Shown: positions 1 to 64,000 of the stretch, one piece after another
Position numbering within the stretch: position 1 is the first letter of the stretch
Layout of the letters: each line of letters starts with the position of its first letter
NCBI GenBank assembly: GCA_964625065.1
Contig: CAZUZL010000003.1
Coordinates: 1,730-65,729, forward strand
Origin: an uncultured Candidatus Saccharibacteria bacterium
Lineage (GTDB): Bacteria > Patescibacteriota > Minisyncoccia > Phycocordibacterales > UBA9973
DNA length: 64,000 nucleotides
Reading direction: 5' to 3'
Position numbers and translations under genes: made by a program
The notes under the pieces: generated by a model
What the model saw: only the letters and a program-made list of their open reading frames with translations
Told to the model about the DNA's origin: nothing
Database searches by the model: none

Positions 1-655
1 TCTGGCAGACTGGGTTACAGAACACTACCCAGCACTAGTTGGTGTGGGCGAACATATGGAATGGACCGACCAAAAAACCAATGAAGTGGTTAAAATACCA
101 CGCCCAGGTATAGTGCACCGATTAGACAAAGAAACTTCTGGTGTAATGATACTGGCTAAAAACGACAGAAGTTTTGGCTACCTTAAAAAACAATTTTTAG
201 AACATAAAATACAGAAAACTTACCGTGCATTTTTATATGGACATGTAACAAAAGATATGGGTACTATCGACGCACCGATAGGGCGTAACAGTGGCGACAT
301 ACGTAAATGGGTAGCCGGACGTGGTGGGCATACTGCTATACGCGAAGCTAATACCCAATACCGTGTTATAAACCGCGGTAAGGACAGTTCCGGGGAAAAG
401 GTTACATATGTAGAAGCCTACCCCATGACAGGCCGTACGCACCAACTACGGGCACATTTTGTGTATATAAACCACCCTATAGTTGCAGATTATTTATATG
501 CTGGCCAAAAGCCTAAATTACTTGGTTTTGAACGTGTTGCCCTACACAGTATGAAGTTAAAAATATCTATTTCCCCTGGAAATGTGCATGTTTTTGAAGC
601 CCCATTACCTGCAGATTTTATTAGTGCTGAAGCTGGGGTGCAAATAGACGCATAA
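1..655 (+). CDS. RluA-family pseudouridine synthase, 5'-truncated by the window edge
   Basis: The frame is open from base 2. The HRLDKETSGVMILAKND motif is typical of the RluA/RluD catalytic core. Stop at 653-655. Confidence 0.8.
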   Translation, partial: LADWVTEHYPALVGVGEHMEWTDQKTNEVVKIPRPGIVHRLDKETSGVMILAKNDRSFGYLKKQFLEHKIQKTYRAFLYGHVTKDMGTIDAPIGRNSGDIRKWVAGRGGHTAIREANTQYRVINRGKDSSGEKVTYVEAYPMTGRTHQLRAHFVYINHPIVADYLYAGQKPKLLGFERVALHSMKLKISISPGNVHVFEAPLPADFISAEAGVQIDA

Positions 656-656
656 A

Positions 657-702
657 CCCCCTCCGCCCTGTCGGGCACCTCCCCCTTATCAAGGGGAGGA
701 AA
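657..702. repeat. GC-rich palindromic mini-element, family A copy 1 (ACCCC..CTCCG..CACCTCCCCCTTATCAAGGGGAGGA)
   Basis: Lies directly after the stop codon. It has a 7-bp CCTCCCC/GGGGAGG stem with a CTTATCAA loop. A near-identical copy is at 45091-45134. Confidence 0.6.
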
Positions 703-764
703 CTTAAAAAATACTAATTATTTCCAACTTGCGATACTTGGCTAAATATGCTAGAGTATCGGCT

Positions 765-1187
765 ATGAACGCAACAATCAAATCTCCGGTAAATATCGAC
801 GAACGCAAAGCTTTGGACTTCAAAGCTGGCGACACTATTCGCGTATGGAGTAAAATTATCGAAAAAGGTAAGACTCGTCTACAGGCTTTTGAAGGCTTGG
901 TACTTGCCCGCAAACACGGCAAAGACGCAGGTGCAACATACACTGTTCGCAAAGTATCAAACGGTGTTGGTGTAGAACGTATTTTTCCACTTTATTCTCC
1001 AGCAGTAGATTCAGTAGAAATATTGAAGCGTGCTAAAACTCGTCGTGCTAAACTTTACTTCATCCGCGACAAAGCTGTTAAAGAAGTTGCAAAACGCCTT
1101 CGCGCAGTTGTTACATCAGCTAAAAAAGGTATAGTTGTTTCAGCCACAGAAGAAGCAGAAGCAATAATCGAAGCTGTTACAGAATAA
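765..1187 (+). CDS. rplS: 50S ribosomal protein L19 with a Lys/Ala-rich C-terminal extension
   Basis: [31 protein letters not shown]...[21 protein letters not shown] is the L19 signature. ATG at 765; the track's 729 start is an upstream TTG. Confidence 0.85.
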
Positions 1188-1271
1188 TTTTAAGAAACTT
1201 TATAAAAATACTTACACATGTAAGTATTTTTATTTGTCTAATTTTAAAATTTTTATGCTAAACTATATATT

Positions 1272-2531
1272 ATGAAAAACGAAGTTGAAGAATATTGGGA
1301 AACTCTTGGTCCTGGACTAACTACCGGTGCATCGGACGACGACCCGTCTGGTATAGCCACATATTCGCAAGCAGGGGCAACATATGGTTTTTCTTTGTTG
1401 TGGATGTCTTTGTTTACATTCCCACTTATGGCAGTAGTTCAGGAAATGTGCGCACGTATTGGTTTGGCAACTGGCCAGGGCCTGGCTGCAAATATACGCA
1501 CGCATTACCCTAAGAAGATTTTATACACAGCTACATTTTTACTTCTTGTTGCAAACATTTTTAATATTGGTGCAGACCTGGGTGCAATGGCCAAAGGCGT
1601 ACAGTTGGTTTTACCAAACGTGTCTTTTGCATTACTTGTAATATTGTTTGGGGTAGGGGGTTTGTTATTACAAGTTTTTGTAGACTATAAAACATACGCT
1701 AAATATTTAAAATATTTAGCCCTAGTTTTGTTTTCGTATGTTGCAACAGCTTTGTTTGTACATATGGACTGGGCGATGGTATTAAAAAATACAGTTATAC
1801 CACATATAACATTTTCTAAAGACCAGATATTTTTAATTTGTGGCATATTAGGTACAACAATATCGCCGTATTTATTCTTCTGGCAAACATCTCAGGAAGT
1901 TGAAGAAGAAATACTTTCGTCCGACCCAACACTGCCACGTAAACATAATCTGTCTGATATGGAGGTTAAAAAAATGCGTACCGACGTATGGAGCGGTATG
2001 TTTATATCAAACGTAGTTATGTTTTTTATTATAGCTACAACAGGTGCAACATTGTTTTCACAGGGTATAACCATAACTACTGCTGCAGATGCTGCACAGG
2101 CGCTACGCCCATTGGCTGGTAACTTTGCATTTATATTATTTGCCATCGGTATTTTAGGTACTGGTATGTTGGCTATACCTGTATTAGCTGGGTCTTCTGC
2201 GTATGCAGTTTCAGAATCTATGGGTTGGAAGTTTGGCTTGTACCGTAAACTTAAGGAAGCCTACGCGTTTTATGGTGTTATAGCATTAGCAACTATAGTT
2301 GGTATAGTTTTAAACTTTGTCGGCATAGACCCAATAAAGGCATTGATATATTCTGCAGTACTAAACGGTATTATTGCACCTATAGTTTTGTATTTTATAG
2401 TTAAGCTATCAAGTAACCCAGAAGTTATGGGTAATAGAGCAAATTCGCGCCTTGTTAAAACTATCGGTTGGCTAACTATTTTACTTATGGGTCTAACTGC
2501 TGTGTCTGTTATTGTGTCGTTTTTCTTATAG
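1272..2531 (+). CDS. mntH: NRAMP-family divalent metal (Mn2+/Fe2+) transporter
   Basis: Has the GPGLTTGASDDDPSGIATYSQAGATYGFSLLW Nramp consensus and is a multi-TM protein. Confidence 0.85.
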   Translation: MKNEVEEYWETLGPGLTTGASDDDPSGIATYSQAGATYGFSLLWMSLFTFPLMAVVQEMCARIGLATGQGLAANIRTHYPKKILYTATFLLLVANIFNIGADLGAMAKGVQLVLPNVSFALLVILFGVGGLLLQVFVDYKTYAKYLKYLALVLFSYVATALFVHMDWAMVLKNTVIPHITFSKDQIFLICGILGTTISPYLFFWQTSQEVEEEILSSDPTLPRKHNLSDMEVKKMRTDVWSGMFISNVVMFFIIATTGATLFSQGITITTAADAAQALRPLAGNFAFILFAIGILGTGMLAIPVLAGSSAYAVSESMGWKFGLYRKLKEAYAFYGVIALATIVGIVLNFVGIDPIKALIYSAVLNGIIAPIVLYFIVKLSSNPEVMGNRANSRLVKTIGWLTILLMGLTAVSVIVSFFL

Positions 2532-2554
2532 TTTGTTTGTGGTACAATAGCCAA

Positions 2555-3067
2555 ATGCAATGGTATACAATACAACATGTTTTATGGGCTGCGAGCGTTT
2601 TGTCGTTTGTTGGTCTTTTTATTTCAACTAAACTACTAGTCGACAAAATACGCCACAGATCAACCATGTGTGCCCGTAATGGCAGTGGTTGCGAAAGGGT
2701 TACTAATAGTCCGTATTCTACATTTTTACGCGTGCCACTAGCGCTGTGGGGTAGTTTGTTTTATTTACTTGTTCTAACTGCAAGTGTGTTTAATTTAATT
2801 ATTATTACATACTATGTAACAGCCCAAGGTATAAACATATCTGCTGGCCTAATGACAGTAAACACATGGTTTACCAGTGTTGTGTTTACTTTAATACCGC
2901 TTGGTGCCATTATATCTGTACGTTTGTTATATCTACAAAAGAAAATAGGTGCATGGTGCCGTTGGTGTGTTAGTCAGGAAGTTGTTGCCATATTGTTAAC
3001 TATAGTTTCTTTTAAACTTACTGTCAGTATGGCATCTATTTTAAAAATGCTTATTACTTTTAATTAA
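2555..3067 (+). CDS. Vitamin K epoxide reductase (VKOR)-family membrane protein
   Basis: A Cys pair (CARNGSGC) is followed by SPYSTF and a G..PLALWG loop, and a later CRWC CXXC motif sits in a TM helix. Start chosen after the upstream gene's stop. Confidence 0.55.
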   Translation: MQWYTIQHVLWAASVLSFVGLFISTKLLVDKIRHRSTMCARNGSGCERVTNSPYSTFLRVPLALWGSLFYLLVLTASVFNLIIITYYVTAQGINISAGLMTVNTWFTSVVFTLIPLGAIISVRLLYLQKKIGAWCRWCVSQEVVAILLTIVSFKLTVSMASILKMLITFN

Positions 3068-3633
3068 TGCTATATACAGGCAAGGGTGACAAAGGAACAA
3101 CTAAACTTTTCGACTCACCATCTGGTGTGCGTGTTTCTAAATCAGACATATTGTTCGACGCATTAGGTACCGTAGACGAATTAAATTCTTTTCTAGGTCT
3201 ATGCAAAGTGAAGAGCCAGTTTGCAGTTATTAGTGAACAGTTTATAGATTTAGTTTCAATAATACATAACGTACAGAATAATTTATTTATTATTCAGGCC
3301 CAATTGGCTGGTGCAGGCAAAAGCATCGAACAAAAAAGTATAGAAGAAATAGAAAAAATTATTAATGATATAGAAACTTCTCTACCACCCATTACTACAT
3401 TCTTTGTTTCTGGGGGTACAGAATTAGCAGCACTTTTCGACACTGCCCGGGCAATATCACGACGTGCAGAACGCGTAGTTATAAAAGTTTCTGAACAAAA
3501 TAGTACTGAAATAAGTAGAACAATACAACCAGAAACATTGCAGTACTTAAACCGGCTTTCTAGTCTACTGTACGCCTGCGCACGGTATGCAAACCATGTG
3601 TCTGGGGTAGGCGACAATGCCCCCACATACTAG
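3067..3633 (+). CDS. ATP:cob(I)alamin adenosyltransferase, PduO-type
   Basis: N-terminus reads MLYTGKGDKGTTKLFDSPSGVRVSKSDILFDALGTVDELNSFLG. Confidence 0.8.
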   Translation: MLYTGKGDKGTTKLFDSPSGVRVSKSDILFDALGTVDELNSFLGLCKVKSQFAVISEQFIDLVSIIHNVQNNLFIIQAQLAGAGKSIEQKSIEEIEKIINDIETSLPPITTFFVSGGTELAALFDTARAISRRAERVVIKVSEQNSTEISRTIQPETLQYLNRLSSLLYACARYANHVSGVGDNAPTY

Positions 3634-3786
3634 ACTTGACTAGACATATAAAAGGTATATGATTTAAATAGATTCATTTTAAGGTTTTGGTTACCTTTTC
3701 GGTGAGCGAAATTTTAGGAGGATAAATTAAAGATCATAATACTCTACTACAGCCAGGTCTCAGTACCTGGTTGTTTTGTTTTACTG

Positions 3787-4395
3787 TTGTGGTATATTTC
3801 GTGTATGAACCATTTCCAAAACATACTTAATTTTCAGAAATTACTTAAGAAATTTAACTTAATATACCGTGACTTGTCTTCTATACATAAACATTCAGAA
3901 CCCGATAATGATGTAGAACATTCTTTTCGTGTTGCCATGCTTTGTTGGATGGTTATCGAGGAATACAAATTAAAATACGATGTTAACAAGGTTATTCAGT
4001 ATGCTTTAGTTCATGACATGGTAGAAATATACGCAGGGGACAAGTCTATATATTCTAAATATAAACAGTCTGACAAAGAAGCAAAAGAACATAAGTCTTT
4101 AATGCGTCTTAAAAAAGAATTTCCTAACCTAAAATCTATATGGAAACTAATAGAAACTTATGAAAAAAGGAATGATGATGAAGCAAAATTTGTTTACGTT
4201 ATAGAAAAACTCGAACCAGTGTTTTCTATAATTTTATCTGAACAAGATCATTGGAAAAAGAGAAACGTATCGATAGATATGTTTGTAGATTTAAAACAAA
4301 GAAAAATAAAAAATATAGATACATTTGCACAAGTATTTAACGACGGATTAGTTACATACTTGAAAAAGAATAAAAAGAAATTTTTTAAATCTTAA
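3787..4395 (+). CDS. HD-domain phosphohydrolase, YfbR-like 5'-deoxynucleotidase
   Basis: EHSFRVAMLCWMV...YALVHDMVEIYAGD matches the H..HD..D metal-binding pattern. Very AT-rich. Confidence 0.7.
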   Translation: MWYISCMNHFQNILNFQKLLKKFNLIYRDLSSIHKHSEPDNDVEHSFRVAMLCWMVIEEYKLKYDVNKVIQYALVHDMVEIYAGDKSIYSKYKQSDKEAKEHKSLMRLKKEFPNLKSIWKLIETYEKRNDDEAKFVYVIEKLEPVFSIILSEQDHWKKRNVSIDMFVDLKQRKIKNIDTFAQVFNDGLVTYLKKNKKKFFKS

Positions 4396-4398
4396 ATA

Positions 4399-4428
4399 TA
4401 AAACAACCAGTTTTTACGGGTTGTTTTA
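4399..4428. terminator. Hairpin between convergent genes
   Basis: AAACAACC / GGTTGTTT inverted repeat followed by a T-run. Confidence 0.45.
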
Positions 4429-5322
4429 TATTTTTTGTAATTTATTTAAAAAAGTATTTATAACATCTTTGTTTGGATCTATCCATATACCCAATTCTCG
4501 AGATTTTTTGTAGGGTGTTTCAATCTCAATTTCTGTCGAGCATCTTTTAGAGGGGTACCATGTTCCACAATAAATTGTGCTATCAATAAAAGCAATGTTT
4601 GTGTGTAAGCGATCAGGTTTTTTATCTGAAAAGGTTACTTCTACGTTACCAAAGGAACCGAAATTATTTTCTTTGTATTTCGGAGATAGAATAAATTTTA
4701 TAGGTATTTTTGTAGAAATATCTCGGAAATCACCCATAATTTTGCATTCTTTGCTGCATGATTTAAAGTAACAAATAATAGAATTTGCTTCATGCATATG
4801 TGATTTCCACATCTCGTTAATTGTATCAATCTTAGTTTTTGGGTCGCGGATCACGATGCCTAATTTCAGTAGTTCAACAGATTCATTTTTTGATATAAAT
4901 TCTTTAGACAACATCATTGCGATATTGCTGTTTTGTATTTTAACCATAGTGTCGTAAGGATTTTGTTGGTTAAACTTTTCTTGAAGGGACGTTGTAAATA
5001 TATAAACAAATAAATTATCGATGATTATATATTTTGAATGTAAACGGTATTCAGATATCATTTTGTACTTAGTAAATAATGTCTTTTTCGGTAAAACAAT
5101 TTCACCCTCAGTATATTTCTTCTCGTCAAAGATAATAGTTAGAGGTATTTTCTCGTCCACTTTATTTTCGATAGAAGTAATAATGTCAATATCAGACAAA
5201 CCTGATAATTCGCAATATATACTGGATTTTGCAGAATTTATTGCATCTAAAATATCCTGCTTAATTTCTTTGTATTGCAAGATGGCAACAGATTTTATAT
5301 GAGGATATTTTTCCATAATCAT
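4426..5322 (-). CDS. Phospholipase D-family (HKD) nuclease or phosphodiesterase-like protein
   Basis: HSKYIIIDN is a canonical HxK(x4)D motif. A second, degenerate motif is LHTNIAFIDSTIYCGTW. AT-rich. Confidence 0.65.
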   Translation of the reverse strand: MIMEKYPHIKSVAILQYKEIKQDILDAINSAKSSIYCELSGLSDIDIITSIENKVDEKIPLTIIFDEKKYTEGEIVLPKKTLFTKYKMISEYRLHSKYIIIDNLFVYIFTTSLQEKFNQQNPYDTMVKIQNSNIAMMLSKEFISKNESVELLKLGIVIRDPKTKIDTINEMWKSHMHEANSIICYFKSCSKECKIMGDFRDISTKIPIKFILSPKYKENNFGSFGNVEVTFSDKKPDRLHTNIAFIDSTIYCGTWYPSKRCSTEIEIETPYKKSRELGIWIDPNKDVINTFLNKLQKI

Positions 5323-5490
5323 TATATATTTTTTACTAATAGGGATATAGACGGGGATAATTAGAAATTTCTTGGGGTCCCGGATATTTCCTTCGTCAGT
5401 TAAGTCGGGAATTGGTCACAAATAAATTTTCAGGAGAAAATTTTTCGCGACCCCGACTCGCCGACCCGAAGGGTGCCCCGGCTCCGTCTT

Positions 5491-5520
5491 TCAATATCCC
5501 GATAGGCACACCAAAAATAT
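5491..5520 (+). repeat. Inverted partial copy of the tRNA-His 3' end
   Basis: TTCAATATCCCGATAGGCACACCAAAAAT versus the tRNA's TTCAATTCCCGATAGGCACCCAAAAAT. The copy is on the opposite strand, 30 bp from the tRNA. Confidence 0.5.
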
Positions 5521-5557
5521 AGTCGTCCAATGTTACACATAGTCCTCGTTATTTTTG

Positions 5558-5630
5558 GGTGCCTATCGGGAATTGAACCCGAATCGAGGGTTCCACAAAC
5601 CCCAGTGTTAACCATTACACCATAGGCACC
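5558..5630 (-). tRNA. tRNA-His (anticodon GTG)
   Basis: Manual fold: an 8-bp acceptor including G-1:C73, a GTGT/ACAC D-stem with a GG loop, a GGGGT/ACCCT anticodon stem with loop TTGTGGA, and a TTCAATT T-loop. CCA is not fully encoded. Confidence 0.85.
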
Positions 5631-5725
5631 ATCGTTCCATCTGAACGGTACTATTAAAGCATATTTTATTGCTTTATTCAAGTTTTCTAATTGGCGATTA
5701 ATTTTTATGTGCTATCATTACTAAT

Positions 5726-6319
5726 ATGGAAAATTGGCTTGTGGAATTTGGTGCAAATCATGCATATATAGTATACGTCGTTATTGCTTTTGTTGGTATT
5801 GCTGAAGGCCCTGTTTTATCAGTGTTAATGGGTGTTTTGCTACGCCTGGGGCATTTTAGTTTTTTGCCAGTCTACATTGCGCTAATGTCAGGCGACCTAA
5901 TAGGTGACACTGTTTTGTACATGCTGGGCTACTACTATGGCCACAACCTAATCAAAAAATTCAAAAGGTGGTTTAATATTTCAGAACAAGGTTTAAGCAA
6001 AATAGAAACTTCGTTTCATAAACATAAACACAAAATACTTATTTTTTCTAAACTTACAAACGGTATGGGTTTAGGTATGGTTGTGTTGGCCACAGCGGGT
6101 ATTGTACGCATACCATATGCGCGGTTTATAGTTATTAATTTTTTTGGTCAGTTGGTTTGGTCTGGGTTATTGCTGTCTATTGGCTATTTCTTTGGGCATG
6201 TTTACAGTCAAGTTTCTTCGGTGTTGTCTAAAATGCTGTTATTAAGTTTGTTTGCAATTATATTTTATATTGCTTATTACTATACTAAAAAAATGCGTAG
6301 TACTGTTATTTCTGAATAG
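5726..6319 (+). CDS. DedA-family membrane protein
   Basis: Multi-TM protein with the DedA / SNARE-associated core pattern. Confidence 0.75.
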   Translation: MENWLVEFGANHAYIVYVVIAFVGIAEGPVLSVLMGVLLRLGHFSFLPVYIALMSGDLIGDTVLYMLGYYYGHNLIKKFKRWFNISEQGLSKIETSFHKHKHKILIFSKLTNGMGLGMVVLATAGIVRIPYARFIVINFFGQLVWSGLLLSIGYFFGHVYSQVSSVLSKMLLLSLFAIIFYIAYYYTKKMRSTVISE

Positions 6320-6356
6320 TAAAACATAGGTTTAGCAAACGTGTTATACTGTATTT

Positions 6357-7166
6357 ATGAATAATGAAAAAACACCTATATTTAAGCCTGAAGAGAAAAA
6401 ACAACTATTAACCCAACTACTTGTTAGTTTTGGTATATTGTTGGTTGCAGTTGGTATAGGGTTTTTGGGTAATAAATTTGAAAACAAAACAAATAACAAC
6501 GAAAATACAAATGTAGACACAAGTCAAAACACCGCAGACGAACTAGGTATTATAAAAATAGAAGACAAAACCGCACCTTATTTAGACATAACAGCCGAAT
6601 ACCCAACAACTGGTGTTGGTTCTGCAAATGTAAAACAAAGTGTACTAGACATAATACAAGCTTTTAAAACAGAAAACGACTTTTCAAAATATACACCAAC
6701 TGAACTAGAAAACATTGGACTTACAGCTGACAGACAATACCAACTTGTAATAAAATATGTAAACACAGCAGGTAAAAATACAGTTACACACCGTATAGAT
6801 TCGTACGCATTTACAGGTGGGGCACATGGTGGCAACTTTGTTGAAACATATACATTTACACCCGACGAAAAAATACTAGCCGTAACAGATTTGTTTACAG
6901 ATTCTACAAAAGGCTTAGACTTAGTTTCTAAAAAAACAGTCGACTACATAAAAAACAACCCAGACTATACAGATGGGCTACCTACAGCATGGTTCGACGA
7001 AGGTGTTGCACCAACTGTTGAAAACTACGCTGCATTTGAATTAACCAAAGACACATTAGTTATAATATTCCAGCAATACCAAGCACTGCCATATGTATAT
7101 GGTAATATAGAAATTCCAATTCCACTGACAGAATTAACCACAGTATTAAAACCAGAGTTTAAATAG
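6357..7166 (+). CDS. Membrane-anchored DUF4163/DUF3298-family protein (RsiV/PdaC-like)
   Basis: N-terminal TM helix and the YAFTGGAHGGNF motif characteristic of DUF3298. Confidence 0.55.
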   Translation: MNNEKTPIFKPEEKKQLLTQLLVSFGILLVAVGIGFLGNKFENKTNNNENTNVDTSQNTADELGIIKIEDKTAPYLDITAEYPTTGVGSANVKQSVLDIIQAFKTENDFSKYTPTELENIGLTADRQYQLVIKYVNTAGKNTVTHRIDSYAFTGGAHGGNFVETYTFTPDEKILAVTDLFTDSTKGLDLVSKKTVDYIKNNPDYTDGLPTAWFDEGVAPTVENYAAFELTKDTLVIIFQQYQALPYVYGNIEIPIPLTELTTVLKPEFK

Positions 7167-7210
7167 TTACTACCCCTGTTCGCTTTTTACTAGTCACTTA
7201 TTACTATATT

Positions 7211-8890
7211 ATGACCCAAGACCAAGCTTTAAAAATAATGAAAACCGGGGTAAATGTTTACCTTACTGGTAGCGCTGGGTCTGGTAAAACATATTTATTA
7301 AACAGATACATTGCATATTTAAAGGAACACGACGTACCAGTTGCCGTTACAGCGTCGACCGGTATTGCCGCTACGCACATGTCTGGTATGACTATACACG
7401 GTTGGGCGGGTATAGGTGTGCGCGAAAAACTGGACCCGTACGACATGGAACAGTTAGAAGAAAAACAATATTTATGGAAACGTTTTGAACAAGCGCGCGT
7501 TTTGATTATAGACGAAGTTTCTATGCTGCATGCGCACCGTTTGGATATGGTAGACAAAGTTTGCCGTAAATTTAAACGTGTAGACAAACCTTTTGGTGGT
7601 TTACAGGTTATATTGTGTGGCGACTTTTTCCAACTTCCACCAGTAACAAAAGGTGGCGACATTAGTGCGCGCGACATGGTTATACATTCTAACGTCTGGA
7701 AAAACATGGGTCTGGCCATTTGTTATATAGACGAACAACACCGCCAGGAAGACGAACAGTTTACACTGTTACTAAATGCAATACGTGACAACACTATCGA
7801 CGAAGGCCACATGGACATGTTGCAACAACGTTACCAGGCAACATTGGGCGACGATGTTCGACCAACAAAACTATATACACATAATAAAAACGTAGACGCA
7901 GAAAACAACAATGAACTTGAAGCCTTAACCACAGGGTCACATGTGTATAGAATGTCTACAACAGGCAAAGACACAATAGTAGATATTTTGAAAAAAAGTT
8001 GCCTTGCTCAAGAAACTTTAATTATAAAAGAAGGTGCTGAAGTAATGTTTATTAAAAACAATTTCGAAGAAGGTTATGTAAACGGCACACGTGGGTGGGT
8101 AAGTGGTTTTACTGAAACCGGTATGCCGATAGTTACAACTTATACTTCTAAGAAAGAAATAATGGTTAGTCCAGCAACATGGGCAATAGAAGAAGACAAT
8201 AAAGTTAAAGCCTCATTGGCACAGTTACCACTACGTTTAGCGTGGGCTATAACTATACATAAAAGCCAGGGTATGTCGTTAGACCATGCAGAAATAGACT
8301 TAACTAATACATTTACATACGGTATGGGTTATGTAGCCCTGTCACGTGTGCGTACATTGGCTGGTATACGGCTAATTGGTTTTAACCCTAATGCATTGGC
8401 TGTAGACCCCGAAGTTTTGTTGTACGACAAATACCTACGTACTGAAAGTAATAAAAACGAACTGCTATTTGCCGACCTTACACCGCAGGCACAAACAGAA
8501 ATGGAACAAACTTTTATTGTACAGATGGGGGGTAGTATAGATGTAACTAAAACAGTAGACGCAAGTGGTAAAGCTAAAAAAATACCGACACTGTTAAAAA
8601 CATTAGAACTTGTTCAAGATGGTAAAACCATAAAACAAATTGCCGACACACGTAACCTAACCACCGGTACTGTTATTAGCCATATAGAACAAATAGTAGA
8701 CCAATACCCAGATGTAAAAATAGACCACATGAAACCCGACGAAAAACATATTCGTTTAATTTCAGAAATCCAAGAAAAACTAAAACCAGCAGATAAAAAC
8801 AAACTAACCCCAATAAAAATAACATTGGAAAAGTCCGGCCATAAACTAAGTTTCGAAGACATCCGCCTGGCACTATTGTTTTGTAAGTAA
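7211..8890 (+). CDS. Pif1/RecD-like ATP-dependent DNA helicase with a C-terminal HTH domain
   Basis: Walker A GSAGSGKT, DEVSML, and the Pif1 signature GDFFQLPPV. The C-terminal segment ...TGTVISHIEQ is HTH-like. Confidence 0.8.
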   Translation: MTQDQALKIMKTGVNVYLTGSAGSGKTYLLNRYIAYLKEHDVPVAVTASTGIAATHMSGMTIHGWAGIGVREKLDPYDMEQLEEKQYLWKRFEQARVLIIDEVSMLHAHRLDMVDKVCRKFKRVDKPFGGLQVILCGDFFQLPPVTKGGDISARDMVIHSNVWKNMGLAICYIDEQHRQEDEQFTLLLNAIRDNTIDEGHMDMLQQRYQATLGDDVRPTKLYTHNKNVDAENNNELEALTTGSHVYRMSTTGKDTIVDILKKSCLAQETLIIKEGAEVMFIKNNFEEGYVNGTRGWVSGFTETGMPIVTTYTSKKEIMVSPATWAIEEDNKVKASLAQLPLRLAWAITIHKSQGMSLDHAEIDLTNTFTYGMGYVALSRVRTLAGIRLIGFNPNALAVDPEVLLYDKYLRTESNKNELLFADLTPQAQTEMEQTFIVQMGGSIDVTKTVDASGKAKKIPTLLKTLELVQDGKTIKQIADTRNLTTGTVISHIEQIVDQYPDVKIDHMKPDEKHIRLISEIQEKLKPADKNKLTPIKITLEKSGHKLSFEDIRLALLFCK

Positions 8891-8973
8891 CTTTATATGT
8901 TATAATATCAAGACGGGGTATATACCGTCGACAGACCCTATATTACTTGATTAAATAAAAGAAATTCACATAT

Positions 8974-9756
8974 ATGCAATCTAAGAAAATTATATCTGGA
9001 ATACTAATGGCAGGTATGTTAGTACCTATGTTGGCCTTTGCTGAAAGCGAAAACAACGGAACACAAACACCAGAACCAACACTAACTAGTGTTACAACAA
9101 CAGCACCTGTAAAACTACGTGGTTTCTGTGCAGACATAACTAAAATCGGTGCAAAAACTGAACAAAAGTTTGCCGAATCAGAAAACAAAAGACTAGACAA
9201 CAAAGACCTTCAAGAAAAGAAAAAAGTTGAACGTCAAAACGTAGTTGACCAAAAACGTATGGAAAACCGTACTAATTCAGATCAGAAACGTGAAGACAAA
9301 AACGGTCAAATGATGGGCAAAGTTTTAACTGATGCACAAAAAACAGCGTTAGCAACATATAAAACAACATTAGACACAGCTGTAGCAACACGCCGCAGTG
9401 CAATAGATGCTGCAGTAAAAGCTTTCCGCGATGCAACTGTAACTGCTATAGCAACACGCCAAACACAAGTAGACGCATTAACTGCAACATACAAAACAGC
9501 AGTAACTGCTGCTGCAGAAAAAGCTAAAACAGACTGTGCTAGTGGTACATCTAGTAAAGATGCGCAATTAACATACAAAACAGCTGTAAAAACTGCTAAA
9601 ACAGCATTAGAAACAGCACGCAAAGCACTTGTAGCTGACACTTCTATAACTGCTGCAAAAACAGTTCGCGACACTGCTGTAAAGGCCGCTGAAGATGCAT
9701 TTAAAACTACAATGGAAGCCGCAAAAGCTACATTAAAAACAGCTTTGCAACAATAA
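8974..9756 (+). CDS. Secreted Ala/Thr/Lys-rich low-complexity protein
   Basis: Signal peptide MQSKKIISGILMAGMLVPMLAFA followed by repetitive TAVTAAAEKAKT-type coiled-coil-like repeats. Confidence 0.5.
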   Translation: MQSKKIISGILMAGMLVPMLAFAESENNGTQTPEPTLTSVTTTAPVKLRGFCADITKIGAKTEQKFAESENKRLDNKDLQEKKKVERQNVVDQKRMENRTNSDQKREDKNGQMMGKVLTDAQKTALATYKTTLDTAVATRRSAIDAAVKAFRDATVTAIATRQTQVDALTATYKTAVTAAAEKAKTDCASGTSSKDAQLTYKTAVKTAKTALETARKALVADTSITAAKTVRDTAVKAAEDAFKTTMEAAKATLKTALQQ

Positions 9757-9770
9757 AATATTTATTTTAT

Positions 9771-9806
9771 AAAAAACAAAACACCATACAAGGTGTTTTG
9801 TTTTTT
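9771..9806 (+). terminator. Rho-independent terminator
   Basis: AAAAAACAAAACACC-ATACA-AGGTGTTTTGTTTTTT. Confidence 0.75.
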
Positions 9807-9823
9807 ATGTTATAATGGTTTTT

Positions 9824-10420
9824 ATGATACAGCACTTGATAAGTTCGCTCTCGCCGGAAACTATATATGTACTTGTGGGTCTAATTTTGTTTTTAGAATC
9901 AGCGATTGTGTTCTTCTTCTTTCTACCAGGCGACAGCCTTTTGTTTTCGTTGGGTATATACATATCGTACGGTTTACTGGACGCGCATGTGTTACTACCA
10001 GTGTTAATAGTGTCTGCAATATTAGGCAACTTGGTGGGTTACTGGTTAGGTAAATATTTTGGCCAAAAATGGATACGCGTTGGTTATACAAAATACATAA
10101 AACCAGAATATTTTAGAAGGTCTGAAAAGTTTTTTAGTAACTATGGTTCTGTTTCAGTTTTTTTGTCCAGGTTTGTACCTATAGTCAGAACTATTATGCC
10201 TTTTTTAGCAGGTATAGCTAATATGAAAAAAAACAAGTTTACTGTGTTCAGTATTGTCGGTGGGGTAGTGTGGGTTTCTGTTGTAGTTTCTGTTGGGTAT
10301 TTCTTTGGTAACACAGTTTCAATAGCTAATGTAGAACGTTTCGTACTGTTACTAATGCTAGCTGTGGTTTTTATAGTGCCATTTGCAATGAAATATATTA
10401 GAAAATATATATTAAAATAA
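9824..10420 (+). CDS. DedA-family membrane protein (second paralog)
   Basis: LESAIVFFFFLPGDSLLF...GYFFG DedA core. ATG at 9824. Confidence 0.75.
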   Translation: MIQHLISSLSPETIYVLVGLILFLESAIVFFFFLPGDSLLFSLGIYISYGLLDAHVLLPVLIVSAILGNLVGYWLGKYFGQKWIRVGYTKYIKPEYFRRSEKFFSNYGSVSVFLSRFVPIVRTIMPFLAGIANMKKNKFTVFSIVGGVVWVSVVVSVGYFFGNTVSIANVERFVLLLMLAVVFIVPFAMKYIRKYILK

Positions 10421-10421
10421 A

Positions 10422-10637
10422 TTACAGTTTAAAAAGTTTTGCCAGTAATGTGGTCCATGTTTTATTTAAATATGTAACAATCAAATATGCTGGTATAAAA
10501 AGCATTGCCAATGCTGCAAATAGCACCAGTTCTACCACCTTGGCAATAATGGTAAATATAACATTGGCAACACCACCAAGTTTTTCAGTGCCTGTTGTCA
10601 TAGCTGCGTCAAATATTTCTATAGCTTTTTCCATATA
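10422..10637 (-). CDS. Small hypothetical membrane protein
   Basis: ORF with one hydrophobic helix; ends opposite the gene at 9824-10420. No recognisable motif. Confidence 0.25.
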   Translation of the reverse strand, partial: YMEKAIEIFDAAMTTGTEKLGGVANVIFTIIAKVVELVLFAALAMLFIPAYLIVTYLNKTWTTLLAKLFKL

Positions 10638-10705
10638 TACATAATACATATTATGGCAAAATATGCTATACTACATAGACTATTAGTAATAAATATAAAA
10701 ATACT

Positions 10706-11290
10706 ATGAATAATGACAACAAAACAATATTTTGGATTTTAGGTGTTATGGTTCTAACTGTTTTGGTGGTTATAGGTATAGTCCGCTACAGTGGTACTAA
10801 AAACAACACCGACCAAAACATAAACGAAACTCCAAATACTACAACCATGAACCCCCCAGCAGGCAGTAACCCTGCCGAAGGCAATGTAAACCCAACAGTA
10901 AACCCAACTAATAATAATCAAACTAAAAAAAATATGGACTACCCAACTAAAGTAAACGAAACAGTAACACGCGCAGACGGGCTTAAAATAACAATGTTAG
11001 CAGAAGGTACAGGTACTGCCGTTAGTAAAGCAGGCGACAGTATTGTAGTTGCATACAAAGGCATGTTAGTAGACGGTACAGTGTTCGACCAAGGTACATT
11101 ACCACCTATGACAGTAGGTGCACCTGGGTTAATAGTAGGTTTCGACCGTGGTATGGCAGGTATGAAAGTCGGCGAAACACGAAGTGTATTTATTCCTAGT
11201 GCCCTAGGTTATGGTACACATGGTGCAGGTGCTTTGATAAAACCAAACACCGACCTTGTTTTTGAAATAACTTTGAAAGAAATTAAATAA
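10706..11290 (+). CDS. FKBP-type peptidyl-prolyl cis-trans isomerase, membrane-anchored
   Basis: The C-terminal domain GTVFDQG...GLIVGFDRGMAGMKVGETRSVFIPSALGYGTHGAG...LVFEITL is the FKBP fold consensus. Confidence 0.8.
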   Translation: MNNDNKTIFWILGVMVLTVLVVIGIVRYSGTKNNTDQNINETPNTTTMNPPAGSNPAEGNVNPTVNPTNNNQTKKNMDYPTKVNETVTRADGLKITMLAEGTGTAVSKAGDSIVVAYKGMLVDGTVFDQGTLPPMTVGAPGLIVGFDRGMAGMKVGETRSVFIPSALGYGTHGAGALIKPNTDLVFEITLKEIK

Positions 11291-11309
11291 TTAATTATAA
11301 ATTATACAT

Positions 11310-12854
11310 ATGTCATTTACTGAAAAAATAAAATTGTTCTGGTCTAAGAAAAGAAACAAATGGTTTGTTGTTCTTGGTATTGTATTATGTATAGTTTTGT
11401 ATTTAATATTTAAACCAAAACCTATTGTAGAAACTTTGGCTACAGCTGAAGTTAAAGACTTGCAACAAACAGTACTGGCAACAGGACAGGTAACCAGTAG
11501 TACAGACCTAGCTATGTCTTTTATAGCTAGTGGTGTTATACACGACATACCAGTTGCTATAGGCCAGAAAGTTAAAAAGGGTGCTGTGTTGGCACGCCTA
11601 GAACAAGGTAACGAAGCCGCTGCAGTTACATCTGCATTAGGCCAACTACGTGTAGCCCAGGCTAACTACCAGAAACTATTAGAGGGTGCAACAGATGCAG
11701 AAATGGCTGTTGTTAAAACAGCACTAGACAATGCCAAAGCAGACTTGGCCCGCACAATACTACAGCAGGCTACCATAGTGTCTAATGCAAAACGCGCATA
11801 CTTAAGCAGTGGTCTAGTTGCAGAACTAGCACCAGGCATAATTTCTACCATGACAGCACCAACTATTTCTGGGGCATACACTAGCGACGAAGAAGGTGTA
11901 TATACAATCAATGTTTATGCAACAGGTTCAGGCAACTATTTTTCTGCTTCAGGTTTAGAAACAGGTTCAGGTACGGCTTCTGCTACGTCTTCTGTACCAC
12001 TAGGGTCTAGGGGGTTGTTTATACAATTTCCAGCCACAACTGTTTCAGGTGTACAGTGGACAGTTAGTGTGCCTAACAAACAGTCTGCTACATTTGTTGC
12101 TAACTACAATGCATATCTAGCCGCTGTTTCTGCACAGGACGCAGCCATAGCAACTGCAAAAGCGTTAGTTGCGTCACGTCAGGCAGACTACGACTTGAAG
12201 GTTTCTAAAGCCCGCACAACAGACATGGCTGTGGCTGAAGCAAACATACTAACAGCACAAGGTAACTACCAAAACGCAGTTGCAACATTAGAAAAACGTA
12301 TACTACGTGCACCAGCAGACGGTACTATAACTAAAATAGATGCACACGTTGGCGACTTGGCCCAAGCATTAAAAAGTGTAATGACACTACAAGACGTAGA
12401 CCACTTATATGTAGAAGCAAACATTAACGAAGCAAACATAAGCGACGTTGTTGTGGGTCAACCGGTAACAATATTCTTCGATGCTACTGGCCCAGAAATG
12501 TCTTACAAGGGGTCTGTTACATCTATAGACATTTCGTCTACACTTGTCTCGGGTGTGGTTAACTACAAAGTTAAAGTTGCACTAGACGGTACAGTTGTTG
12601 TACGTCCAGGCATGACAGCAAGTATGACAATACTGGTTGCAGAAAAAAAAGGTGTAGTAGCTATACCAGCTAGATTTATACGCGAACTAGACGGCAAAAA
12701 ATACGTTGTTGTATTAACAAATGCATCTAAACACACAACAGAAAACCGCGACGTAACACTAGGTTTAAATGCTGACGGTGGGTTAGTAGAAGTTTTAAGT
12801 GGGGTACAGTCAGGCGACCAGATAGTGGGCGAAGTTAAAACAGCAGTAAAATAA
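11310..12854 (+). CDS. HlyD/MacA-like periplasmic adaptor (membrane fusion protein) with an Ala/Thr-rich insertion
   Basis: N-terminal TM helix, coiled-coil and beta-barrel regions, and operon context with MacB-like components. Confidence 0.7.
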   Translation: MSFTEKIKLFWSKKRNKWFVVLGIVLCIVLYLIFKPKPIVETLATAEVKDLQQTVLATGQVTSSTDLAMSFIASGVIHDIPVAIGQKVKKGAVLARLEQGNEAAAVTSALGQLRVAQANYQKLLEGATDAEMAVVKTALDNAKADLARTILQQATIVSNAKRAYLSSGLVAELAPGIISTMTAPTISGAYTSDEEGVYTINVYATGSGNYFSASGLETGSGTASATSSVPLGSRGLFIQFPATTVSGVQWTVSVPNKQSATFVANYNAYLAAVSAQDAAIATAKALVASRQADYDLKVSKARTTDMAVAEANILTAQGNYQNAVATLEKRILRAPADGTITKIDAHVGDLAQALKSVMTLQDVDHLYVEANINEANISDVVVGQPVTIFFDATGPEMSYKGSVTSIDISSTLVSGVVNYKVKVALDGTVVVRPGMTASMTILVAEKKGVVAIPARFIRELDGKKYVVVLTNASKHTTENRDVTLGLNADGGLVEVLSGVQSGDQIVGEVKTAVK

Positions 12855-12857
12855 AAA

Positions 12858-13574
12858 ATGAATCTAATACAACTTACTGATATTAAAAAAGTGTACCATA
12901 ACGAAGGTATAGACACTCCGGTGCTTTTTGATATTAATATTGGTGTTGATGAAGGCGAATTTATTGCTATTATGGGCCCGTCTGGTTCTGGCAAATCTAC
13001 ACTAATGCACATACTGGGTTTTCTAGATCGTTCTACAGATGGCAAATATTTATTCGACGGCATAGACACAACTACATTTACAGACAACGAACTTGCGGCT
13101 ATACGCAACCGACGTATAGGGTTTGTGTTTCAGTCTTTTAATTTACTGCCACGCACAACAGTATTAGAAAACGTTGCATTGCCATTGTTATACGACGACA
13201 GTGTTAAAGATTCTACAACACCAGCTGAAAAAGCTTTGATAGCAGTTGGTCTACAGCACCGTATGGGTTATATGTCCAACCAAATTTCTGGTGGGCAAAA
13301 ACAACGTGTAGCTATAGCTCGTGCATTGGTTAACAACCCGGCTGTAATATTTGCTGACGAACCAACAGGTAACCTAGATTCTAAAAGCGGGGCAACTGTA
13401 ATGCATATTTTGCAAAACTTAAACGATGCCGGTAAAACTATTATTTTAGTTACACATGACCGCGTTGTTGCAGAACATGCAAAACGCATTATATTTGTAC
13501 GCGACGGTCGAATCGAATCCGACGAAATTGTGGCCACACAACGTCGTGCACAAAACATAGTAACCGAAGACTAA
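12858..13574 (+). CDS. ABC transporter ATP-binding protein (MacB/LolD-type)
   Basis: Walker [10 protein letters not shown], signature [15 protein letters not shown], Walker [12 protein letters not shown]. Confidence 0.9.
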
Positions 13575-13575
13575 C

Positions 13576-14847
13576 ATGCATAATTTGCGTGCTAATATTA
13601 TACAAACATTAAAAGGTTTTCGTGCTAGAAAAAGCCGAACTTTTTTAACCATGCTTGGTATTATTATTGGTGTTGCTGGTGTTATTATTATCGTTTCATT
13701 AGGGGCTGGTGCACAGCAGTTAATAGTGGGGCAGGTTAGTAAATTTGGTTCAAACATTGTTGCCGTGTCGCCCGGAAAAAGTAACGAAAACGGCCCACCT
13801 GCATCTGTGTTAGGTGTACGTATTACCACACTAACCATGCACGACGTGCAGGCATTAAAAGACACTGGTTCTGTACCGCATGCTACATATTTTGCACCAC
13901 TTGTTCGTGGTAGTGCAACTGTAATTGCTGGACGCGAAAGTGTAGACACACAGTTTTCAGCAACAAGTGGCGAATACCCTTTGGTGCAAAACATACCTAT
14001 TTCAGAAGGCAGGTTTTTTTCTATAGACGAAGGCGCTACTGGTGCGCAGGTTGTGGTACTAGGTTCTGATGTTCGCACCACTCTTTTTGGTACAGGCGAA
14101 GCACTTGGTAAAATTATAAAAGTTACTCGTACAGATGGTATAGAAACAACCAGCGTATTGTTACATGTTATAGGTGTTGCTGCGCCACAAGGTACAGTGT
14201 TTTTCCAAAACCAAGACGACCAAATATATATGCCCATACTAGTTGGGCAACGTCAGTTGTTAGGTATTAGTTACTTAGAATATTTACGGGTAAAAGTAGA
14301 TGACGTGGCATATATAGACCAAACCATATCTGACATGGAAAGTGTTTTGCGTCGCGAACATAACATACGTAATGCACCAGAGGGCGACGATTTTTCTGTG
14401 CGTAGTACAGCTGAACTTATAAAAGTACTAAGTGGTATTACAGACGGCCTACGCATGTTCCTGGGTGTTATGGCTTCTGTTGCGTTGGTTGTGGGCGGTA
14501 TAGGTATAATGAACATTATGTTAGTTACAGTTACAGAACGCACTCGTGAAATAGGTTTACGTAAAGCCATAGGTGCAACGGGTGAACGCATTCGTAACCA
14601 GTTTTTATTAGAAGCAATATTACTTACAGTAACAGGTGGTATTATAGGTATAGTGTTCGGTGTAATTGTTTCTTTTCTTATTACCATTGGTGTTCGTTAT
14701 GCGGGGTATGACTGGGCGTTTATTATTTCGCCAACAGCTGTTAGTTTAGCACTGTTTGTTTCAGTTGCTACAGGTGTTGTGTTTGGTCTGTACCCGGCAG
14801 TAAAAGCGTCGAAACTTAACCCTATAGATGCACTTCGCAAAGAATAA
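13576..14847 (+). CDS. ABC transporter permease, FtsX/MacB-type
   Basis: N-terminal TM helix, a periplasmic domain, and a C-terminal FtsX 4-TM module. Confidence 0.8.
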   Translation: MHNLRANIIQTLKGFRARKSRTFLTMLGIIIGVAGVIIIVSLGAGAQQLIVGQVSKFGSNIVAVSPGKSNENGPPASVLGVRITTLTMHDVQALKDTGSVPHATYFAPLVRGSATVIAGRESVDTQFSATSGEYPLVQNIPISEGRFFSIDEGATGAQVVVLGSDVRTTLFGTGEALGKIIKVTRTDGIETTSVLLHVIGVAAPQGTVFFQNQDDQIYMPILVGQRQLLGISYLEYLRVKVDDVAYIDQTISDMESVLRREHNIRNAPEGDDFSVRSTAELIKVLSGITDGLRMFLGVMASVALVVGGIGIMNIMLVTVTERTREIGLRKAIGATGERIRNQFLLEAILLTVTGGIIGIVFGVIVSFLITIGVRYAGYDWAFIISPTAVSLALFVSVATGVVFGLYPAVKASKLNPIDALRKE

Positions 14848-14851
14848 TTTT

Positions 14852-16099
14852 ATGCATACATTTAACCAAGCAATTCGCGGACTTACCGCATCGAAATCTA
14901 GAACAGCATTAACTATGTTGGGTATTGTTATTGGTATTTCTGTTGTTGTTTTAGTTGTTTCAGCAGGGGAAGGTTTCAAGTCTTATATAAACACCCAAGT
15001 TGCGCAAATTGGTACAAACACAGTAACTATACAAACCCAAGTTCCACCAGACACAAAACGCCGTGCCAACGGTGGTGGCGGTGCAGACCAGGCCAACCAG
15101 GGTGTAGCTATAACAACATTAAAGAAAAAAGACATAACTGATATTTCTAGAATATCAAATGTATCTGGTGCTTATGGAATATCTACTGGGCAGGTAACTG
15201 TTTCGTACGACAACATCATTAAAAGTGCATATGTAATGGGTGCCGATGCTGAACGTTTTGATATAGACAAAGGTGTAATAGCACATGGTCGTGGTTATAC
15301 AAAAGACGAAGACCGTTCGTTAGCTCAAGTAGCTGTATTGGGTAGTAGTTTGGCAGACAATTTGTTTGGACTGCAGGACCCATTAGGTAAAACCATTCGC
15401 GTAGGCGACTACGCTTTTTCAGTGGTTGGTGTGTATGCACCCAAAGGTGGTTTGGGTGGTGTCAGCGAAGACGACGAAATTTTTATACCAGCTTCAACAT
15501 TACAGAAAAAAATACTTGGCATAGATTATTATTTTTATTTAATTGCTTCACTAACTGACAATACAATAGCAGACACTACTTCGGCAGACATCGCCGATGT
15601 GTTACGCAGTAACCACAATATTTCTGACCCAGCCAAAGACGACTTCAAAGTGCAAACCCAGGCGCAGAATGTTAGTACTTTTGCAACTATACTTTCTGCA
15701 GCACAGATTTTACTACTAGCTATTGCGGCAATATCGTTACTAGTAGGTGGTGTAGGTGTTATGAATATTATGTATGTTGTGGTTACCGAACGCACAGCAG
15801 AAATAGGTTTAAAGAAGGCGCTCGGTGCAACCAATACAAACATACTGTTAGAATTTTTAATTGAATCAGTTTTACTAACTGTAGTCGGTGGTATTATCGG
15901 CGTTTTATTCGGCGCGCTACTGGCATATGGTGTGGCGCGTGGGGCACAGGCATTTGGTTTTGCATGGGCGTATATTGTACCGGTGCGTGGTGTTGTTGTT
16001 GCTATGGCTGTGTCGTGTGCTATTGGTATAGGTTTCGGAGTGTTTCCAGCTAGAAACGCAGCTAAACTTAGCCCTATCGAAGCGTTACGTTACGAATAA
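14852..16099 (+). CDS. ABC transporter permease, FtsX/MacB-type (second copy)
   Basis: Same architecture as the preceding gene. ATG at 14852, just after the upstream stop. Confidence 0.8.
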   Translation: MHTFNQAIRGLTASKSRTALTMLGIVIGISVVVLVVSAGEGFKSYINTQVAQIGTNTVTIQTQVPPDTKRRANGGGGADQANQGVAITTLKKKDITDISRISNVSGAYGISTGQVTVSYDNIIKSAYVMGADAERFDIDKGVIAHGRGYTKDEDRSLAQVAVLGSSLADNLFGLQDPLGKTIRVGDYAFSVVGVYAPKGGLGGVSEDDEIFIPASTLQKKILGIDYYFYLIASLTDNTIADTTSADIADVLRSNHNISDPAKDDFKVQTQAQNVSTFATILSAAQILLLAIAAISLLVGGVGVMNIMYVVVTERTAEIGLKKALGATNTNILLEFLIESVLLTVVGGIIGVLFGALLAYGVARGAQAFGFAWAYIVPVRGVVVAMAVSCAIGIGFGVFPARNAAKLSPIEALRYE

Positions 16100-16164
16100 T
16101 TACCTACACCTATGTTGTGCTATAATGGATACATATTAGATTAACAACCCTATTTGGGAAAAAT

Positions 16165-16974
16165 ATGATACCAGAACAACAAAAACAGAACATATTGAAA
16201 GCCGGTTTTATACTAGCCGGTATAGTAGCAGTATTTTTAATTACACTTATTTTTACAGAAGTTAAAAAGTTTAACCTATTAGGTAGCGACACACCAGCTG
16301 TAAACGTTATTAGTTTTACAGGTAAAGGCGAAGTTACTGCCAGTCCAGACGTAGCAGTATTAACAGCAAGTATAAACGGCGAGGGTATAACACGTGCAGA
16401 TGCTGTTACAAAACAAGCTGCATTAAAACAAAAAGTTACCGAAGTACTAGCCCCTTTTAAAATTGCAGACAAAGACATTAAAACAGACTACATTAGTACA
16501 AACCCAAAATACGAATACAAACAGCCTACAATATACTGTATAACTACACCTTGTCCACAACCAACAGGTAAAAATGTTATTGTTGGTTATACAACAAACG
16601 AACAACTTGTTATAAAGGTACGCAATGTAGACGATGCAGGTGCAGTATACGACGCATTAAGTAAAGTTGGTTCAGTAGATGTGTCTGGTCCAAATCTACA
16701 AATAGACAACGACGAAGCACTAAAAGCAGAAGCTAGAAAAATTGCAATTGCAGATGCAAAAGCAAAAGCAGAAACATTAGCAAAAGATTTGGGTGTAAAA
16801 TTGGTACGCATAGTTAGTTTCAACGAAGACGGTTACGCAAACCCAATGTACAGTGAATCTGGTGGTAATATGTACGACACTAAGGCCATGGTAGCAGCAG
16901 CACCTACAACAAACATTTCAGTAGGGGAAAACAAGATTACTTCAAACGTAACAATTTCTTACGAAATTCGGTAG
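16165..16974 (+). CDS. SIMPL-domain (DUF541 / BP26-like) periplasmic protein
   Basis: TM anchor followed by a characteristic SIMPL region ending ...NISVGENKITSNVTISYEI. Confidence 0.7.
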   Translation: MIPEQQKQNILKAGFILAGIVAVFLITLIFTEVKKFNLLGSDTPAVNVISFTGKGEVTASPDVAVLTASINGEGITRADAVTKQAALKQKVTEVLAPFKIADKDIKTDYISTNPKYEYKQPTIYCITTPCPQPTGKNVIVGYTTNEQLVIKVRNVDDAGAVYDALSKVGSVDVSGPNLQIDNDEALKAEARKIAIADAKAKAETLAKDLGVKLVRIVSFNEDGYANPMYSESGGNMYDTKAMVAAAPTTNISVGENKITSNVTISYEIR

Positions 16975-17022
16975 TTAATCTCCTCCTTGTGGAGGAGGAG
17001 TCCCCGCAGGGGGAGGTGGTGA
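16975..17022. repeat. GC-rich double-hairpin mini-element, family B copy 1
   Basis: TTAATCTCCTCCTTGTGGAGGAGGAGTCCCCGCAGGGGGAGGTGGTGA. A second copy is at 50347-50394 with about 85% identity. Confidence 0.6.
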
Positions 17023-17025
17023 TTT

Positions 17026-17062
17026 TAATACAAAATACCCTTATATAAAAAGGGTATTTTGT
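17026..17062 (+). terminator. Rho-independent terminator
   Basis: ATACAAAATACCC...GGGTATTTTGTAT. Confidence 0.7.
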
Positions 17063-17151
17063 ATATATCGAAGCCATTGACAAAATACATGAAAAAGTAT
17101 ATAATACAGGTATAAATAAACTAGTTTTTTAATTTTTAAACCCCACATATA

Positions 17152-17781
17152 ATGATAGAAAATAACGAATTAGCGGCCATACTTGAGTCGCACGTAAACG
17201 GTAACATTAGTGCCGAAGCCAAAACCATCTTACAGGACGCGATATACCGCATCAAAAACATCGGAAAATATATTTCAAATGTTTTTAAAAAGGGTATCAC
17301 CCTTACTGTACAGGCCACTGAAACATTTACTGTTTCTGAAAAATCTTTGGAAGGTTTGTGGAAAAACATCATTGCCAGAGAAAAAGATAAGAAAAACCCC
17401 GAACCCTGGTTCGACGACGACATCCTGGGCTGGTTCGATGGCAAGACTATGCCGTCAATTACTGCCGAGTCTTCCTCGACTATCCAACGCTTTACCCAGA
17501 CTTTGACCCATGCACAAATTTTACAGGAAGCCGAAAATCTTTCTATCAAGAAAATTTATAGCTGGTTAGAAGCCATAAAGATCATCGAACAAGCGGTGTT
17601 GATGGGCGAAGTTGATGTTAAAGGTTTGGGTGTTATTGTGTACTTCAAAATAGATGGAGATGATACAGTGTACCGCTTCTACGCCGGTCGCAGCGGCGGT
17701 GGCCGGCTCAGCGTGAGCGTCAACGAGTACTTTCCGAGCTTTGAGTGGGATGCCGGTGATGGTGCTTCTTTTAGCAACTGA
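17152..17781 (+). CDS. DGR target (variable) protein; the C-terminal ~35 aa are encoded by VR
   Basis: The 3' end of the ORF is a near-copy of the TR at 18112-18221, with mismatches confined to TR adenines. No other recognisable domain. Confidence 0.7.
   Translation: MIENNELAAILESHVNGNISAEAKTILQDAIYRIKNIGKYISNVFKKGITLTVQATETFTVSEKSLEGLWKNIIAREKDKKNPEPWFDDDILGWFDGKTMPSITAESSSTIQRFTQTLTHAQILQEAENLSIKKIYSWLEAIKIIEQAVLMGEVDVKGLGVIVYFKIDGDDTVYRFYAGRSGGGRLSVSVNEYFPSFEWDAGDGASFSN
17669..17778 (+). repeat. DGR variable repeat (VR)
   Basis: Aligns to TR over about 110 nt. By manual alignment, roughly 19-20 of about 21 mismatches fall where TR has A (codons AAC/AAT/AAG in TR become TAC/GGT/AGC/TTT/GAT etc. 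in VR). Confidence 0.8.
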
Positions 17782-17796
17782 AATATTGTTGCTTAG

Positions 17797-17829
17797 AAAA
17801 TAAGAGTCTTTGTACCTTTGGTACTTAGA
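17797..17829 (+). other. Hairpin immediately 3' of VR
   Basis: AAGAGTCTTTGTACC-TTT-GGTACTTAGACTCTT: an 8-bp outer stem plus a 5-bp inner stem. DGRs commonly carry a stem-loop 3' of VR. Confidence 0.5.
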
Positions 17830-18111
17830 CTCTTTTTAATTTTGTATTTTAAAATACATTAATATTTTGTATACTGATATAGTGATAAAGAAATGTCTGT
17901 GGTTAAGGCTTTAGACTTTTGTCATAAAAATATATATGGCAGAATATTGATGGTTACGGCCATTAGTAGTGTCTATGTATGTCTTTTATAATAAAAAATA
18001 ATTATTGTTGGTGGGTATGCCTGGTGGACTTTTATGTCCAGAATAATATACAGCACAGCTTTTATATATAAAAATATTCAGGTTGGCAGTGGTATAGATG
18101 GGTATGCCCAC

Positions 18112-18221
18112 AAAACCGCTTCAACGCCTATCGCAACGACGATGGCCAGCTCAACGTGAACGTCAACAAGTACAATCCGAGCAATGAGTGGAATGCCGGT
18201 AATGGTGCTTCTTTTAGAAAC
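18112..18221 (+). repeat. DGR template repeat (TR)
   Basis: Intergenic copy of the VR, rich in AAC/AAT codons, lying just beyond the avd stop codon and upstream of the RT. Confidence 0.8.
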
Positions 18222-18239
18222 AATGTTTTTCTTCCTCTA

Positions 18240-18599
18240 TTATTTATATGAGGGAGTTTTTTGTTCTAAAATTTTCTTTTCTATGCCTTTTTTCCAACCA
18301 CCTAACATACGACCTATTTCTTGTAGTTGTGTAGATATTTCAATATATTTTTTCTCTGGTATACATTTGTTTTCAAATGCTAGTTGCAAGAAAAATTTTA
18401 ATGCATCTAGTTTGCTTATAGCATGTTCCAGTCGTATAACTTTACGGTGTATATCTAAATACAATGCAAAAAATATATGTTCAAGTAAATTTAAAAAATA
18501 ATCTTCTATTTTAGAACCCAGTGTGTACCTGTGGGTACGCGGAAAATCGGTGTATAAAACAAACCACAGTTTATATATGCTTTGTGCCTTTTGCAACAC
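18240..18599 (-). CDS. avd: Avd-like four-helix-bundle protein (DGR accessory variability determinant)
   Basis: ...QKAQSIYKLWFVLYTDFPRTHRYTLGSKIEDYFLNLLEHI...IEISTQLQEIGRMLGGWKK matches the four-helix-bundle / 23S-IVS protein family. The true start is uncertain: a GTG at 18599, or an ATG at 18630 that would be in frame only with one extra C in the C10 tract. Confidence 0.7.
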   Translation of the reverse strand: MLQKAQSIYKLWFVLYTDFPRTHRYTLGSKIEDYFLNLLEHIFFALYLDIHRKVIRLEHAISKLDALKFFLQLAFENKCIPEKKYIEISTQLQEIGRMLGGWKKGIEKKILEQKTPSYK

Positions 18600-18611
18600 T
18601 TGCGGTGTTGC

Positions 18612-18621
18612 GGGGGGGGGG
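18612..18621. repeat. G10/C10 homopolymeric tract at the avd 5' end, between the divergent avd and RT genes
   Basis: Ten consecutive G on the + strand; the avd start is out of frame across it. Confidence 0.7.
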
Positions 18622-18647
18622 TAATATTCATAGTACAGTAGTATAAC

Positions 18648-19649
18648 ATGAAAAAGTTTACCAAAACCTACAAACAAATAGTAAATATAGAAAACATATT
18701 TTCTGCGTGGAAAAGTTTTGTCAAAGATAAATCTAAAAAACCAGATGTAATAATGTTCGGCAGTAAAATGATGGACAATGTTTTTGACCTGTATACTGAT
18801 TTGGTAAATAAAAATTATATTCATTCTAAATATAGTCATTTTAAAATAAACGACCCAAAACCCCGCGACATACACAAAGCATCTGTCCGGGACAGGGTAC
18901 TGCACCACTTGTTATATAACGAATTATATCCGTTCTTTGACACTATTTTTATATACGATTCGTATTCGTGTCGTTTCGGAAAAGGTACACACAAAGGCAT
19001 ACAAAGGTTTCGTAGTTTTGTACTAAAAGTTAGTAAAAATAAAACCAAACAGTGCTTTGTATTAAAATGCGATATACGCAAATTCTTTGCAAACATAGAC
19101 CACGCTATATTAAAAAGTATTTTAGAAAAATATATAAATGATGTTGATATTCGGAATCTGTTGTGCAGTATAGTAGACAGTTTTAAAACTAACCAAACTC
19201 CACATAAAAAATCAAGCAGTGAAATAGGTTTACCTTTAGGTAACCTGACTTCACAACTACTGGTAAACATATACATGAACGAATTTGACCAGTTTATAAA
19301 GAGGGAGTTAAAAATACAGCATTACATACGTTACGCTGACGACTTTGTTATTGTTGCAGATACTAAACAGTATTTAGAAAATATATTACCAAAGTTAGAA
19401 AGCTTTCTTATGCAAAATCTAAAACTACAATTACACCCTGATAAGGTTTACATTAAAACTATTTATTCCGGGGTAGATTTCCTTGGGTGGGTAGAATTTG
19501 GTGGGCATAGAGTGTTACGAACTAGTACAAAACACAGAATGTTTAGAAAAATAAAAAATAGTAAAAACATCGAACAAACAAAGACTTCGTACATGGGTAT
19601 GCTGGCCTGGGGTAATGCGAAGAAAATCAGTAGTATTCTTGGTTTTTAA
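18648..19649 (+). CDS. DGR reverse transcriptase
   Basis: RT motifs 1-7: PRDIHKASVRDRVLHHLL, LPLGNLTSQLLVNIYMNEFD (the DGR-type [I/L]GxxxSQ), and RYADDFVIV (YADD catalytic box). About 333 aa with no maturase or endonuclease domain. Confidence 0.9.
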   Translation: MKKFTKTYKQIVNIENIFSAWKSFVKDKSKKPDVIMFGSKMMDNVFDLYTDLVNKNYIHSKYSHFKINDPKPRDIHKASVRDRVLHHLLYNELYPFFDTIFIYDSYSCRFGKGTHKGIQRFRSFVLKVSKNKTKQCFVLKCDIRKFFANIDHAILKSILEKYINDVDIRNLLCSIVDSFKTNQTPHKKSSSEIGLPLGNLTSQLLVNIYMNEFDQFIKRELKIQHYIRYADDFVIVADTKQYLENILPKLESFLMQNLKLQLHPDKVYIKTIYSGVDFLGWVEFGGHRVLRTSTKHRMFRKIKNSKNIEQTKTSYMGMLAWGNAKKISSILGF

Positions 19650-19688
19650 AGTTGAGTTTGATAAAATAAAGATATAAATTTAATATAT

Positions 19689-20078
19689 ATGAAAGATTTT
19701 GATGTATGGAATAAAGAGAAAAAATACATAGAAAACAAGGTTGTTAATCGAGACCTTTTCTTCTATCCTCGTGAAATATGGTGGTGTTCCGCTGGACTTA
19801 ATATTGGAGTTGAATCAGATGGAAAGAATGAAAATTTCGAAAGACCAATGCTAATAATTAAAAAATTCAATGCCGATATGGTATGGGTGTTACCACTTAC
19901 TACAAAAGAAAAACAAAATAAATACCACTATAAATTAGAACATGAAACAATAAAGTCTTGGGTAATACTTTCTCAAATAAAAACAATAAGCACTAAAAGA
20001 CTATTGCGTAAAATTGGTTCTATTTCTGAATTTGATTTTAAGGAAGTTATTAAAAGAGTAAAAAATACATTATTATAA
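19689..20078 (+). CDS. MazF/PemK/Kid-family endoribonuclease toxin-like protein; no obvious antitoxin gene
   Basis: REIWWCSAGLNIGVESDGK..ERPMLIIKKF, VWVLPLTTK, SWVILSQIKTISTKRL and IGSISEFDFKEVIKRV align with the PemK/MazF fold motifs. Confidence 0.65.
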   Translation: MKDFDVWNKEKKYIENKVVNRDLFFYPREIWWCSAGLNIGVESDGKNENFERPMLIIKKFNADMVWVLPLTTKEKQNKYHYKLEHETIKSWVILSQIKTISTKRLLRKIGSISEFDFKEVIKRVKNTLL

Positions 20079-20082
20079 AATC

Positions 20083-20108
20083 GAAAGCCCCCTTACGGGG
20101 GCTTTCTC
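20083..20108 (+). terminator. Rho-independent terminator
   Basis: GAAAGCCCCC-TTAC-GGGGGCTTTC. Confidence 0.75.
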
Positions 20109-20368
20109 GGAGGCCGAAGCCACTAATACATATAGTATACACTATGTATTATACAATGCAAGTTTATTTGTGGTTACGAATTATAATTAATATATTCACT
20201 ATAATATTCATACAATAAAGGGTCTACAGTGTGATGTTGCGTTGTTTTCTAGGGTATGATATAATACATGCATCAGGGGGCCTAGGGGGTCCAAAAAGGG
20301 CCCAAAAGGCCTTTTAAAATTGTAAAGAAAATTACAAAAATTTATAAGAATTAAATTAAGATTAAACC

Positions 20369-20542
20369 ATGTTTACCTACATAAAAGACACAAAAAACGA
20401 ACTTAAAAACGTTGTTTGGCCAACTAAAAAACAAGTTATAACTGTAACTATATTAGTTATGGTGTTGTCAGTTGTTATTGCATATTTCCTGGGCGCACTA
20501 GACTATGTTTTTGCCCAAGCACTAGCGTTTATTCTCAATTAA
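20369..20542 (+). CDS. secE: Preprotein translocase subunit SecE (57 aa)
   Basis: MFTYIKDTKNELKNVVWPTKKQVITVTILVMVLSVVIAYFLGALDYVF...; sits directly upstream of nusG. Below the ORF-track length cutoff. Confidence 0.75.
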   Translation: MFTYIKDTKNELKNVVWPTKKQVITVTILVMVLSVVIAYFLGALDYVFAQALAFILN

Positions 20543-20572
20543 TATTAACTTGAAATAATTTAAATTAAATTT

Positions 20573-21118
20573 ATGGCTAAACAAGACACACAAGGCGCAC
20601 GTAAATGGTATGCAATACATACATATTCTGGTTACGAAAACGCAGTGCTTCGAAACTTAAAACAACGTATAGAATCGTTAGGTGTTAGTGACAAAATTTT
20701 TGATGTTGTAGTTCCAACAGAAAAGAAAATAAAAATCAAACATGGTAAACGTGTAGAAGTCGAAGAAAAAATATACCCAGGTTATATTCTAGTAGACATG
20801 ATAGTGGACGACGATTCATGGTTCGTTGTTCGTAACACACCACGTGTTACTGGGTTCGTTGGTTCAGGTGTAAACCCAGTGCCACTTACTGAATCTGAAT
20901 TAGCTTTTCTATTCCGTGGTAAAGACGAAGGTACTCCACGCCACATGATGGACTTAACTGTAGGTGAACTAATTATAATTACCGAAGGCCCATTTAAGGA
21001 CCTAGAAGGTAAAGTAGAAGACATAGACCGCGAACGTGGCAAGGTAAAGGTACTAGTTTCTATGTTCGGACGCGAAACACCAGTTGAACTAGACTTCCTA
21101 CAGATGAGAAAGCTGTAG
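20573..21118 (+). CDS. nusG: Transcription termination/antitermination factor NusG
   Basis: NGN domain KWYAIHTYSGYENAV plus a C-terminal KOW domain. Confidence 0.9.
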   Translation: MAKQDTQGARKWYAIHTYSGYENAVLRNLKQRIESLGVSDKIFDVVVPTEKKIKIKHGKRVEVEEKIYPGYILVDMIVDDDSWFVVRNTPRVTGFVGSGVNPVPLTESELAFLFRGKDEGTPRHMMDLTVGELIIITEGPFKDLEGKVEDIDRERGKVKVLVSMFGRETPVELDFLQMRKL

Positions 21119-21308
21119 TAACAAGTGTACAGTTTATAGTTTACAGGTTACAGATAGGTAAAATACAAAAGTTAGCCACGCTTGTAATTTTAGTAAATTG
21201 TGATATAGTACACTACGTTACGCACAGCTTCAATTATTATAAATTTAATTTTCAGGATGTTGTTTCCGCTGTACACTGTACACTGTAAACTACAAACTTT
21301 TAATATAT

Positions 21309-21734
21309 ATGGCCGCAAAGAAAATACTTAAAAAAGTAAAACTTCAAATACCTGCAGCAAAAGCTACTCCAGCTCCACCACTTGGACCTGCTCTTGGGCA
21401 AGCTGGTGTTAACATTCAGGACTTTTGTACTAAATTTAACGCCGCTACACAGTCTATGGCAGGTAACATCGTTGGTGTTAAACTAGAAGTTTACGAAGAC
21501 CGTTCATACGATTTCCGTGTAACAACTCCACCAGCTCATGGACTAATACTTAAGGCAGCCGGCCTTGAAAAAGGTTCAGGCAAACCAAATACACAAAAAG
21601 TTGGTAAAATAACAAAGGCTCAAGTTCGCGAAATAGCTGAACTAAAAATGGCCGACCTTAATGCCAAGGACATAGAAGGTGCAATGAAAATTATCGAAGG
21701 TTCTGCACGATCTGCAGGTATCACAGTAGTTTAA
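21309..21734 (+). CDS. rplK: 50S ribosomal protein L11
   Basis: [44 protein letters not shown]. Confidence 0.9.
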
Positions 21735-21743
21735 TACACTTTA

Positions 21744-21777
21744 AAAAACAAACCCCATAAAAGGGGTTTGTTTTTTT
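21744..21777 (+). terminator. Rho-independent terminator directly after rplK
   Basis: AAAAAACAAACCCC-ATAAAA-GGGGTTTGTTTTTTT. Confidence 0.8.
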
Positions 21778-21837
21778 GTAATAAAAAAACCACTACATAA
21801 TTATGTAATGGCTTTGTGATTTTAAAAGTCATGCTTC

Positions 21838-22374
21838 TTAAATAAAATTTTTCCACATCATACTTTCAACCGGATCTTTACCTTGGTCAGCATATTTGGC
21901 ATTTTCTTTTTTATCGTAAGGGTTTATCACAACCCCCTCGATAACATAAAAGATTAATTGACCTATGGGCATACCTGCGTAAATTCGTACAGGCTTTGTG
22001 CTTGAAATTTCAAGCGTCCAGTATCCTTTGAAACCAACGTCTCCCTTGCCGGCCGTTGCGTGTATGTCTATACCAAGTCTACCAGTACTAGATTTACCAT
22101 CGATAAATGGTATGTGGTCGTAGGTCTCGGTATATTCAAGTGTAGAGCCAAGGTATAGGTTACCTGGTCTAAGTACAAAACCTTCCTCTGGTATTTCCCA
22201 AAGTTTAATTTTGTTATGTAGCTTTGCATCTATGACATTGTCTACGTATCCACCTAATTTGTTGCCAAGATGTACATCATAAGAATTACTCCCTAGGTTT
22301 TTTCTATCGAAAGGAGTAATAACAATTCTTTTGTTTTCAATGTTTTCTAGTATTTTACTGTCTGAAATGATCAT
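21838..22374 (-). CDS. dcd: dCTP deaminase
   Basis: NSYDVHLGN, GKSSTGRLGIDIHATAGKGDVGFKGYWTLEI. Confidence 0.85.
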   Translation of the reverse strand: MIISDSKILENIENKRIVITPFDRKNLGSNSYDVHLGNKLGGYVDNVIDAKLHNKIKLWEIPEEGFVLRPGNLYLGSTLEYTETYDHIPFIDGKSSTGRLGIDIHATAGKGDVGFKGYWTLEISSTKPVRIYAGMPIGQLIFYVIEGVVINPYDKKENAKYADQGKDPVESMMWKNFI

Positions 22375-22429
22375 GGGTTATTGGGTTTAATTTTCTTAAC
22401 TTTACCTATATTTAGAATTTTGTCAACTA

Positions 22430-22459
22430 AAAAAGCCCTTCCGTTACAGAAGGGCTTTA
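22430..22459 (-). terminator. Hairpin downstream of thyA
   Basis: AAAGCCCTT-CCGTTACAG-AAGGGCTTT. Confidence 0.6.
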
Positions 22460-22479
22460 GCGTTATTAAAATTTAATAT

Positions 22480-23460
22480 TTAAACTGCAACCGGGGCTTT
22501 TATACCAGAATGGCATTGATAGTTGATTAATTCAATGTCATCAAACTCGAAATCAAGAATGTTTTTGGTTTCTCGATTTATTTTAATCGAAGGTAATGCA
22601 AATGGTTCCCTGGAAAGTTGTTTTGCAACTTGGTTCTTGTGATTATTGTAAATGTGTGCGTCGCCAAAAAAATGATTAAATATTTTTGGTTTCCTTCCAG
22701 TAACTTTTGCCAATAGTATCAGTAACAGGGAATCTTGTGCTGTGTTGAAAGGTACACCAAGAAATGTATCGCAACTTCTTTGGTATAAATTCATGTGCAG
22801 TATGCCTTCTTGGTTTGCAAATACTTGGTAAAAACAAGGGCAGGGTGGTAGTAAAGAATTCTTATTCGCATGCGGGTCCCACAGTGTAATTATATTACGG
22901 CGGTCTTCCGGTTTGTTGCGAATTTTTTCAATAGTTTCCATAAGTTGGTCGATGCCCTCACGGTAAATTTCTCCTTCTGGTGTTTTGACTTCACCAAAAC
23001 GACGAAAGTTATGGCCGTATGTTGGACCAAGTTCTCCGAATTCTTTTGCAAAATCATCATCATTAATAATCATTGTTTTGAATTCAGAAATCTTTTCTTT
23101 CCATTTGTCGGTGTAGTCACTTTTTTCATCATCTATAAACATAGGGAATGTACCAGCCAGTCCGGTTTTATCCAGCCATTTTTTAAATGGCCATTCAGTC
23201 CAAATGTTTATGTCTTTTTTTACCAAACTCTGAATGTTTGTTTCTCCGCGGAGTTTCCACATCAATTCCTCGAATGTCCCGCGCATAAACATTTTTTTAG
23301 TTGTTAATAGTGGGTAATTATGTACAACACCGTTGTCGTCCATGTTTAGTTCGCATGTGTATGCATGACCAGGTAATGCCTGCGTACCAACACCGGTTCT
23401 GTCACCAGTAAAGTAACCTTGGTTCTGGATGGTTTGTAGTAAATTTAAATATTGTTTCAT
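22480..23460 (-). CDS. thyA: Thymidylate synthase (ThyA) with internal insertions
   Basis: MKQYLNLLQTI...DRTGVGT..., LPPCPCFYQVF, and ...HSGIKAPVAV at the C-terminus. Confidence 0.9.
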   Translation of the reverse strand: MKQYLNLLQTIQNQGYFTGDRTGVGTQALPGHAYTCELNMDDNGVVHNYPLLTTKKMFMRGTFEELMWKLRGETNIQSLVKKDINIWTEWPFKKWLDKTGLAGTFPMFIDDEKSDYTDKWKEKISEFKTMIINDDDFAKEFGELGPTYGHNFRRFGEVKTPEGEIYREGIDQLMETIEKIRNKPEDRRNIITLWDPHANKNSLLPPCPCFYQVFANQEGILHMNLYQRSCDTFLGVPFNTAQDSLLLILLAKVTGRKPKIFNHFFGDAHIYNNHKNQVAKQLSREPFALPSIKINRETKNILDFEFDDIELINYQCHSGIKAPVAV

Positions 23461-23564
23461 GATAAAGAAGGGTTTAATTTATACGTACTTTACACTCTTT
23501 CTGTTATTTGTCAAACAAAAAACCCGTAACTTAATACGGGTTAATTTTTAGGTTTTTTGTAATT

Positions 23565-24107
23565 TTATTTTTCAGAAAGTCTAATCATTGCAAATATAGC
23601 GTAGTTTGCCATATCCATATAATTTGCTTCCAGTCCTTCTGACACAGCAACAACGCCATTGTTGTCCTCGATCTCTTTTACACGAATTATTTTTTGAATA
23701 ATTAAATCCGTCAAAGAGCTGATTCTAATAATTCGCCAAGCTCCGCCATAGTCGTGGTTTTTCTTCTTCATTAGCTCAAAAATCTCTGTACATATAGAAA
23801 GGTATGCTTTTTCCATATCTTCCTTTAATGTAGTTTCGATTTTTTCTTTTAAACGAAGGCGCATTATTGCCATAATTGCATAGTTGTATATACCAATATA
23901 TTCGCCTGGTATGCTGTCTGCAACTTTTTGTTCTTTCTTTTCCTCTATACTGCGTATTCGTAACGCTTTGATGTATATCTGATCAGTGTGAGAACTTGGT
24001 CGCATACTGGTCCAAGAAGTTCCATAATCTTTGTTTTTATTTTTGAAAACCTCTTGGGCTTGTCCGCATTCATGCAGATATTGTTTTTCTGTATTTTTAG
24101 GTTTCAT
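23565..24107 (-). CDS. Tandem-repeat protein with two K(N/K)HDYG(x)(S/A)W modules (DUF1599-like, tentative)
   Basis: NKDYGTSWTSMRPSSHTDQIYIKALRIRSIE and NHDYGGAWRIIRISSLTDLIIQKIIRVKEIE are internal repeats. The gene is sandwiched between thyA and folA. Confidence 0.55.
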   Translation of the reverse strand: MKPKNTEKQYLHECGQAQEVFKNKNKDYGTSWTSMRPSSHTDQIYIKALRIRSIEEKKEQKVADSIPGEYIGIYNYAIMAIMRLRLKEKIETTLKEDMEKAYLSICTEIFELMKKKNHDYGGAWRIIRISSLTDLIIQKIIRVKEIEDNNGVVAVSEGLEANYMDMANYAIFAMIRLSEK

Positions 24108-24207
24108 AAAAGAATTGGTTTAATTTATTATACTCTACACCAATATAGAGATTTGTCAAAATAGAAAAAAAGCACCCTACGTTTGGGTAGGGGGCTTGGT
24201 TTTTGGG

Positions 24208-24732
24208 TTATAATATAACCCATGTTTCGAAACGCATAGCGTGCTTGTTTTCAGCATCACTTGCATATTCACGGTAAAGAGTATTTTTAAACTTAGTTTC
24301 GTCGATGGGTGCAAAAAATGCGTCACCATCTACAGTTACTAAAACTCTTGTAATAAATATTGCGTCCACGATGTTTGATTCTAAAGCTTGTTTGTAAATC
24401 TCCGCCCCACCAATAATGTATGTGTGAGATGTAATTTTACGAGCTTCAGACATTGCTTGTTCTAAGCTGTTTACATAAGTTACACCAGAAGTTTTTTCGA
24501 TGTCTTTATTCCTGGTTATAACAATATTATGTCTACCAGGAAGAGGTTTAAACTTCTTAGGTATAGAGTCGAATGTTTTACGACCCATTATAACTACAGG
24601 TGTTTTATTTTCATCAGCATATGATGTTCTTTGTTTAAAATACTCCATATCGCGCGGTAGCCTCCATGGGATTTTGTTTTCAATTCCGATAACTCCGTTA
24701 TCAGAAGCTGCGACTACTAGGTATGTTTCCAT
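24208..24732 (-). CDS. folA: Dihydrofolate reductase
   Basis: METYLVVAASDNGVIGIENKIPWRLPRDMEYFK, VIMGRKTF, and IIGGAEIY. Confidence 0.85.
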   Translation of the reverse strand: METYLVVAASDNGVIGIENKIPWRLPRDMEYFKQRTSYADENKTPVVIMGRKTFDSIPKKFKPLPGRHNIVITRNKDIEKTSGVTYVNSLEQAMSEARKITSHTYIIGGAEIYKQALESNIVDAIFITRVLVTVDGDAFFAPIDETKFKNTLYREYASDAENKHAMRFETWVIL

Positions 24733-24804
24733 ATTTAGAATTTTCTTTAAGTGTACATATTTATAGCATAGATGCAAGTTTTGGCGTTTGTTAAAAGTCG
24801 TTGT

Positions 24805-24862
24805 ACGGGCCTGCCGGGTAGTAGACTTGCCTCACTACCCGGCCTGCCCCGTAGTAAAAATC
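24805..24862. repeat. GC-rich inverted repeat in the folA/argS divergent intergenic region
   Basis: A 10-bp GCCGGGTAGT / ACTACCCGGC stem, and a direct repeat GGGCCTGCCGGGTAGT / CGGCCTGCCCCGTAGT. Confidence 0.5.
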
Positions 24863-24928
24863 ACTAAAATTAAACTAACCACAAAATATGTTTGGTAAAT
24901 TTTTCACTACGGGGTATACTGCCCCTAT

Positions 24929-26659
24929 ATGATACGCGACATAATAACCAGTGCTGTACAGGGTGCCCTAGTTGGGGTGGGTATTTCTGATGCTGTTGTA
25001 CAACTTGAATTTCCAGCCAACAGTGCCCATGGCGACTTTGCTACAAACGTGGCTATGGTGTATGCAAAACAGTTGGGTAAAAACCCAAAAGTTTTTGCTG
25101 AAGAATTAGTTGGCATTTTAAAAACTAATTTGGAAGTTATCCCGCCCCCTGCGAAGGGGGAGGTGGCCGAAGGCCGGAGGGGGTTCATTTCTAATATTAC
25201 TATTGCCGGTCCTGGTTTTATAAACTTTTATGTTGCTGACGAATATTTTATAAAAAACTTGGCGGAAATTTCTGAAAATAAAAACTATGGCAACAGTAGT
25301 ATGTATGCAGGTAAAAAAATACTTGTCGAACATTCTAGTATAAATTTATTTAAACCTTTTCATATTGGTCATGTTATGAACAATGCCATTGGCGAATCTA
25401 TAAGTAGAATTGCTAAGGTCAGTGGGGCAGGTGTAACTGTTATTTCGTACCCATCAGACGTTTCACTTGGTATTGCCAAGGCTGTGTACATAATATTAGA
25501 AGATGGAATAGAAAAATTACAGTCATGTGTAACCGATACTGAAAAACTTGATTATATAGGTACATGCTATGTACGTGGTACAAAAGCATTTGAAGACAAC
25601 CCAGAAACACAAAATAGAATAAAAGAAATTGCAAAACACCTATACGAAAAAACACCTTCACCTGAACTGGATGCATATGAAATAGGTAAAGAAATAAACC
25701 TTACATATTTTAAAAACGTGGCCACACGCCTTGGTTCGCATTTTGATGCATACATATACGAATCTGAAGCAGGTGCTGTTGGTAGAAAAATAGTTATGGA
25801 CAATATTGGCCCAGTGTTTACCCAAAGCGAGGGTGCTGTTGTATACGAAGGCGAAAAAGAAGGTTTACATACACGTGTGTTTATAAACAGCGAAGGTTAC
25901 CCAACATACGAAGCCAAAGACTTGGGCCTATTGTCGTTGAAGTTTGAACGCTACACCCCTGACGTGTCTATATTTATAACCGACCACGAACAAACAGCAT
26001 ATTTTAATGTTGTTAAAAATGCTGCTGGTAAAATAAATAAAGAATGGGAACAAAAAACTGTACACCGTACACACGGACGTATGACATTCAAAGGTCAAAA
26101 AATGTCTTCACGTTTAGGTGGGGTACCTATTGCGTCTGTATTAGTAGACACTATTGTCGAAGAAGTTAAAGAAAAAAACAATACACTGGACGCAGTAACT
26201 TCAGATGCTATTGCTATAGGTGCATTAAAGTTCAGTATATTACGTGCACGTGCAGGTAGTAATGTAGACTTTGACCCAGAAACATCGTTATCGTTCGAAG
26301 GCGACAGTGGTCCGTACCTGCAGTACACAACAGTGCGTGCTAAATCTATATTAGAAAAAGCCAAACAACAAAATATAGTTGGTATGTTAAAAGAACAGGC
26401 GACTGCAAATGAACTTGAAAAACATTTGTCACGTTTTCCGTTTATTGTTGAAAAAAGCATATCTGAATGGGCACCACACTACATAACAGGGTATAGTGTA
26501 GAACTGGCACATTTGTTTAATGCCTGGTATGCAAATACTAAAATTCTTGGCGACGACGCACAACAAACACAACATAATGTTTTTATCACAGACACAGTGG
26601 TTAAAGTCTTAGAAAAAAGTATAAACCTACTGGGTATATCAGTGCCAGAGAAAATGTAA
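24929..26659 (+). CDS. argS: Arginine--tRNA ligase
   Basis: Class I HIGH-like PFHIGHVMN, an MSK-like QKMSSRLGG, and a DALK-type anticodon-binding C-terminus. Confidence 0.85.
   Translation: MIRDIITSAVQGALVGVGISDAVVQLEFPANSAHGDFATNVAMVYAKQLGKNPKVFAEELVGILKTNLEVIPPPAKGEVAEGRRGFISNITIAGPGFINFYVADEYFIKNLAEISENKNYGNSSMYAGKKILVEHSSINLFKPFHIGHVMNNAIGESISRIAKVSGAGVTVISYPSDVSLGIAKAVYIILEDGIEKLQSCVTDTEKLDYIGTCYVRGTKAFEDNPETQNRIKEIAKHLYEKTPSPELDAYEIGKEINLTYFKNVATRLGSHFDAYIYESEAGAVGRKIVMDNIGPVFTQSEGAVVYEGEKEGLHTRVFINSEGYPTYEAKDLGLLSLKFERYTPDVSIFITDHEQTAYFNVVKNAAGKINKEWEQKTVHRTHGRMTFKGQKMSSRLGGVPIASVLVDTIVEEVKEKNNTLDAVTSDAIAIGALKFSILRARAGSNVDFDPETSLSFEGDSGPYLQYTTVRAKSILEKAKQQNIVGMLKEQATANELEKHLSRFPFIVEKSISEWAPHYITGYSVELAHLFNAWYANTKILGDDAQQTQHNVFITDTVVKVLEKSINLLGISVPEKM
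25141..25190 (+). repeat. GC-rich palindromic mini-element inserted in frame inside argS
   Basis: CCCGCCCCCTGCGAAGGGGGAGGTGGCCGAAGGCCGGAGGGGG encodes PPPAKGEVAEGRRG. Local GC content is far above that of the surrounding gene. Confidence 0.55.
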
Positions 26660-26809
26660 TTTTTGATTTTGCAAAATCATGTCGGGTACTGTCCGTATTT
26701 ACCCGACTCAATCACGTCGCGCCACGTCCTATAAGCGCGACGCAATGTGTTTTTTATACATAATATGTTATAATCTATAGATATTATTAATGTATCTATA
26801 AATTGTCCT

Positions 26810-28696
26810 ATGAAGAAATTTGTTTTAACTATAGTAGCAATTGTTTTGTTTTTTAACTCAACACATGTTTTTGCTGCGTATAATGCGTCCGACGTAATCG
26901 GACAACGAACAGCTGGCGATGCAGCTGCGTTTACAACAAGTAATGCTAACAATGGTGGCAGTGTTGGTGCTCGTGGTTTGGGTTCTGAAGTTCGTTCTAT
27001 AAAACTAGACACTGTAAACCACAGGTTGTTTGTAGCAGATCGTAATAACAACCGCGTACTTGTTTATAATTTAGACTCTAGTAACAACCTTATAGACCAC
27101 GATGCAGACAATGTTATAGGTCAAGCAAGTTTAACTGCAACAGCTGCAGTTGCGTGTACTGCTACCAGTGTGGGTTCGCCTTCAGGTATAGAATACGATT
27201 CTACTAACAACCGTTTGTTTGTTGTTTCAAACCATTCTGGTACAAATTCGCGTGTTATGGTTTTTGACCTTTCAGGGGGCATAACAGACGGTATGGCCGC
27301 TACAAATGTACTAGGTCAAACAAACCTTACTACATGTGTAAGTAGTGTATCTAGAACACAGAAAAACTTGTATTTTCCTTTTGACATGCTGTACGACAAC
27401 ACCAGTGGTTTGTTGTATGTATCTGACCTGTCACACAACCGTGTCATGGCATACGACGCCCGTCCAGGTGTGGCTTCAGGTATGACAGTCTGTGGTGCAA
27501 CAACAACAGGTTTAGTAGACAACATGAACGCTTCATGTGTATTAGGTCAACCAGACTTTATTACAGCAACCAGTGGTAACAGCGACATTAAAATAAACGG
27601 GGCACTTGGGCTGGCTCTAGACAGTACACATAACCGTTTGTATGTTTCAGAATATGCAGGTAATAGAATAAAAGTCTACGACACATCGGTATTATCAAAC
27701 GGTATGGCGGCTTCATATGTAATAGGTCAAACTGGTTTTACAACTGCTACAACAGGCACAACAAGTTCTACATTCAACTGGCCAGGTGGCTTAAGTTACG
27801 ACTCTACAACCGGTTACCTTTATGTTTCTGACGAAAACAACCATCGTGTAATGATATTCGACACCAGTTCTGGTGTTAGTACTGGTATGGCAGCAACATA
27901 TATATTTGGTGCAGACGATTTTACTACAGTAAATTCTACCGTAACCGCAGCAACCATGGGCACAGCACATGGTATAGATTTCGATTCTGCTAATAAACGC
28001 CTTTATGTAGGCGACAGTACAAATGCACGTGTTTTAATTTTCCAACCAACAGTAACACTAGTCGACGGTACACTAACAACTGCTATACAAAACAATTCTT
28101 ATACAGCATCTTTTCCAGTTACAGGAGAACAGCAAACAGTTAGTATGACTTTAACAGGGGGTAGTTTACCAACAGGTTTGTCTTTGTCAGGCAGTAATCT
28201 AACAGGTACAGCAACAACACCGGGTACATATTCGTTTAACGTCAAAGCCACAGATTCAGGTATACATGGTATTTTCGAAACATTGTCTTATGCCTTTAGT
28301 ATGTTAGTTAACCCAAAGGGTTCTGGTATGGTACCTTCTGTATACCCAAAGGGTGTAGCAGGTATGCCGGCATCGTTTAGTGTTGTGGGTACTACAGGGC
28401 ATAGTGCAAAAATACAATGGTCTGATGTAACAGATGTTACTGGTATGAGTTTTTCTACTAATGCAGATTTTATAGGTGGAGGTATAGAAAGTTTTGCTAA
28501 AAATTCTACAGTATTGTTGCCTGGCACAGCAAACACAGGTTTACTATATGGCCGAGTGTATTCGCCAACAGGTAACTATACACAGTACGGCCCTGTAACT
28601 GTAAACTTTTCTAAATCAGTTAAAAAACAGGTTTGTAGTACAGTTTCTAAGAAAAACAGTAAAGGTAAAATGGTAAAAGTAAAAGTTTGTAAATAA
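26810..28696 (+). CDS. Secreted NHL-repeat beta-propeller protein with Ig-like/cadherin-like and FN3-like C-terminal domains
   Basis: Signal peptide plus six repeats of the NNRLFV(A/S)D..N.RV.V(Y/F)D type. Confidence 0.65.
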   Translation: MKKFVLTIVAIVLFFNSTHVFAAYNASDVIGQRTAGDAAAFTTSNANNGGSVGARGLGSEVRSIKLDTVNHRLFVADRNNNRVLVYNLDSSNNLIDHDADNVIGQASLTATAAVACTATSVGSPSGIEYDSTNNRLFVVSNHSGTNSRVMVFDLSGGITDGMAATNVLGQTNLTTCVSSVSRTQKNLYFPFDMLYDNTSGLLYVSDLSHNRVMAYDARPGVASGMTVCGATTTGLVDNMNASCVLGQPDFITATSGNSDIKINGALGLALDSTHNRLYVSEYAGNRIKVYDTSVLSNGMAASYVIGQTGFTTATTGTTSSTFNWPGGLSYDSTTGYLYVSDENNHRVMIFDTSSGVSTGMAATYIFGADDFTTVNSTVTAATMGTAHGIDFDSANKRLYVGDSTNARVLIFQPTVTLVDGTLTTAIQNNSYTASFPVTGEQQTVSMTLTGGSLPTGLSLSGSNLTGTATTPGTYSFNVKATDSGIHGIFETLSYAFSMLVNPKGSGMVPSVYPKGVAGMPASFSVVGTTGHSAKIQWSDVTDVTGMSFSTNADFIGGGIESFAKNSTVLLPGTANTGLLYGRVYSPTGNYTQYGPVTVNFSKSVKKQVCSTVSKKNSKGKMVKVKVCK

Positions 28697-28717
28697 AGTA
28701 TTTAAGTATAAACAAAA

Positions 28718-28746
28718 AACACCAGCTATGGTGTTTTTTGTATTTA
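28718..28746 (+). terminator. Rho-independent terminator
   Basis: AAAAAACACCAGC-TAT-GGTGTTTTTTG. Confidence 0.7.
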
Positions 28747-28785
28747 TGTTGTATAGTTGTGTAAACCAAACAATCTTTTATAATC

Positions 28786-29868
28786 ATGAAAAACTATCTA
28801 TTAAAAATCTCTATTTTAACATTTATTTTACTTGTTTTATCTACAAACAAGGCGTACTCCAGCCCTATTACAATAAGTTCATCAGGGACTTATACAAACA
28901 ACGACGGACTAACTTTAAACTTCTCTTCTTACACAGGCACAGCACTTACTTTCTACGACCTATCAGGTTCTCCTGGTAATATAAACACAACAGATGTTGC
29001 GAATATACCTGGTACAACAGGACTTATTGGTCGGTGGGATCTTTGGAGAATTGAAAATGACTTTTTTAGCTCTGTAAGTCATACTGCTAATTTTACCTTC
29101 ACTTTTTCAAATTATGTAAGTTATGGTAATCCTAAAAGTGGTGGAACTTATTATTTAGTTACCCGAGCTGTGGGTGCACCAAATGGAACGCCATGGTCAG
29201 TTGTTACAGGCTCAACTGTGTCAGGTAATACTGTTACATTTAGTAATGTAAACATACCTTTCGGAGACGACGATTGGACATTAGCAAGTCCGGACACTAA
29301 TTCATCCAACAGTCCTTTGCCTGTTAAATTTATTTCCTTCACTGCTAATGCTGTAGGTAAAGATATTATTTTAAACTGGGCAACTGCTACTGAAAAAAAC
29401 AATGAACTTTTTGAAATAGAGAAGAGCTTGGATGGTACAAACTTTGTACCTATTGGTACCGAAAAAGGTGCCAATAATAGCAATAACATACGGAAGTATT
29501 CCTATGTTGATGCTAGTACGGTTACTTCGAACGTTATCTACTACCGGGTTAAACAGGTAGATTATGACAAAAACAACAGCTACAGTAATGTAGCAGTTGT
29601 GAAGATGTATAACAGTAAAACTGTTATTGCAATTTTTCCAAACCCTGCTAACAACACCATAAATGTTGTATTCACTAGTTTCGAGAAATCTCTTACTACA
29701 ATAACACTATCCGACAATGTTGGTTCTGTTATAAAAAGTTTTGATGTTTCTCCTACAGTAGGGGAAAACAAATATGAAGTAGATATTTCCGAAATACCGA
29801 AAGGTATTTATGTAATAAATTTAATCGTTTCTGGTAACAGGCATGCAATTAGGTTTATTAAGAACTAA
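28786..29868 (+). CDS. Secreted protein whose C-terminus resembles a Por/T9SS-type sorting domain
   Basis: Signal peptide. LPVKFISFTANAVGKDIILNWATATEKNNELFEIEKSLDGTNF...YYRVKQVDYDKNNSYS is followed by IAIFPNPANNTINVVF...GIYVINL...IRFIKN. Confidence 0.55.
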   Translation: MKNYLLKISILTFILLVLSTNKAYSSPITISSSGTYTNNDGLTLNFSSYTGTALTFYDLSGSPGNINTTDVANIPGTTGLIGRWDLWRIENDFFSSVSHTANFTFTFSNYVSYGNPKSGGTYYLVTRAVGAPNGTPWSVVTGSTVSGNTVTFSNVNIPFGDDDWTLASPDTNSSNSPLPVKFISFTANAVGKDIILNWATATEKNNELFEIEKSLDGTNFVPIGTEKGANNSNNIRKYSYVDASTVTSNVIYYRVKQVDYDKNNSYSNVAVVKMYNSKTVIAIFPNPANNTINVVFTSFEKSLTTITLSDNVGSVIKSFDVSPTVGENKYEVDISEIPKGIYVINLIVSGNRHAIRFIKN

Positions 29869-29904
29869 AAGTCCTATTATTTCATTTTACTGTATGTGAA
29901 TAAC

Positions 29905-29936
29905 TAACCGCAACGTTGATTCGTTGCGGTTTTTCT
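29905..29936 (+). terminator. Rho-independent terminator
   Basis: AACCGCAACG-TTGATT-CGTTGCGGTTTTTCTTTTTTT. Confidence 0.75.
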
Positions 29937-29949
29937 TTTTTTGTAGTAT

Positions 29950-30140
29950 TGTTTAAGTACAAGTTATAAACGGCCTTTTATAAGGGCATCACCGTTTAGT
30001 CCTGTATAAAAGGGCAGACTTTGGGAAGAACCGGCAACGGCGTAGAACCCATTAATTAAGAAGTAACTAAGGTGGTACCACGAGTAGAAACTCGTCCTTG
30101 GAAGGCAACATTTGTTGTTTTCTGTGGACGAGTTTTTAAT
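29950..30140 (+). promoter_or_regulatory. Candidate T-box-like leader of ileS
   Basis: AAGGTGGTACCACGAG resembles the T-box AGGGTGGNACCGCG. A downstream hairpin (AAACTCGTCC...GGACGAGTTTTT) has a 5' arm that could instead pair with the ACGAGT of the T-box-like segment. Confidence 0.35.
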
Positions 30141-30150
30141 TTTTAAATAT

Positions 30151-33100
30151 ATGCAAAATACAAATAATCAAGAAAATTTAAATAAATCAGCAATATCATT
30201 TCGTGAAGAAGCGGTTTTAGAATTCTGGAAAGAAAATAATATTTTCAATAAGACTTTAGAAAAACCCACTGACGCAGGTGAATACGTTTTCTACGAAGGC
30301 CCACCAACTGCTAATGGTAAACCTGGTATACACCACCTTGAAGCGCGTTCGTTTAAGGACATTATTCCACGTTACAAAACTATGCGCGGGTACCATGTTA
30401 GTCGTAAGGGTGGCTGGGACACACACGGTCTACCAGTAGAACTACAAGTAGAAAAAATGCTTGGTTTAAAATCTAAAAAAGAAATAGAAGAATATGGCAT
30501 AGAGGCATTTAATAAAAAGTGTAAAGAAAGTGTATGGGACTATCTAGACATGTGGAACAGTTTTACTGCACGCATGGGCTACTGGGTAGACATGCAACGC
30601 CCGTATGTTACATACCAAAACAGTTACATCGAAGCCCTATGGGGTGTAGTTGGCCGTGCCAACGAACGTGGTTATTTGTATAAAGACTTCAAGGTTCTAC
30701 CTTGGTGTACACGTTGTGGCACAGCACTGTCTTCACACGAACTAAACCAGCCTGGTGCGTATAAAGATGTGAAGGATCTGTCTGTTTACGTAAAGTTTAA
30801 AATTGTTGGTGTAGAAAACGGGTACTTCGTGGCATGGACTACAACACCATGGACACTACCTGGTAACGTTGCTCTTGCAGTTGGTGCAGATATAGATTAT
30901 GTAGAGGCTAAGAAAGACAATGAAGTGCTTGTGGTTGCCAAAGAAAGAATTTCAGTATTAGGTGAAGGTTACGAAATAATAGCCGAACACAAGGGTAGTG
31001 AAATGGTTGATATGCAATACGAACCACTATACCCATACTTGTCTGAAATCTACCAGCAAACAGCAAACAGCTCAAACTTTGTAAATGCTTTTAAAGTTTA
31101 CGCAGCAGACTTTGTTACTACTACAGACGGTACAGGTATAGTACACACTGCTGTTATGTATGGTGCCGACGACTTTGACTTAGGTACAAAATACGAACTA
31201 CCAAAGTTCCACACTGTAAACGAAGAAGGTAAATTTATTTCAGGTACTGGTTTCCTTGAGGGTAGATATGTTAAAGAAGTAGACGACAAGGGTAAACCCA
31301 CATTGGCAGTGGATATAATAGACGAACTAACTGCACGTGGTTTGTTGTTTAAAAAAGAAAACCACATGCACAGTTACCCACACTGTTGGCGTTGCGACAC
31401 ACCACTACTGTACTACGCACGTTCGTCTTGGTATTTCCGTATGTCTGCATTACGCCAGCAACTATTAGATGCAAATGAAAACATAAATTGGGAACCAGAC
31501 CATATAAAGGAAGGTCGTTTTGGCGAATGGCTAGACGGTATACGCGACTGGGCACTGTCACGCGACAGGTACTGGGGTACACCACTACCAATATGGCAAA
31601 AGTCTGACGGTGGTTATGTTGTTGTCGATTCGTTAGATAAATTAAAAAAACATACACAGACTTCTGGTAATAAATACTATGTTATGCGCCATGGTTTAAC
31701 ACACCACAACGTTGCCGGTACTTGGTCTTGTAATGTAGATAGTAAAGACGGTTTGAATGACACAGGTATAGAACAAGTTAAACAGTCTGCGTCAGCACAT
31801 ACAGATAAAAAAATAGACCTTATAATAGCGTCACCGTTTTACCGTACATTAGAAACTGCAAAAATTGCAGCTGGTGTTTTAGGTCTAAATGAATCTGACA
31901 TTGTTACCGACGCACGTTTAGGTGAATGGAATGTAGGTAGCGAATTTGACGGTAAACTAATAGAAGACTATTTTAAAGTTCGTAACGCCCAGGCTGATAG
32001 ATATAACTTTAAAACAGCCGGTGGTGAATCCTATGCCGACGTATTAGTACGTGCAGGTGCATTTATGTACGATATTGAAAATAAATACAAAGGTAAAAAT
32101 ATATTAATTGTTTCCCATGGTGCACCGACACGTGCCATAGAACTAGTTACTGCAGGGTACACATTAGACACATTGTTCGACGTAACACGAAGTTACAAAA
32201 ACTTTGATAATGCAGAAATACGCAAAGTAAACTTTGTACCACTTCCGCATAATGAAAACTTTGAACTAGATTTCCATAAACCATTTATAGACAATGTAGA
32301 ACTAGTAGATGAATCCGGAAACAAAATGGTTCGAACAAAAGAAGTTATGGACGTATGGTTCGACTCTGGGTCTATGCCATATGCCCAGTCACACAAACTA
32401 GGTGAAGTTATGGATTTTAATCCAGCTCCAGCCGACTACATTTCTGAAGCTATAGACCAAACACGTGGTTGGTTCTATACATTGCATGCAGTGTCTAATA
32501 TGCTGTCTGACGCGCCACGTAATGCATATAAAAATGTAATTTGTTTGGGCCATATACTAGACGCCCAAGGTTTAAAAATGTCTAAGTCAAAAGGTAACGT
32601 AGTAGACCCATGGACCATGTTCGACAAATACGGAGCCGACACAATACGCCTATGGATGTACAGTGTAAACCAACCAGGCGACAGTAAAAACTTCGACGAA
32701 AAAACCGTAGCTGAATTGCACGGTAAAGTGTTTACACTGCTAGATAACTGTTACAAGTTGTTTGAACTATATAAAGACAAAGACTATGTAATAGGTAACA
32801 CCAGTGTAAATGTACTAGACCAGTGGGTAGTTGCACGACTAAACCAACTAATTTCAGATTCTACAAAGTCTTTGGACGAATATAATATATTTAACCCAGT
32901 GCGTGCACTACGCGAATTTATTGCAGACTTTTCTACTTGGTATATACGTCGTTCACGCGACAGGTTCAAGTCAGACGATGTAGTTGTTTATGGTCCAGCC
33001 TTAGCAACTACACATTATGTATTTACCGAATTAGCAAAATTCATGGCTCCATTCGCGCCGTTCTATGCAGAAGATTTGTGGCAGAAAATACGCGACGAAA

Positions 33101-33624
33101 AAGATACTGTCTCCGTACATTTAGCTAACTGGCCGGATTCTCCCCTTGATAAGGGGGAGCTAGAGGGGGTTTTAGAAAACATGCAAAAAATCCGCGACAT
33201 TTGTACCGAAGGTAATGCTTTGCGTAAAAAGTCTACAATACCAGTACGCCAGCCATTGTTGTCTATAACAGTTGTAAATCAAAATTTAGATAATGAATAT
33301 GAAGAAATAATAAAAGACGAACTTAATATCAAACAAGTTTTTTATGGCGCTGAATTTATATTAGACACTGACATAACACCAGAACTAAAAACTGAAGGTA
33401 ACTACCGCGAACTTGTTCGTGCATTACAAGACATGCGTAAAGACATGGGCCTAACACCCGACGAAATAGTTAGTCTAAAAATTTCTGAAAATGCAAAAGA
33501 CCTAATAGTAAAATTTGAAACAGATTTGAAAAAAACTGTTGGCGTAAATACCATTGTATTTACAGACGGGGAAGTGGATACAGCAATAGGCACAGAAATG
33601 TATAAAGTAAGTATAGAAAAATAG
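30151..33624 (+). CDS. ileS: Isoleucine--tRNA ligase carrying an inserted histidine-phosphatase (PGM-like) domain
   Basis: HIGH (GIHHL), CP1 editing region, WALSRDRYWGTPLPIW, KMSKS (KMSKSKGN). Between PIWQKSDGGYVVVD and DVWFDSGS lie about 230 extra residues with RHG...SHG motifs. Confidence 0.9.
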   Translation: MQNTNNQENLNKSAISFREEAVLEFWKENNIFNKTLEKPTDAGEYVFYEGPPTANGKPGIHHLEARSFKDIIPRYKTMRGYHVSRKGGWDTHGLPVELQVEKMLGLKSKKEIEEYGIEAFNKKCKESVWDYLDMWNSFTARMGYWVDMQRPYVTYQNSYIEALWGVVGRANERGYLYKDFKVLPWCTRCGTALSSHELNQPGAYKDVKDLSVYVKFKIVGVENGYFVAWTTTPWTLPGNVALAVGADIDYVEAKKDNEVLVVAKERISVLGEGYEIIAEHKGSEMVDMQYEPLYPYLSEIYQQTANSSNFVNAFKVYAADFVTTTDGTGIVHTAVMYGADDFDLGTKYELPKFHTVNEEGKFISGTGFLEGRYVKEVDDKGKPTLAVDIIDELTARGLLFKKENHMHSYPHCWRCDTPLLYYARSSWYFRMSALRQQLLDANENINWEPDHIKEGRFGEWLDGIRDWALSRDRYWGTPLPIWQKSDGGYVVVDSLDKLKKHTQTSGNKYYVMRHGLTHHNVAGTWSCNVDSKDGLNDTGIEQVKQSASAHTDKKIDLIIASPFYRTLETAKIAAGVLGLNESDIVTDARLGEWNVGSEFDGKLIEDYFKVRNAQADRYNFKTAGGESYADVLVRAGAFMYDIENKYKGKNILIVSHGAPTRAIELVTAGYTLDTLFDVTRSYKNFDNAEIRKVNFVPLPHNENFELDFHKPFIDNVELVDESGNKMVRTKEVMDVWFDSGSMPYAQSHKLGEVMDFNPAPADYISEAIDQTRGWFYTLHAVSNMLSDAPRNAYKNVICLGHILDAQGLKMSKSKGNVVDPWTMFDKYGADTIRLWMYSVNQPGDSKNFDEKTVAELHGKVFTLLDNCYKLFELYKDKDYVIGNTSVNVLDQWVVARLNQLISDSTKSLDEYNIFNPVRALREFIADFSTWYIRRSRDRFKSDDVVVYGPALATTHYVFTELAKFMAPFAPFYAEDLWQKIRDEKDTVSVHLANWPDSPLDKGELEGVLENMQKIRDICTEGNALRKKSTIPVRQPLLSITVVNQNLDNEYEEIIKDELNIKQVFYGAEFILDTDITPELKTEGNYRELVRALQDMRKDMGLTPDEIVSLKISENAKDLIVKFETDLKKTVGVNTIVFTDGEVDTAIGTEMYKVSIEK
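33136..33172 (+). repeat. GC-rich palindromic mini-element (family A, inverted) in frame inside ileS
   Basis: TCCCCTTGATAAGGGGGAGCTAGAGGGGG is the reverse complement of the family A core CCTCCCCCTTATCAAGGGGAGG. It encodes SPLDKGELEG. Confidence 0.55.
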
Positions 33625-33629
33625 AAATA

Positions 33630-33664
33630 AAAAAAGCCGGGCGTATAATACGTCCGGCTTTTGC
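33630..33664. terminator. Bidirectional terminator
   Basis: AAAAAAGCCGGGCG-TATAATA-CGTCCGGCTTTTGCG. Confidence 0.7.
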
Positions 33665-33680
33665 GTTGGAAAGGTTGTTT

Positions 33681-34289
33681 TTAGGCAACTTTTTTCCGTT
33701 GGCTTGTCTTCTTGTTCGGTGTTTTTTTATTGGATGAGAATACTGAAAGTAGATTTCCGAAAATTTCTCCAAAAGTTGTAGGTTTTACTTCGGCTTGAAG
33801 TTCCTTAATCTTTAATTGAGTTTTCTGTTTGAATTTTTCGTTCTCTTCTTTTTCTTTAGCCTTTGCTTCACGTTTCTTTGCTTGCTTCTCAATTTCAGCC
33901 TTAATGGCATCTTCTTTTGCCTTTTCGGAAGCTATCATTGCGTCCCATGTTGTTTTAGATACTTCTCTGCCATTTTCTACACATTCTTTTATGAATGCTT
34001 CGATTTTAGCAACGTTTTTTTCTTGTGCAATTGGCAACAACACTGCTGTTGGCTTTGGATTCCAATGTCTGCAACATGCATCCCATTCATTTTTATCAGA
34101 CATTTTCAGGAATACTCCTAATTTTGTCATCCAAAAATATATGACTATGTTTTGCGTAGTTGTAAGCTTAACCAAGTAATTAGGGTCTGCACCCTTTTCT
34201 TTTGGTGTGCTTACAAGGCACCATTGTTGTACATAATTTGATTTATTCAAATTGTTTTTTGTCGGGGTAAATTCAGGAATATTGTTCAT
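33681..34289 (-). CDS. Hypothetical protein with a K/E-rich C-terminal tail
   Basis: Long ORF with a good terminator; no recognisable motif. Confidence 0.45.
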   Translation of the reverse strand: MNNIPEFTPTKNNLNKSNYVQQWCLVSTPKEKGADPNYLVKLTTTQNIVIYFWMTKLGVFLKMSDKNEWDACCRHWNPKPTAVLLPIAQEKNVAKIEAFIKECVENGREVSKTTWDAMIASEKAKEDAIKAEIEKQAKKREAKAKEKEENEKFKQKTQLKIKELQAEVKPTTFGEIFGNLLSVFSSNKKTPNKKTSQRKKVA

Positions 34290-34437
34290 GTGTATGGTAT
34301 TAATTTAGTTAAAAATCTATTAGTGTTACCTGTATTATATACCTTTTTATGGTATTTGTCAAGTATAAATAACCCAACAAATACAAGTTTTCGATTTCGT
34401 TTAGATGGGTTTTATTTGGTATAATAAGGCTCTAATT

Positions 34438-34983
34438 ATGGCACACCACATATACCACACAACTGCATTTGTTTGTGCTGAGAAGCCCTTGGGCGAGCAT
34501 AATAGGGCATACAAGCTGTTTACACGTGAATTAGGTATGGTTGTGGCTACAGCACAGGCCGTGCGTAAACTGCAGTCTAAGGCACGTCTGGCTATAGTGC
34601 TATACAAGTTTGCCAAGGTGGACATGGTGCGCGGTCGTGCCATGTGGCGCATTGGTAGTACACAAAGCCATGATGTGTCAGACATAGATATACGCCGTGT
34701 GTCTGCACGTATAGCGTCTATATTGTTGCGCCTTATTCCAGAAGAAGAACCAAACGAACCACTTTTTAATGAAATAATTTTACTGTACCCATACCTGGCA
34801 GAAGGTGTTTTTGAACTGGCATTAGTAGCTAGAATTTTGTTTCACTTAGGTTACTGGAACCGCGAATTTACCGACGTACTAATAGTAGGTAACATAGAAC
34901 AATTACGTACATATGGGCAAACCATGGAACGTGCAGATATAGTTCGCAACATAAACACGCTATTGGATGAAACACAATTGTAA
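34438..34983 (+). CDS. recO: RecO-like DNA repair protein (short form lacking the zinc finger)
   Basis: An N-terminal OB-fold pattern (EKPLGEHNRAYKLFTRELGMVVATAQAVRK) and the ALVARILFHLGYW helix resemble RecO. Confidence 0.45.
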   Translation: MAHHIYHTTAFVCAEKPLGEHNRAYKLFTRELGMVVATAQAVRKLQSKARLAIVLYKFAKVDMVRGRAMWRIGSTQSHDVSDIDIRRVSARIASILLRLIPEEEPNEPLFNEIILLYPYLAEGVFELALVARILFHLGYWNREFTDVLIVGNIEQLRTYGQTMERADIVRNINTLLDETQL

Positions 34984-35002
34984 TGTGATATAATAAAAAT
35001 AT

Positions 35003-36892
35003 ATGGAAGATGAAAACAAAAACTCTACACATAGAATAGAAGACATAAAGTCAAAACTTTTTATGTCAAAACCAGACGAAGTGTTACCCAGCCCAGACGG
35101 TGGGGTACTACATGGAGAAAGTTTTAATGTAAACCACGAATGGGCACAAAGCAGTGCGGTAAAAAAAGCAAAAAACATGTTAGGCCATAAAACTTTTTTT
35201 AGAACATTTTTTATAATTTCATTTTCATTCCTAGTTATTGCTATTGGGTTTTTGTACTATTCTCTACAGCAAAAAACAAATATCGTTTCAAACGACCGTA
35301 TAGACCTAACCATTTTAGGTAACTCTTTTGCTCAGGGTGGCGAACAGTTTTCTTTGGAAGTTGCAACAACAAACAGAAACCGTGCCCAACTAGAACTGGC
35401 AGACATTATAGTTACATACCCTAAAGACGCCAGCGACAAGGGTGAAAAACTTCGGGCTAAAATGGACATAGGCACCATAACACCAGGCGAAACAAAACGT
35501 ACAGTTATACCACTAGTTTTATATGGTGAATCTGGAAGCATAAAACCCATCAGTATAATGTTGGAATACCACATAGCTGGTTCTAATGCATTGTTTACAA
35601 AACAAATTCAAAAAGAAGTTACATTGTCAGGGTCCTCATTATCTATAGGCATAGACGGGGCAACAACTGTTGTGTCTAACCAACCATATACATTTATTAT
35701 TTCTATAAACCCGACTTCAGAAGACTTGCTTAAAAACATGGCTGTTTCTGTAGACTTTCCACCTGGTTTTAGTTTCCAAAAGTCTGAACCTGGTGCGTTT
35801 AGTGGTAACAACCTATGGAGTTTGGGCGACTTGATAAAAGGCACTAAAAAAGAAATAAGTATAACAGGTACATTAAACGGTATCAGTGGCGACGAAAAGG
35901 TCTTTCATATTTACATAGGCGAACAAGACAAAAACGGTGCACATGGTCTGGGCGCATTGTATGCACAAAGTTTACAAACAGTTCTAATAGACAAAGCTTT
36001 CTTAGATACACACATAACATATAACGGCACTACTTCAGATGTGTACGCTATTGGTTCTGGTTCTGATGTGCCAGTATCTATTTCATATACAAACAACACA
36101 AACACAGTTGTGCACGACAGTGTTATAACGGCAACTATTTCAGGTAGTGCCTTTGATAAAAAAAGTGTTAAAACAAATTTTGGTACTTATGACGAATCAA
36201 AGTCTACTATAGTTTGGAATTCAGACCAAACGCTAGCACTAGCAGACATAGCACCAGGGGGTAATGGTTATGTGGATTTTAATTTTTCTGCATTACCAGG
36301 CGGTACGGGTGTAGGTGGCGACATAGTTGTAACTGTTTCAGTAACAGGCACACCTATAGATTCTGTTAATTCTGTAACATCGCTTTCAGCATTAGATAGA
36401 AAAATTTTCCGCCTTGGTGCACAAGTAGATTTAGATGCGGTTGGGTATTTTACATCTGGTCCTTTAAAAAACACTGGTGCAAATCCACCAGTAGCTGGAA
36501 GTACAACAACATATACTGTTGGTTGGGTACTATCTAACACAACAAACCCAGTAGACAACGGTGTTGTAAAAGGTATATTACCACGCAATGTAGAATGGGC
36601 GTCCGATTTTTCTCCGAAAGACGAAGTTGTTACATATAACAGTTCTTCACGTGAAGTTACTTGGCGTGTCGGCACATTAAAGAAAAACCCCAGCGACACT
36701 GTTCGTAGGCAAGTGTTTTTCAAGGTTAATCTAACACCAACTACTACAGACGTAGGCAGTGTGCCAACACTACTAACACAGTCTACTTTTACTGGAACTG
36801 ATTCGTACACTACATCGAACGTTCGTATAACCCGCGACCCTGTTACATTACGCCGTATAGAAGGCGCAGGTGACGGCAAGGTGGTTAAGTAA
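35003..36892 (+). CDS. Large membrane-anchored surface protein with repetitive beta-rich (DUF11-like) domains
   Basis: N-terminal TM helix and long Thr/Ser/Val/Gly-rich repeated segments. Confidence 0.55.
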   Translation: MEDENKNSTHRIEDIKSKLFMSKPDEVLPSPDGGVLHGESFNVNHEWAQSSAVKKAKNMLGHKTFFRTFFIISFSFLVIAIGFLYYSLQQKTNIVSNDRIDLTILGNSFAQGGEQFSLEVATTNRNRAQLELADIIVTYPKDASDKGEKLRAKMDIGTITPGETKRTVIPLVLYGESGSIKPISIMLEYHIAGSNALFTKQIQKEVTLSGSSLSIGIDGATTVVSNQPYTFIISINPTSEDLLKNMAVSVDFPPGFSFQKSEPGAFSGNNLWSLGDLIKGTKKEISITGTLNGISGDEKVFHIYIGEQDKNGAHGLGALYAQSLQTVLIDKAFLDTHITYNGTTSDVYAIGSGSDVPVSISYTNNTNTVVHDSVITATISGSAFDKKSVKTNFGTYDESKSTIVWNSDQTLALADIAPGGNGYVDFNFSALPGGTGVGGDIVVTVSVTGTPIDSVNSVTSLSALDRKIFRLGAQVDLDAVGYFTSGPLKNTGANPPVAGSTTTYTVGWVLSNTTNPVDNGVVKGILPRNVEWASDFSPKDEVVTYNSSSREVTWRVGTLKKNPSDTVRRQVFFKVNLTPTTTDVGSVPTLLTQSTFTGTDSYTTSNVRITRDPVTLRRIEGAGDGKVVK

Positions 36893-36934
36893 TACGGTCT
36901 TTAAAAATAACCCCAGATCTGCTATAGTGGGGAA

Positions 36935-38278
36935 ATGGATAAAGACACACTAATGGACAAAATAACTTCACTGGCCAAACGCCGTGGGTTTATTTACCAA
37001 GGCTCTGAAATATATGGTGGCCTGGCTGGTATATGGGATTACGGTCCATTAGGTGTTGAATTACGACATAATATAAAACAATATTTTTGGAAAACTTTCA
37101 TTGCTGACAGAGAAGACATTTACCCTATAAGTGCTGCAATATTAATGCCTGAAAAAGTATGGGAAGCTTCAGGTCATTTAGAACTTTTTACCGACCCATT
37201 AGTAGAATGTAAAATTTGTAACGAACGTGTACGTGCCGACCAACCAGAAGCAATAGACGACCATGAAAAAAATCATAAAGAAAAAGTAACATGGTCAGAA
37301 CCACGTGTTTTTAATTTACTTGTAAGCACTAAACTTGGTGCATCAGAAGCAACTGCAACCAACGTGTATTTACGTGGAGAAATAACCCAGGGAGTGCATG
37401 TAAACTTTAAAAATATTTTGGACTCGATGCATCCGAAACTACCTTTTGGTGTTGGTCAAATAGGTAAAGCTTTTCGTAATGAAATAACTCCACGCGATTT
37501 TCTTTTCCGTCAGCGTGAATTTGAACAAATGGAAATTCAATATTACGTAAAACCTGTAGATGAAGATGCTCAAAAAATATTTGAATACTGGAAAGAATCT
37601 GCACTAGCTTGGTATTATGGTCTTGGTTTTAAAAAAGAAAGTTTACGTCTACGCCAGCATGCGTTAGATGAACGTGCCCACTATGCAAAGGACGCTTGGG
37701 ACATAGAATACAACATGCCTGGCGTTGGCTGGAAAGAAGCCTGGGGTATACACCACCGCGGAGACTGGGATTTGCGTCGCCATAGTGAATATTCAAAAAT
37801 TGATTTGTCGTACTATGACGAAGAAACAAAAGAAAGATACATACCATATGATATCGAATGTTCTGGTGGTGTAGACCGTGCAGTTTTGTTTACTCTTATG
37901 GAAGCATACACCGAAGACGAAATGAATGGTGAAAAGAGAGAGTATTTGAAATTAAAACCATCAATTGCACCTGTTTTGTGTGCTGTGTCGCCACTATTGA
38001 AAAACAAAGTTGAACTTGTAGATAAAGCAAGATTAGTATTTACTGATTTGAAAAAACAATTCGGCAATATTTCCTGGGACGACAACGGTAACATAGGTAA
38101 GCGTTACCGACGCCAAGACGAAATAGGTACACCATACTGTATAGTTGTAGACTTTGACACATTAGGCGAAAACCCTGACCTGTTAGACACTGTTACTGTA
38201 CGTGACCGCGACACTGGTACACAACAACGTATAGCTATAACTGAACTTGCGGATTTCCTTAAAAAGTCTTTGATTTAA
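36935..38278 (+). CDS. glyQS: Glycine--tRNA ligase (class II, alpha2 archaeal/eukaryote-like type)
   Basis: KRRGFIYQGSEIYGGLAGIWDYGPLGVELRHNIKQ, ...FRNEITPRDFLFRQREFEQMEIQYYV. Confidence 0.9.
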   Translation: MDKDTLMDKITSLAKRRGFIYQGSEIYGGLAGIWDYGPLGVELRHNIKQYFWKTFIADREDIYPISAAILMPEKVWEASGHLELFTDPLVECKICNERVRADQPEAIDDHEKNHKEKVTWSEPRVFNLLVSTKLGASEATATNVYLRGEITQGVHVNFKNILDSMHPKLPFGVGQIGKAFRNEITPRDFLFRQREFEQMEIQYYVKPVDEDAQKIFEYWKESALAWYYGLGFKKESLRLRQHALDERAHYAKDAWDIEYNMPGVGWKEAWGIHHRGDWDLRRHSEYSKIDLSYYDEETKERYIPYDIECSGGVDRAVLFTLMEAYTEDEMNGEKREYLKLKPSIAPVLCAVSPLLKNKVELVDKARLVFTDLKKQFGNISWDDNGNIGKRYRRQDEIGTPYCIVVDFDTLGENPDLLDTVTVRDRDTGTQQRIAITELADFLKKSLI

Positions 38279-38406
38279 AGTATATTAAAACACGTCAGTG
38301 GGTATTGACATGTTTTAATAATAGGTATACAGTTTATACATAAACGTGTTCTTTGCGCCCATCAGGGCCAGAGCAGTTTACTTTTTTTTCATTAGTTTTT
38401 GTTCAA

Positions 38407-38437
38407 TAAATGGGTCCCTTGGCCCATTTTTTGTTTT
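38407..38437. terminator. Hairpin plus T-tract between glyQS and the convergent DHH gene
   Basis: AAATGGGTC-CCTT-GGCCCATTTTTTGTTTTT. Confidence 0.5.
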
Positions 38438-38439
38438 TA

Positions 38440-39480
38440 TTATTGTGTGTCTGACCAGGCTTTTAGTATTTGCGCGCGGGCATCGTCAGGCGTTTCGGCT
38501 ACAAATAACGCACCAGCTGAACCTTTGTGGCCACCGCCACCTAGTTTGTTCATAAACAGATTCATGTCATACGAAACGTCATGTTCACCACTGTCTGAAC
38601 GTGCACTAACTCGGAAATTGTTCGGTGTTGTTTCAAATGCAACACAAAGGTTTTTTGCATCGTACATTCTACCAGCCAGGAAACTTGTAATAAAATACGT
38701 GGTTGGTTTTTCTAATCCAACATTTAATATGTCGTTATAGTTTAAAATTATTAAACAAAGTCTGTTGTTATCTACGTATTCACGTTTTGTTAATCCAACT
38801 GAAATTAAATCTAATTCTTTTCTGCCATAGTTTTGCAAAGACGCAATAATACGCGGTTGTATATTAGTTGTCAGTGGGTAACACTGTGCCATTGCAGAAA
38901 CTGTTTTTTCTGTAACATCGTTTATACGTAGCCCAACAGTGTCGCTATACATACCCATGTACAAACATGTTGCAGTGTCACTAGTTAGCGGAAGCCCAAG
39001 TTTAGGTAATAAGTAAAATATTAATTCCGCACATGAAGAAACTTCTACATCAACTAAACGCAATGTTCCATAAGGTCTTTCAGTGTGGTGGTGGTCTATA
39101 ACTAGTATTGGCATGTCTGGTAGGGTAAAACCAGGTTCCTTACATATTTGTGTTGGTGTTGCACTGTCGACTGTTATATACAGGTCGTGTTTAGCAAGGT
39201 TTTCAGAAACTATGTTTTCTTGAACCACTGTTTCGTAGCCAGGGAATATATTTGTCCAGCGTGGTGGTGGCAAGTCGCCTTGGTATACAGTTACAGTTTT
39301 GCCTACAGCACGCAGTGCATGTGCCATACCTAGCGCAGAACCATAGCTGTCGCCATCAGGGCTGGGGTGGAAGTTTAAACATATTGTTTGGGCACTGTCT
39401 ATCATCTGTTTTGCATCTGCCACCATTTGGTCGGTAAAAGGCAAGTCTATATTTGTATTTTGCATCAAAATATTATACAT
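38440..39480 (-). CDS. DHH-family phosphoesterase (NrnA-like)
   Basis: DHH motifs HPSPDGDSYGS and LVIDHHHTERP, plus a DHHA1 C-terminus with GGGH. Confidence 0.8.
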   Translation of the reverse strand: MYNILMQNTNIDLPFTDQMVADAKQMIDSAQTICLNFHPSPDGDSYGSALGMAHALRAVGKTVTVYQGDLPPPRWTNIFPGYETVVQENIVSENLAKHDLYITVDSATPTQICKEPGFTLPDMPILVIDHHHTERPYGTLRLVDVEVSSCAELIFYLLPKLGLPLTSDTATCLYMGMYSDTVGLRINDVTEKTVSAMAQCYPLTTNIQPRIIASLQNYGRKELDLISVGLTKREYVDNNRLCLIILNYNDILNVGLEKPTTYFITSFLAGRMYDAKNLCVAFETTPNNFRVSARSDSGEHDVSYDMNLFMNKLGGGGHKGSAGALFVAETPDDARAQILKAWSDTQ

Positions 39481-39563
39481 CTATGTGTGTTTTATACCAA
39501 GTTTTTAATACATTAGCACTGACAGTGCTTTCATTTTAACCATAGTCGGTGTAATATAGGGGT

Positions 39564-40679
39564 ATGAACAACAAACAACCAATATCTATTTCAACAGGTA
39601 CTATTGTACGAACTATTTTCGTATTGATCGGTTTTTATATAGCCTGGTATACCAGGGGCGTGTTGTTGGTTATAGGCTTATCTATAATCATTGCTTCTTT
39701 TATGGAAGTAGTTGCAAATTCACTTAAACGCAGGTTTGGACTTTCCAGAACATTTGTTGTTATCGTTGCGTACCTTATTGGTTTAGTTGGTTTGGGTTTA
39801 ATTATGTATTTCGTAGTTCCACTACTAGCAGACCAAGTTTCGTCTTTGGCAGACCAGTTGGTAAAAGTTGTACCTAATAATGAATACGTTCAATCGTTTA
39901 AAGCAAACGGTTTGGCTGACAAAGCCACACTGTTGTTCCAAGGTTTGGGTAACAATGCATCTGTTACACAAGTTTTGTCAGGTGCAAAGGGTGTAGCGGG
40001 TAGTATTTCATCGGGTATACTTGGTTCTATTGGTAACGTTTTTTCTGCTGTTGTGCAGTTTGTGTTAGTTCTTGTTATTTCTTTTTTCCTTTCAATGCAA
40101 GAAAGAAGTATAGAAACATTTATACGCACCATCGCACCAGCTAGATACGAAGAATACGTAATAGGTCTATGGGAAAGAACTGAGAAAAAGATAGCACGTT
40201 GGATGCAGGGCCAGCTAATGTTAGGTGTATTTGTTGGTGTAACAGCTTTTATTATACTTAGTTTGTTCCATGTTAAATACGCTTTGGTGTTAGCTATACT
40301 GTCAGGTATATTAGAACTTATTCCGTACGGTATTACATTTGCTGTTATACCTGCGGCAGCAGTTGCGTTGTTTAACAACGGCGCATCTACTGCGCTGGGT
40401 GTATTAGTTTCTTTTGTTGCTATACAACAGTTTGAAAACTATGTATTAGTTCCAGTTTTGTTTAAGAAAATGATAGGTGTACCACCATTAGTTGTTATAC
40501 TGGCATTGCTTATGGGTGGGGCACTGGGCGGGTTTATAGGGCTTATATTGGCTATGCCTGTTGCTGTCTTGGTGTTAGAAATGCTAGACGATGTTTACGA
40601 ACAGAAAATAACCGACCAGAAAAAACTATCAGAACAGCGCGTTATAGAACCTATAGCAGGGGCGAACGAACACGATTAA
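39564..40679 (+). CDS. AI-2E family (UPF0118/PerM-like) transporter
   Basis: Eight TM helices with a typical AI-2E core. Confidence 0.75.
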   Translation: MNNKQPISISTGTIVRTIFVLIGFYIAWYTRGVLLVIGLSIIIASFMEVVANSLKRRFGLSRTFVVIVAYLIGLVGLGLIMYFVVPLLADQVSSLADQLVKVVPNNEYVQSFKANGLADKATLLFQGLGNNASVTQVLSGAKGVAGSISSGILGSIGNVFSAVVQFVLVLVISFFLSMQERSIETFIRTIAPARYEEYVIGLWERTEKKIARWMQGQLMLGVFVGVTAFIILSLFHVKYALVLAILSGILELIPYGITFAVIPAAAVALFNNGASTALGVLVSFVAIQQFENYVLVPVLFKKMIGVPPLVVILALLMGGALGGFIGLILAMPVAVLVLEMLDDVYEQKITDQKKLSEQRVIEPIAGANEHD

Positions 40680-40683
40680 ATTT

Positions 40684-42135
40684 ATGCAAAAAAACTTTTA
40701 TATTACAACAACATTACCATACGTTAATGCGCCGTTACACATGGGGCACGCTTTGGAATTTGTTCGGGCAGATGCAATAGCAAGATATAAAAAAATACTT
40801 GGGTATGATGTATTTTTCAACACCGGTACAGACGAACATGGTTTAAAGATTTATGAAAAAGCTACAGAAATGGGTATAACACCGCAGGAATTTGTGGACA
40901 AAGGTTTTGCAATATTCAAAGAACAACTAGAAATGTTTGGTGTTTCTAATGATATACATTTTATACGCACTACAGACAAACACCACGAATCGGCTGCCCA
41001 GGAACTATGGCGCCGTGTACAGAACAACGGTTACATATACAAGAAAAACTACGAAGCTAAATACTGTGTAGGTTGCGAAATTGAAAAAACAGATTCAGAA
41101 CTGGACGCTAATGGCGAATGTAAAGACCACCCAGGTAGACCACTACAAATAATACAAGAAGAAAATTACTTTTTTAAGTATTCAGAATTTGGACAAAAAT
41201 TATTAGATTTTTATACTAAAAACCCAAACTTTGTTATACCAGAATTTCGTTTCAACGAAATGAAGTCTTTTGTTGTTGGTGGGTTGCAGGACTTTTCTAT
41301 ATCACGCATGAAGTCGAAAATGCCTTGGGGTGTACCAGTACCAGGGGACGAAGACCAGGTTATGTATGTTTGGTTCGATGCATTAACTAACTATATTTCA
41401 ACACTAGGTTGGCCTGACGAAGGTGGCAACTTTGAAAAATACTGGGTTAATGGAACACCCACACAGTACTGTGGTAAAGACAATACACGTTTTCAGTCTG
41501 CAATGTGGCAGGCAATGCTAATGGCTGCAGATTTACCATGTTCACATCAGATAGTGGTGAACGGTTTTATTACTGCCGAAGGTGGTGTGCGCATGTCTAA
41601 AACACTGGGTAATGGCATAGACCCACGCGATGTTGTTGCCGAATACGGCACAGATGCGTTGCGATGTTTTTTGTTGTCAGAAGCTTCATCTTTTGAAGAT
41701 TCACCATTTACTATTAGTCGTTTCAAAGATTTCTATAATGCTAAACTTGCTAACGGTATAGGTAACCTAACAAACCGCATAATGAAAATGGCGGAAACAA
41801 ACTTAGAAACATTTCCACAAATTCCACCAATGCAACTTACTGCTGACTGGGCACCAGTGCTAACAGCTATGGAAAGTTTTAATATTCAAGAAGCAATGCA
41901 AATTGTTTTTGCGCACGTAACTGAACTAGACGAACTTATACAGAATAAAGAACCTTTTAAATTAGTTAAAACTAACAAAGAAGAAGCCATAGAAATAATA
42001 AACGAACTAGTTATAAAGCTACATAACATTGGTACTATGTTGGCACCAGTGCTACCTACAACAAGTAAAAAAATACTAGAAACAATTGCATCAGGTAAAA
42101 TGCCCATAGAACCTTTGTTTTTGAGAAAGGATTAA
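40684..42135 (+). CDS. metG: Methionine--tRNA ligase
   Basis: HIGH-type LPYVNAPLHMGHA and KMSKS-type VRMSKTLGN. Confidence 0.9.
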   Translation: MQKNFYITTTLPYVNAPLHMGHALEFVRADAIARYKKILGYDVFFNTGTDEHGLKIYEKATEMGITPQEFVDKGFAIFKEQLEMFGVSNDIHFIRTTDKHHESAAQELWRRVQNNGYIYKKNYEAKYCVGCEIEKTDSELDANGECKDHPGRPLQIIQEENYFFKYSEFGQKLLDFYTKNPNFVIPEFRFNEMKSFVVGGLQDFSISRMKSKMPWGVPVPGDEDQVMYVWFDALTNYISTLGWPDEGGNFEKYWVNGTPTQYCGKDNTRFQSAMWQAMLMAADLPCSHQIVVNGFITAEGGVRMSKTLGNGIDPRDVVAEYGTDALRCFLLSEASSFEDSPFTISRFKDFYNAKLANGIGNLTNRIMKMAETNLETFPQIPPMQLTADWAPVLTAMESFNIQEAMQIVFAHVTELDELIQNKEPFKLVKTNKEEAIEIINELVIKLHNIGTMLAPVLPTTSKKILETIASGKMPIEPLFLRKD

Positions 42136-42151
42136 TTTTAGAGAGGGGCCG

Positions 42152-42754
42152 GTGGGAAAGGTTGAATTAGACTACAGTATCTTGACATCCAACTACAAAG
42201 CAAGTACTATAAACAAAAATTATAGTATCATGGAAAAATTTGAATATCAAAAAAGGCTAGACAAACTGGCTAATTTTATTGGTCCGGAAGGAAAAACCGC
42301 ATTATCTGCTTTATGTAGTTTAGTGCTTTTGAAAGATCAAACTAAAAGCAAAGAATATGACAACAAAATATCTAACCTTCGAGTACAGTTGATAAATTCA
42401 GTTGTCAAAAAACTTTACGACAAATTGCATGTATGTAAATCCAAGGAAATACTTCATGCGTTAACTACTGGTGACGGAAACCACCTAGGGCCATTGCTTT
42501 TTAGCATGGTAGATGGAATACTGTATGTGTTTGTTGTCGAAAAAGACAAAATCGTTGTTACTACCGGTATTAATAATTCATGTAGTGTTTATATGAAAGA
42601 TTTCGCAAATTGTGGTATAGAAAATATCGAACAATTATCTAATGTTTGTTCGGAAATTAATATTCTGTGGAAAGGATTTGCAAAAATCGATTGCCATAAA
42701 AATAAAAAAGATGACATTGTAAATTTTCATTTTAACACAGAAGATTTATTGTAG
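42152..42754 (+). CDS. Hypothetical protein (AT-rich)
   Basis: ORF with a downstream terminator; no motif recognised. Confidence 0.4.
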   Translation: MGKVELDYSILTSNYKASTINKNYSIMEKFEYQKRLDKLANFIGPEGKTALSALCSLVLLKDQTKSKEYDNKISNLRVQLINSVVKKLYDKLHVCKSKEILHALTTGDGNHLGPLLFSMVDGILYVFVVEKDKIVVTTGINNSCSVYMKDFANCGIENIEQLSNVCSEINILWKGFAKIDCHKNKKDDIVNFHFNTEDLL

Positions 42755-42778
42755 TTTTAAATCAAATATTTTTATTTT

Positions 42779-42806
42779 AGAGCACCTTGCCCCCAAGGTG
42801 CTTTTT
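42779..42806 (+). terminator. Rho-independent terminator
   Basis: AGAGCACCTTG-CCCC-CAAGGTGCTTTTTTT. Confidence 0.75.
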
Positions 42807-42831
42807 TTATTGTTTACTATATAATACCCCT

Positions 42832-43644
42832 ATGGAATTCAACTACATCGACGTGCATTCGCACCTTAACCTAGGCCAGTTTGATACTGACCGGGCACAA
42901 GTAATAGAACAAATGAACCAACAGGGTATAGCAACTATAACAGTAGGTGTAGACTTTGAAAGTTCAAAACTTGCTATAGAACTAGCAGAAAAATATGAAA
43001 ATTTATATGCATGTGTCGGCCTACACCCAGCAGACAATGTAAACGAAATATTTAATAAAGAAGAATACAAAAAACTCGCAGAACATAAAAAAGTTGTTGC
43101 AATAGGGGAAACTGGTTTAGATTATTTTAGACTAGATGGTACTGAAGACGAGATAAAAAATACAAAGCAGAAACAAAAAGAAATTTTTATAAAACACATT
43201 GAACTTGCAATAGATGTAGAAAAACCTTTAATGATACATGCCCGCCCGTCAAAGGGTAGTATGGACGCTTATAACGATGTTTTAGATATTTTAGAACCCT
43301 ATAAGCAAACACCAAAAAGCAAACATCTTGTTGTAAACTTTCATTTTTTTGTAGGCGACATTACTGTGGCTAAACGCATTGTGTACGCGGGGTACACTGC
43401 GTCTTTTGATGGGCCTATAACTTTTACAGATGAATACAATGAAGTTATAAAATACTTGCCACTAGAAAACATAATGGCCGAAACTGACGCGCCTTTTGCT
43501 GCACCTGTGCCATACCGTGGCAAACGTTGCCAACCAGACTATGTGGTGGAAATATATAAAAAAATAGCTGAAATAAAGGATCTAGACCCAGAAATGGTAC
43601 GCCTGCAATTAAACCAAAACGCTATTAGAGTTTTCGGGGTCTAG
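42832..43644 (+). CDS. tatD: TatD-family metal-dependent hydrolase (DNase)
   Basis: IDVHSHL, GLHP, GETGLDY, and a MIHARPS-type motif. Confidence 0.8.
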   Translation: MEFNYIDVHSHLNLGQFDTDRAQVIEQMNQQGIATITVGVDFESSKLAIELAEKYENLYACVGLHPADNVNEIFNKEEYKKLAEHKKVVAIGETGLDYFRLDGTEDEIKNTKQKQKEIFIKHIELAIDVEKPLMIHARPSKGSMDAYNDVLDILEPYKQTPKSKHLVVNFHFFVGDITVAKRIVYAGYTASFDGPITFTDEYNEVIKYLPLENIMAETDAPFAAPVPYRGKRCQPDYVVEIYKKIAEIKDLDPEMVRLQLNQNAIRVFGV

Positions 43645-43656
43645 TTAGTTATTCGT

Positions 43657-43721
43657 ACCTCACCCCAAGTGCTTTGCACTTCACCCCTCTCCTACGTAGG
43701 AGAGGGGGCCGGGGGTGAGGT
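43657..43721 (+). repeat. Compound GC-rich structured element or terminator
   Basis: A 9-bp outer stem (CCTCACCCC / GGGGTGAGG) encloses two hairpins (AAGTGC-TTT-GCACTT and CCCCTCTCC-TACGTA-GGAGAGGGG). Confidence 0.55.
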
Positions 43722-43864
43722 ATAAGGGGCACTGTCTTTGACTAATTGCCTAATATTTGCTATAGTAGCCGGCATAGTCCTATTTGAGCAGTTGCCTGGC
43801 ATATGCTTGGCGCATAACTGTTTACAAAGTCCGAAGTAGGAACTTTTAATAAATAATAAAAAAT

Positions 43865-44389
43865 ATGGAAGATACAAAAACCCAGGTATACGAGTTTTCA
43901 TACCTTTTGATGCCAACAATTCCGGAAGGAGATGTGTCAAAAAAAGTAACTGCTTTAAAAGCGTTAATGGAAAAGTCAGGTAGTACATTTATTTCAGAAG
44001 AATACCCAGAATTTATAAGTTTGGCGTATACAATGATAAAGGTTATAAACAACAAACACGAACGTGTAAACAATGCATATTTTGGTTGGTTCAAAATGGA
44101 AGCACCTGCAACCGTTTTAGAAGCAGTTAAAATGACATTAGACCGCGACGACGACCTAGTTCGTTACTTGTTAATAAAGACAGTAAAAGAAAGTACATTA
44201 GCACCTAAAAAAGTTGCACCAAAACGTGAATCACGTAAACATGCTCCTACAGACGGCAGTGCCGCTGGTGCAGACCCTATTGTTATCGGAGACGAATCAG
44301 TTGTAGAAGAAATTGCAACTATCTCTGATGAAGCTATAATAGAAGATGTAGCAACAGAAAATACTGACACTATTGAAACAACAAGTTAA
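43865..44389 (+). CDS. rpsF: 30S ribosomal protein S6 with an acidic C-terminal tail
   Basis: YEFSYLLMP...; S6 fold pattern; in the rpsF-ssb-rpsR cluster. Confidence 0.8.
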   Translation: MEDTKTQVYEFSYLLMPTIPEGDVSKKVTALKALMEKSGSTFISEEYPEFISLAYTMIKVINNKHERVNNAYFGWFKMEAPATVLEAVKMTLDRDDDLVRYLLIKTVKESTLAPKKVAPKRESRKHAPTDGSAAGADPIVIGDESVVEEIATISDEAIIEDVATENTDTIETTS

Positions 44390-44411
44390 TTAATTAAAAA
44401 ACGAATTCTCT

Positions 44412-44870
44412 ATGTATATCAATAAAGCAACAATTATGGGCAACCTGACTCGCGACCCTGAAATGAAGGCCCTACCATCAGGAATGAAGGTAACATCATT
44501 TTCACTAGCAACAAACCGTACCTGGAAAGACACTAATGGTGCCAAGAAAGAAGCTGTAGAATACCACAACCTAGTAGCGTTTGGTAAACAAGCAGAACTT
44601 ATTGCCCAGTATTGTAAAAAAGGTGGTTCGTTATATGTTGAAGGTCGCATTCAAACCCGTTCATGGGACGATGCCGCTGGTGTTAAAAAATACCGCACCG
44701 AAATAATTGCCGATACATTCCAATTTGGTCCAAAAGTAGACGGTAGTGCAGTACGCCCGGCGTCTGCACCTGCTACTGAATCTACCCCTGCAAAGGCGTC
44801 TCAATCAGACGACATGGATGCAATCGAATACCCAGAAGAAGATATCAACGTAGAAGACATTCCGTTCTAA
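44412..44870 (+). CDS. ssb: Single-stranded DNA-binding protein
   Basis: OB fold GNLTRDPE...YHNLVAFGK, and an acidic C-terminus ending DIPF. Confidence 0.85.
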   Translation: MYINKATIMGNLTRDPEMKALPSGMKVTSFSLATNRTWKDTNGAKKEAVEYHNLVAFGKQAELIAQYCKKGGSLYVEGRIQTRSWDDAAGVKKYRTEIIADTFQFGPKVDGSAVRPASAPATESTPAKASQSDDMDAIEYPEEDINVEDIPF

Positions 44871-44889
44871 TAACTACTATTAAAAATAT

Positions 44890-45090
44890 ATGAAACAAGA
44901 CTTTTTTACCTCAAATAACATAAAGTTTATCGACTATAAAGATACCGATATTCTTAAGAAATTCCTTGCGCCAAACGCCCGTATGATCGGTCGCCGTCGC
45001 TCAGGTCTTTCAGCCTCTAACCAACGCAAACTTACTACAGCAGTAAAACGCGCTCGTTTTATGGGCTTGCTACCGTTCGTAGCTAAATAG
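44890..45090 (+). CDS. rpsR: 30S ribosomal protein S18
   Basis: IDYKDTDILKKFL...RRSGLSASNQRKLTTAVKRARFMGLLPF. Confidence 0.85.
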   Translation: MKQDFFTSNNIKFIDYKDTDILKKFLAPNARMIGRRRSGLSASNQRKLTTAVKRARFMGLLPFVAK

Positions 45091-45134
45091 AAACCCCTCC
45101 GTCTTTCAGACACCTCCCCTTATCAAGGGAGGAA
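45091..45134. repeat. GC-rich palindromic mini-element, family A copy 2
   Basis: AAACCCCTCCGTCTTTCAGACACCTCCCCTTATCAAGGGAGGAAAA lies directly after the rpsR stop. Compare the copy at 657-702. Confidence 0.6.
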
Positions 45135-45138
45135 AAAA

Positions 45139-45172
45139 CAAAAACACCACTAAATATTTAGTGGTGTTTTTG
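45139..45172 (+). terminator. Rho-independent terminator after rpsR
   Basis: AAAAACACCAC-TAAATATTTA-GTGGTGTTTTTGTTTT. Confidence 0.75.
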
Positions 45173-45236
45173 TTTTGTTGTTGTTCCCTCGCCCTGCTAA
45201 GGGGAGGGTTAGGGAGAGGTGCGCGAGTTTTCGCGT

Positions 45237-45284
45237 GGCTAATAAAAAAGACCCATTAGTGGGTCTTTTTTATTAGCCACGCTC
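45237..45284. terminator. Perfect palindrome with a 20-bp stem at the efp 3' end (bidirectional hairpin)
   Basis: GTGGCTAATAAAAAAGACCC-ATTAGT-GGGTCTTTTTTATTAGCCAC. Confidence 0.6.
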
Positions 45285-45854
45285 GACATATTCCCCAGTT
45301 TCTGTGTTTACGACAATCTTGTCGCCGGCTTCTAGAAACATCGGTACGTTTATGTTTGCGCCACCTTCTAGTGTTGCAACTTTGTTACCTCCAGTTGCAG
45401 TACTGCCTTTTATAGCTGGTGGGGCTTCTTTGATAACGAAAGTCATTTTAATAGGTAATGAAACACCAATTATTATTTCGTTTTCGTCTTCATCTTCGTA
45501 TGTAACTAGGTCTACTGTCATGTTTGGTGCTAGAAACTTGGCAGGGGTACCAATTTTTTCTTTTGGTATAGGAAAGCGTTTAGCTGGGTCGTTTTCTTCA
45601 CAGAAGGTAAGTTCACCTTTGTTTTCAAAAAGGAATTTAACTTTACGTTTACCAAGTTCAGCTTCGTCTACCTTGTCAGACACATGGAAAGACACTTCAG
45701 CTACACGGCCAGTAAGTAGGTTTTTAATCTTTGTCGCGTTAACAGGTTTACGTTGTTGTTTGCGGAAAACCCATGAACTTAAAACTTCATAAGGTTCGCC
45801 TTCGTATATTATTACTTTGCGTTCTTTTATTTCACTGTATGCTAACATTGCCAT
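45273..45854 (-). CDS. efp: Elongation factor P
   Basis: KVIIYEGEPYEVL, ...GDKIVVNTETGEYVERG. Confidence 0.9.
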   Translation of the reverse strand: MAMLAYSEIKERKVIIYEGEPYEVLSSWVFRKQQRKPVNATKIKNLLTGRVAEVSFHVSDKVDEAELGKRKVKFLFENKGELTFCEENDPAKRFPIPKEKIGTPAKFLAPNMTVDLVTYEDEDENEIIIGVSLPIKMTFVIKEAPPAIKGSTATGGNKVATLEGGANINVPMFLEAGDKIVVNTETGEYVERG

Positions 45855-46234
45855 AGGTGCCTAGTATACCCCCTAACGGGTTTTTTTTCAAGGTGGGGGA
45901 TAAACCATGGACTACAAAATACTGGTGTGGTATATTACATAGCAAGAGTACAAAAGCTCAAATCCTAATAGTATGAAGACATTATTTCACCTTGGGCTAT
46001 TCTTAGTCCTCTCAGTGTTTGCTCTGGATACTTTTTTGAAAGAGAAAAAAGAAAGATTAATCTATTTCATAAAAGGCAGACCTCAAAACGCCACGGCGTT
46101 AGCTGGTGCAATAGTTTGCACAACCCCTAAATTCATAAAGGTTCTAAATCTGTTTATATAAAACATTAGAACCTAACCCATACCCTGACAGACATTAGTT
46201 CTGGCAGGGTATTGATTTTTATGATTCAGATAAT

Positions 46235-46270
46235 TTAATAATAAAAAAAGCGGTGTATAATATACACCGC
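46235..46270. terminator. Bidirectional terminator
   Basis: AAAAAAGCGGTGTATA-AT-ATACACCGCTTTTTTT. Confidence 0.75.
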
Positions 46271-46282
46271 TTTTTTTATTTG

Positions 46283-46528
46283 TTATTCAGGGTTTTCCAG
46301 TAGGTAACGGGGTATAAAGTTTTCGTCTTCAATATCGTTTTCTCTATAAATAGTAGCTCCTTTTTCCTGTTCCTTTTTACTACCAAAAAGTTCACGGTAG
46401 GGGTCAGTACTATCTGGGTCTACAATATTGTCTAGGTTGTCTTTATAAACATGTGAGTTTCCGTTATATGCTGTTCGCGCGGGTAAGTCTTCATTGTTAC
46501 CGTGGTATCCGTTTTCAAAATTGTTCAT
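46283..46528 (-). CDS. Small hydrophilic hypothetical protein downstream of recA
   Basis: ORF between recA and a strong terminator; acidic, low complexity. Confidence 0.35.
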   Translation of the reverse strand: MNNFENGYHGNNEDLPARTAYNGNSHVYKDNLDNIVDPDSTDPYRELFGSKKEQEKGATIYRENDIEDENFIPRYLLENPE

Positions 46529-46562
46529 ATCGTTTACAGTTTTATTTTGTATAAAATATCGA

Positions 46563-47681
46563 CTATTCGCTACCAGTTTCCATTACTACTTCTTTCATAC
46601 GTTTACGTATTACTTTTAGTATTTCATCGCGAAGTTTTGGATTTTCTTTCATAAATGTACGTGTTGCGTCATATCCACGGCCTAGTTTTATGCCTTCACT
46701 TGTGCCATCTTCGTCAGTAGAAGGGGTTTCTTCAGTACCTTTTTTACCTGCCTTCTTTTCTTTTACTTCTGGCATGTAACTGTATGATGTGCCGGATTTA
46801 ACTATAACACCAAGTTTTTCACCTAAGGCAATAAGTTCGCCCTCTAGACTGATACCTTCGCCATATATAATATCAAATTCTGTTTGTTTAAATGGGGCAG
46901 CGACTTTGTTTTTAACCACCTTTACACGTGTACGACTACCTACTACTTCTTCACCTTTTTTAATCTGGGCAATACGGCGTATGTCTAAACGTACTGATGT
47001 GTAAAACTTCAAGGCTTTTCCACCTGGGGTAGTTTCAGGGTTACCAAACATAACACCTATTTGCATACGAATCTGGTTTATAAATATAACAACTGTTTTA
47101 GAACGTGCAACAATACTAGTTAGTTTACGTAATGCCTGGGACATTAAACGGGCTTGTTTACCCATGTGTTGTTGGCCCATGTCGCCCTCGATTTCGTCCT
47201 TAGGTGTTAGTGCTGCCACAGAGTCTACTACTACAACGTCTATTTTACCCGAACGTACCAAGCTCTCGGTAATTTCCAAACCTTGTTCACCAGTATCAGG
47301 TTGTGATATTAGTAATTCGTTTATTTTAACTCCAAGTTTGCCTGCATAGTCAGGGTCCATGGCATGTTCAGCATCTATATATGCACACACACCGCCCATT
47401 TTCTGTGCTTCAGCTACTATGTGTAGGGCTAGGGTAGTCTTACCTGAGGATTCTGGTCCGAATATTTCTATAATACGTCCGCGGGGCATACCACCAACAC
47501 CTAGCGCAATGTCTAATCCGATGGAACCTGTTGGTATAACATTAATGTCTACCTTGGGTGAATCGCCAAGTTTCATAATGGCGCCTTCGCCAAACTTGGT
47601 CTGTATTGCTTTTATTGTGTCTTCGATGTTTACACTACCTAGTTCACTTTTTGGTACTTTAACTTTTTTTGTGATAGCCAT
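46563..47681 (-). CDS. recA: Recombinase RecA
   Basis: [20 protein letters not shown], plus L1/L2 loop regions. Confidence 0.95.
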
Positions 47682-47690
47682 AATGTTGTT

Positions 47691-48110
47691 TTAGTCTAAA
47701 ATAGTAAATGTTTTTTCTTTCCCTGCAAATCCGACAGAACTTTTAACCGCATCCTTTACTACTATATGATACACCAGCTCGGAACTTTTACCAAAAGCAT
47801 CTTCAGCTGAAACCGTAACTATATTGTAGCCGTCTGGTAGTAGTATCGGTTCGCTGAAGTTTCCTTGTTTGTCTATGCTAATAGGGCTGTTGTTTATCTC
47901 TAATGTGTGTGCCCGTGGGGCAGTGCCTGACAGTGTTAGGGTAGGTGTTGTTACTGTGTCTCCAGTGTGTATGTTGTTTACGGACAGTTCTACACCACGC
48001 ATGTATGGGTAGAAACGGTATACACCATAACTGACGACAGTAAATGCAAACACCCAAAGGGTTGCATTGCGTAACATTGTCTTGTAGTTTCGTTGCATAT
48101 AGGTAGTCAT
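47691..48110 (-). CDS. Hypothetical membrane-anchored protein with a beta-rich extracytoplasmic domain
   Basis: The ATG lies 1 nt after the ftsK stop, and one TM helix follows. The longer track ORF overlaps ftsK. Confidence 0.45.
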   Translation of the reverse strand: MTTYMQRNYKTMLRNATLWVFAFTVVSYGVYRFYPYMRGVELSVNNIHTGDTVTTPTLTLSGTAPRAHTLEINNSPISIDKQGNFSEPILLPDGYNIVTVSAEDAFGKSSELVYHIVVKDAVKSSVGFAGKEKTFTILD

Positions 48111-48111
48111 A

Positions 48112-50304
48112 TTATAGCATATCTGCATTATTCGATATAATATTTTGGCCTGCTTCGTCACGCATAACCCCACCTTCTAATACGTCACGTGGCTTGGCTC
48201 CGTTACCTGGGCCTACTACACCGCGTTCCTCTAGTATATCTATCAGTCGGGCAGCACGTGCATAACCGATACCCAGTTTACGTTGTAGGAAAGAAGTCGA
48301 CGCTTTACGTGTTTCGATAACAATCTGACGAGCTTGTTCATATAGGTCGTCGTCCTCGCTGTTTTTGTCGCCGTCTAGTGTAGAGTCAAATATGGTTTTA
48401 TCCATAGTTGGTGTACCCGACAGTTCTATTGTGTCTTGAAGTTCCTCGCGGTATGCATCCTTCAGATATGCAACAACTTTTTTAACTTCTTGTTCAGATA
48501 TGTATGCCGACTGTAAGCGGGAAGGTTGGCCCTCGCCACCTGAATACAGCATGTCACCTTGGCCAAGAAGTTTTTCAGCACCAGATGCGTCTAATATAGT
48601 ACGCGAATCCATCTGTGTCGGTACGCGTAGTGCAATACGTGTAGGTACGTTCGCCTTGATCAACCCTGTTATAACTTGCACCTCAGGGCGTTGTGTAGAC
48701 AGTATAAGGTGTATACCAACAGCACGCGACATCTGTGCCAGGCGTACAATGCCGGCTTCTAGTTCGCGTGGGTATGCCTGCATTATGTCGGCCAATTCGT
48801 CGATGATTATAACAATGTACGGCATCCTTTCTCCATCGTCACCCTTATTTGTTTTACCGCCAGAAATGTTTGCGTGGTAACTTTCAATGTCACGTACACT
48901 TTCAGCTTGTAGTAGGTCGTAACGTCGATCCATTTCCTTTGCTGCCCATTTAAGTGCCAGTATGGCTTTCTTAGCATCAGTAATAACAGGTGTTAGTAGA
49001 TGGGGTATGTTGTTGTATAGAGTTAGTTCAACACGTTTAGGGTCCACAAATATCATCTTTAGGTCTTCAGGTCCGTTGCGGTATATCAACGAGTTGATAA
49101 TGGCGTGTATAGTTACAGACTTACCAGACCCTGTTGTACCGGCTATCAATGCATGTGGTGCCTTGGCCAAGTTTACAAAGTGTGGTCGTCCAGCAACGTC
49201 ACGGCCCAGTGCTACGGTCAGTGGTTTAGATGCGTTTTTAAATCTCTCATCGGCCATAAGTGAACCCAGTCCAACAGTTGCTTTGGTCTTGTTTGGTATT
49301 TCAATACCTACCAACGACTTGCCTGGTATTGGTGCTTCGATACGAACAGGGTGGGCAGCCAGTGCCAGTGCTAGGTCGGACTGTAGCCCTGCAATGCGGG
49401 ACAGTTTTACACCTGCTGCTGGTTTCAATGCGTACTGTGTAAAAGTAGGTCCAGTTGTAACTTCATCCATTTCAACTTCAATACCAAAGTTCAGTAGTGT
49501 GCGTTTTATAATATTTGCATTTGCCTTCACGTCACCAACGTTTGCTTTGCCACTGTCTGGTTCTAATAGTGCTATCGGTGGGGCATCGTAGTTGTGGGTT
49601 TTGAATGGCTTTTTATTAATTACCATTTCTTCTTCGGTCGCTGTTTCTTTAGTCTTCTTTTGAATAACCTTTTCTTCCTCTTCTTGTTTTTCTGCAGAAG
49701 TTTTTATTGGTTCGGTTGGTACAGATCCATCAGTTATAGTAGGTTCGCGGTTTGGGTCGAACTCGGGTTCTTTCTTCTTAAACAAACCAGCTATGCGGGC
49801 AGTAATAGTACCAATACTTGGTCTGTAGTCGAACAGTATAAAACTTGATATCAACACCAACCCCAGCATTATAATAACTGCAACTGTGGTATCAAACAGC
49901 GCAACAAAAGGTAACGCAATCCAGTGGCCAAAAAGCCCACCTATGCGCATAGTTGCACCACCGAAAATCTCCATCGTACCTAATGCAGATAGTAGCAACA
50001 CACCGCCCGAAATGGTGTGTAGTAGTGGTAGTTCAGGTATGGTCGAACGTATATACGACACACCCAACATGGCAGAAACTATAGGCAACAAATAGTATCC
50101 AAACCCAAACAAACTTGAAAATGCACGGAATATAACGTCGCCCGCAACACCTGCCTTGCCCAATGCCGCCAGCACTAAAAGTAAACAAACTATAAAGTAA
50201 ATTACAGCGTATATACCATGCCGTGTAGCATCCTTCAGACGTGAAGTTTTCTCTGTATCCTCGGTCTCTTTTTTCGGGTTATTTTTCTTAGTTTCTTTTG
50301 CCAT
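48112..50304 (-). CDS. ftsK: DNA translocase FtsK
   Basis: N-terminal TM helices, Walker A GTTGSGKSV, and a C-terminal winged-helix gamma domain. Confidence 0.9.
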   Translation of the reverse strand: MAKETKKNNPKKETEDTEKTSRLKDATRHGIYAVIYFIVCLLLVLAALGKAGVAGDVIFRAFSSLFGFGYYLLPIVSAMLGVSYIRSTIPELPLLHTISGGVLLLSALGTMEIFGGATMRIGGLFGHWIALPFVALFDTTVAVIIMLGLVLISSFILFDYRPSIGTITARIAGLFKKKEPEFDPNREPTITDGSVPTEPIKTSAEKQEEEEKVIQKKTKETATEEEMVINKKPFKTHNYDAPPIALLEPDSGKANVGDVKANANIIKRTLLNFGIEVEMDEVTTGPTFTQYALKPAAGVKLSRIAGLQSDLALALAAHPVRIEAPIPGKSLVGIEIPNKTKATVGLGSLMADERFKNASKPLTVALGRDVAGRPHFVNLAKAPHALIAGTTGSGKSVTIHAIINSLIYRNGPEDLKMIFVDPKRVELTLYNNIPHLLTPVITDAKKAILALKWAAKEMDRRYDLLQAESVRDIESYHANISGGKTNKGDDGERMPYIVIIIDELADIMQAYPRELEAGIVRLAQMSRAVGIHLILSTQRPEVQVITGLIKANVPTRIALRVPTQMDSRTILDASGAEKLLGQGDMLYSGGEGQPSRLQSAYISEQEVKKVVAYLKDAYREELQDTIELSGTPTMDKTIFDSTLDGDKNSEDDDLYEQARQIVIETRKASTSFLQRKLGIGYARAARLIDILEERGVVGPGNGAKPRDVLEGGVMRDEAGQNIISNNADML

Positions 50305-50346
50305 TATCTACACATTTTAACAAAAAAACCTTTGTAAACCAAGGAA

Positions 50347-50394
50347 TTAATCTCCTCCTTGTTGAGGAGGAGTGGCCGTAGGCCGAGGTGGTGA
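50347..50394. repeat. GC-rich double-hairpin mini-element, family B copy 2
   Basis: TTAATCTCCTCCTTGTTGAGGAGGAGTGGCCGTAGGCCGAGGTGGTGA; compare the copy at 16975-17022. Confidence 0.6.
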
Positions 50395-50479
50395 CTCATG
50401 TACTTTACAAATGTCCTTATGGGTATATAATGGACGCACAATCCGGTCGGAATGTTTTAAAAGACATATGTGAAGTATC

Positions 50480-51247
50480 ATGGACAACATAAATCCCATT
50501 ACTAAAAAGACAAAAAATATAGTAACCGCTATATACATGGTTACCGAATATATAAAGGTCAACGACCCAATCCGTCATGAATTACGGACAAGTTCAATTT
50601 CAATACTTAAGGACGTAAACCAAATCAGACATATTTCAAATACAGACCACAAAACCTTACTTAACGATGTCCATGAAAAATTCAGTTTAGTTACAGACTT
50701 GGTACACATTGCACGCGACCTAGGTTTCGTTTCTAAAATGAACGCCACCATACTAGACACTGAAATATCGCTACTTCAAAAATACATCCAGACCTACATC
50801 CACCAAACAACTTTAGAAGACAATTTGTTAAGCGGCATTCGTTTTCCAGACCAACTTTTTGCCGACCATTTACCAAACCCAACACCTACAAACCGCCCAA
50901 CAGTTTTTAGCCCAAACAATATTTCAAATACTTTTTCTAAAAACAAACAGCCAGTTTTCTCTAAACAGATTTCATTTGGTGTAACGGACAATAAAGGACA
51001 TGTAAACCGTGGGGTATATGTCTCTAATCATGAAAAACATGAAGACCGTAAAACCAAGATAATGGACATGGTTCGTGGACATAAAAATAGCGTTACTGGT
51101 GATAGTTCTGTAATGATAAAGGACATAACTCATGCATTTCCGAACATCAGTGAAAAGACTATTCAACGCGAACTTGCCGACCTGGTTGCATCAGGTGTCC
51201 TTAAGAAAATAGGGGAAAAAAGATGGTCAAAATACGTTGTCTCTTAG
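50480..51247 (+). CDS. Hypothetical protein with a C-terminal winged-helix DNA-binding domain
   Basis: C-terminus ...ISEKTIQRELADLVASGVLKKIGEKRWSKYV is wHTH-like. Confidence 0.45.
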   Translation: MDNINPITKKTKNIVTAIYMVTEYIKVNDPIRHELRTSSISILKDVNQIRHISNTDHKTLLNDVHEKFSLVTDLVHIARDLGFVSKMNATILDTEISLLQKYIQTYIHQTTLEDNLLSGIRFPDQLFADHLPNPTPTNRPTVFSPNNISNTFSKNKQPVFSKQISFGVTDNKGHVNRGVYVSNHEKHEDRKTKIMDMVRGHKNSVTGDSSVMIKDITHAFPNISEKTIQRELADLVASGVLKKIGEKRWSKYVVS

Positions 51248-51733
51248 ACCATAAAAACCAATAAATATCAACATATTACAACAACCTGGCACCACCAGGT
51301 TGTTGTAATATTAGGGTGTTTAAAACGTCATCATTATCGACCTACCAGTCTGTTTATATGGGGTGGCTGGTCAAAATGTACATATCATTAAACATGTAAA
51401 ATATGCACGCATTTGTACCACTGGGGCTTGTCCACAGAATTGGTATTATGCTTGCATATGCACATACTAAATGATAATATATAAATACTGTTTATAGGTG
51501 GACTATCGACCATATATACACAGTTCCGAAGACGGATCGAACTTTGATAACAGAATAGAGAAACACCCCTATGATGCCGATATTGGTGTTTTGATCTAGT
51601 TAACAAAAATCCGTCCGTGTTCGGCCATGTCGACACGGCAGATAGTAAGGCTCGTGTGTACTTTTGTCGAAGTACAAACACAGCCGCCATACAATGTATA
51701 GTACATATGTTGTGTGGTCTCAATTTATTTAAT

Positions 51734-54700
51734 ATGAATATAAAAACAATGAAAGCACTTGTAGGTGTATCATTAGTTGCAACAACCCTTATCGGTTCTG
51801 TAGCTAGTGCTGCTATCACAAGTACACTTAAACTTGGTTCACGTGGAGCACAAGTTAAGGAACTTCAACAATTCCTAAACGCATGTTCATCTGACACTAA
51901 AGTGGCAGCAACAGGCGCAGGTTCAGCAGGTTACGAAACTACATACTTCGGACCAGCTACAAAGAGAGCTGTTATAGCTTTCCAAGCAAAAATGGGTATT
52001 AGTCAAGTTGGCCAAGTTGGCCCAGCTACACGTGCTGCTATCGCAGCAGGTTGTGGTACTAATAACAATAATAACAACAATAACAATCAATCAGGTCCTG
52101 TTACAGTAAGTTTGTCTTCTGACAATCCTGCTGCAGGTACAGTTATTACTGGTCAAGCAGCAGCTGATCTTGCACACTTTACCTTCACAGGTTCAGGTGT
52201 AGTTAACTCTGTTACTTTGACTCGTGGTGGTATCTCTAACTCAAGTACACTTTCAAACGTATACTTGTACGATGGTGCTACTCGTTTAACTGATGGTTAC
52301 ACATTCAGTACAAACAGTACTCTAACAATGAATAACCTTAACTTATCTGTTAGCGGCTCAAGAACAATCTCAGTGAAAGCTGATGTTTCTGTAGCTGACT
52401 ACAGTGTTTCAGTTGCGGTTACTTCATTGACTGTAGGTACTTCAGTAAGTAGTGTAAACGTAAAAGGCAATGACATGTACATTGCAATTGGTTCAGGTCT
52501 AGTTGGTACAGCTGCTCTTACAGTAGCTTCACCTTCACCTGCAGCTGCAACTATAAACGCTGGTTCTATGAACCAAAGTCTATGGTCAAACACATTAAGT
52601 ATCGGACTACACAGTTCAAAACTTAATGGTATGACTGTTAAGATGATCGGTTCAGCTCCTTCAAACACACTTACAAACGTAGGTTTGTTCGTAGACGGAA
52701 TCAAACTATCATCTGCTTCAATCAACGCTAACAATCAATTTGTTTTTGATCTTTCAGGTAATCCATTTGTTTTGACTACAGGATCACACTCAATCGAAGT
52801 TCGCGGAGATGTAGTTGCTGGTGCATACCGCAACTTCTACCTATCACTTGAAAAATCAGCTGATCTAGTGATCAAAGATGGACAAGTACAAGGTGGAAAT
52901 GTTGTTGGTCTAACTACAACTTACTCAAGTCTTCCAGTTTCAAATATGCTTGGCGGTTTGGTTACTATAAACAATGGTACACTAACTGTTAATCAAGACA
53001 CTTCGTTCAACAACTCAACTACTCTAGTTGGTGGTTCAACAGGTGCTAAGATGGCAGCATACAAGTTCACTGCATACGGTGAAGATGTAAAAGTTTCAAC
53101 TCTTACATTTACACCTTCATTGACTGGTGGTGCTACTGCAAGTGGTTCAACAACAAAACTTGCAAACGTAGGTTTGTACATAAATGGTGGACAAGTTGGT
53201 TCAAACCAAACTTCTACTCATGGTTCAGCACTTACATTTAGTAGTCTAGGTTCAAATCTTATAGTAACTGCTGGTTCTTCTGTAACCGTAGAAATACGTG
53301 GAGATGTAGTTAATGATACAAACATAAACTATACAGCTGGTACAATCAAGTTTGACCTTGCAGTTGGTTCAAATAACGCACAAGGTGTAACTTCAGGACA
53401 ATTGACATCAACAGCATCAGCTAGTGGTCAATCTCTAACAGTTTCATCAAGTAACGTTACTTTCGCTCAGACTTCAGGTTGGGCAGCATCTTCAATTGCT
53501 CCTAACAAAGCAGGTGTTAAAATCGGTACATACACTATCTCAACTGCTTCTGCAGAAGATATAACAGTAAATAACATTACTGTTGGTATAACTGGTACAA
53601 TGATAACTAACAATCAAATCACAAACATCACTTTGAAAGATGGTAGTACTGTTATAGGTACTCCTATTGGAAATCCAACAGCAACAAATAACTTCTCAGT
53701 TACTTTGCCTGTTTCTAAATCTTCAACAAAGACTATAGATGTTTATGCTGACATTGGTTCAAGTGCTGCTACATACACAGTGATTCCAGCAATGACAATC
53801 ACTTACCGTGGTAACACTTCAATGGTTACAACAACATCATCAGCTGTAACTGGTTCAACAATCACAGCTAACGTTGCAAGTATCATTGCAGGTGGAGTTA
53901 CATTTGTTCCTTCATCATCAATGGTTGCTCAATTCCTAGTTGGTGGTCAATCATCAGTACAAATCGGTACATTCAACATTAAGGCTAACACTCTAATCGG
54001 TGGTGCAGTAATTAAGGATGTTACAGTAACAGTACCTGCTAATACAATCGGTTCAGTAACAATGAACGGTGTAACAGCACAAGTTTCTACAACAACAGCT
54101 ACTCTTTACAATGTAAACATAGTAGTACCAGCAGATGCTTCAGGTATTAACGTACCTATGACAGTTTCTCTAGTTTGTGTAGGTGCTTCAGGTGGTGGAT
54201 GTGCAGGTGTTTCAAACTCAACTGCTACAGCTCAAATCACAACTGTAACTTACTTTGACGGTACAGCTGTTCAAACAATATCTCCTACAGCTATAACAGC
54301 TACTCATAAACTAGTTGCATCAAAACCAACTATCTCTATGACTGGTTCAAATGGTTCTGGATTTACTAATGGAAATATCCAAATTGGTACATTCACAATA
54401 GCTGCAGATGCAGCAGGTGACATCAAGCTTGAAGCTATTCCAGTAACAGTTTCAATCTCTGGTGCAGCTACAATCACAGCTGGTACAATCGAACTTCGCG
54501 ACTCAACAGGTAACACAGTTATCGTTGGTACAGGTGGAGTAAACGGTTCAGCTGGTCTAAGTGCTTCAGGAACATTCCTATTCAATACCGCATCACGCGT
54601 TATACAAAAAGGAACTTCAGAAACATTTACAGTTTGGGCAACATTTGCTTCAGTAGCAGGTGGTTCAAACACAATGAACGAAACATTTGGCCTAGGTGCT

Positions 54701-54802
54701 AAAGCTTCATTCTTGTGGACAGACACTATTGGTGCTGTAACAGGTATCACAGGTGCTCAATTGAACACATACCCTTCATCAACTCAAACAAAGTCTAACT
54801 AA
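51734..54802 (+). CDS. Large cell-surface protein: N-terminal peptidoglycan-binding domain, poly-Asn linker, long Thr/Ser/Gly/Val-rich beta region (S-layer-like candidate)
   Basis: Signal peptide; LGSRGAQVKELQQFLN...TTYFGPATKRAVIAFQAKMGISQVG is PG_binding_1-like; N9 linker. Confidence 0.65.
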   Translation: MNIKTMKALVGVSLVATTLIGSVASAAITSTLKLGSRGAQVKELQQFLNACSSDTKVAATGAGSAGYETTYFGPATKRAVIAFQAKMGISQVGQVGPATRAAIAAGCGTNNNNNNNNNQSGPVTVSLSSDNPAAGTVITGQAAADLAHFTFTGSGVVNSVTLTRGGISNSSTLSNVYLYDGATRLTDGYTFSTNSTLTMNNLNLSVSGSRTISVKADVSVADYSVSVAVTSLTVGTSVSSVNVKGNDMYIAIGSGLVGTAALTVASPSPAAATINAGSMNQSLWSNTLSIGLHSSKLNGMTVKMIGSAPSNTLTNVGLFVDGIKLSSASINANNQFVFDLSGNPFVLTTGSHSIEVRGDVVAGAYRNFYLSLEKSADLVIKDGQVQGGNVVGLTTTYSSLPVSNMLGGLVTINNGTLTVNQDTSFNNSTTLVGGSTGAKMAAYKFTAYGEDVKVSTLTFTPSLTGGATASGSTTKLANVGLYINGGQVGSNQTSTHGSALTFSSLGSNLIVTAGSSVTVEIRGDVVNDTNINYTAGTIKFDLAVGSNNAQGVTSGQLTSTASASGQSLTVSSSNVTFAQTSGWAASSIAPNKAGVKIGTYTISTASAEDITVNNITVGITGTMITNNQITNITLKDGSTVIGTPIGNPTATNNFSVTLPVSKSSTKTIDVYADIGSSAATYTVIPAMTITYRGNTSMVTTTSSAVTGSTITANVASIIAGGVTFVPSSSMVAQFLVGGQSSVQIGTFNIKANTLIGGAVIKDVTVTVPANTIGSVTMNGVTAQVSTTTATLYNVNIVVPADASGINVPMTVSLVCVGASGGGCAGVSNSTATAQITTVTYFDGTAVQTISPTAITATHKLVASKPTISMTGSNGSGFTNGNIQIGTFTIAADAAGDIKLEAIPVTVSISGAATITAGTIELRDSTGNTVIVGTGGVNGSAGLSASGTFLFNTASRVIQKGTSETFTVWATFASVAGGSNTMNETFGLGAKASFLWTDTIGAVTGITGAQLNTYPSSTQTKSN

Positions 54803-54887
54803 CCTTAGATATTTACTGAGCGCTGACGGAAAGTTTATCGAAACTTAAAATCGACTCGGTACTGATCACCTTAATGGAGATCGCTAT

Positions 54888-54922
54888 CGGCAAAAAACCA
54901 CCCTTCGGGGTGGTTTTTTGTA
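54888..54922 (+). terminator. Rho-independent terminator
   Basis: AAAAAACCACCC-TTCG-GGGTGGTTTTTTGTAT. Confidence 0.75.
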
Positions 54923-54934
54923 TTCCTATTTTTA

Positions 54935-54962
54935 CAGGGGCTGAGTCCCTGATTTATCCACA
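54935..54962. repeat. REP-like element: hairpin plus a perfect DnaA-box 9-mer (copy 0)
   Basis: CAGGGGCTGAGTCCCTG then TTATCCACA (54954-54962). Confidence 0.55.
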
Positions 54963-55065
54963 GGTGATTGCCCCAGCAATTGTGTCGCGTAATGTCGATT
55001 GAAACGCGACCCACATGTTTTATCAAAACAGGTGCAAAATTTATAGTTTGTGCTATACTGCCAAA

Positions 55066-55578
55066 ATGGAAAAAATAAAAAATATTATACAGACCAATAA
55101 GAAAAATATCCTTATTGCTATTGGTTTTATCGTTGTTATCATTATATGTGTTATTGCTTTTAGTAAACATAAACCACGTCCGGTTGCACCTGTTGCACCA
55201 GTAACCACTGACGAAACAGTGTTAGATGGTAACACTCCAGAAACTAATGTAAAACCTGTTAAAAAGGCTACTGCAGGTGTTTCTGCTGTATCTATATCAT
55301 ACGAACAAGCTTTGGTTACATATAAAGACTCTCGCATACAGCTTGGTTCTACAGATGCTTGTGCTGCAACACCACGAACTTCAACCTTTAAAAACGGCAC
55401 TACTATAATGGTAGACAATCGCGGTCCAGTAGTACGTACAGTAAAAGTAGGAAGTACATACACTATAAATGCATACGACTTTAAACTTATAACACTTTCA
55501 AGTACAAACCTACCTGAAACTGTATATGTAGACTGTAACAACCAACAAAACGTAGCTACAATACTTATTCAGAAATAA
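55066..55578 (+). CDS. Hypothetical membrane-anchored protein
   Basis: TM helix then a beta-rich domain. ATG at 55066. Confidence 0.45.
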   Translation: MEKIKNIIQTNKKNILIAIGFIVVIIICVIAFSKHKPRPVAPVAPVTTDETVLDGNTPETNVKPVKKATAGVSAVSISYEQALVTYKDSRIQLGSTDACAATPRTSTFKNGTTIMVDNRGPVVRTVKVGSTYTINAYDFKLITLSSTNLPETVYVDCNNQQNVATILIQK

Positions 55579-55582
55579 CATC

Positions 55583-55610
55583 TGTGGATAACTTAGGGGT
55601 CCAACCCCTG
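55583..55610. repeat. REP-like element: DnaA-box 9-mer plus hairpin (copy 1)
   Basis: TGTGGATAA then AGGGGT-CCA-ACCCCT. Confidence 0.55.
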
Positions 55611-55677
55611 TAAAATATAAAAATCCTTATACATTAAGGGTTTTTATATTTTGTATTTCTCATACACTCATAAAATC

Positions 55678-55686
55678 TGTGGATAA
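55678..55686. repeat. Isolated perfect DnaA-box 9-mer (copy 2)
   Basis: TGTGGATAA. Confidence 0.45.
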
Positions 55687-55915
55687 CTAGGCGATTCTGC
55701 ATAATTATAATTATTAGACAATACTGTGTTATAATAAATATATGAAATTTAAAGCCAGTGCACTAGCTAAAATAATCGGTTTCTCGGCTATTATCGGCGT
55801 GGCTCTTGTTACTTTGTATTATATATCAGAACAGCGAGGCGGAACCTTGGCCACACTATTCGACGCACCCACCGAAACCGCTTCTGGCAATACATCTACT
55901 AAAAAATAACCAACC

Positions 55916-55943
55916 TGTGGATAACCCAGGTGTTCGACACCCG
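55916..55943. repeat. REP-like element: DnaA-box 9-mer plus hairpin (copy 3)
   Basis: TGTGGATAA-CCCAGGTGTTCGACACCCGG. Confidence 0.55.
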
Positions 55944-56027
55944 GAAAATTATTTGAGAAAAAGCAGTGAAAATTTACAATAGAATTTCCAAGGAGAGGGT
56001 AATTTATCGACAAAATATTCGCGAGTG

Positions 56028-56036
56028 TTATCCACA
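56028..56036. repeat. Isolated perfect DnaA-box 9-mer, reverse orientation (copy 4)
   Basis: TTATCCACA. Confidence 0.45.
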
Positions 56037-56244
56037 AGATAATTTTAATCAGGTTGCATCTTTTGCCCCATTTTTATATACTGAAAGAGTAGTCGATTGG
56101 CACATTTTTGGTATCTACTATATATTGACATAATCGATTAATAGTGTATACTAGTGATGTGCTTGTGGGCGAAAGCCTTGTTCGGACAAGAGATCTCTAA
56201 GCCGAAGCCAAGCACAATAAAGAATGCCCCTCACGGGGTATTTT

Positions 56245-56754
56245 TTATTTTCTGAGTCTCATTACACTCCAGAATATGATATTTCCAGCGCCAGTTTTTT
56301 TTAATACTACTTTAACTTTGACATCATTATTCCTTCCTACTGTAGCGACAACTGTCCAATATTCCACTTCTTTTTTTGGTCTTTTACTATTGCGTCCAAT
56401 TGGCTCAATCTTTTTCTCATATTCAAATATTGAAGTACATTGCTTTAGCACGGGTATAACTAATGGAAAAAGCTTTATTTTATGTAGAATGTCCGCAACT
56501 GTTCTTGCTTCGCCTCCACCATGATATTTGAAGTGATGGAATCCCTGAGCATTAAAAAATACGTCAGCATTAAGACAAGGACAATAAACCTTACCGATAC
56601 AATCGTATAGAGTACGACATTGATCCAAAGTCTTCTTGCAATGATTTCTCATTTGTTCAGGGGTAAATTTTTGATTCATATATAATCTAACTTTACCACC
56701 ACTTAATAAAAAGTCCACCTTTAATAGTGCAGCGGGGTGGTACTTTAGCAACAT
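56245..56754 (-). CDS. Hypothetical protein (Cys-rich central segment); its start codon abuts a REP/DnaA-box element
   Basis: MLLKYHPAALLKVDFL... The ATG sits immediately adjacent to TTATCCACA on the minus strand. The longer track ORF overlaps the transposase gene. Confidence 0.45.
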   Translation of the reverse strand: MLLKYHPAALLKVDFLLSGGKVRLYMNQKFTPEQMRNHCKKTLDQCRTLYDCIGKVYCPCLNADVFFNAQGFHHFKYHGGGEARTVADILHKIKLFPLVIPVLKQCTSIFEYEKKIEPIGRNSKRPKKEVEYWTVVATVGRNNDVKVKVVLKKTGAGNIIFWSVMRLRK

Positions 56755-56814
56755 TGTGGATAACCCAGGTGTTCGACACCTGGAAAAATAAAGATAAAGA
56801 TTTATAATTAAAAT

Positions 56815-57486
56815 ATGAGAAAACATCCATTGGTAACGGGCGAGGTCTATCATATCTATAATAGGGGCGTAGATAAAAGAGATGTCTTTATGAGTAAAGA
56901 TGATCTTGAACGTTTTGTATTGAGTGTGAAAGAGTTCAATAGAATAAAACCAACAGGAAGTATTCGCGATAAGTATGTGTATAACCCAGGTGCTGAACAC
57001 CTGGGAATAGCGGGAGATGACAATAATCCTCTGGTTTCAATTGTTTGCTATAGTTTTTTACCAAATCATTTTCATTTTATTGTAAAACAGGAAGTTGACG
57101 GTGGTGTATCTGAATTTTTTAAACGTTTATTGGGTGGGTATACTAACTATTTTAATAAAATTTATGAGCGAAGCGGGGTTCTATTTCAAGGACCATTTAA
57201 ATCCCATGTTATTGATAGTGATCAATATTTAATAAAAATACGCCCATATGGAAATATGAATGACCTAGTTCATGATATACCTGAAGATAAAAGGCACTTG
57301 GTTAAAACCAGTAGTGCAGAATATGACTCAATGAATTTTGATATAGTTTCCAAAAAAGAAGCTGAAGAATTATTAAGATTTTACAACGGTAATGAGAATT
57401 TTAAAAAAGAGTGTCTTGAAATTATAAATATAATACGTGAAGAAAGAGGGAGGACTACTTTATCAGCGGAAGATTTATTGCCATAG
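56815..57486 (+). CDS. Y1 (HUH) tyrosine transposase, IS200/IS605 TnpA or REP-associated (RAYT)-like
   Basis: YHIYNRGVDKRDVF N-terminal motif, HUH LPNHFHFIV, and C-terminal GVLFQGPFKSHVIDSDQYLIKIRPY (catalytic-Tyr helix region). Confidence 0.75.
   Translation: MRKHPLVTGEVYHIYNRGVDKRDVFMSKDDLERFVLSVKEFNRIKPTGSIRDKYVYNPGAEHLGIAGDDNNPLVSIVCYSFLPNHFHFIVKQEVDGGVSEFFKRLLGGYTNYFNKIYERSGVLFQGPFKSHVIDSDQYLIKIRPYGNMNDLVHDIPEDKRHLVKTSSAEYDSMNFDIVSKKEAEELLRFYNGNENFKKECLEIINIIREERGRTTLSAEDLLP
56976..57005. repeat. REP-like element inside the transposase coding sequence (copy 6; box degenerate by 1 nt)
   Basis: TGTGTATAA-CCCAGGTGCTGAACACCTGGG. Confidence 0.5.
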
Positions 57487-57598
57487 TCAATTTCCCAGGT
57501 GCTGAACACCTGGGTTATCCACAGGTGGGGTGGAGTATTATGGACATGTTGCTAAATTAATTAGATAATATTTTTATAATAGAATAAATATATTAAAT

Positions 57599-60500
57599 AT
57601 GCGTATATGTAAAGGTATCGCTTTGTCTTTCTGTATCGTTTTGTTTGTTTTTCCATTTATTTCTTTTGCCTCAGGGGAGGTTAGTCTAACTACTTTTTCA
57701 GGTGGAACTGATATTCCAGCCGATACAGCAGGTGTCGGCGGTAGTGGTGTATATACTAAGCTTACCGATTTTTCTATTGCAGAAGGCGGTGTGGGTAATA
57801 TAAAGTCTGGCACTGTTACCATAACTGCACCAACAGGTTTTGAGTTTGATACAACAAACCCTGCTACAGTTACTGTAACTAGCAGTACTGGTAATTCTGC
57901 CACAAATATAAACCATTTAAATTCTGGTGATTTTATACCTTCTGTTACAACTGCAAATTCAATTTATTTTACAATAACTTCACAGAGCACATCTGCCAGG
58001 AATACTTTAACATGGGGTTCTGTTTGGGTTCGACCCGTTGCTATTGCTTCGATTACAAATTCAGACATTATGCTGTCTAGTACTGACAGTATAGTCGGGC
58101 TAGCTTTACCCATGTCTGTAGGAGTGGTGTCTGAGTTATATATACCGCCAACAATTTCAAGTATAAATATAACTACACCCGCTACTAAGTTGGTCTATAA
58201 AGTGGGTGATACGTTGGACATAACAGGGCTAGTTGTAACAGGTACATATAGTGATGGCAGTACTAAGACTGAAAACATAACACAGACAAACATAACAGGG
58301 TTTGACAGTAGTTTACCTGTCAAAGGCCAGATTGTTACTATAGATGTTAGTGGTAAAACTACAACATACTCTGTAGATATAGAAACCCCCGCACCTATAG
58401 TAACTAATATAAAGGATATAAATATAATTTCAGATGTTGTCTGGAAAAAGGAAAACAGCCCATATATTATAGGGCGAAATGTCTCAGTATCTGGTAATGG
58501 AAAATTAACAATTGAAGCTGGTACTACAGTGGTTTTTAATTCTGAAATTAAAGTAAATGGAGGAAAAGTATATGTAAATGGAACAAAGGCCAACCCTGTT
58601 AATATTTCTGGAACCCAGGTGCCGTATACTAGTAGTGTTGGGTTTAATGTTACAAATGAAGGTGAGCTATATACAGAATGGATGAGTTGTAAAACTTTTC
58701 ATATTTGCGTTTTATTGTTACGTGGTGGAAAAATATATATAAACCATTCTGATTTTTCTGATATGAATAACGGAATTGCTTATGGTGAATATGGTGTTTT
58801 GGATGTACAAAATACATATTTCAGAAATGGAAGATTCGGAATAAGCGGTAACTTTGGTACGAGCGGGAACCCGTTCGAGAAATTTACAGGAAATAGTGCT
58901 TTTATACATGCCACATATAACTATTTTGACGGTATGTACCAGGGTGGATACTTCCAATATTCAACCAAACAAGGTTTAGTTAATGTAAATTTTAAAGTTG
59001 AAAACAATACATTTAAAACTAATAACACAGTTGGCGCTGTCTTCGGTGGCAACAGTATAGTTGGTGACTATACTGTAGGTGCAAACTACTATGGCGACCC
59101 AAGTGGACCACATTCAGACGCGAACCCAACAAGCAAAGGCGCACAAATATATTATGGAACTAAGACTATTATAAGCCCGTGGTTAACCACGGAAGTTTTT
59201 CCTGGTGATGGTGACGTAGTTATAAAACCAGTACTACCCGAATGTTGTTCGAGTGTGATGTTTTTCCCTGGTATAGAGGGTAGTAGGTTGTACATGAAAA
59301 ACAGCCTGGGTATAGAAGACCAGTTGTGGGAACCAAATACAGCTAGTGATGTGGCCGATTTATATGCGAATACAGATGGAAATAGTATAAATGATGTTTA
59401 TACGAGGGATATAATAAAGGAAACGAATTTGGTTGGAAATGCCCCTTTTTTGAGAAGACAAATTTACAAAGCATTTTCTGATGATTTAGATAATTTAGTA
59501 AATACAGATAAAATACATGAATGGCAACCCGTACCATACGACTGGCGTATGAGCGTAGACGATATTGTAGATGGCGGGGTAGTTTTAGAAAATGAAACAA
59601 AAAATATTATTACTGAACTAGAACGTATGGTCCATGATTCTGACACTGGTAAAGTTAGTTTGGTAGGGCATTCAAACGGAGGTTTATTGATAAAATATTT
59701 AGTAAAGAAATTAGAAGATAAAGGTGAGGCAGATTTGTTAGACAATGTCGTTTTAGTTGGGTCGCCGGAACTAGGCACACCACAGGGTTTGGTTGCACTA
59801 CTACATGGTTTAGATTTTGATGGGTTGTTTGGTGTTTTGGCACCACGGAAATATAACAGAGAGTTGGCATTAAATATACCAGGGGCGTATTCACTGATTC
59901 CTTCAAGTAAGTCATTTAAAAATAATACTACGCCAATAATTAGTTTCGATAATTCTATTGGTGATTTTGCTGGTATTATTAATGGTTACGGTAATAGTAT
60001 AGACACGTATAAAGAATTAAAAGATTTCATACTTTCAACCAGTGATGATAGAACTATTCCAGATTTTGATAATATTAACATACCGGCTATGGGTAATGAG
60101 TCTTTGTATAATAAGGCTGAGAATTTACATAGTATAATAGATAACTATACTATACCTAGCTTTATAAAAATATATGAAATTTCAGGAACTGGGTTGCCTA
60201 CAGTTTCTGGTATTAAATATTCTAGAAATACACATTGCCTGCTTGATGTATGTACTGATAGACAGTTTCTAGTTCCAGAAATTACTACAACTGTAGACGG
60301 AGATAAAGTTGTATTAAACTCATCTAGTGCTGTACTGCCTGGTACTAGATATTATGTCGACATGAATTCTTATAATAAAGACAATAATGTAAACTTTGAC
60401 CATGCATATATGCTGCAGAACAACAGTATAAAAAAATTAGTTGAAAACATTGTTACAGGTGTGGATGAACCAATACCCTATGTTATCGAAAAAAATTCTT

Positions 60501-61246
60501 TACCCACAATTAAAACAAAACATATTTCCATGCATTCGCCCGTGAATATAGATGTATACGACCAACAGGGTAGACATACCGGCCCGTGTGTAGACCCTGA
60601 CTATCCAGATATGGACTGTGTAGAACAGGAAATACCAAATTCTTCGTATATGGCATTAGGGGAAGACAAGTATATAACAATACCAAATGAAGGCACCTAT
60701 ACATTAAAATTAGACGGTTATGACACAGGTACATTTACCTTAAATATAGATAACTACGAAAATGACAATAAAACTGACAGTGTTGAGTTTAAAGATGTGC
60801 CCATAACCACAGACACCAGTAGCACGGTCGATCTAACAACACTGCCCCAGGAAATATTGTTAGATAACAATAATGACAATGAACCGGATTTAAAGATAAA
60901 TAGTAATAGTGAGGTTATAGATTTGCATCCGAAAAAAGAAAATACTGAGATAGTTGTGGTCAAGCCTATAGTACAAGGTGGCAAACCCATTTTAGATACT
61001 GAAAAAGTAAAAACTACAGATATGCAGCAAAATGTAAACAAAACTGTAGCGGTACGAACTAGAAGCAAAAATGTTATAATAAAAAAGCCAGTTCAGTTTG
61101 TAAATAAACAAATTAATACAAATACCAATACTGTAGCCGCGCCTACAGATAGTATTGAGACAAATATAATGCCTATGTCAGCCAATGTAGGTGATAGTGT
61201 AAATTTTGATTTGTGGAAATTTATTAAAAGATTATTTAATTATTAA
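57599..61246 (+). CDS. Very large secreted protein: Ig-like and beta-helix regions plus an alpha/beta-hydrolase (GHSNGG lipase/esterase-type) domain
   Basis: Signal peptide; NGGKVYVNGT right-handed beta-helix repeats; VSLVGHSNGGLLIKYL is a GxSxG nucleophile elbow. Confidence 0.65.
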   Translation: MRICKGIALSFCIVLFVFPFISFASGEVSLTTFSGGTDIPADTAGVGGSGVYTKLTDFSIAEGGVGNIKSGTVTITAPTGFEFDTTNPATVTVTSSTGNSATNINHLNSGDFIPSVTTANSIYFTITSQSTSARNTLTWGSVWVRPVAIASITNSDIMLSSTDSIVGLALPMSVGVVSELYIPPTISSINITTPATKLVYKVGDTLDITGLVVTGTYSDGSTKTENITQTNITGFDSSLPVKGQIVTIDVSGKTTTYSVDIETPAPIVTNIKDINIISDVVWKKENSPYIIGRNVSVSGNGKLTIEAGTTVVFNSEIKVNGGKVYVNGTKANPVNISGTQVPYTSSVGFNVTNEGELYTEWMSCKTFHICVLLLRGGKIYINHSDFSDMNNGIAYGEYGVLDVQNTYFRNGRFGISGNFGTSGNPFEKFTGNSAFIHATYNYFDGMYQGGYFQYSTKQGLVNVNFKVENNTFKTNNTVGAVFGGNSIVGDYTVGANYYGDPSGPHSDANPTSKGAQIYYGTKTIISPWLTTEVFPGDGDVVIKPVLPECCSSVMFFPGIEGSRLYMKNSLGIEDQLWEPNTASDVADLYANTDGNSINDVYTRDIIKETNLVGNAPFLRRQIYKAFSDDLDNLVNTDKIHEWQPVPYDWRMSVDDIVDGGVVLENETKNIITELERMVHDSDTGKVSLVGHSNGGLLIKYLVKKLEDKGEADLLDNVVLVGSPELGTPQGLVALLHGLDFDGLFGVLAPRKYNRELALNIPGAYSLIPSSKSFKNNTTPIISFDNSIGDFAGIINGYGNSIDTYKELKDFILSTSDDRTIPDFDNINIPAMGNESLYNKAENLHSIIDNYTIPSFIKIYEISGTGLPTVSGIKYSRNTHCLLDVCTDRQFLVPEITTTVDGDKVVLNSSSAVLPGTRYYVDMNSYNKDNNVNFDHAYMLQNNSIKKLVENIVTGVDEPIPYVIEKNSLPTIKTKHISMHSPVNIDVYDQQGRHTGPCVDPDYPDMDCVEQEIPNSSYMALGEDKYITIPNEGTYTLKLDGYDTGTFTLNIDNYENDNKTDSVEFKDVPITTDTSSTVDLTTLPQEILLDNNNDNEPDLKINSNSEVIDLHPKKENTEIVVVKPIVQGGKPILDTEKVKTTDMQQNVNKTVAVRTRSKNVIIKKPVQFVNKQINTNTNTVAAPTDSIETNIMPMSANVGDSVNFDLWKFIKRLFNY

Positions 61247-61247
61247 A

Positions 61248-61628
61248 ATGAAAAATATTTATTTAAAAATCATAGCCGCAGTTATATCCCTAGGATTGTT
61301 TTATTTTGTTGATAAATTGATTTTTTCCGATATATATTCACTTCAATTTTTTGGAATTTTTGTGGTTTTGCCCATAATTCTCTTTAGAGAAAAGATCTTT
61401 AAAGCATGGATTATTGGATATCTTTTATATGTAATATCAAATATTTATATTAAGTTTGTTCCGCCAACCTCAAGTAATTCATGTTGGAGTTTCTGTGGAG
61501 GAGAAAGTAGAGACGAAACATTTTTCATGGTTTATTTTGGCTTGCTGTTTATTTTAGGACTTCTACAGCTGCGAGTTTTTGTCCAAAGGAAAATAGTTGA
61601 AAAAGAATTGAAATCTCAAATTAAATAG
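61248..61628 (+). CDS. Small hypothetical membrane protein
   Basis: ATG 1 nt after the upstream stop; 3-4 TM helices. Confidence 0.4.
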   Translation: MKNIYLKIIAAVISLGLFYFVDKLIFSDIYSLQFFGIFVVLPIILFREKIFKAWIIGYLLYVISNIYIKFVPPTSSNSCWSFCGGESRDETFFMVYFGLLFILGLLQLRVFVQRKIVEKELKSQIK

Positions 61629-61635
61629 AACCCAT

Positions 61636-61664
61636 ATAAAAACACCTTGCAAAATAAGGTGTTT
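61636..61664 (+). terminator. Rho-independent terminator
   Basis: AAAAACACCTT-GCAAAAT-AAGGTGTTTTT. Confidence 0.75.
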
Positions 61665-61671
61665 TTATATG

Positions 61672-61714
61672 CCTGTGGATAACCCAGACGTCCAACGTCT
61701 GGGTTATCCACAGG
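61672..61714. repeat. Perfect palindrome: two opposed DnaA-box 9-mers flanking a hairpin (REP-like copy 8)
   Basis: CCTGTGGATAACCCAGACG-TCCAA-CGTCTGGGTTATCCACAGG. Confidence 0.6.
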
Positions 61715-61715
61715 G

Positions 61716-62003
61716 TTGCGGGGGATGGGGTTTTGTGTTAATGTGTGTTGGTAACGCTAAAGACAGTAGGCCGGGGAGAGAGATCTGCCCACAAGCCCTA
61801 CCGAGGTACAAATACTAGATTATTGCGCATATATGCCCCATAGGGGCCATGTATAGGCAAAAGATATAGAATAGTCCTATTTTGCATTACACCTTTAGAA
61901 ATAAGGGTTTTAGGTCGTTATTTATTAAAAATACTCCTGAAATTAAAGTTGGCCGTCCTTTAATGGACACCGGCCGGCATGATTTCTGGGGAAATCAAAA
62001 ACC
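61716..62003 (+). promoter_or_regulatory. Long structured 5' leader of rplJ-rplL (candidate L10 autoregulatory leader)
   Basis: About 290 nt non-coding, GC-rich hairpins (for example GGCCGTCC...GGACACCGGCCGGC), and positioned before rplJ. Confidence 0.35.
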
Positions 62004-62489
62004 ATGGCTTTAACTAAAAACAAAAAAGTAGAAGTTGTTGATCAATTAGCGAACCTAATCAAGGATGTAAAAACCCTTGTATTCGTTAAATTCGACAAAC
62101 TTACTGTGAAAGATGCGAATGCACTTCGTAGTGATCTACGTAACGAGCAAGTAGGGTACAAAGTAGCCAAAAAGACACTTCTAAAGCGTGTTTTGACTGC
62201 TAACAACTATAAAGGCGAAATGCCTGAACTAGGTAACCAAGTTGCTGTTGCATATGGTACAGACGAAATAGCACCAGCTCGTGGAGTATATGAATTCCAA
62301 AAGACACACAAAGACTACGTAAGTATCGTCGGTGGAGTGTTCGATGGAGAATACAAAACTCAAGCAGAAATGATGGAAATCGCTATGATTCCAGGCATGC
62401 AAGGCCTACGTGGCATGTTTGCAAACGTTATCAATTCGCCAATACAGCGTTTTGTTATAGCGCTTGACCAAATTGCAGCTAAAAAATAG
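62004..62489 (+). CDS. rplJ: 50S ribosomal protein L10
   Basis: MALTKNKKVEVVDQLANLIKDVKTLVFVKFDKLTV. Confidence 0.9.
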   Translation: MALTKNKKVEVVDQLANLIKDVKTLVFVKFDKLTVKDANALRSDLRNEQVGYKVAKKTLLKRVLTANNYKGEMPELGNQVAVAYGTDEIAPARGVYEFQKTHKDYVSIVGGVFDGEYKTQAEMMEIAMIPGMQGLRGMFANVINSPIQRFVIALDQIAAKK

Positions 62490-62517
62490 CATTATAATCT
62501 AATTAAAATCAAATTTT

Positions 62518-62904
62518 ATGGAAGAAACAAATTTTGAAGTACCTGCAAAGTTCGCAAGTATCGTTGCAGAAATCGAAAAAATGTCAGTTCTAGAACTTAA
62601 CGAACTAGTAAAGACATTTGAAAAGAAATTCGGAGTATCAGCAGCTGCAGTAGCAGGCCCAGCAGCAGCTGCAGGCCCAGCAGCAGAAGAAAAAGATGCA
62701 TTTACTGTTGTATTAACATCAGCAGGTGAAGCTAAGATTGCTGTTATGAAAGTAGTTAAGGAAGCTCTTGGACTAGGTCTTAAAGAAGCTAAGGACATCG
62801 TAGACGGTGCACCAGCAACTTTGAAAGAAGGCATGAAAAAGGCTGACGCAGACACACTTAAGAAGCAAATCGAAGAAGCAGGTGGTGCAGTAGAATTGAA
62901 ATAA
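62518..62904 (+). CDS. rplL: 50S ribosomal protein L7/L12
   Basis: [17 protein letters not shown], an Ala/Pro hinge, and a C-terminal ...[10 protein letters not shown]. Confidence 0.9.
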
Positions 62905-62906
62905 TT

Positions 62907-62965
62907 CCACTTACCCCAGATAGGACCTAAAGTCCTATCTAAAAGCCCGGTCGCCTTTGGCGACC
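62907..62965 (+). terminator. Tandem terminator hairpins
   Basis: AGATAGGAC-CTAAA-GTCCTATCT and AAAGCCCGGTCGCC-TTTG-GCGACCGGGCTTTTGCTTTTT. Confidence 0.75.
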
Positions 62966-63077
62966 GGGCTTTTGCTTTTTCTGGTTTTGGACCATTTTTA
63001 TTTGACAATTTGCCGACATAGTTGCTGGGGGTAATCAGTAAGTTGCCCCATATATGCCAAGGGCGTATAATATTGGC

Positions 63078-63671
63078 ATGGAAACACTAGGAAAACTATT
63101 CGGAAGCACACTGCGAGTCAAGTCTATGCGGTATTTTCTGTTAAACGGGGACGGAGCACATTTGGTAGTAGAAGTTGCAACAAGATTGAAACTAAAAACA
63201 CCTATTATAAGCAAAGAGTTGCGCGCGTTGGCAGATTTTGGATTTCTTAAGAAAAAATCTGTGCGTGGCAAAACTGCATATGTACTGAACACTTCGTTCC
63301 AACATTTAGTAGCTATAGAAGCTATAATTCTACACCCAGATTTTCTACGTAAAGACCAATTGGTAAAGTCTTTGAAAAAAGCCGGCAAGATAAAGATGAT
63401 AGTTGCCGCAGGTGTGTTTATGAAAAATTCTGAAAGTAGACTAGATTTGTTTATGGTAGGCGACAAAATGAAACGCCCCGCAGTAGAACGTATAGTACGT
63501 GATTTCCAGACTGAAATAGGCAAGGAAATATCGTACGCGTTGTTTGACACAGACGAATTTGTATACCGTATGAACATGCGCGACAAGTTGGTGTCTGATG
63601 TTTTGGACTTTCCACACGAACAGATACTGGTAACACCAGAGTTTTCCACATATTTGATTGGTGGGCGTTAA
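63078..63671 (+). CDS. Hypothetical protein with an N-terminal winged-helix-like region
   Basis: ORF with no strong motif. Confidence 0.4.
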   Translation: METLGKLFGSTLRVKSMRYFLLNGDGAHLVVEVATRLKLKTPIISKELRALADFGFLKKKSVRGKTAYVLNTSFQHLVAIEAIILHPDFLRKDQLVKSLKKAGKIKMIVAAGVFMKNSESRLDLFMVGDKMKRPAVERIVRDFQTEIGKEISYALFDTDEFVYRMNMRDKLVSDVLDFPHEQILVTPEFSTYLIGGR

Positions 63672-63757
63672 AACATTGTCTGTAAAGGAGTATAATGTAT
63701 GTATAAAGGTATGCCCTTTATAAATAACGTTATTATTTAATTAATTAATATTTTTCT

Positions 63758-64000
63758 ATGTACATCACATCATGGGGCGATGCTTTCATCGCTTCTTTCC
63801 AAAGTTTTAAATGGGCTCTTGCTAGTTTTATACCACAACTAGTTTTTGCACTTATTCTTTTTATAATTGGATGGATACTAGCGCATTACGTTGGTAAAGC
63901 AATCAAGTCTCTTGTAGATAGTTTGAAAATCGACGGTATGTTCCGTTCTACAGGTTTAGAAAAGAACTTAGAACGTGCAGGTATGCATTTGTCAGTTGGT
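63758..64000 (+). CDS. Membrane protein with a conserved TM-helix repeat, 3'-truncated by the window edge
   Basis: MYITSWGDAFIASFQSFKWALASFIPQLVFALILFIIGWILAHYVGKAIKSLVDSLKIDGMF...; frame open to the window end. Confidence 0.4.
   Translation, partial: MYITSWGDAFIASFQSFKWALASFIPQLVFALILFIIGWILAHYVGKAIKSLVDSLKIDGMFRSTGLEKNLERAGMHLSVG

What the first reader, a model, noticed from the sequence alone, without database searches (positions are those of the whole stretch)
31650..32300. Histidine-phosphatase (PGM-like) domain embedded inside isoleucyl-tRNA synthetase
Between the conserved WALSRDRYWGTPLPIW block and the DVWFDSGS/KMSKS region, IleS normally has a short connective segment. Here it carries about 230 extra residues with the full histidine-phosphatase signature: YYVMRHGLTHHN (RHG catalytic His), GLNDTGIEQ..., DLIIASPFYRTLETA, ARLGEWNVGSEFDG, GGESYADV, ILIVSHGAPTRAI (second His). 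The reading frame is continuous, so this is a domain insertion or fusion rather than a neighbouring gene. I am not aware of a catalytic phosphatase module inside an aaRS.
Basis: partly seen in the sequence, partly recalled or inferred. Interest (0 to 1): 0.65.

Follow-up and report, generated by a model that had tools for sequence, protein, structure and literature searches.

The report
Active phosphatase domain nested inside IleRS
The isoleucyl-tRNA synthetase of this Patescibacteria-like genome really does carry a complete, apparently active histidine-phosphatase domain spliced into one of its loops; hundreds of related species share it, sister lineages encode the same phosphatase as a separate gene just upstream of ileS, and I found no paper that describes it.

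Summary
ileS (window 30151-33624, +, 1157 aa) is one continuous type-2 IleRS frame. A 200-residue insert (nt 31657-32256) scores as Pfam His_Phos_1 (E 3.4e-30) and folds as a PhoE/PspA/CobC-like phosphatase (pLDDT 95, TM 0.75-0.80). It replaces about 5 residues at the tip of the CP3 subdomain.

It is not an assembly artefact. The identical protein occurs in another assembly, at least 508 GTDB species genomes hold relatives, and the junction is fixed to within 1-2 residues in about 95 loci.

The catalytic Arg/His/Arg/Glu/His set is invariant. dN/dS of the insert (0.089) matches the synthetase body (0.079).

New findings:
- The closest free-standing homologues lie in argS-phosphatase-ileS-recO operons next to insert-less ileS, so fused and adjacent forms both exist.
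- Some relatives carry 2-4 fully catalytic copies at three different IleRS sites.
- No other aaRS carries this domain.

The substrate is unknown. My best guess (about 30%) is removal of a blocking phosphate from the tRNA(Ile) 3' end. Rivals are dephosphorylation of IleRS itself or a small-molecule phosphatase.

I found no paper describing this. I rate it a new variant of a known kind (an aaRS with an accessory catalytic domain), interest 0.65.

The parts
30151..33624 (+). ileS: type-2 isoleucyl-tRNA synthetase with nested phosphatase, 1157 aa plus stop
   Evidence: ORF. TIGR00392 ileS scores 853.6 bits against a cut-off of 621.4. Pfam architecture. The identical 1157-aa product was called on Logan contig SRR13208889_64837. 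AF2 pLDDT 89.6, pTM 0.83. Foldseek TMt 0.80-0.90 to IleRS2 structures 8c8v and 1ile.
31546..31596 (+). CP2-CP3 linker motif DWALSRDRYWGTPLPIW (residues 466-482)
   Evidence: Coordinates. In yeast IleRS the equivalent ARDWNVSRNRYWG lines the tRNA A76 / reveromycin pocket (PMC7955072).
31597..31671 (+). N-terminal half of CP3 (QKSDGGYVVVDSLDKLKKHTQTSGN, residues 483-507); the zinc-knuckle cysteines are lost here
   Evidence: Relatives have xWxCxxCxxxxxIGS at this position; the window has QKSDGG. The distance from WGxxxP to RHG is fixed at 33-34 residues in 92 of 96 loci where both motifs were found.
31672..32232 (+). Histidine-phosphatase (His_Phos_1, branch 1) domain, residues 508-694, colinear end to end with free-standing homologues
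   Evidence: Pfam E 3.4e-30. Alignment with free-standing proteins from N-x-Y-x-x-RHG to GE[IL]R.L. Insert-only AF2 pLDDT 94.8, pTM 0.92. Foldseek hits to PspA 4ij6 (TM 0.80, rmsd 2.5), Rv2419c, PhoE, CobC. dN/dS 0.089.
31687..31695 (+). RHG motif: Arg513, nucleophile His514, Gly515
   Evidence: R513 and H514 are invariant in 120 fused homologues and in every copy of the multi-copy relatives.
31843..31845 (+). Second phosphate-binding Arg565 (SPFYRT)
   Evidence: Invariant.
31924..31926 (+). Putative proton-donor Glu592 (RLGEW)
   Evidence: Invariant in fused forms. Glu or Asp in free-standing forms.
32116..32118 (+). Second catalytic His656 (IVSHG)
   Evidence: Invariant.
32233..32259 (+). 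Fusion-specific junction FVPLPHNEN (residues 695-703), absent from free-standing homologues
   Evidence: P699 is invariant; L698, H700 and N701 are at least 90% conserved in 120 sequences. pLDDT about 95 in the full model. Free-standing proteins end before it.
32260..32373 (+). C-terminal half of CP3 (FELDFHKPFIDNVELVDESGNKMVRTKEVM) and the DVWFDSGS strand that re-enters the Rossmann fold
   Evidence: Aligns to 8c8w residues 483 onward. The distance from the phosphatase end to xxWFDS is 31-33 residues in 101 of 105 measurable loci.
32575..32589 (+). KMSKS signature loop (residues 809-813)
   Evidence: Coordinates; K809, M810, K812 and S813 are invariant.
24929..26659 (+). argS, the upstream synteny anchor
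   Evidence: Pfam Arg_tRNA_synt_N / tRNA-synt_1d / DALR_1. In unfused relatives the phosphatase gene lies between argS and ileS.
34405..34983 (+). recO-like gene, the downstream synteny anchor
   Evidence: Pfam RecO_N. The same order argS-ileS-recO is seen in fused and unfused loci.

Best explanation
The window encodes a functional type-2 isoleucyl-tRNA synthetase. Its CP3 subdomain has been split by a complete PhoE/CobC/PspA-type histidine phosphatase (a phosphomonoesterase that works through a phospho-histidine intermediate), and that phosphatase looks catalytically competent.

The domain comes from a family of about 190-aa free-standing phosphatases. In sister Patescibacteria lineages these are encoded directly upstream of an insert-less ileS, often overlapping its start. 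The phosphatase and IleRS are therefore partners: either two proteins from one operon, or one polypeptide as here.

Shown:
- the insertion is real and sits at a fixed position;
- the catalytic residues are conserved;
- purifying selection on the insert equals that on the synthetase;
- the adjacent-gene and fused forms both exist;
- the association is specific to IleRS.

Inferred mechanism, which I commit to at about 30%: the phosphatase removes a terminal phosphate that would otherwise block aminoacylation. The most likely target is a 3'-phosphate, 3'-pyrophosphate or opened 2',3'-cyclic phosphate on A76 of tRNA(Ile). That would put healing and charging of the acceptor end on one enzyme. The CP3 position follows the linker that lines the A76 pocket.
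For: Reality and anatomy:
- a continuous frame, His_Phos_1 at E 3.4e-30, and 200 residues replacing about 5 residues of 8c8w.
- the identical protein in a second assembly.
- at least 508 GTDB species genomes hold relatives; the 120 best database hits all carry PF00300; about 76 of the 80 GTDB loci inspected have one frame of roughly 1020-1240 aa with IleS motifs on both sides (the rest are cut by contig ends or missed by the motif script).
- the junction is fixed to within 1-2 residues.

Catalytic competence:
- R513, H514, R565, E592 and H656 are invariant, also in every copy of the multi-copy relatives.
- dN/dS is 0.089 for the insert and 0.079 for the body.
- confident His_Phos fold, TM 0.75-0.80 to PspA, Rv2419c, PhoE and CobC.

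Functional coupling to IleRS:
- about 50 of 80 metagenome loci have a free-standing homologue in the order argS-HP-ileS(insert-less)-recO, mostly abutting or overlapping ileS. Another 26 of 80 have the fused form in the same synteny, as does the window.
- extra catalytic copies occur at two further IleRS sites (after WFDSG; after KMSKS) and in tandem.
- 83 of 143 nearest cluster representatives contain IleS parts, and none contains another aaRS.
- the junction is conserved and confidently modelled, and pTM is 0.83, which argues for a fixed pose rather than a floppy tether.

Plausibility of a tRNA-end substrate:
- Phosphorylated CCA ends that block charging are a known lesion. toxSAS toxins pyrophosphorylate the tRNA 3' end (bioRxiv 10.1101/2021.04.30.441581; PMC11559606).
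- From my own knowledge: the E. coli CCA-adding enzyme carries an HD-domain phosphatase / 2',3'-cyclic phosphodiesterase for 3'-end healing.
- The CP2-3 linker just upstream of the insert lines the A76 pocket (PMC7955072).
Against: No substrate was tested, and nothing here shows the phosphatase active site facing the tRNA path.

The papers I read do not report CP3 contacting tRNA.

Characterised close structural neighbours are all small-molecule phosphatases: phosphoserine, glucosyl-3-phosphoglycerate, alpha-ribazole-P and a riboflavin intermediate. The insert keeps the usual cap region that encloses small substrates.

A general tRNA-end repair enzyme would not obviously be tied to IleRS alone.

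The family matches no known defence or antitoxin model. The charge/pI comparison was uninformative.
Confidence: 0.3

Rival explanations
1. A small-molecule phosphatase whose chemistry is unrelated to aminoacylation (for example a sugar-phosphate, phosphoserine or nucleotide phosphatase of a reduced metabolism). It first sat in the ileS operon for co-expression. It was later absorbed into a permissive IleRS surface loop, with IleRS serving only as a carrier.
For: All characterised structural and sequence neighbours act on small molecules. The domain keeps the typical cap segment. CP3 is a variable, insertion-tolerant region that differs between T. thermophilus, S. aureus and Candida IleRS (PMC7191050). 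One more distant homologue (P0045) sits after lysS and before acetate kinase, which suggests loose operon hitch-hiking.
Against: Simple read-through of adjacent genes gives terminal fusions, not a nested domain. Here the same domain is nested at three different internal IleRS sites, sometimes in 2-4 catalytic copies, and always in IleRS. The argS-HP-ileS adjacency and start overlap are conserved across diverged lineages. The junction residues are conserved and rigidly modelled.
Confidence: 0.25
2. A protein phosphatase that acts on IleRS itself. It would remove an inhibitory phosphate placed on or near the KMSKS/ATP-binding loop by a HipA/HipT-like kinase toxin or a phage kinase, making the synthetase self-repairing.
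For: HipA-family kinases inactivate aaRSs by phosphorylation: GltX, TrpS, LysS (PMC6581861, PMC8262856, PMC7029023). The superfamily includes protein phosphatases (SixA, PGAM5, Sts-1; my own knowledge). All three insertion sites flank the KMSKS loop in sequence: before WFDSG, after WFDSG, and after KMSKS. The IleRS-only association fits a target that is IleRS itself.
Against: IleRS is not a known HipA-family target. The SixA model scores only 22 bits against a cut-off of 74.5. The cap region argues for a small pocket. One cis-acting copy should suffice, yet up to four occur. No kinase was seen next to the locus.
Confidence: 0.12
3. A phosphatase acting on a small phosphorylated product or by-product of the IleRS reaction (AMP, PPi, Ap4A-type dinucleotides, 3'/2'-nucleotides). 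It would pull the reaction forward or recycle nucleotides in an organism that scavenges them.
For: KMSKS binds the PPi moiety, and the insertion sites cluster around it in sequence. PhoE-type enzymes are reported to be broad, including nucleotides (my own knowledge). Operon and fusion coupling.
Against: Branch-1 histidine phosphatases hydrolyse monoesters; no PPi or Ap4A activity is known to me. A tethered nucleotidase next to an ATP site risks futile ATP/AMP loss. There is no reason for this to be specific to IleRS among 20 aaRSs.
Confidence: 0.13
4. Assembly chimera or frameshift artefact joining an IleS gene and a separate phosphatase gene.
For: Some database fragments show the phosphatase as a separate ORF (P0013) or IleS in pieces.
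Against: Those loci come from error-rich assemblies in which EF-Tu and other genes are also fragmented. The window frame is continuous and identical in another assembly. The same junction, to within 1-2 residues, recurs in about 95 independent loci. There is no compositional break.
Confidence: 0.01

Closest known systems
Small branch-1 histidine phosphatases: PspA (4IJ5/4IJ6), PhoE/YhfR (1H2E/1EBB), Rv2419c GpgP (4QIH), CobC (6E4B), Rv3214 (2A6P), HFP (9MMH)
   Same: Same fold (Foldseek TM 0.75-0.80, rmsd 2.5-3 Å). Same catalytic R-H-G / R / E / H set. Same size of about 190-210 aa.
   Different: Only 19-25% identity, and below every NCBIfam equivalog cut-off. Those enzymes are free-standing and act on metabolites. 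This one is nested in an aaRS, or encoded as its operon partner, and its substrate is unknown.
Free-standing argS-HP-ileS operon phosphatases of Patescibacteria (e.g. P0049, P0043, P0051)
   Same: Colinear end to end with the insert at 33-38% identity. Shared family signatures: N-x-Y-x-x-RHG, KKIDLIxxS, KYKxKNILIVSH, GE[IL]R.L. Same synteny.
   Different: Separate gene next to an insert-less IleRS of 938-1001 aa. They lack the FVPLPHNE junction. As far as I could find they are uncharacterised themselves.
Bifunctional RNase H / acid phosphatase (Rv2228c / RnhC type, NCBIfam NF005567)
   Same: Best-scoring NCBIfam model for the insert (77.5 bits). A CobC-like His_Phos domain fused to an enzyme that handles nucleic acid.
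   Different: That is an end-to-end C-terminal fusion, not a nested insertion, and the partner is RNase HI. The score is far below the cut-off (326). From my own knowledge, the role of that phosphatase domain is also unresolved.
IleRS with an inserted N-acetyltransferase domain (NCBIfam NF040702 'ileS_w_GNAT')
   Same: IleRS carrying an extra catalytic domain. One relative (P0346) has both His_Phos and GNAT.
   Different: Different fold and chemistry. The window protein scores 325 against a cut-off of 1999 and has no GNAT.
CP3 zinc knuckle of T. thermophilus IleRS
   Same: Same topological position, between the DWxxSRxRYWG linker and the second half of the Rossmann fold. Many fused relatives keep CxxC...CxxC around the insert (PMC7191050).
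   Different: That element is a small structural insertion of about 60 residues without catalytic activity.
E. coli CCA-adding enzyme with HD-domain phosphatase / 2',3'-cyclic phosphodiesterase (my own knowledge)
   Same: Conceptual precedent: an enzyme that works on the tRNA 3' end with a built-in phosphatase that heals that end.
   Different: Unrelated fold (HD), a terminal fusion, a different enzyme. The analogy is a hypothesis and was not tested here.

Membership tests
Histidine phosphatase superfamily, branch 1 (Pfam PF00300 His_Phos_1) | Profile match above the curated gathering score | tested here: met
   105.6 bits against a cut-off of 21.7, E 3.4e-30, profile positions 2-169 of 194.
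Histidine phosphatase superfamily, branch 1 (Pfam PF00300 His_Phos_1) | RHG motif with nucleophile His, second Arg, acidic proton donor, second His (H-G) | tested here: met
   R513, H514, G515, R565, E592 and H656 are present. R513, H514, R565, E592 and H656 are invariant in 120 homologues and G515 is at least 90% conserved. R, H, R, E and H are present in all copies of the multi-copy relatives.
Histidine phosphatase superfamily, branch 1 (Pfam PF00300 His_Phos_1) | Alpha/beta/alpha fold with a central mixed sheet | tested here: met
   AF2 insert model: pLDDT 94.8, pTM 0.92. Foldseek probability 1.00 and TM 0.75-0.80 to 4ij6, 6s2q, 4qih, 1h2e.
Histidine phosphatase superfamily, branch 1 (Pfam PF00300 His_Phos_1) | Phosphomonoesterase or mutase activity via a phospho-His intermediate | not testable with these tools
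   Needs enzymology (pNPP and a substrate panel, with an H514A control).
Cofactor-dependent phosphoglycerate mutase (dPGM) | Score at or above the equivalog cut-off of the dPGM models | tested here: not met
   dPGM_arch 60.3 against 225; pgm_1 15.9 against 81.7; GpmB 40 against 261. 'PGM-like' holds only at superfamily level.
Alpha-ribazole phosphatase CobC / phosphoserine phosphatase PspA / phosphohistidine phosphatase SixA | Score at or above the equivalog cut-off | tested here: not met
   CobC 70.6 against 162.9; PspA 56.1 against 350; SixA 22.4 against 74.5.
Isoleucyl-tRNA synthetase, type 2 (IleRS2) | TIGR00392 ileS equivalog score | tested here: met
   853.6 against 621.4 despite the insert.
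Isoleucyl-tRNA synthetase, type 2 (IleRS2) | Class I signature motifs, CP1 editing motifs and the type-2 C-terminal domains | tested here: met
   KMSKS at residues 809-813. HIGH is present in the non-canonical G/AXHH form (GIHH, residues 59-62). TTTPWTLP and GTGIVHTA..D editing motifs. Anticodon_1 plus DUF5915. Best PDB matches are IleRS2 8c8v/8c8w and 1ile.
Isoleucyl-tRNA synthetase, type 2 (IleRS2) | Aminoacylation of tRNA(Ile) | not testable with these tools
   Inferred from conservation (dN/dS 0.079). Whether it is the only ileS in the genome could not be checked from 64 kb.
MupA/MupB acquired mupirocin-resistance IleRS; ileS_w_GNAT | NCBIfam exception-model cut-off | tested here: not met
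   MupB 755.8 and MupA 706.1 against 1900; ileS_w_GNAT 325.2 against 1999.
Known anti-phage defence or antitoxin families (PADLOC-DB 2.0) | Any model match | tested here: not met
   No match for the insert or for the free-standing homologues P0049 and P0043.

The most novel reading that the evidence does not exclude
IleRS in a large Patescibacteria clade is a two-activity enzyme that repairs its own substrate. [quoted passage not shown] Alternatively it strips an inhibitory phosphate from the synthetase. Either way the same polypeptide then charges the tRNA. This would be the first aaRS with a built-in phosphatase for healing the acceptor end or countering a toxin. The multi-copy, multi-site variants would reflect an arms race.
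Probability: 0.2. Interest if true: 0.85.

Novelty: new variant of a known kind. Interest (0 to 1): 0.65.

Why it matters
Bacterial aminoacyl-tRNA synthetases are among the most conserved enzymes. Extra domains on them have usually turned out to be informative: editing domains, tRNA-binding appendages, and the signalling domains of eukaryotic enzymes. I found no report of a catalytic phosphomonoesterase nested in the catalytic body of an aaRS.

This one has several properties that point to real biology connecting phosphate removal with isoleucine charging:
- it is kept under the same selective constraint as the synthetase;
- it is repeatedly re-inserted at three sites;
- it is multiplied up to four-fold;
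- where it is not fused, it is encoded as the immediate operon partner of ileS.

All of this occurs in a huge, uncultured bacterial radiation. If the substrate is the tRNA 3' end or the synthetase itself, this would be a new quality-control or anti-toxin layer of translation. It would also assign a role to a free-standing phosphatase family I found no description of.

Even if the substrate is a metabolite, the locus is a clean natural example of an adjacent gene becoming a nested domain. It also shows that CP3 tolerates large functional insertions, which is useful for aaRS engineering.

Tried and rejected
- Genome scan with the 13-sequence alignment A1 failed because no stretch was conserved enough. 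It was redone with the 4-sequence alignment A2.
- 'Stand-alone' or split hits P0005, P0018 and P0013 looked like evidence for split IleRS. Their loci come from error-rich assemblies in which neighbouring genes such as EF-Tu are also fragmented. I rejected them as artefacts.
- Model coordinates are not exposed. I therefore could not measure the distance or orientation between H514 and the A76 pocket or the KMSKS loop. This would have been the most useful in-silico test.
- The charge/pI test for nucleic-acid binding gave: free-standing forms very basic (median pI 9.8), window-clade inserts acidic (5.9). The IleRS bodies shift the same way (8.7 against 5.6), so this is a lineage composition effect and is uninformative.
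- PADLOC gave no match. PHROGs matched only an unannotated phage His_Phos family, phrog_12933.
- I looked for the same domain in other aaRSs among the 143 nearest cluster representatives and found none. No second copy exists elsewhere in the window.
- Literature searches found nothing on this architecture. Searches covered IleRS plus histidine phosphatase, His_Phos_1 plus tRNA, CPR plus aaRS fusion, and IleRS plus GNAT, along with two recent IleRS evolution papers.
- A single-origin test by NJ trees was inconclusive as to mechanism. The fused/unfused state needs at least 5 changes on the IleS-body tree and at least 7 on the phosphatase tree in all 30 bootstrap replicates. Yet the junction is identical. 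Simple NJ distances cannot separate repeated fusion/fission from gene transfer or tree error.
Full report
**1. Observation**

The + strand carries one stop-free frame from 30112 (TTG) or 30151 (ATG) to 33624. The ATG start gives a 1157-aa product. That is exactly the protein called on an independent Logan assembly contig, SRR13208889_64837 (7.5 kb), with the same neighbours.

Pfam finds tRNA-synt_1 (E 5.7e-109, in two pieces), His_Phos_1 (E 3.4e-30, 105.6 bits against a cut-off of 21.7), Anticodon_1 and DUF5915. NCBIfam's ileS equivalog is passed (853.6 against 621.4).

Against solved IleRS2 from Priestia megaterium (8c8w), residues 28-515 of the 1170-aa frame align to chain 10-478 and residues 716-1075 to chain 483-846. 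About 200 residues (nt 31657-32256) therefore replace about 5. GC content shows no discontinuity at the junctions.

The insert is about 200 residues, not about 230.

**2. Where the insert sits**

The insert follows DWALSRDRYWGTPLPIW by 25 residues and precedes DVWFDSGS by about 30. In IleRS nomenclature this is the CP3 subdomain, between the CP2-3 linker and the second half of the Rossmann fold. T. thermophilus CP3 holds a zinc-binding motif (PMC7191050). The CP2-3 linker lines the pocket for tRNA A76 that reveromycin A occupies (PMC7955072).

Many fused relatives keep CxxC before and CxxC after the insert, so the phosphatase sits at the tip of the zinc knuckle. The window protein and its close relatives have lost all four cysteines.

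**3. The insert is a complete, apparently active histidine phosphatase**

- In an alignment of 120 full-length homologues (56-91% identical overall), R513, H514, R565, E592 and H656 are invariant. G515, N520 and the G-E-S motif are at least 90% conserved.
- The full-length AF2 model is confident (pLDDT 89.6, pTM 0.83). The insert is the best-predicted part (block means 93-97) and the two junctions are also at about 95.
- Modelled alone, the insert gives pLDDT 94.8 and pTM 0.92. It matches small branch-1 phosphatases at TM 0.75-0.80: PspA 4ij6, mycobacterial hydrolase 6s2q, Rv2419c, PhoE, CobC, Rv3214 and HFP, all at 19-25% identity.
- No NCBIfam equivalog cut-off is reached (dPGM, CobC, PspA, SixA, RNase H/acid phosphatase). 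It belongs to the superfamily but to no characterised subfamily.
- Against a 92%-identical relative (L004, a Nomurabacteria bin), dN/dS is 0.089 for the insert and 0.079 for the synthetase body.

**4. It is a clade-wide feature, not an artefact**

- All 120 best hits to the full protein carry PF00300 and are 1112-1221 aa long.
All 80 returned are Patescibacteria bins (Nomura-, Zambryskii-, Campbell-, Kaiser-, Taylorbacteria, Paceibacterota, Minisyncoccia).
- In about 76 of those 80, the phosphatase lies in one frame of roughly 1020-1240 aa with IleS motifs on both sides. The rest are cut by contig ends or were missed by the motif script.
- The distance from WGxxxP to RHG is 33-34 residues in 92 of 96 measurable loci. 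The distance from the phosphatase end to xxWFDS is 31-33 residues in 101 of 105 measurable loci.
- Hits that looked like split genes come from assemblies in which neighbouring genes such as EF-Tu are also broken.

**5. Origin: the neighbour gene**

The nearest free-standing homologues are P0049, P0043 and P0051 (188-190 aa, 33-35% identical). They are colinear with the insert from the N-x-Y-x-x-RHG start to the GE[IL]R.L end. Each is encoded between argS and an insert-less ileS of 938-961 aa, with gaps of a few bases to 57 bp, or overlapping the ileS start.

A metagenome scan with their profile returned 80 loci:
- About 50 have the free-standing gene immediately upstream of an insert-less ileS, usually as argS-HP-ileS-recO. 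One locus (L162) has two tandem phosphatase genes.
- 26 have the fused form in the same argS-ileS-recO synteny.
- 3 were uninformative.

The window has the same order: argS at 24929-26659, then ileS with the insert, then recO at 34405-34983. Two secreted-protein genes are intercalated upstream of ileS. This is a classic fused-versus-adjacent (Rosetta-stone) pair.

On NJ trees the two states are interleaved. At least 5 changes are needed on the IleS-body tree and at least 7 on the phosphatase tree in 30 of 30 bootstrap replicates. Given the identical junction, this means repeated fusion/fission, gene transfer, or tree error. I cannot say which.

**6. Variants that argue for selection on the physical coupling**

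Among cluster representatives from the exhaustive search (6500 hits at E <= 1e-3, 555 at <= 1e-10), some IleRS carry extra copies:
- tandem at the CP3 site (P0331);
- directly after WFDSG (P0272, P0248);
- after KMSKS and before the anticodon-binding domain (P0272, P0349, P0381, P0319);
- four copies in the fragment P0295.

Every complete copy keeps the R, H, R, E and H residues. P0349 sits on a real 8-kb contig with the architecture synt-HP-synt-HP-Anticodon-DUF5915.

Of the 143 nearest representatives, 83 contain IleS parts, 56 are no longer than 260 aa, 4 are tandem or extended phosphatases, and none involves another aaRS.

The fusion-specific junction FVPLPHNE is nearly invariant and confidently modelled. 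This suggests a fixed pose rather than a floppy tether.

**7. Mechanism**

Shown: a catalytically intact phosphomonoesterase is held on, or co-translated with, IleRS under strong constraint.

Not shown: its substrate.

My favoured reading (about 30%) is removal of a blocking phosphate from the tRNA(Ile) acceptor end. Phosphorylated CCA ends that prevent charging exist: toxSAS toxins pyrophosphorylate them (10.1101/2021.04.30.441581; PMC11559606). From my own knowledge, the E. coli CCA-adding enzyme provides a precedent for a tRNA-3'-end enzyme with a built-in phosphatase.

Rivals:
- a metabolite phosphatase merely carried by IleRS (about 25%, favoured by the family prior and the retained cap region);
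- a phosphatase for a small product of the IleRS reaction (about 13%);
- reversal of HipA/HipT-type phosphorylation of the synthetase (about 12%);
- an assembly artefact (about 1%).

The remainder is 'something else', including a non-catalytic or ligand-sensing role. The decisive tests are biochemical and structural.

**8. Comparison with known systems and novelty**

As a phosphatase, the insert is a member of His_Phos branch 1 but of no named subfamily. As a synthetase, the host is an IleRS2.

The closest architectural analogues are the RNase H/acid-phosphatase fusion (the best NCBIfam model, but far below cut-off) and NCBIfam's IleRS-with-GNAT. One relative, P0346, combines His_Phos and GNAT, plus an IS200-like Y1 transposase domain in the CP1 region.

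I found no paper describing a phosphatase in IleRS. That includes two recent IleRS evolution studies that do not mention Patescibacteria or phosphatases. The proteins themselves are numerous in public databases under generic names.

I therefore rate it a new variant of a known kind (an aaRS with an accessory catalytic domain). It is real, widespread and functionally unexplained. Interest 0.65.

Noticed in passing
window 30325-30336 (residues 59-62 of the 1157-aa IleRS): The class I HIGH signature is the swapped, non-canonical form GIHH (G/AXHH); the consensus of 120 relatives is ALHH. PMC10485003 shows this swap gives IleRS2 up to about 1000-fold mupirocin hyper-resistance. That paper's text does not mention Patescibacteria.
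   Followed up: partly
window 31597-31620 and 32296-32330 (CP3 halves flanking the insert): The window IleRS and its closest relatives have lost all four cysteines of the CP3 zinc knuckle (QKSDGG / VDESGNKM). More distant fused relatives keep them (CxxC ... CxxC) around the same insert.
   Followed up: partly
proteins P0295, P0248, P0272, P0331, P0349, P0381, P0319; locus L177:1932-6191: Relatives carry 2-4 copies of the phosphatase domain, each with a full catalytic set. The copies lie at up to three different IleRS sites: within CP3, after WFDSG, and after KMSKS. Full-length proteins reach 1379-1468 aa.
   Followed up: partly
protein P0346 (1066 aa, from the representative search): An IleRS fragment combining an IS200-like Y1 transposase domain inside the CP1 region (residues 340-461), the His_Phos insert (680-854) and a GNAT acetyltransferase domain (935-1063). 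NCBIfam also has an 'ileS_w_GNAT' exception model. IleRS of this radiation seems to be a hotspot for enzyme-domain insertions.
   Followed up: no
loci L090-L093 (gene at 5001-5540): A more distant 179-aa His_Phos protein (P0045, seen on many contigs) overlaps the stop of lysS (lysine-tRNA ligase, 549.9 bits) and precedes acetate kinase and a DHH/DHHA1 protein. This is another aaRS-adjacent histidine phosphatase.
   Followed up: partly
locus L162:3986-5180: Two tandem free-standing phosphatase genes lie upstream of an insert-less ileS. This is the unfused counterpart of the multi-copy fused forms.
   Followed up: no
loci L097 and L101 (ileS at 4572-7391 and 4549-7443): Some insert-less IleS genes downstream of the free-standing phosphatase are a divergent IleRS type (KKRYWGLALPIF ... 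DVGNPWLDAGIV in place of WGTPLP ... DVWFDSG). The phosphatase-ileS adjacency therefore spans at least two IleRS sequence types.
   Followed up: no
window 22480-24777 (- strand): Thymidylate synthase, a DUF1599 protein ('nucleotide modification associated domain 1', 180.7 bits) and dihydrofolate reductase form a tight cluster. DUF1599 between thyA and folA is unexplained.
   Followed up: no
window 28786-29868 (+): A 360-aa secreted-looking protein ends in a Por_Secre_tail (type IX secretion C-terminal sorting) domain (42.2 bits against a cut-off of 27). This is unexpected in a Patescibacteria-like genome. It and an NHL-repeat / He_PIG protein (26810-28696) are inserted between argS and ileS, where relatives have the phosphatase gene.
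   Followed up: no
window 33681-34289 (- strand): A 202-aa ORF between ileS and recO on the opposite strand has a Lys/Glu-rich C-terminal half. It has no Pfam or PADLOC match and only a marginal PHROG hit (phrog_296, E 7e-4). The same ORF is called in the Logan contig L001.
   Followed up: partly
loci L094/L095:9716-10567: A bAvd plus reverse-transcriptase pair (diversity-generating retroelement-like) lies about 1.3 kb downstream of one argS-HP-ileS operon.
   Followed up: no

Follow-up and report, generated by a model that had tools for sequence, protein, structure and literature searches.

A probable low-copy REPtron in Patescibacteria with repeats tagged by a DnaA-box sequence

Why would the gene of a Y1 HUH enzyme lie among hairpin repeats that carry perfect matches to the DnaA box? 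The question is raised by a locus in the 64-kb window (the whole stretch of DNA analyzed here), for which the original prediction gave two readings: a RAYT-mobilised family of REPs that double as DnaA-binding sites, or a transposase that has settled in a replication origin or DnaA-titration region.

Boxes, hairpins and their copy number

The window contains nine exact copies of TTATCCACA/TGTGGATAA. Dinucleotide shuffles gave an expectation of 0.84, and none of the 100 shuffles reached nine; the observation is thus upheld. Seven form the main cluster, at 54954(+), 55583(-), 55678(-), 55916(-), 56028(+), 56755(-) and 57515(+), and two more, at 61674(-) and 61704(+), lie beyond the range first reported. 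The "at least nine" copies claimed within 2.6 kb are reached only when degenerate copies are counted, because 54954-57523 holds seven exact boxes plus two with one mismatch (56004, TTATCGACA, and 56976, TTATACACA). Most boxes were said to be fused to a GC hairpin, and such a hairpin does adjoin seven of the nine exact sites, but the boxes at 55678 and 56028 lack one and three of the hairpins are weak or imperfect.

Neither an exact box nor any of these hairpin types was found in the remaining ~54 kb of the window, or in 7.3 kb of the same genome past the window end (L095, the overlap being 100% identical). The repeats total about 10 copies, all at 54.9-61.7 kb (within 7 kb), in ~71 kb of genome sampled. 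When 185,579 species genomes were scanned for the box plus a CCCAG-type hairpin, only 1-3 copies per genome were found, and away from the Y1 gene the relatives have 0.27 REP copies per 10 kb. The repeats are low in copy number and local rather than a large dispersed REP family. In one relative two repeat copies lie on another contig, where they adjoin dnaK-dnaJ.

Table 1 Features of the locus in window positions. Hairpins were folded as single-stranded DNA; energies in the text are in kcal/mol.
Feature	Position	Strand	Description
REP a	54935..54964	-	weak hairpin CAGGG-N7-CCCTG (54935-54951), then box TTATCCACA (54954-54962)
REP b	55582..55609	+	box TGTGGATAA (55583-55591), then weak/imperfect hairpin AGGGGT-CCA-ACCCCT (55595-55609)
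Solo box c	55676..55687	+	CTGTGGATAAC; no hairpin; upstream of 55-aa ORF (55742-55909)
REP d	55914..55944	+	box (55916-55924), then hairpin CCAGGTG-TTCGA-CACCCGG (55926-55944), one mismatch
Solo box e and one-mismatch box	56004..56036	-	TTATCCACA (56028-56036) and TTATCGACA (56004-56012); both without hairpin
REP f, 5' of Y1 gene	56753..56783	+	box (56755-56763), hairpin CCAGGTG-TTCGA-CACCTGG (56765-56783)
Promoter-like site	56781..56808	+	TGGAAA-16-TATAAT; -35 overlaps 3' arm of REP f
Y1 HUH (RAYT-like) gene	56815..57486	+	223 aa
REP g, in frame in Y1 gene	56974..57005	+	degenerate box TGTGTATAA (56976-56984), hairpin CCCAGGTG-CTGAA-CACCTGGG (56985-57005)
REP h, 3' of Y1 gene	57494..57523	-	hairpin (57494-57514), then box TTATCCACA (57515-57523)
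Double-foot REP i	61672..61714	.	perfect 43-nt palindrome CCTGTGGATAACCCAGACG-TCCAA-CGTCTGGGTTATCCACAGG, two inverted boxes

REP f, with its box ahead of the hairpin, and REP h, with its box after it, are mutually inverted and flank the Y1 ORF, REP g lies inside it and more copies are close by, as expected of the REPtron layout that had been predicted. The three hairpins are strong (REP f, -8.0 kcal/mol, z -3.0; REP g, -9.6 kcal/mol; REP h, -9.5 kcal/mol), and those of REP g and REP h are identical in sequence. The predicted copy within the Y1 coding sequence is the in-frame REP g, which is translated as YVYNPGAEHLG in a disordered loop at residues ~54-66 (pLDDT <50 for residues 47-68). The ATG of the Y1 gene is 6 nt past the -10 of the promoter-like site, and in relatives a -10-like hexamer lies 5-10 nt 3' of the upstream hairpin.

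REP a is directly past the terminator of the giant PG_binding gene, and at the orthologous site L090 and L091 have a double-foot REP. REP b starts 4 nt past the orf187 stop, and its hairpin type (as TTAGGGG-TCCAA-CCCCTAA) is the predominant one in L090 and L093. REP d, a near-identical direct repeat of REP f, forms the left edge of an 840-bp insert specific to the window. The REP i palindrome (-24.8 kcal/mol, z -10.7) lies past a terminator and upstream of rplJ, and has orthologues in L006, L007, L090 and L093.

The Y1 enzyme and the hairpins of its relatives

The Y1 protein has an HUH motif (N84-H85-F86-H87-F88) and a catalytic tyrosine motif Y145-x3-N149 (Y145-VHL-N149) with the Pro of NP replaced; both motifs, including H85, H87, Y145 and N149, are without variation across 42 sequences. 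Its confident AlphaFold model (pLDDT 81, pTM 0.81) gave the E. coli RAYT-REP complex 4ER8 as the best solved structural match (E 5e-5), with the IS608 and ISDra2 TnpAs next, in agreement with the predicted resemblance to RAYT/IS200 TnpA. Classification by HMM profiles gave a divided answer: Y1_Tnp matched all 42 family members (best E 1e-7), but the window protein scored 17.6 bits against Pfam Y1_Tnp, under the 23-bit gathering cut-off, and 16.4 bits against the NCBIfam RAYT equivalog NF047646 (REP_Tyr_transpos), which has a cut-off of 80. As the window protein falls below the curated cut-offs while its family matches Y1_Tnp, it is, judged by profile scores, a divergent Y1 enzyme rather than an equivalog of the proteobacterial RAYT described by the curated profile.

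The C-terminal domain (residues 150-223, ~70 aa) is helical. No relatives of this domain were detectable (best Foldseek E of 2.6 for its model), Pfam searches of the 42 family members for Bac_DnaA_C, HTH_23 and HTH_28 (E up to 5) gave no match and hhalign of the family against E. coli DnaA domain IV returned a probability of 0.3%. The C-terminal domain of the enzyme does not resemble DnaA.

Homologues of the protein are numerous: 755 were found with 60-78% identity, every one of them from a Patescibacteria or Paceibacteria source, and there were 448 clusters (50% identity, E below 1e-30) in this large Paceibacteria family of proteins of about 219 aa. Each fetched locus has one Y1 copy, and the homologues are mutually divergent rather than near-identical. 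The Y1 gene keeps its position within clades across 60-80% protein identity, in the order ftsK, orf255, giant PG_binding gene, Y1, LCAT/Ig-like gene, rplJ-rplL. The gene is therefore a vertically inherited, long-term resident.

About 58 non-redundant relatives have one genome-specific perfect hairpin at three places: upstream of the gene, in frame within it (codons 55-65) and downstream. The in-gene hairpin was present 158-193 nt past the start in 62 of 84 loci, whereas coding sequence elsewhere would be expected to give 0.0135 per 60 nt; one further detection (L024) was an AT-rich chance match. Among eligible loci, 42 of 52 have a hairpin with the identical 6-bp inner stem no more than 250 nt upstream and 46 of 49 have one downstream, and the 58 loci contain 27 different stems. 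Among 55 distinct in-gene hairpins 89% of cells were paired, versus 58% in shuffles, and 10 of the 11 pairs had changes on both sides. The covariation score was 0.766 versus 0.208 (0 of 500 shuffles), with slid registers giving at most 0.12, and compensatory changes are extensive across these hairpins. The in-gene copy is a trait of the family (about three quarters of the relatives) and not peculiar to this genome. The covariation of in-gene and flanking copies over 27 stem types is comparative evidence of unusual clarity that the enzyme continues to act on the repeats.

Given these data, we consider it likely that the locus is a small low-copy REPtron, a vertically inherited RAYT-kind Y1 enzyme among its own REPs. 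Each REP would have two parts, a GC-rich perfect hairpin with its structure kept and its sequence free, and a sequence-conserved tag. By analogy with TnpA(IS200/IS605) and TnpA(REP), a dimeric enzyme would bind hairpins extruded on single-stranded DNA at the replication fork, cut beside the tag by use of Tyr145 and an HUH-bound metal and then rejoin the DNA. Such cutting and rejoining would allow hairpin cassettes to be copied or replaced at tag-marked sites, which would make the upstream, in-gene and downstream copies alike within a genome and different between genomes. As REP f overlaps the -35 of the Y1 promoter, binding there would give autoregulation.

The DnaA-box tag

The tag is 11-12 nt long, C(C/T)TGTGGATAAC, and matches the consensus DnaA box. 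The conserved arm of the repeat was predicted to be an exact DnaA-box 9-mer, and this is confirmed. The tag also contains GTGG, a form of the canonical REP tetranucleotide GT[AG]G, and as this lies inside the box, part of the DnaA-box match is due to a known REP feature. GTGG is 5 nt from the hairpin foot in single-foot copies and is near the foot only in the double-foot palindrome (61672-61714). Other clades have GTAG double-foot forms (L062, L069 and L073) or CGTC tags (L001 and L004).

The closest relatives (L090, L091 and L093, 72-74% identity) have 7-9 exact boxes at the same syntenic sites with different hairpin cores, and their in-gene copy has decayed. Within this sub-clade hairpin cores at orthologous sites are replaced and the box is not. 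The tag is more conserved than the hairpin; the cassette replacement proposed above would produce this pattern. In the clade of at least 58% identity a TT[AT]TNCACA-like 9-mer (at most one mismatch) pointing away from the hairpin was found in 13 of 126 flanks versus 2 of 126 in the control orientation, and variation of the 9-mer in relatives was mainly at positions 3 and 5 (TT[AT]TNCACA). Box density in relatives was 6 times higher up to 30 nt from REP hairpins than elsewhere between genes (P = 6e-4), and among the wider relatives the box lies 2-22 nt from the hairpin. This spacing and the 5-nt GTGG offset of the single-foot copies are a poor fit to a rigid guide-sequence mechanism.

The tag probably doubles as a site for some protein. 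From the box sequences binding of DnaA is plausible, and we regard DnaA as the prime candidate binder, though at less than even odds, a role that would be analogous to that of the IHF sites of some E. coli REP clusters. It seems rather unlikely that the REPs of this Paceibacteria sub-clade carry functional DnaA boxes, at which bound DnaA would open the duplex or mark the site for hairpin extrusion, or would recruit the Y1 enzyme (in place of the DnaA-like HTH of subclass 2.1 relatives), with the 7-9-box cluster between the giant surface-protein gene and rplJ serving as a DnaA sink.

Alternatives and comparison with known systems

Some observations weigh against the REPtron reading. Its copy number of about 10 in ~71 kb is far from the hundreds of classical REPs, the window protein is under the Pfam and NCBIfam RAYT cut-offs, and the concerted evolution of the hairpins could arise by ordinary gene conversion, enzyme activity and transposition being predictions. 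Gene conversion would likewise keep the copies alike if hairpins and boxes were ordinary transcription signals (hairpins as terminators or operators, the box as a site for a regulator upstream of a promoter) that the Y1 protein does not move. That account would suit the order hairpin, box, promoter along transcription seen in 14 of 16 cases in relatives, the hairpin-less boxes just 5' of -35-like TTG motifs and at a conserved site between ftsK and orf255, and the upstream hairpin of the Y1 gene, which abuts the -10. However, most hairpins lack a T-run, and the account leaves unexplained the in-frame hairpin of this one gene kept across 27 stem types, the perfect box-hairpin-box palindromes and the link to a hairpin-binding HUH enzyme, the closest solved relative of which was crystallised on a REP hairpin. 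We find it improbable. About as improbable is a chromosomal origin, or a datA-like DnaA-titration site, in which a transposase gene lies by chance, the boxes being there for DnaA and the hairpins incidental. Seven perfect boxes in 2.6 kb, their retention at matching syntenic positions in L090, L091 and L093 and the restriction of variation mostly to positions tolerated by DnaA would all be expected of such a site, as would the 12-mer CCTGTGGATAAC, which equals the extended E. coli oriC R1 box. Also in favour of such a site are the large ribosomal-protein operon downstream and a local minimum of the cumulative GC skew near 55-57 kb. However, the dip tracks minus-strand genes and the compositionally odd giant gene. 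Genes on both sides are on the plus strand (downstream rplJ-rplL and the ribosomal-protein operon), and from 1 to 44 kb the skew is positive. An origin-type switch is therefore absent, and the skew test returned a minimum without a switch. As had been noted from the start, neither dnaA nor dnaN is nearby: tblastn with E. coli DnaA found no dnaA in about 660 kb made up of the window and 89 related loci, and no DnaN-like ORF was among those checked. The gene also resides in the syntenic L001 and L004, which hold only one exact box in 12.6 kb, and one box in coding sequence and others in perfect palindromes with a hairpin behave as parts of a repeat unit. Thus, the region is most probably not a chromosomal origin, and the reading of an origin or titration region colonised by a transposase is not supported, but the boxes may still titrate DnaA. 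DnaA-box clusters are known elsewhere, as datA in E. coli and the DBCs of B. subtilis. The locus resembles oriC and these clusters in its density of perfect consensus boxes and its conservation in close relatives, but not in its palindromic repeat unit with one copy in coding sequence.

An active IS200/IS605-type insertion sequence, with the hairpins as left and right ends instead of belonging to a domesticated RAYT system, would also give a ~770-bp unit in which, as in IS200, one Y1 gene lies between similar subterminal hairpins, and the catalytic fold matches the IS608 and ISDra2 TnpAs strongly. The conserved sequence abutting a hairpin-bearing end recalls the TTAC target of IS608 and suggests that the box could be a cleavage or target site. 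However, the motif is Y-x3-N (class 2, RAYT-type) whereas IS200 transposases have Y-x3-Q (PMC6006769), there is no tnpB or tnpB-like neighbour, the hairpins are perfect palindromes, and the genes are divergent single copies at a syntenic position. Membership in class 1.1 was rejected on the motif, the single syntenic copy and the lack of tnpB, and we hold an active element of this type to be very improbable.

The low-copy REPtron reading is closest to E. coli YafM (4ER8; PMC2817692, PMC3333891, PMC3479197). The shared features are the Y1 HUH fold, a gene between inverted hairpin repeats with more intergenic copies, often by terminators, vertical inheritance at a stable position, a GT[AG]G-type tag and hairpins that co-evolve with the gene. 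The locus differs in having a handful of copies rather than hundreds, perfect hairpins without bulges, a tag of 11-12 nt that is a DnaA-box consensus, an extra ~70-aa C-terminal domain and a host in the Patescibacteria. REPtrons, GT[AG]G tags, double-foot REPs and in-frame REPs in tnpA(REP) have all been described before (PMC6006769). In TnpAY1 subclass 2.4 (Bertels group 4; Quentin et al. 2018) in-frame REPs lie between the HuH and Tyr motifs, and double-foot REPs have GT[AG]G at one foot and the complementary sequence at the opposite foot (PMC6006769). Our family shares the in-frame and double-foot REPs and the HuH motif NH[IFV]H, but its insertion precedes the HuH motif, between helix A and strand 2 (one subclade has it past the Tyr motif too), it has FQ and YVHLN in place of WQ and YIxNNP, and subclass 2.4 has no C-terminal tail domain. 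The REP site and these motifs led us to reject membership in subclass 2.4.

Subclass 2.1/TIRYT has a C-terminal Bac_DnaA_C-like helix-turn-helix and no REPs, and DnaA-box-like flanking repeats were sought there and not found (PMC6006769). By inspection its proteins resemble ours in NH[YF]H, FQ, Y[IV]HLN, a serine pair after the Tyr helix and similar length. Nonetheless, membership is doubtful by these features: the catalytic motifs are alike, but our family has REPs, and none of the 42 members has detectable Bac_DnaA_C/HTH similarity. DnaA boxes are present at the locus described here. The E. coli BIME/RIP elements are REP clusters with an IHF-binding site. IHF recruitment by REPs is mentioned in one report (PMC3479197). 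In both cases the REP-type repeat unit includes the (putative) site of a host DNA-binding protein, IHF there and the candidate DnaA here, for which the site is a prediction.

RAYT-REP systems have been characterised chiefly in Proteobacteria and a few other phyla. We found no description of them in Patescibacteria in the literature searched. The family is large, strongly conserved and near-minimal, with one gene and three matching hairpins. What is new is that the REP tag is a perfect DnaA box, in a variant of a known REP system. This tag is of interest because a neighbouring Y1 subclass has a DnaA-like domain with no known DnaA-box-like target (PMC6006769). If DnaA does not bind, the box would be a neat but ordinary lineage-specific REP tag. 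If DnaA does bind the tags, REP biology would be tied to replication initiation, and functional boxes would give a domesticated single-strand transposase and its repeats a direct mechanistic connection to the replication initiator.

The Y1 enzyme and its inheritance

The original prediction took the Y1 gene for a transposase of the Y1/RAYT kind. Profile classification agreed in part, as the 223-residue product matched Pfam Y1_Tnp and NCBIfam REP_Tyr_transpos, but weakly and with both scores under the cut-offs. A database search returned 755 homologues of about 219 residues and 60-78% identity, all from Patescibacteria, Paceibacterota, Nomurabacteria or Zambryskibacteria and some already called RayT by the source, and among 1.84 billion cluster representatives searched with a profile, 448 clusters scored below 1e-30 and 6672 below 1e-10. 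Residues H85 and H87 of the HUH motif, Y145 and N149 were invariant. The AlphaFold model was confident (pLDDT 81, pTM 0.81) except for residues 47-68, and its best match among solved folds was 4ER8, the E. coli REP-associated transposase on a REP hairpin (E 5e-5), followed by the IS608 and ISDra2 TnpA structures. The invariant HUH and tyrosine residues and the fold closest to 4ER8 upheld the assignment. When run against PDB sequences the whole-family profile returned nothing even at E 10, and kinship to the solved Y1 enzymes is visible only by fold.

The C-terminal ~70 residues form a conserved helical domain. We considered whether it reads the box in the manner of DnaA domain IV, and rejected this. 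Pfam Bac_DnaA_C was unmatched in 42 members and hhalign gave a probability of 0.3%; no relatives of the domain were detected by profile search of PDB sequences, which came back empty, or by Foldseek on the domain model, which gave nothing below E 2.6.

Relatives of at least 59% identity share the Y1 neighbourhood of the window, in the order ftsK, a 255-aa gene, a giant PG_binding_1 protein, small ORFs, Y1, a large LCAT/Ig-like protein and rplJ-rplL, and in more distant clades the Y1 gene is flanked by other genes, conserved in each clade. A second Y1 copy was found in no fetched locus. Given these conserved neighbourhoods and the single copy per locus, the Y1 gene behaves as a domesticated, vertically inherited gene, unlike an insertion sequence. 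Within the subclade of loci L017, L019, L022 and L024, the Y1 leader contains a three-codon mini-ORF (ATG AAA AAT TAA/TAG) about 60-120 nt upstream of the start, followed by a T-run hairpin resembling a terminator, immediately ahead of the Y1 ATG; this leader looks like an attenuator.

REP hairpins and neighbouring elements

The locus had been read as a REPtron, a RAYT gene among its own REPs, and this was right in kind, the Y1 gene having matching upstream, in-gene and downstream hairpins. The in-gene copy is present as described, but is not peculiar to the window genome: 62 of 84 related loci have a GC-rich hairpin 158-193 nt past the start codon, within the disordered loop of the protein (63 were detected, that of L024 being discounted as an AT-rich chance match). 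The background rate in other coding sequence was 0.0135 such hairpins per 60 nt. The 58 non-redundant loci had 27 different 6-bp inner stems between them, and the genome's own hairpin recurred close to the Y1 gene, at most 250 nt away: upstream in 42 of 52 loci, downstream in 46 of 49.

Among 55 distinct in-gene hairpins 89% of cells were paired versus 58% in shuffles, a percentage that is partly built in because the sequences were picked as hairpin-formers, a choice that leaves between-genome compensatory changes unaffected. Both-sided changes occurred in 10 of 11 pairs, and the covariation score was 0.766 versus 0.208 (0 of 500 shuffles), falling to 0.12 or less in slid registers. Every pair co-varies except a G:C pair at columns 10 and 22 of the in-gene alignment (A4), 6 nt either side of the centre, which was invariant in 55 of 55 and may be a family-wide recognition contact. 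The orientation of the in-gene loop avoids a stop codon (CCT AAG, not CCT TAG), a constraint which implies that the full-length protein is needed. A second in-frame copy lies about 280 nt past the first, beyond the catalytic Tyr motif, in L072, L079, L084-L086, L088 and L089, and the second site is also found in L075, L081 and L083; certain members of this distant subclade retain the second site alone.

One genome from each of 185,579 species, a set outside which the source genome of the window falls, was scanned for the box plus a CCCAG-type hairpin. The scan matched just four stretches, spread over three genomes that had 1-3 copies each; one of these genomes has a 136-aa ORF after dnaK-dnaJ with a copy on either side, on a contig other than that of the Y1 gene. 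Hence, the element is dispersed but low-copy. The 16-kb loci of many relatives contain only the three gene-proximal copies.

The segment between the near-identical direct REPs d and f carries a structured RNA-like element and a minus-strand ORF (orf145), and looks like a REP-bounded insertion because it is absent from L090 and L093. The RNA-like element, which follows the best sigma-70-like promoter of the region, was unmatched in Rfam and had no homologue in any fetched locus; a supposed second copy upstream of rplJ was rejected, as only a 10-mer is shared. Neither orf145 nor the small ORFs orf187 and orf55 matched Pfam, NCBIfam, PHROGs or PADLOC. The non-coding stretch upstream of rplJ, 82-88% identical in DNA to L006, L007, L090 and L093 and far more conserved than the adjoining intergenic DNA, gave no Rfam match, the L10 leader included, and may be a lineage-specific rplJ leader or small RNA. 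Elsewhere in the window a reverse transcriptase gene is directly followed by a PemK/MazF-type toxin gene (6e-16), and the pair may be a defence-type RT module. A second small hairpin family, AAT-CTCCTCCTTGTKGAGGAGGAG, has two copies, and a further short GC hairpin comes after each; the AAT copy at 50352 is located upstream of the start of the minus-strand ftsK gene. By eye, an isoleucyl-tRNA synthetase-like ORF contains a histidine phosphatase-like insert (RHG...SPFYRTLETA).

Features of the window. The hairpins called strong abut boxes (-8 to -9.6 kcal/mol; z -3 to -4.7)
Feature	Coordinates	Strand	Remarks
AAT-CTCCTCCTTGTKGAGGAGGAG hairpin	16980-17000		
Reverse transcriptase gene	18648-20078	+	RVT_1 1e-24 (Pfam); RT 8e-48 (PADLOC); DRT UG17 and UG4 models too
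Isoleucyl-tRNA synthetase-like ORF	30112-33624	+	1170 aa
Box-like 9-mer	50304-50312		TTATCTACA; ftsK/orf255 intergenic region
AAT-CTCCTCCTTGTKGAGGAGGAG hairpin	50352-50372		
Hairpin	54935		weaker/imperfect
Seven exact boxes	54954-57523		
Hairpin	55595		weaker/imperfect
Segment d-f	55914-56790		~840 bp
REP d	55914-55944		
Hairpin	55926		weaker/imperfect
Box	56004		one mismatch
Sigma-70-like promoter	within 56125-56250	+	TTGACA-16-TATACT, 11/12 matches
RNA-like element and strong terminator	56158-56250		~95 nt; -39.4 kcal/mol, z -3.9
orf145	56245-56682	-	145 aa
REP f	56753-56783		upstream of Y1 gene; strong hairpin 56765-56783
Promoter-like sequence	56781-56808		TGGAAA-16-TATAAT
Y1 gene	56815-57486	+	
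REP g	56974-57005		in-gene; strong hairpin 56985-57005
Box	56976		one mismatch
REP h	57494-57523		downstream of Y1 gene; strong hairpin 57494-57514
Palindrome i	61672-61714		perfect, 43 nt, -24.8 kcal/mol; exact boxes 61674 and 61704
Non-coding stretch upstream of rplJ	61715-62003		

DnaA boxes as REP tags

The exact box, TTATCCACA or TGTGGATAA, occurs nine times in the 64-kb window. Dinucleotide-preserving shuffles put the expectation at 0.84, and no shuffle of 100 reached nine. The box cluster noted in the original prediction is real and far beyond chance, and the two boxes of palindrome i lie beyond the range given there. Hairpins were judged by a hairpin scan and ssDNA folding, by which boxes 55678 and 56028 have none. 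The remaining ~54 kb of the window contained no boxes and no such hairpin types, and neither did the 7.3 kb of the same genome past the window end (the same-genome sequence outside the window comprised these 7.3 kb and 1.8 kb upstream). Rfam searches of window and locus gave tRNA-His alone, plus sub-threshold chance matches. The box, which extends to a tag C(C/T)TGTGGATAAC, includes GTGG, one of the forms that the REP tag may take, and palindrome i shares the GTGG...CCAC layout of a double-foot REP.

The three closest relatives are L090, L091 and L093, at 72-74% identity, and their 7-9 exact boxes occupy syntenic sites shared with the window. These sites follow the giant gene and the orf187 homologue, precede the small ORF, lie on either side of Y1 and are found again upstream of rplJ. 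In the relatives the boxes sit on other hairpin cores (TTAGGGG-TCCAA-CCCCTAA and ATCAGGGG...) and, as constant box sites carry different cores, the box is more conserved than the hairpin. The in-gene copy of these relatives is a decayed remnant, GATAAATCAGATTCTGATCG, whereas that of the window is identical over 21 nt to the downstream copy, which shows recent in-gene replacement in the window lineage. Across the clade of at least 58% identity, a box-like 9-mer (at most one mismatch) points away from the hairpin, 2-22 nt off, in 13 of 126 flanks versus 2 of 126 in the control orientation. It varies mainly at positions 3 (A/T) and 5 (C/A/T), the two at which the E. coli DnaA-box consensus TT[AT]TNCACA is degenerate (PMC6006769). 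The density of exact boxes in relatives was 0.019/kb in coding DNA, 0.154/kb in intergenic DNA and 0.93/kb within 30 nt of REP hairpins, where six were observed versus 0.99 expected at the intergenic rate (P = 6e-4). The constant syntenic boxes, the flank orientation bias and the density near hairpins show that the whole 9-12-mer is constrained, beyond GTGG.

The alternative in the original prediction was that a replication origin, or a DnaA-titration region, was colonised by a transposase. A chromosomal origin was rejected, as gene orientation, GC skew, the lack of dnaA and single-box relatives all stand against it. The genes flanking the locus lie on the + strand on both sides, with rplJ-rplL and a ribosomal-protein operon downstream, all co-directional. 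GC skew was positive across 1-44 kb; where it dips locally, at 44-56 kb, there are minus-strand genes and a compositionally odd giant gene. Tblastn with E. coli DnaA found no dnaA in either the window or 89 related loci, DnaN was absent among the ORFs checked, and the syntenic relatives L001 and L004 have one exact box apiece. A datA-like titration role of the cluster is conceivable. Hairpin-less boxes also occur, often just upstream of -35-like motifs, so that in these organisms the box probably serves by itself as a protein-binding site. If any protein reads it, DnaA itself would be the obvious candidate.

A box-like 9-mer is also kept in the divergent ftsK/orf255 intergenic region, where it is TTATCCACA in L018 (1840) and L023 (1869), with no REP hairpin nearby; orf255 has a winged-helix-like C-terminal motif by eye.

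Known systems and a proposed mechanism

The classification of Y1 enzymes by Quentin, Siguier, Chandler and Fichant (2018) already describes REPtrons, the GT[AG]G tag at the REP foot, double-foot REPs and the in-frame REPs that subclass 2.4 has inside its tnpA(REP) genes (PMC6006769). The window family shows features of all these kinds, although the details differ and its in-gene insertion site precedes the HuH motif. Subclass 2.1 lacks REPs and has a C-terminal HTH related to DnaA domain IV (PMC6006769); its catalytic motifs are similar to those of the window family (NHFH, FQ, YVHLN and a serine pair past the Tyr helix). In the literature searched we found no description of RAYTs in Patescibacteria or of REPs carrying DnaA boxes.

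The mechanism we propose builds on what was seen directly, the fold and catalytic residues, the hairpin triad and its co-variation, and core turnover at constant box sites. By analogy with the biochemistry of IS608, ISDra2 and E. coli TnpA(REP), a Y1 dimer would bind the hairpins on single-stranded DNA, cut beside the tag via Tyr145 and religate. Cutting and religation would copy or swap hairpin cassettes at tag-marked sites, and would thereby homogenise the hairpins around the Y1 gene. The promoter-like sequence before the Y1 gene partly coincides with the 3' arm of REP f, and on the same analogy an occupied upstream REP would repress the gene's own promoter. It is a speculative and rather unlikely further step that tag-bound DnaA aids duplex opening, recruits the Y1 enzyme or is titrated by the cluster.

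We conclude that this is a minimal RAYT-REP system found across Patescibacteria, low in copy number and with a conserved REP inside the gene, and that in the window's sub-clade its sequence-conserved tag is a perfect DnaA box. The system would be of high interest if DnaA binding were shown.
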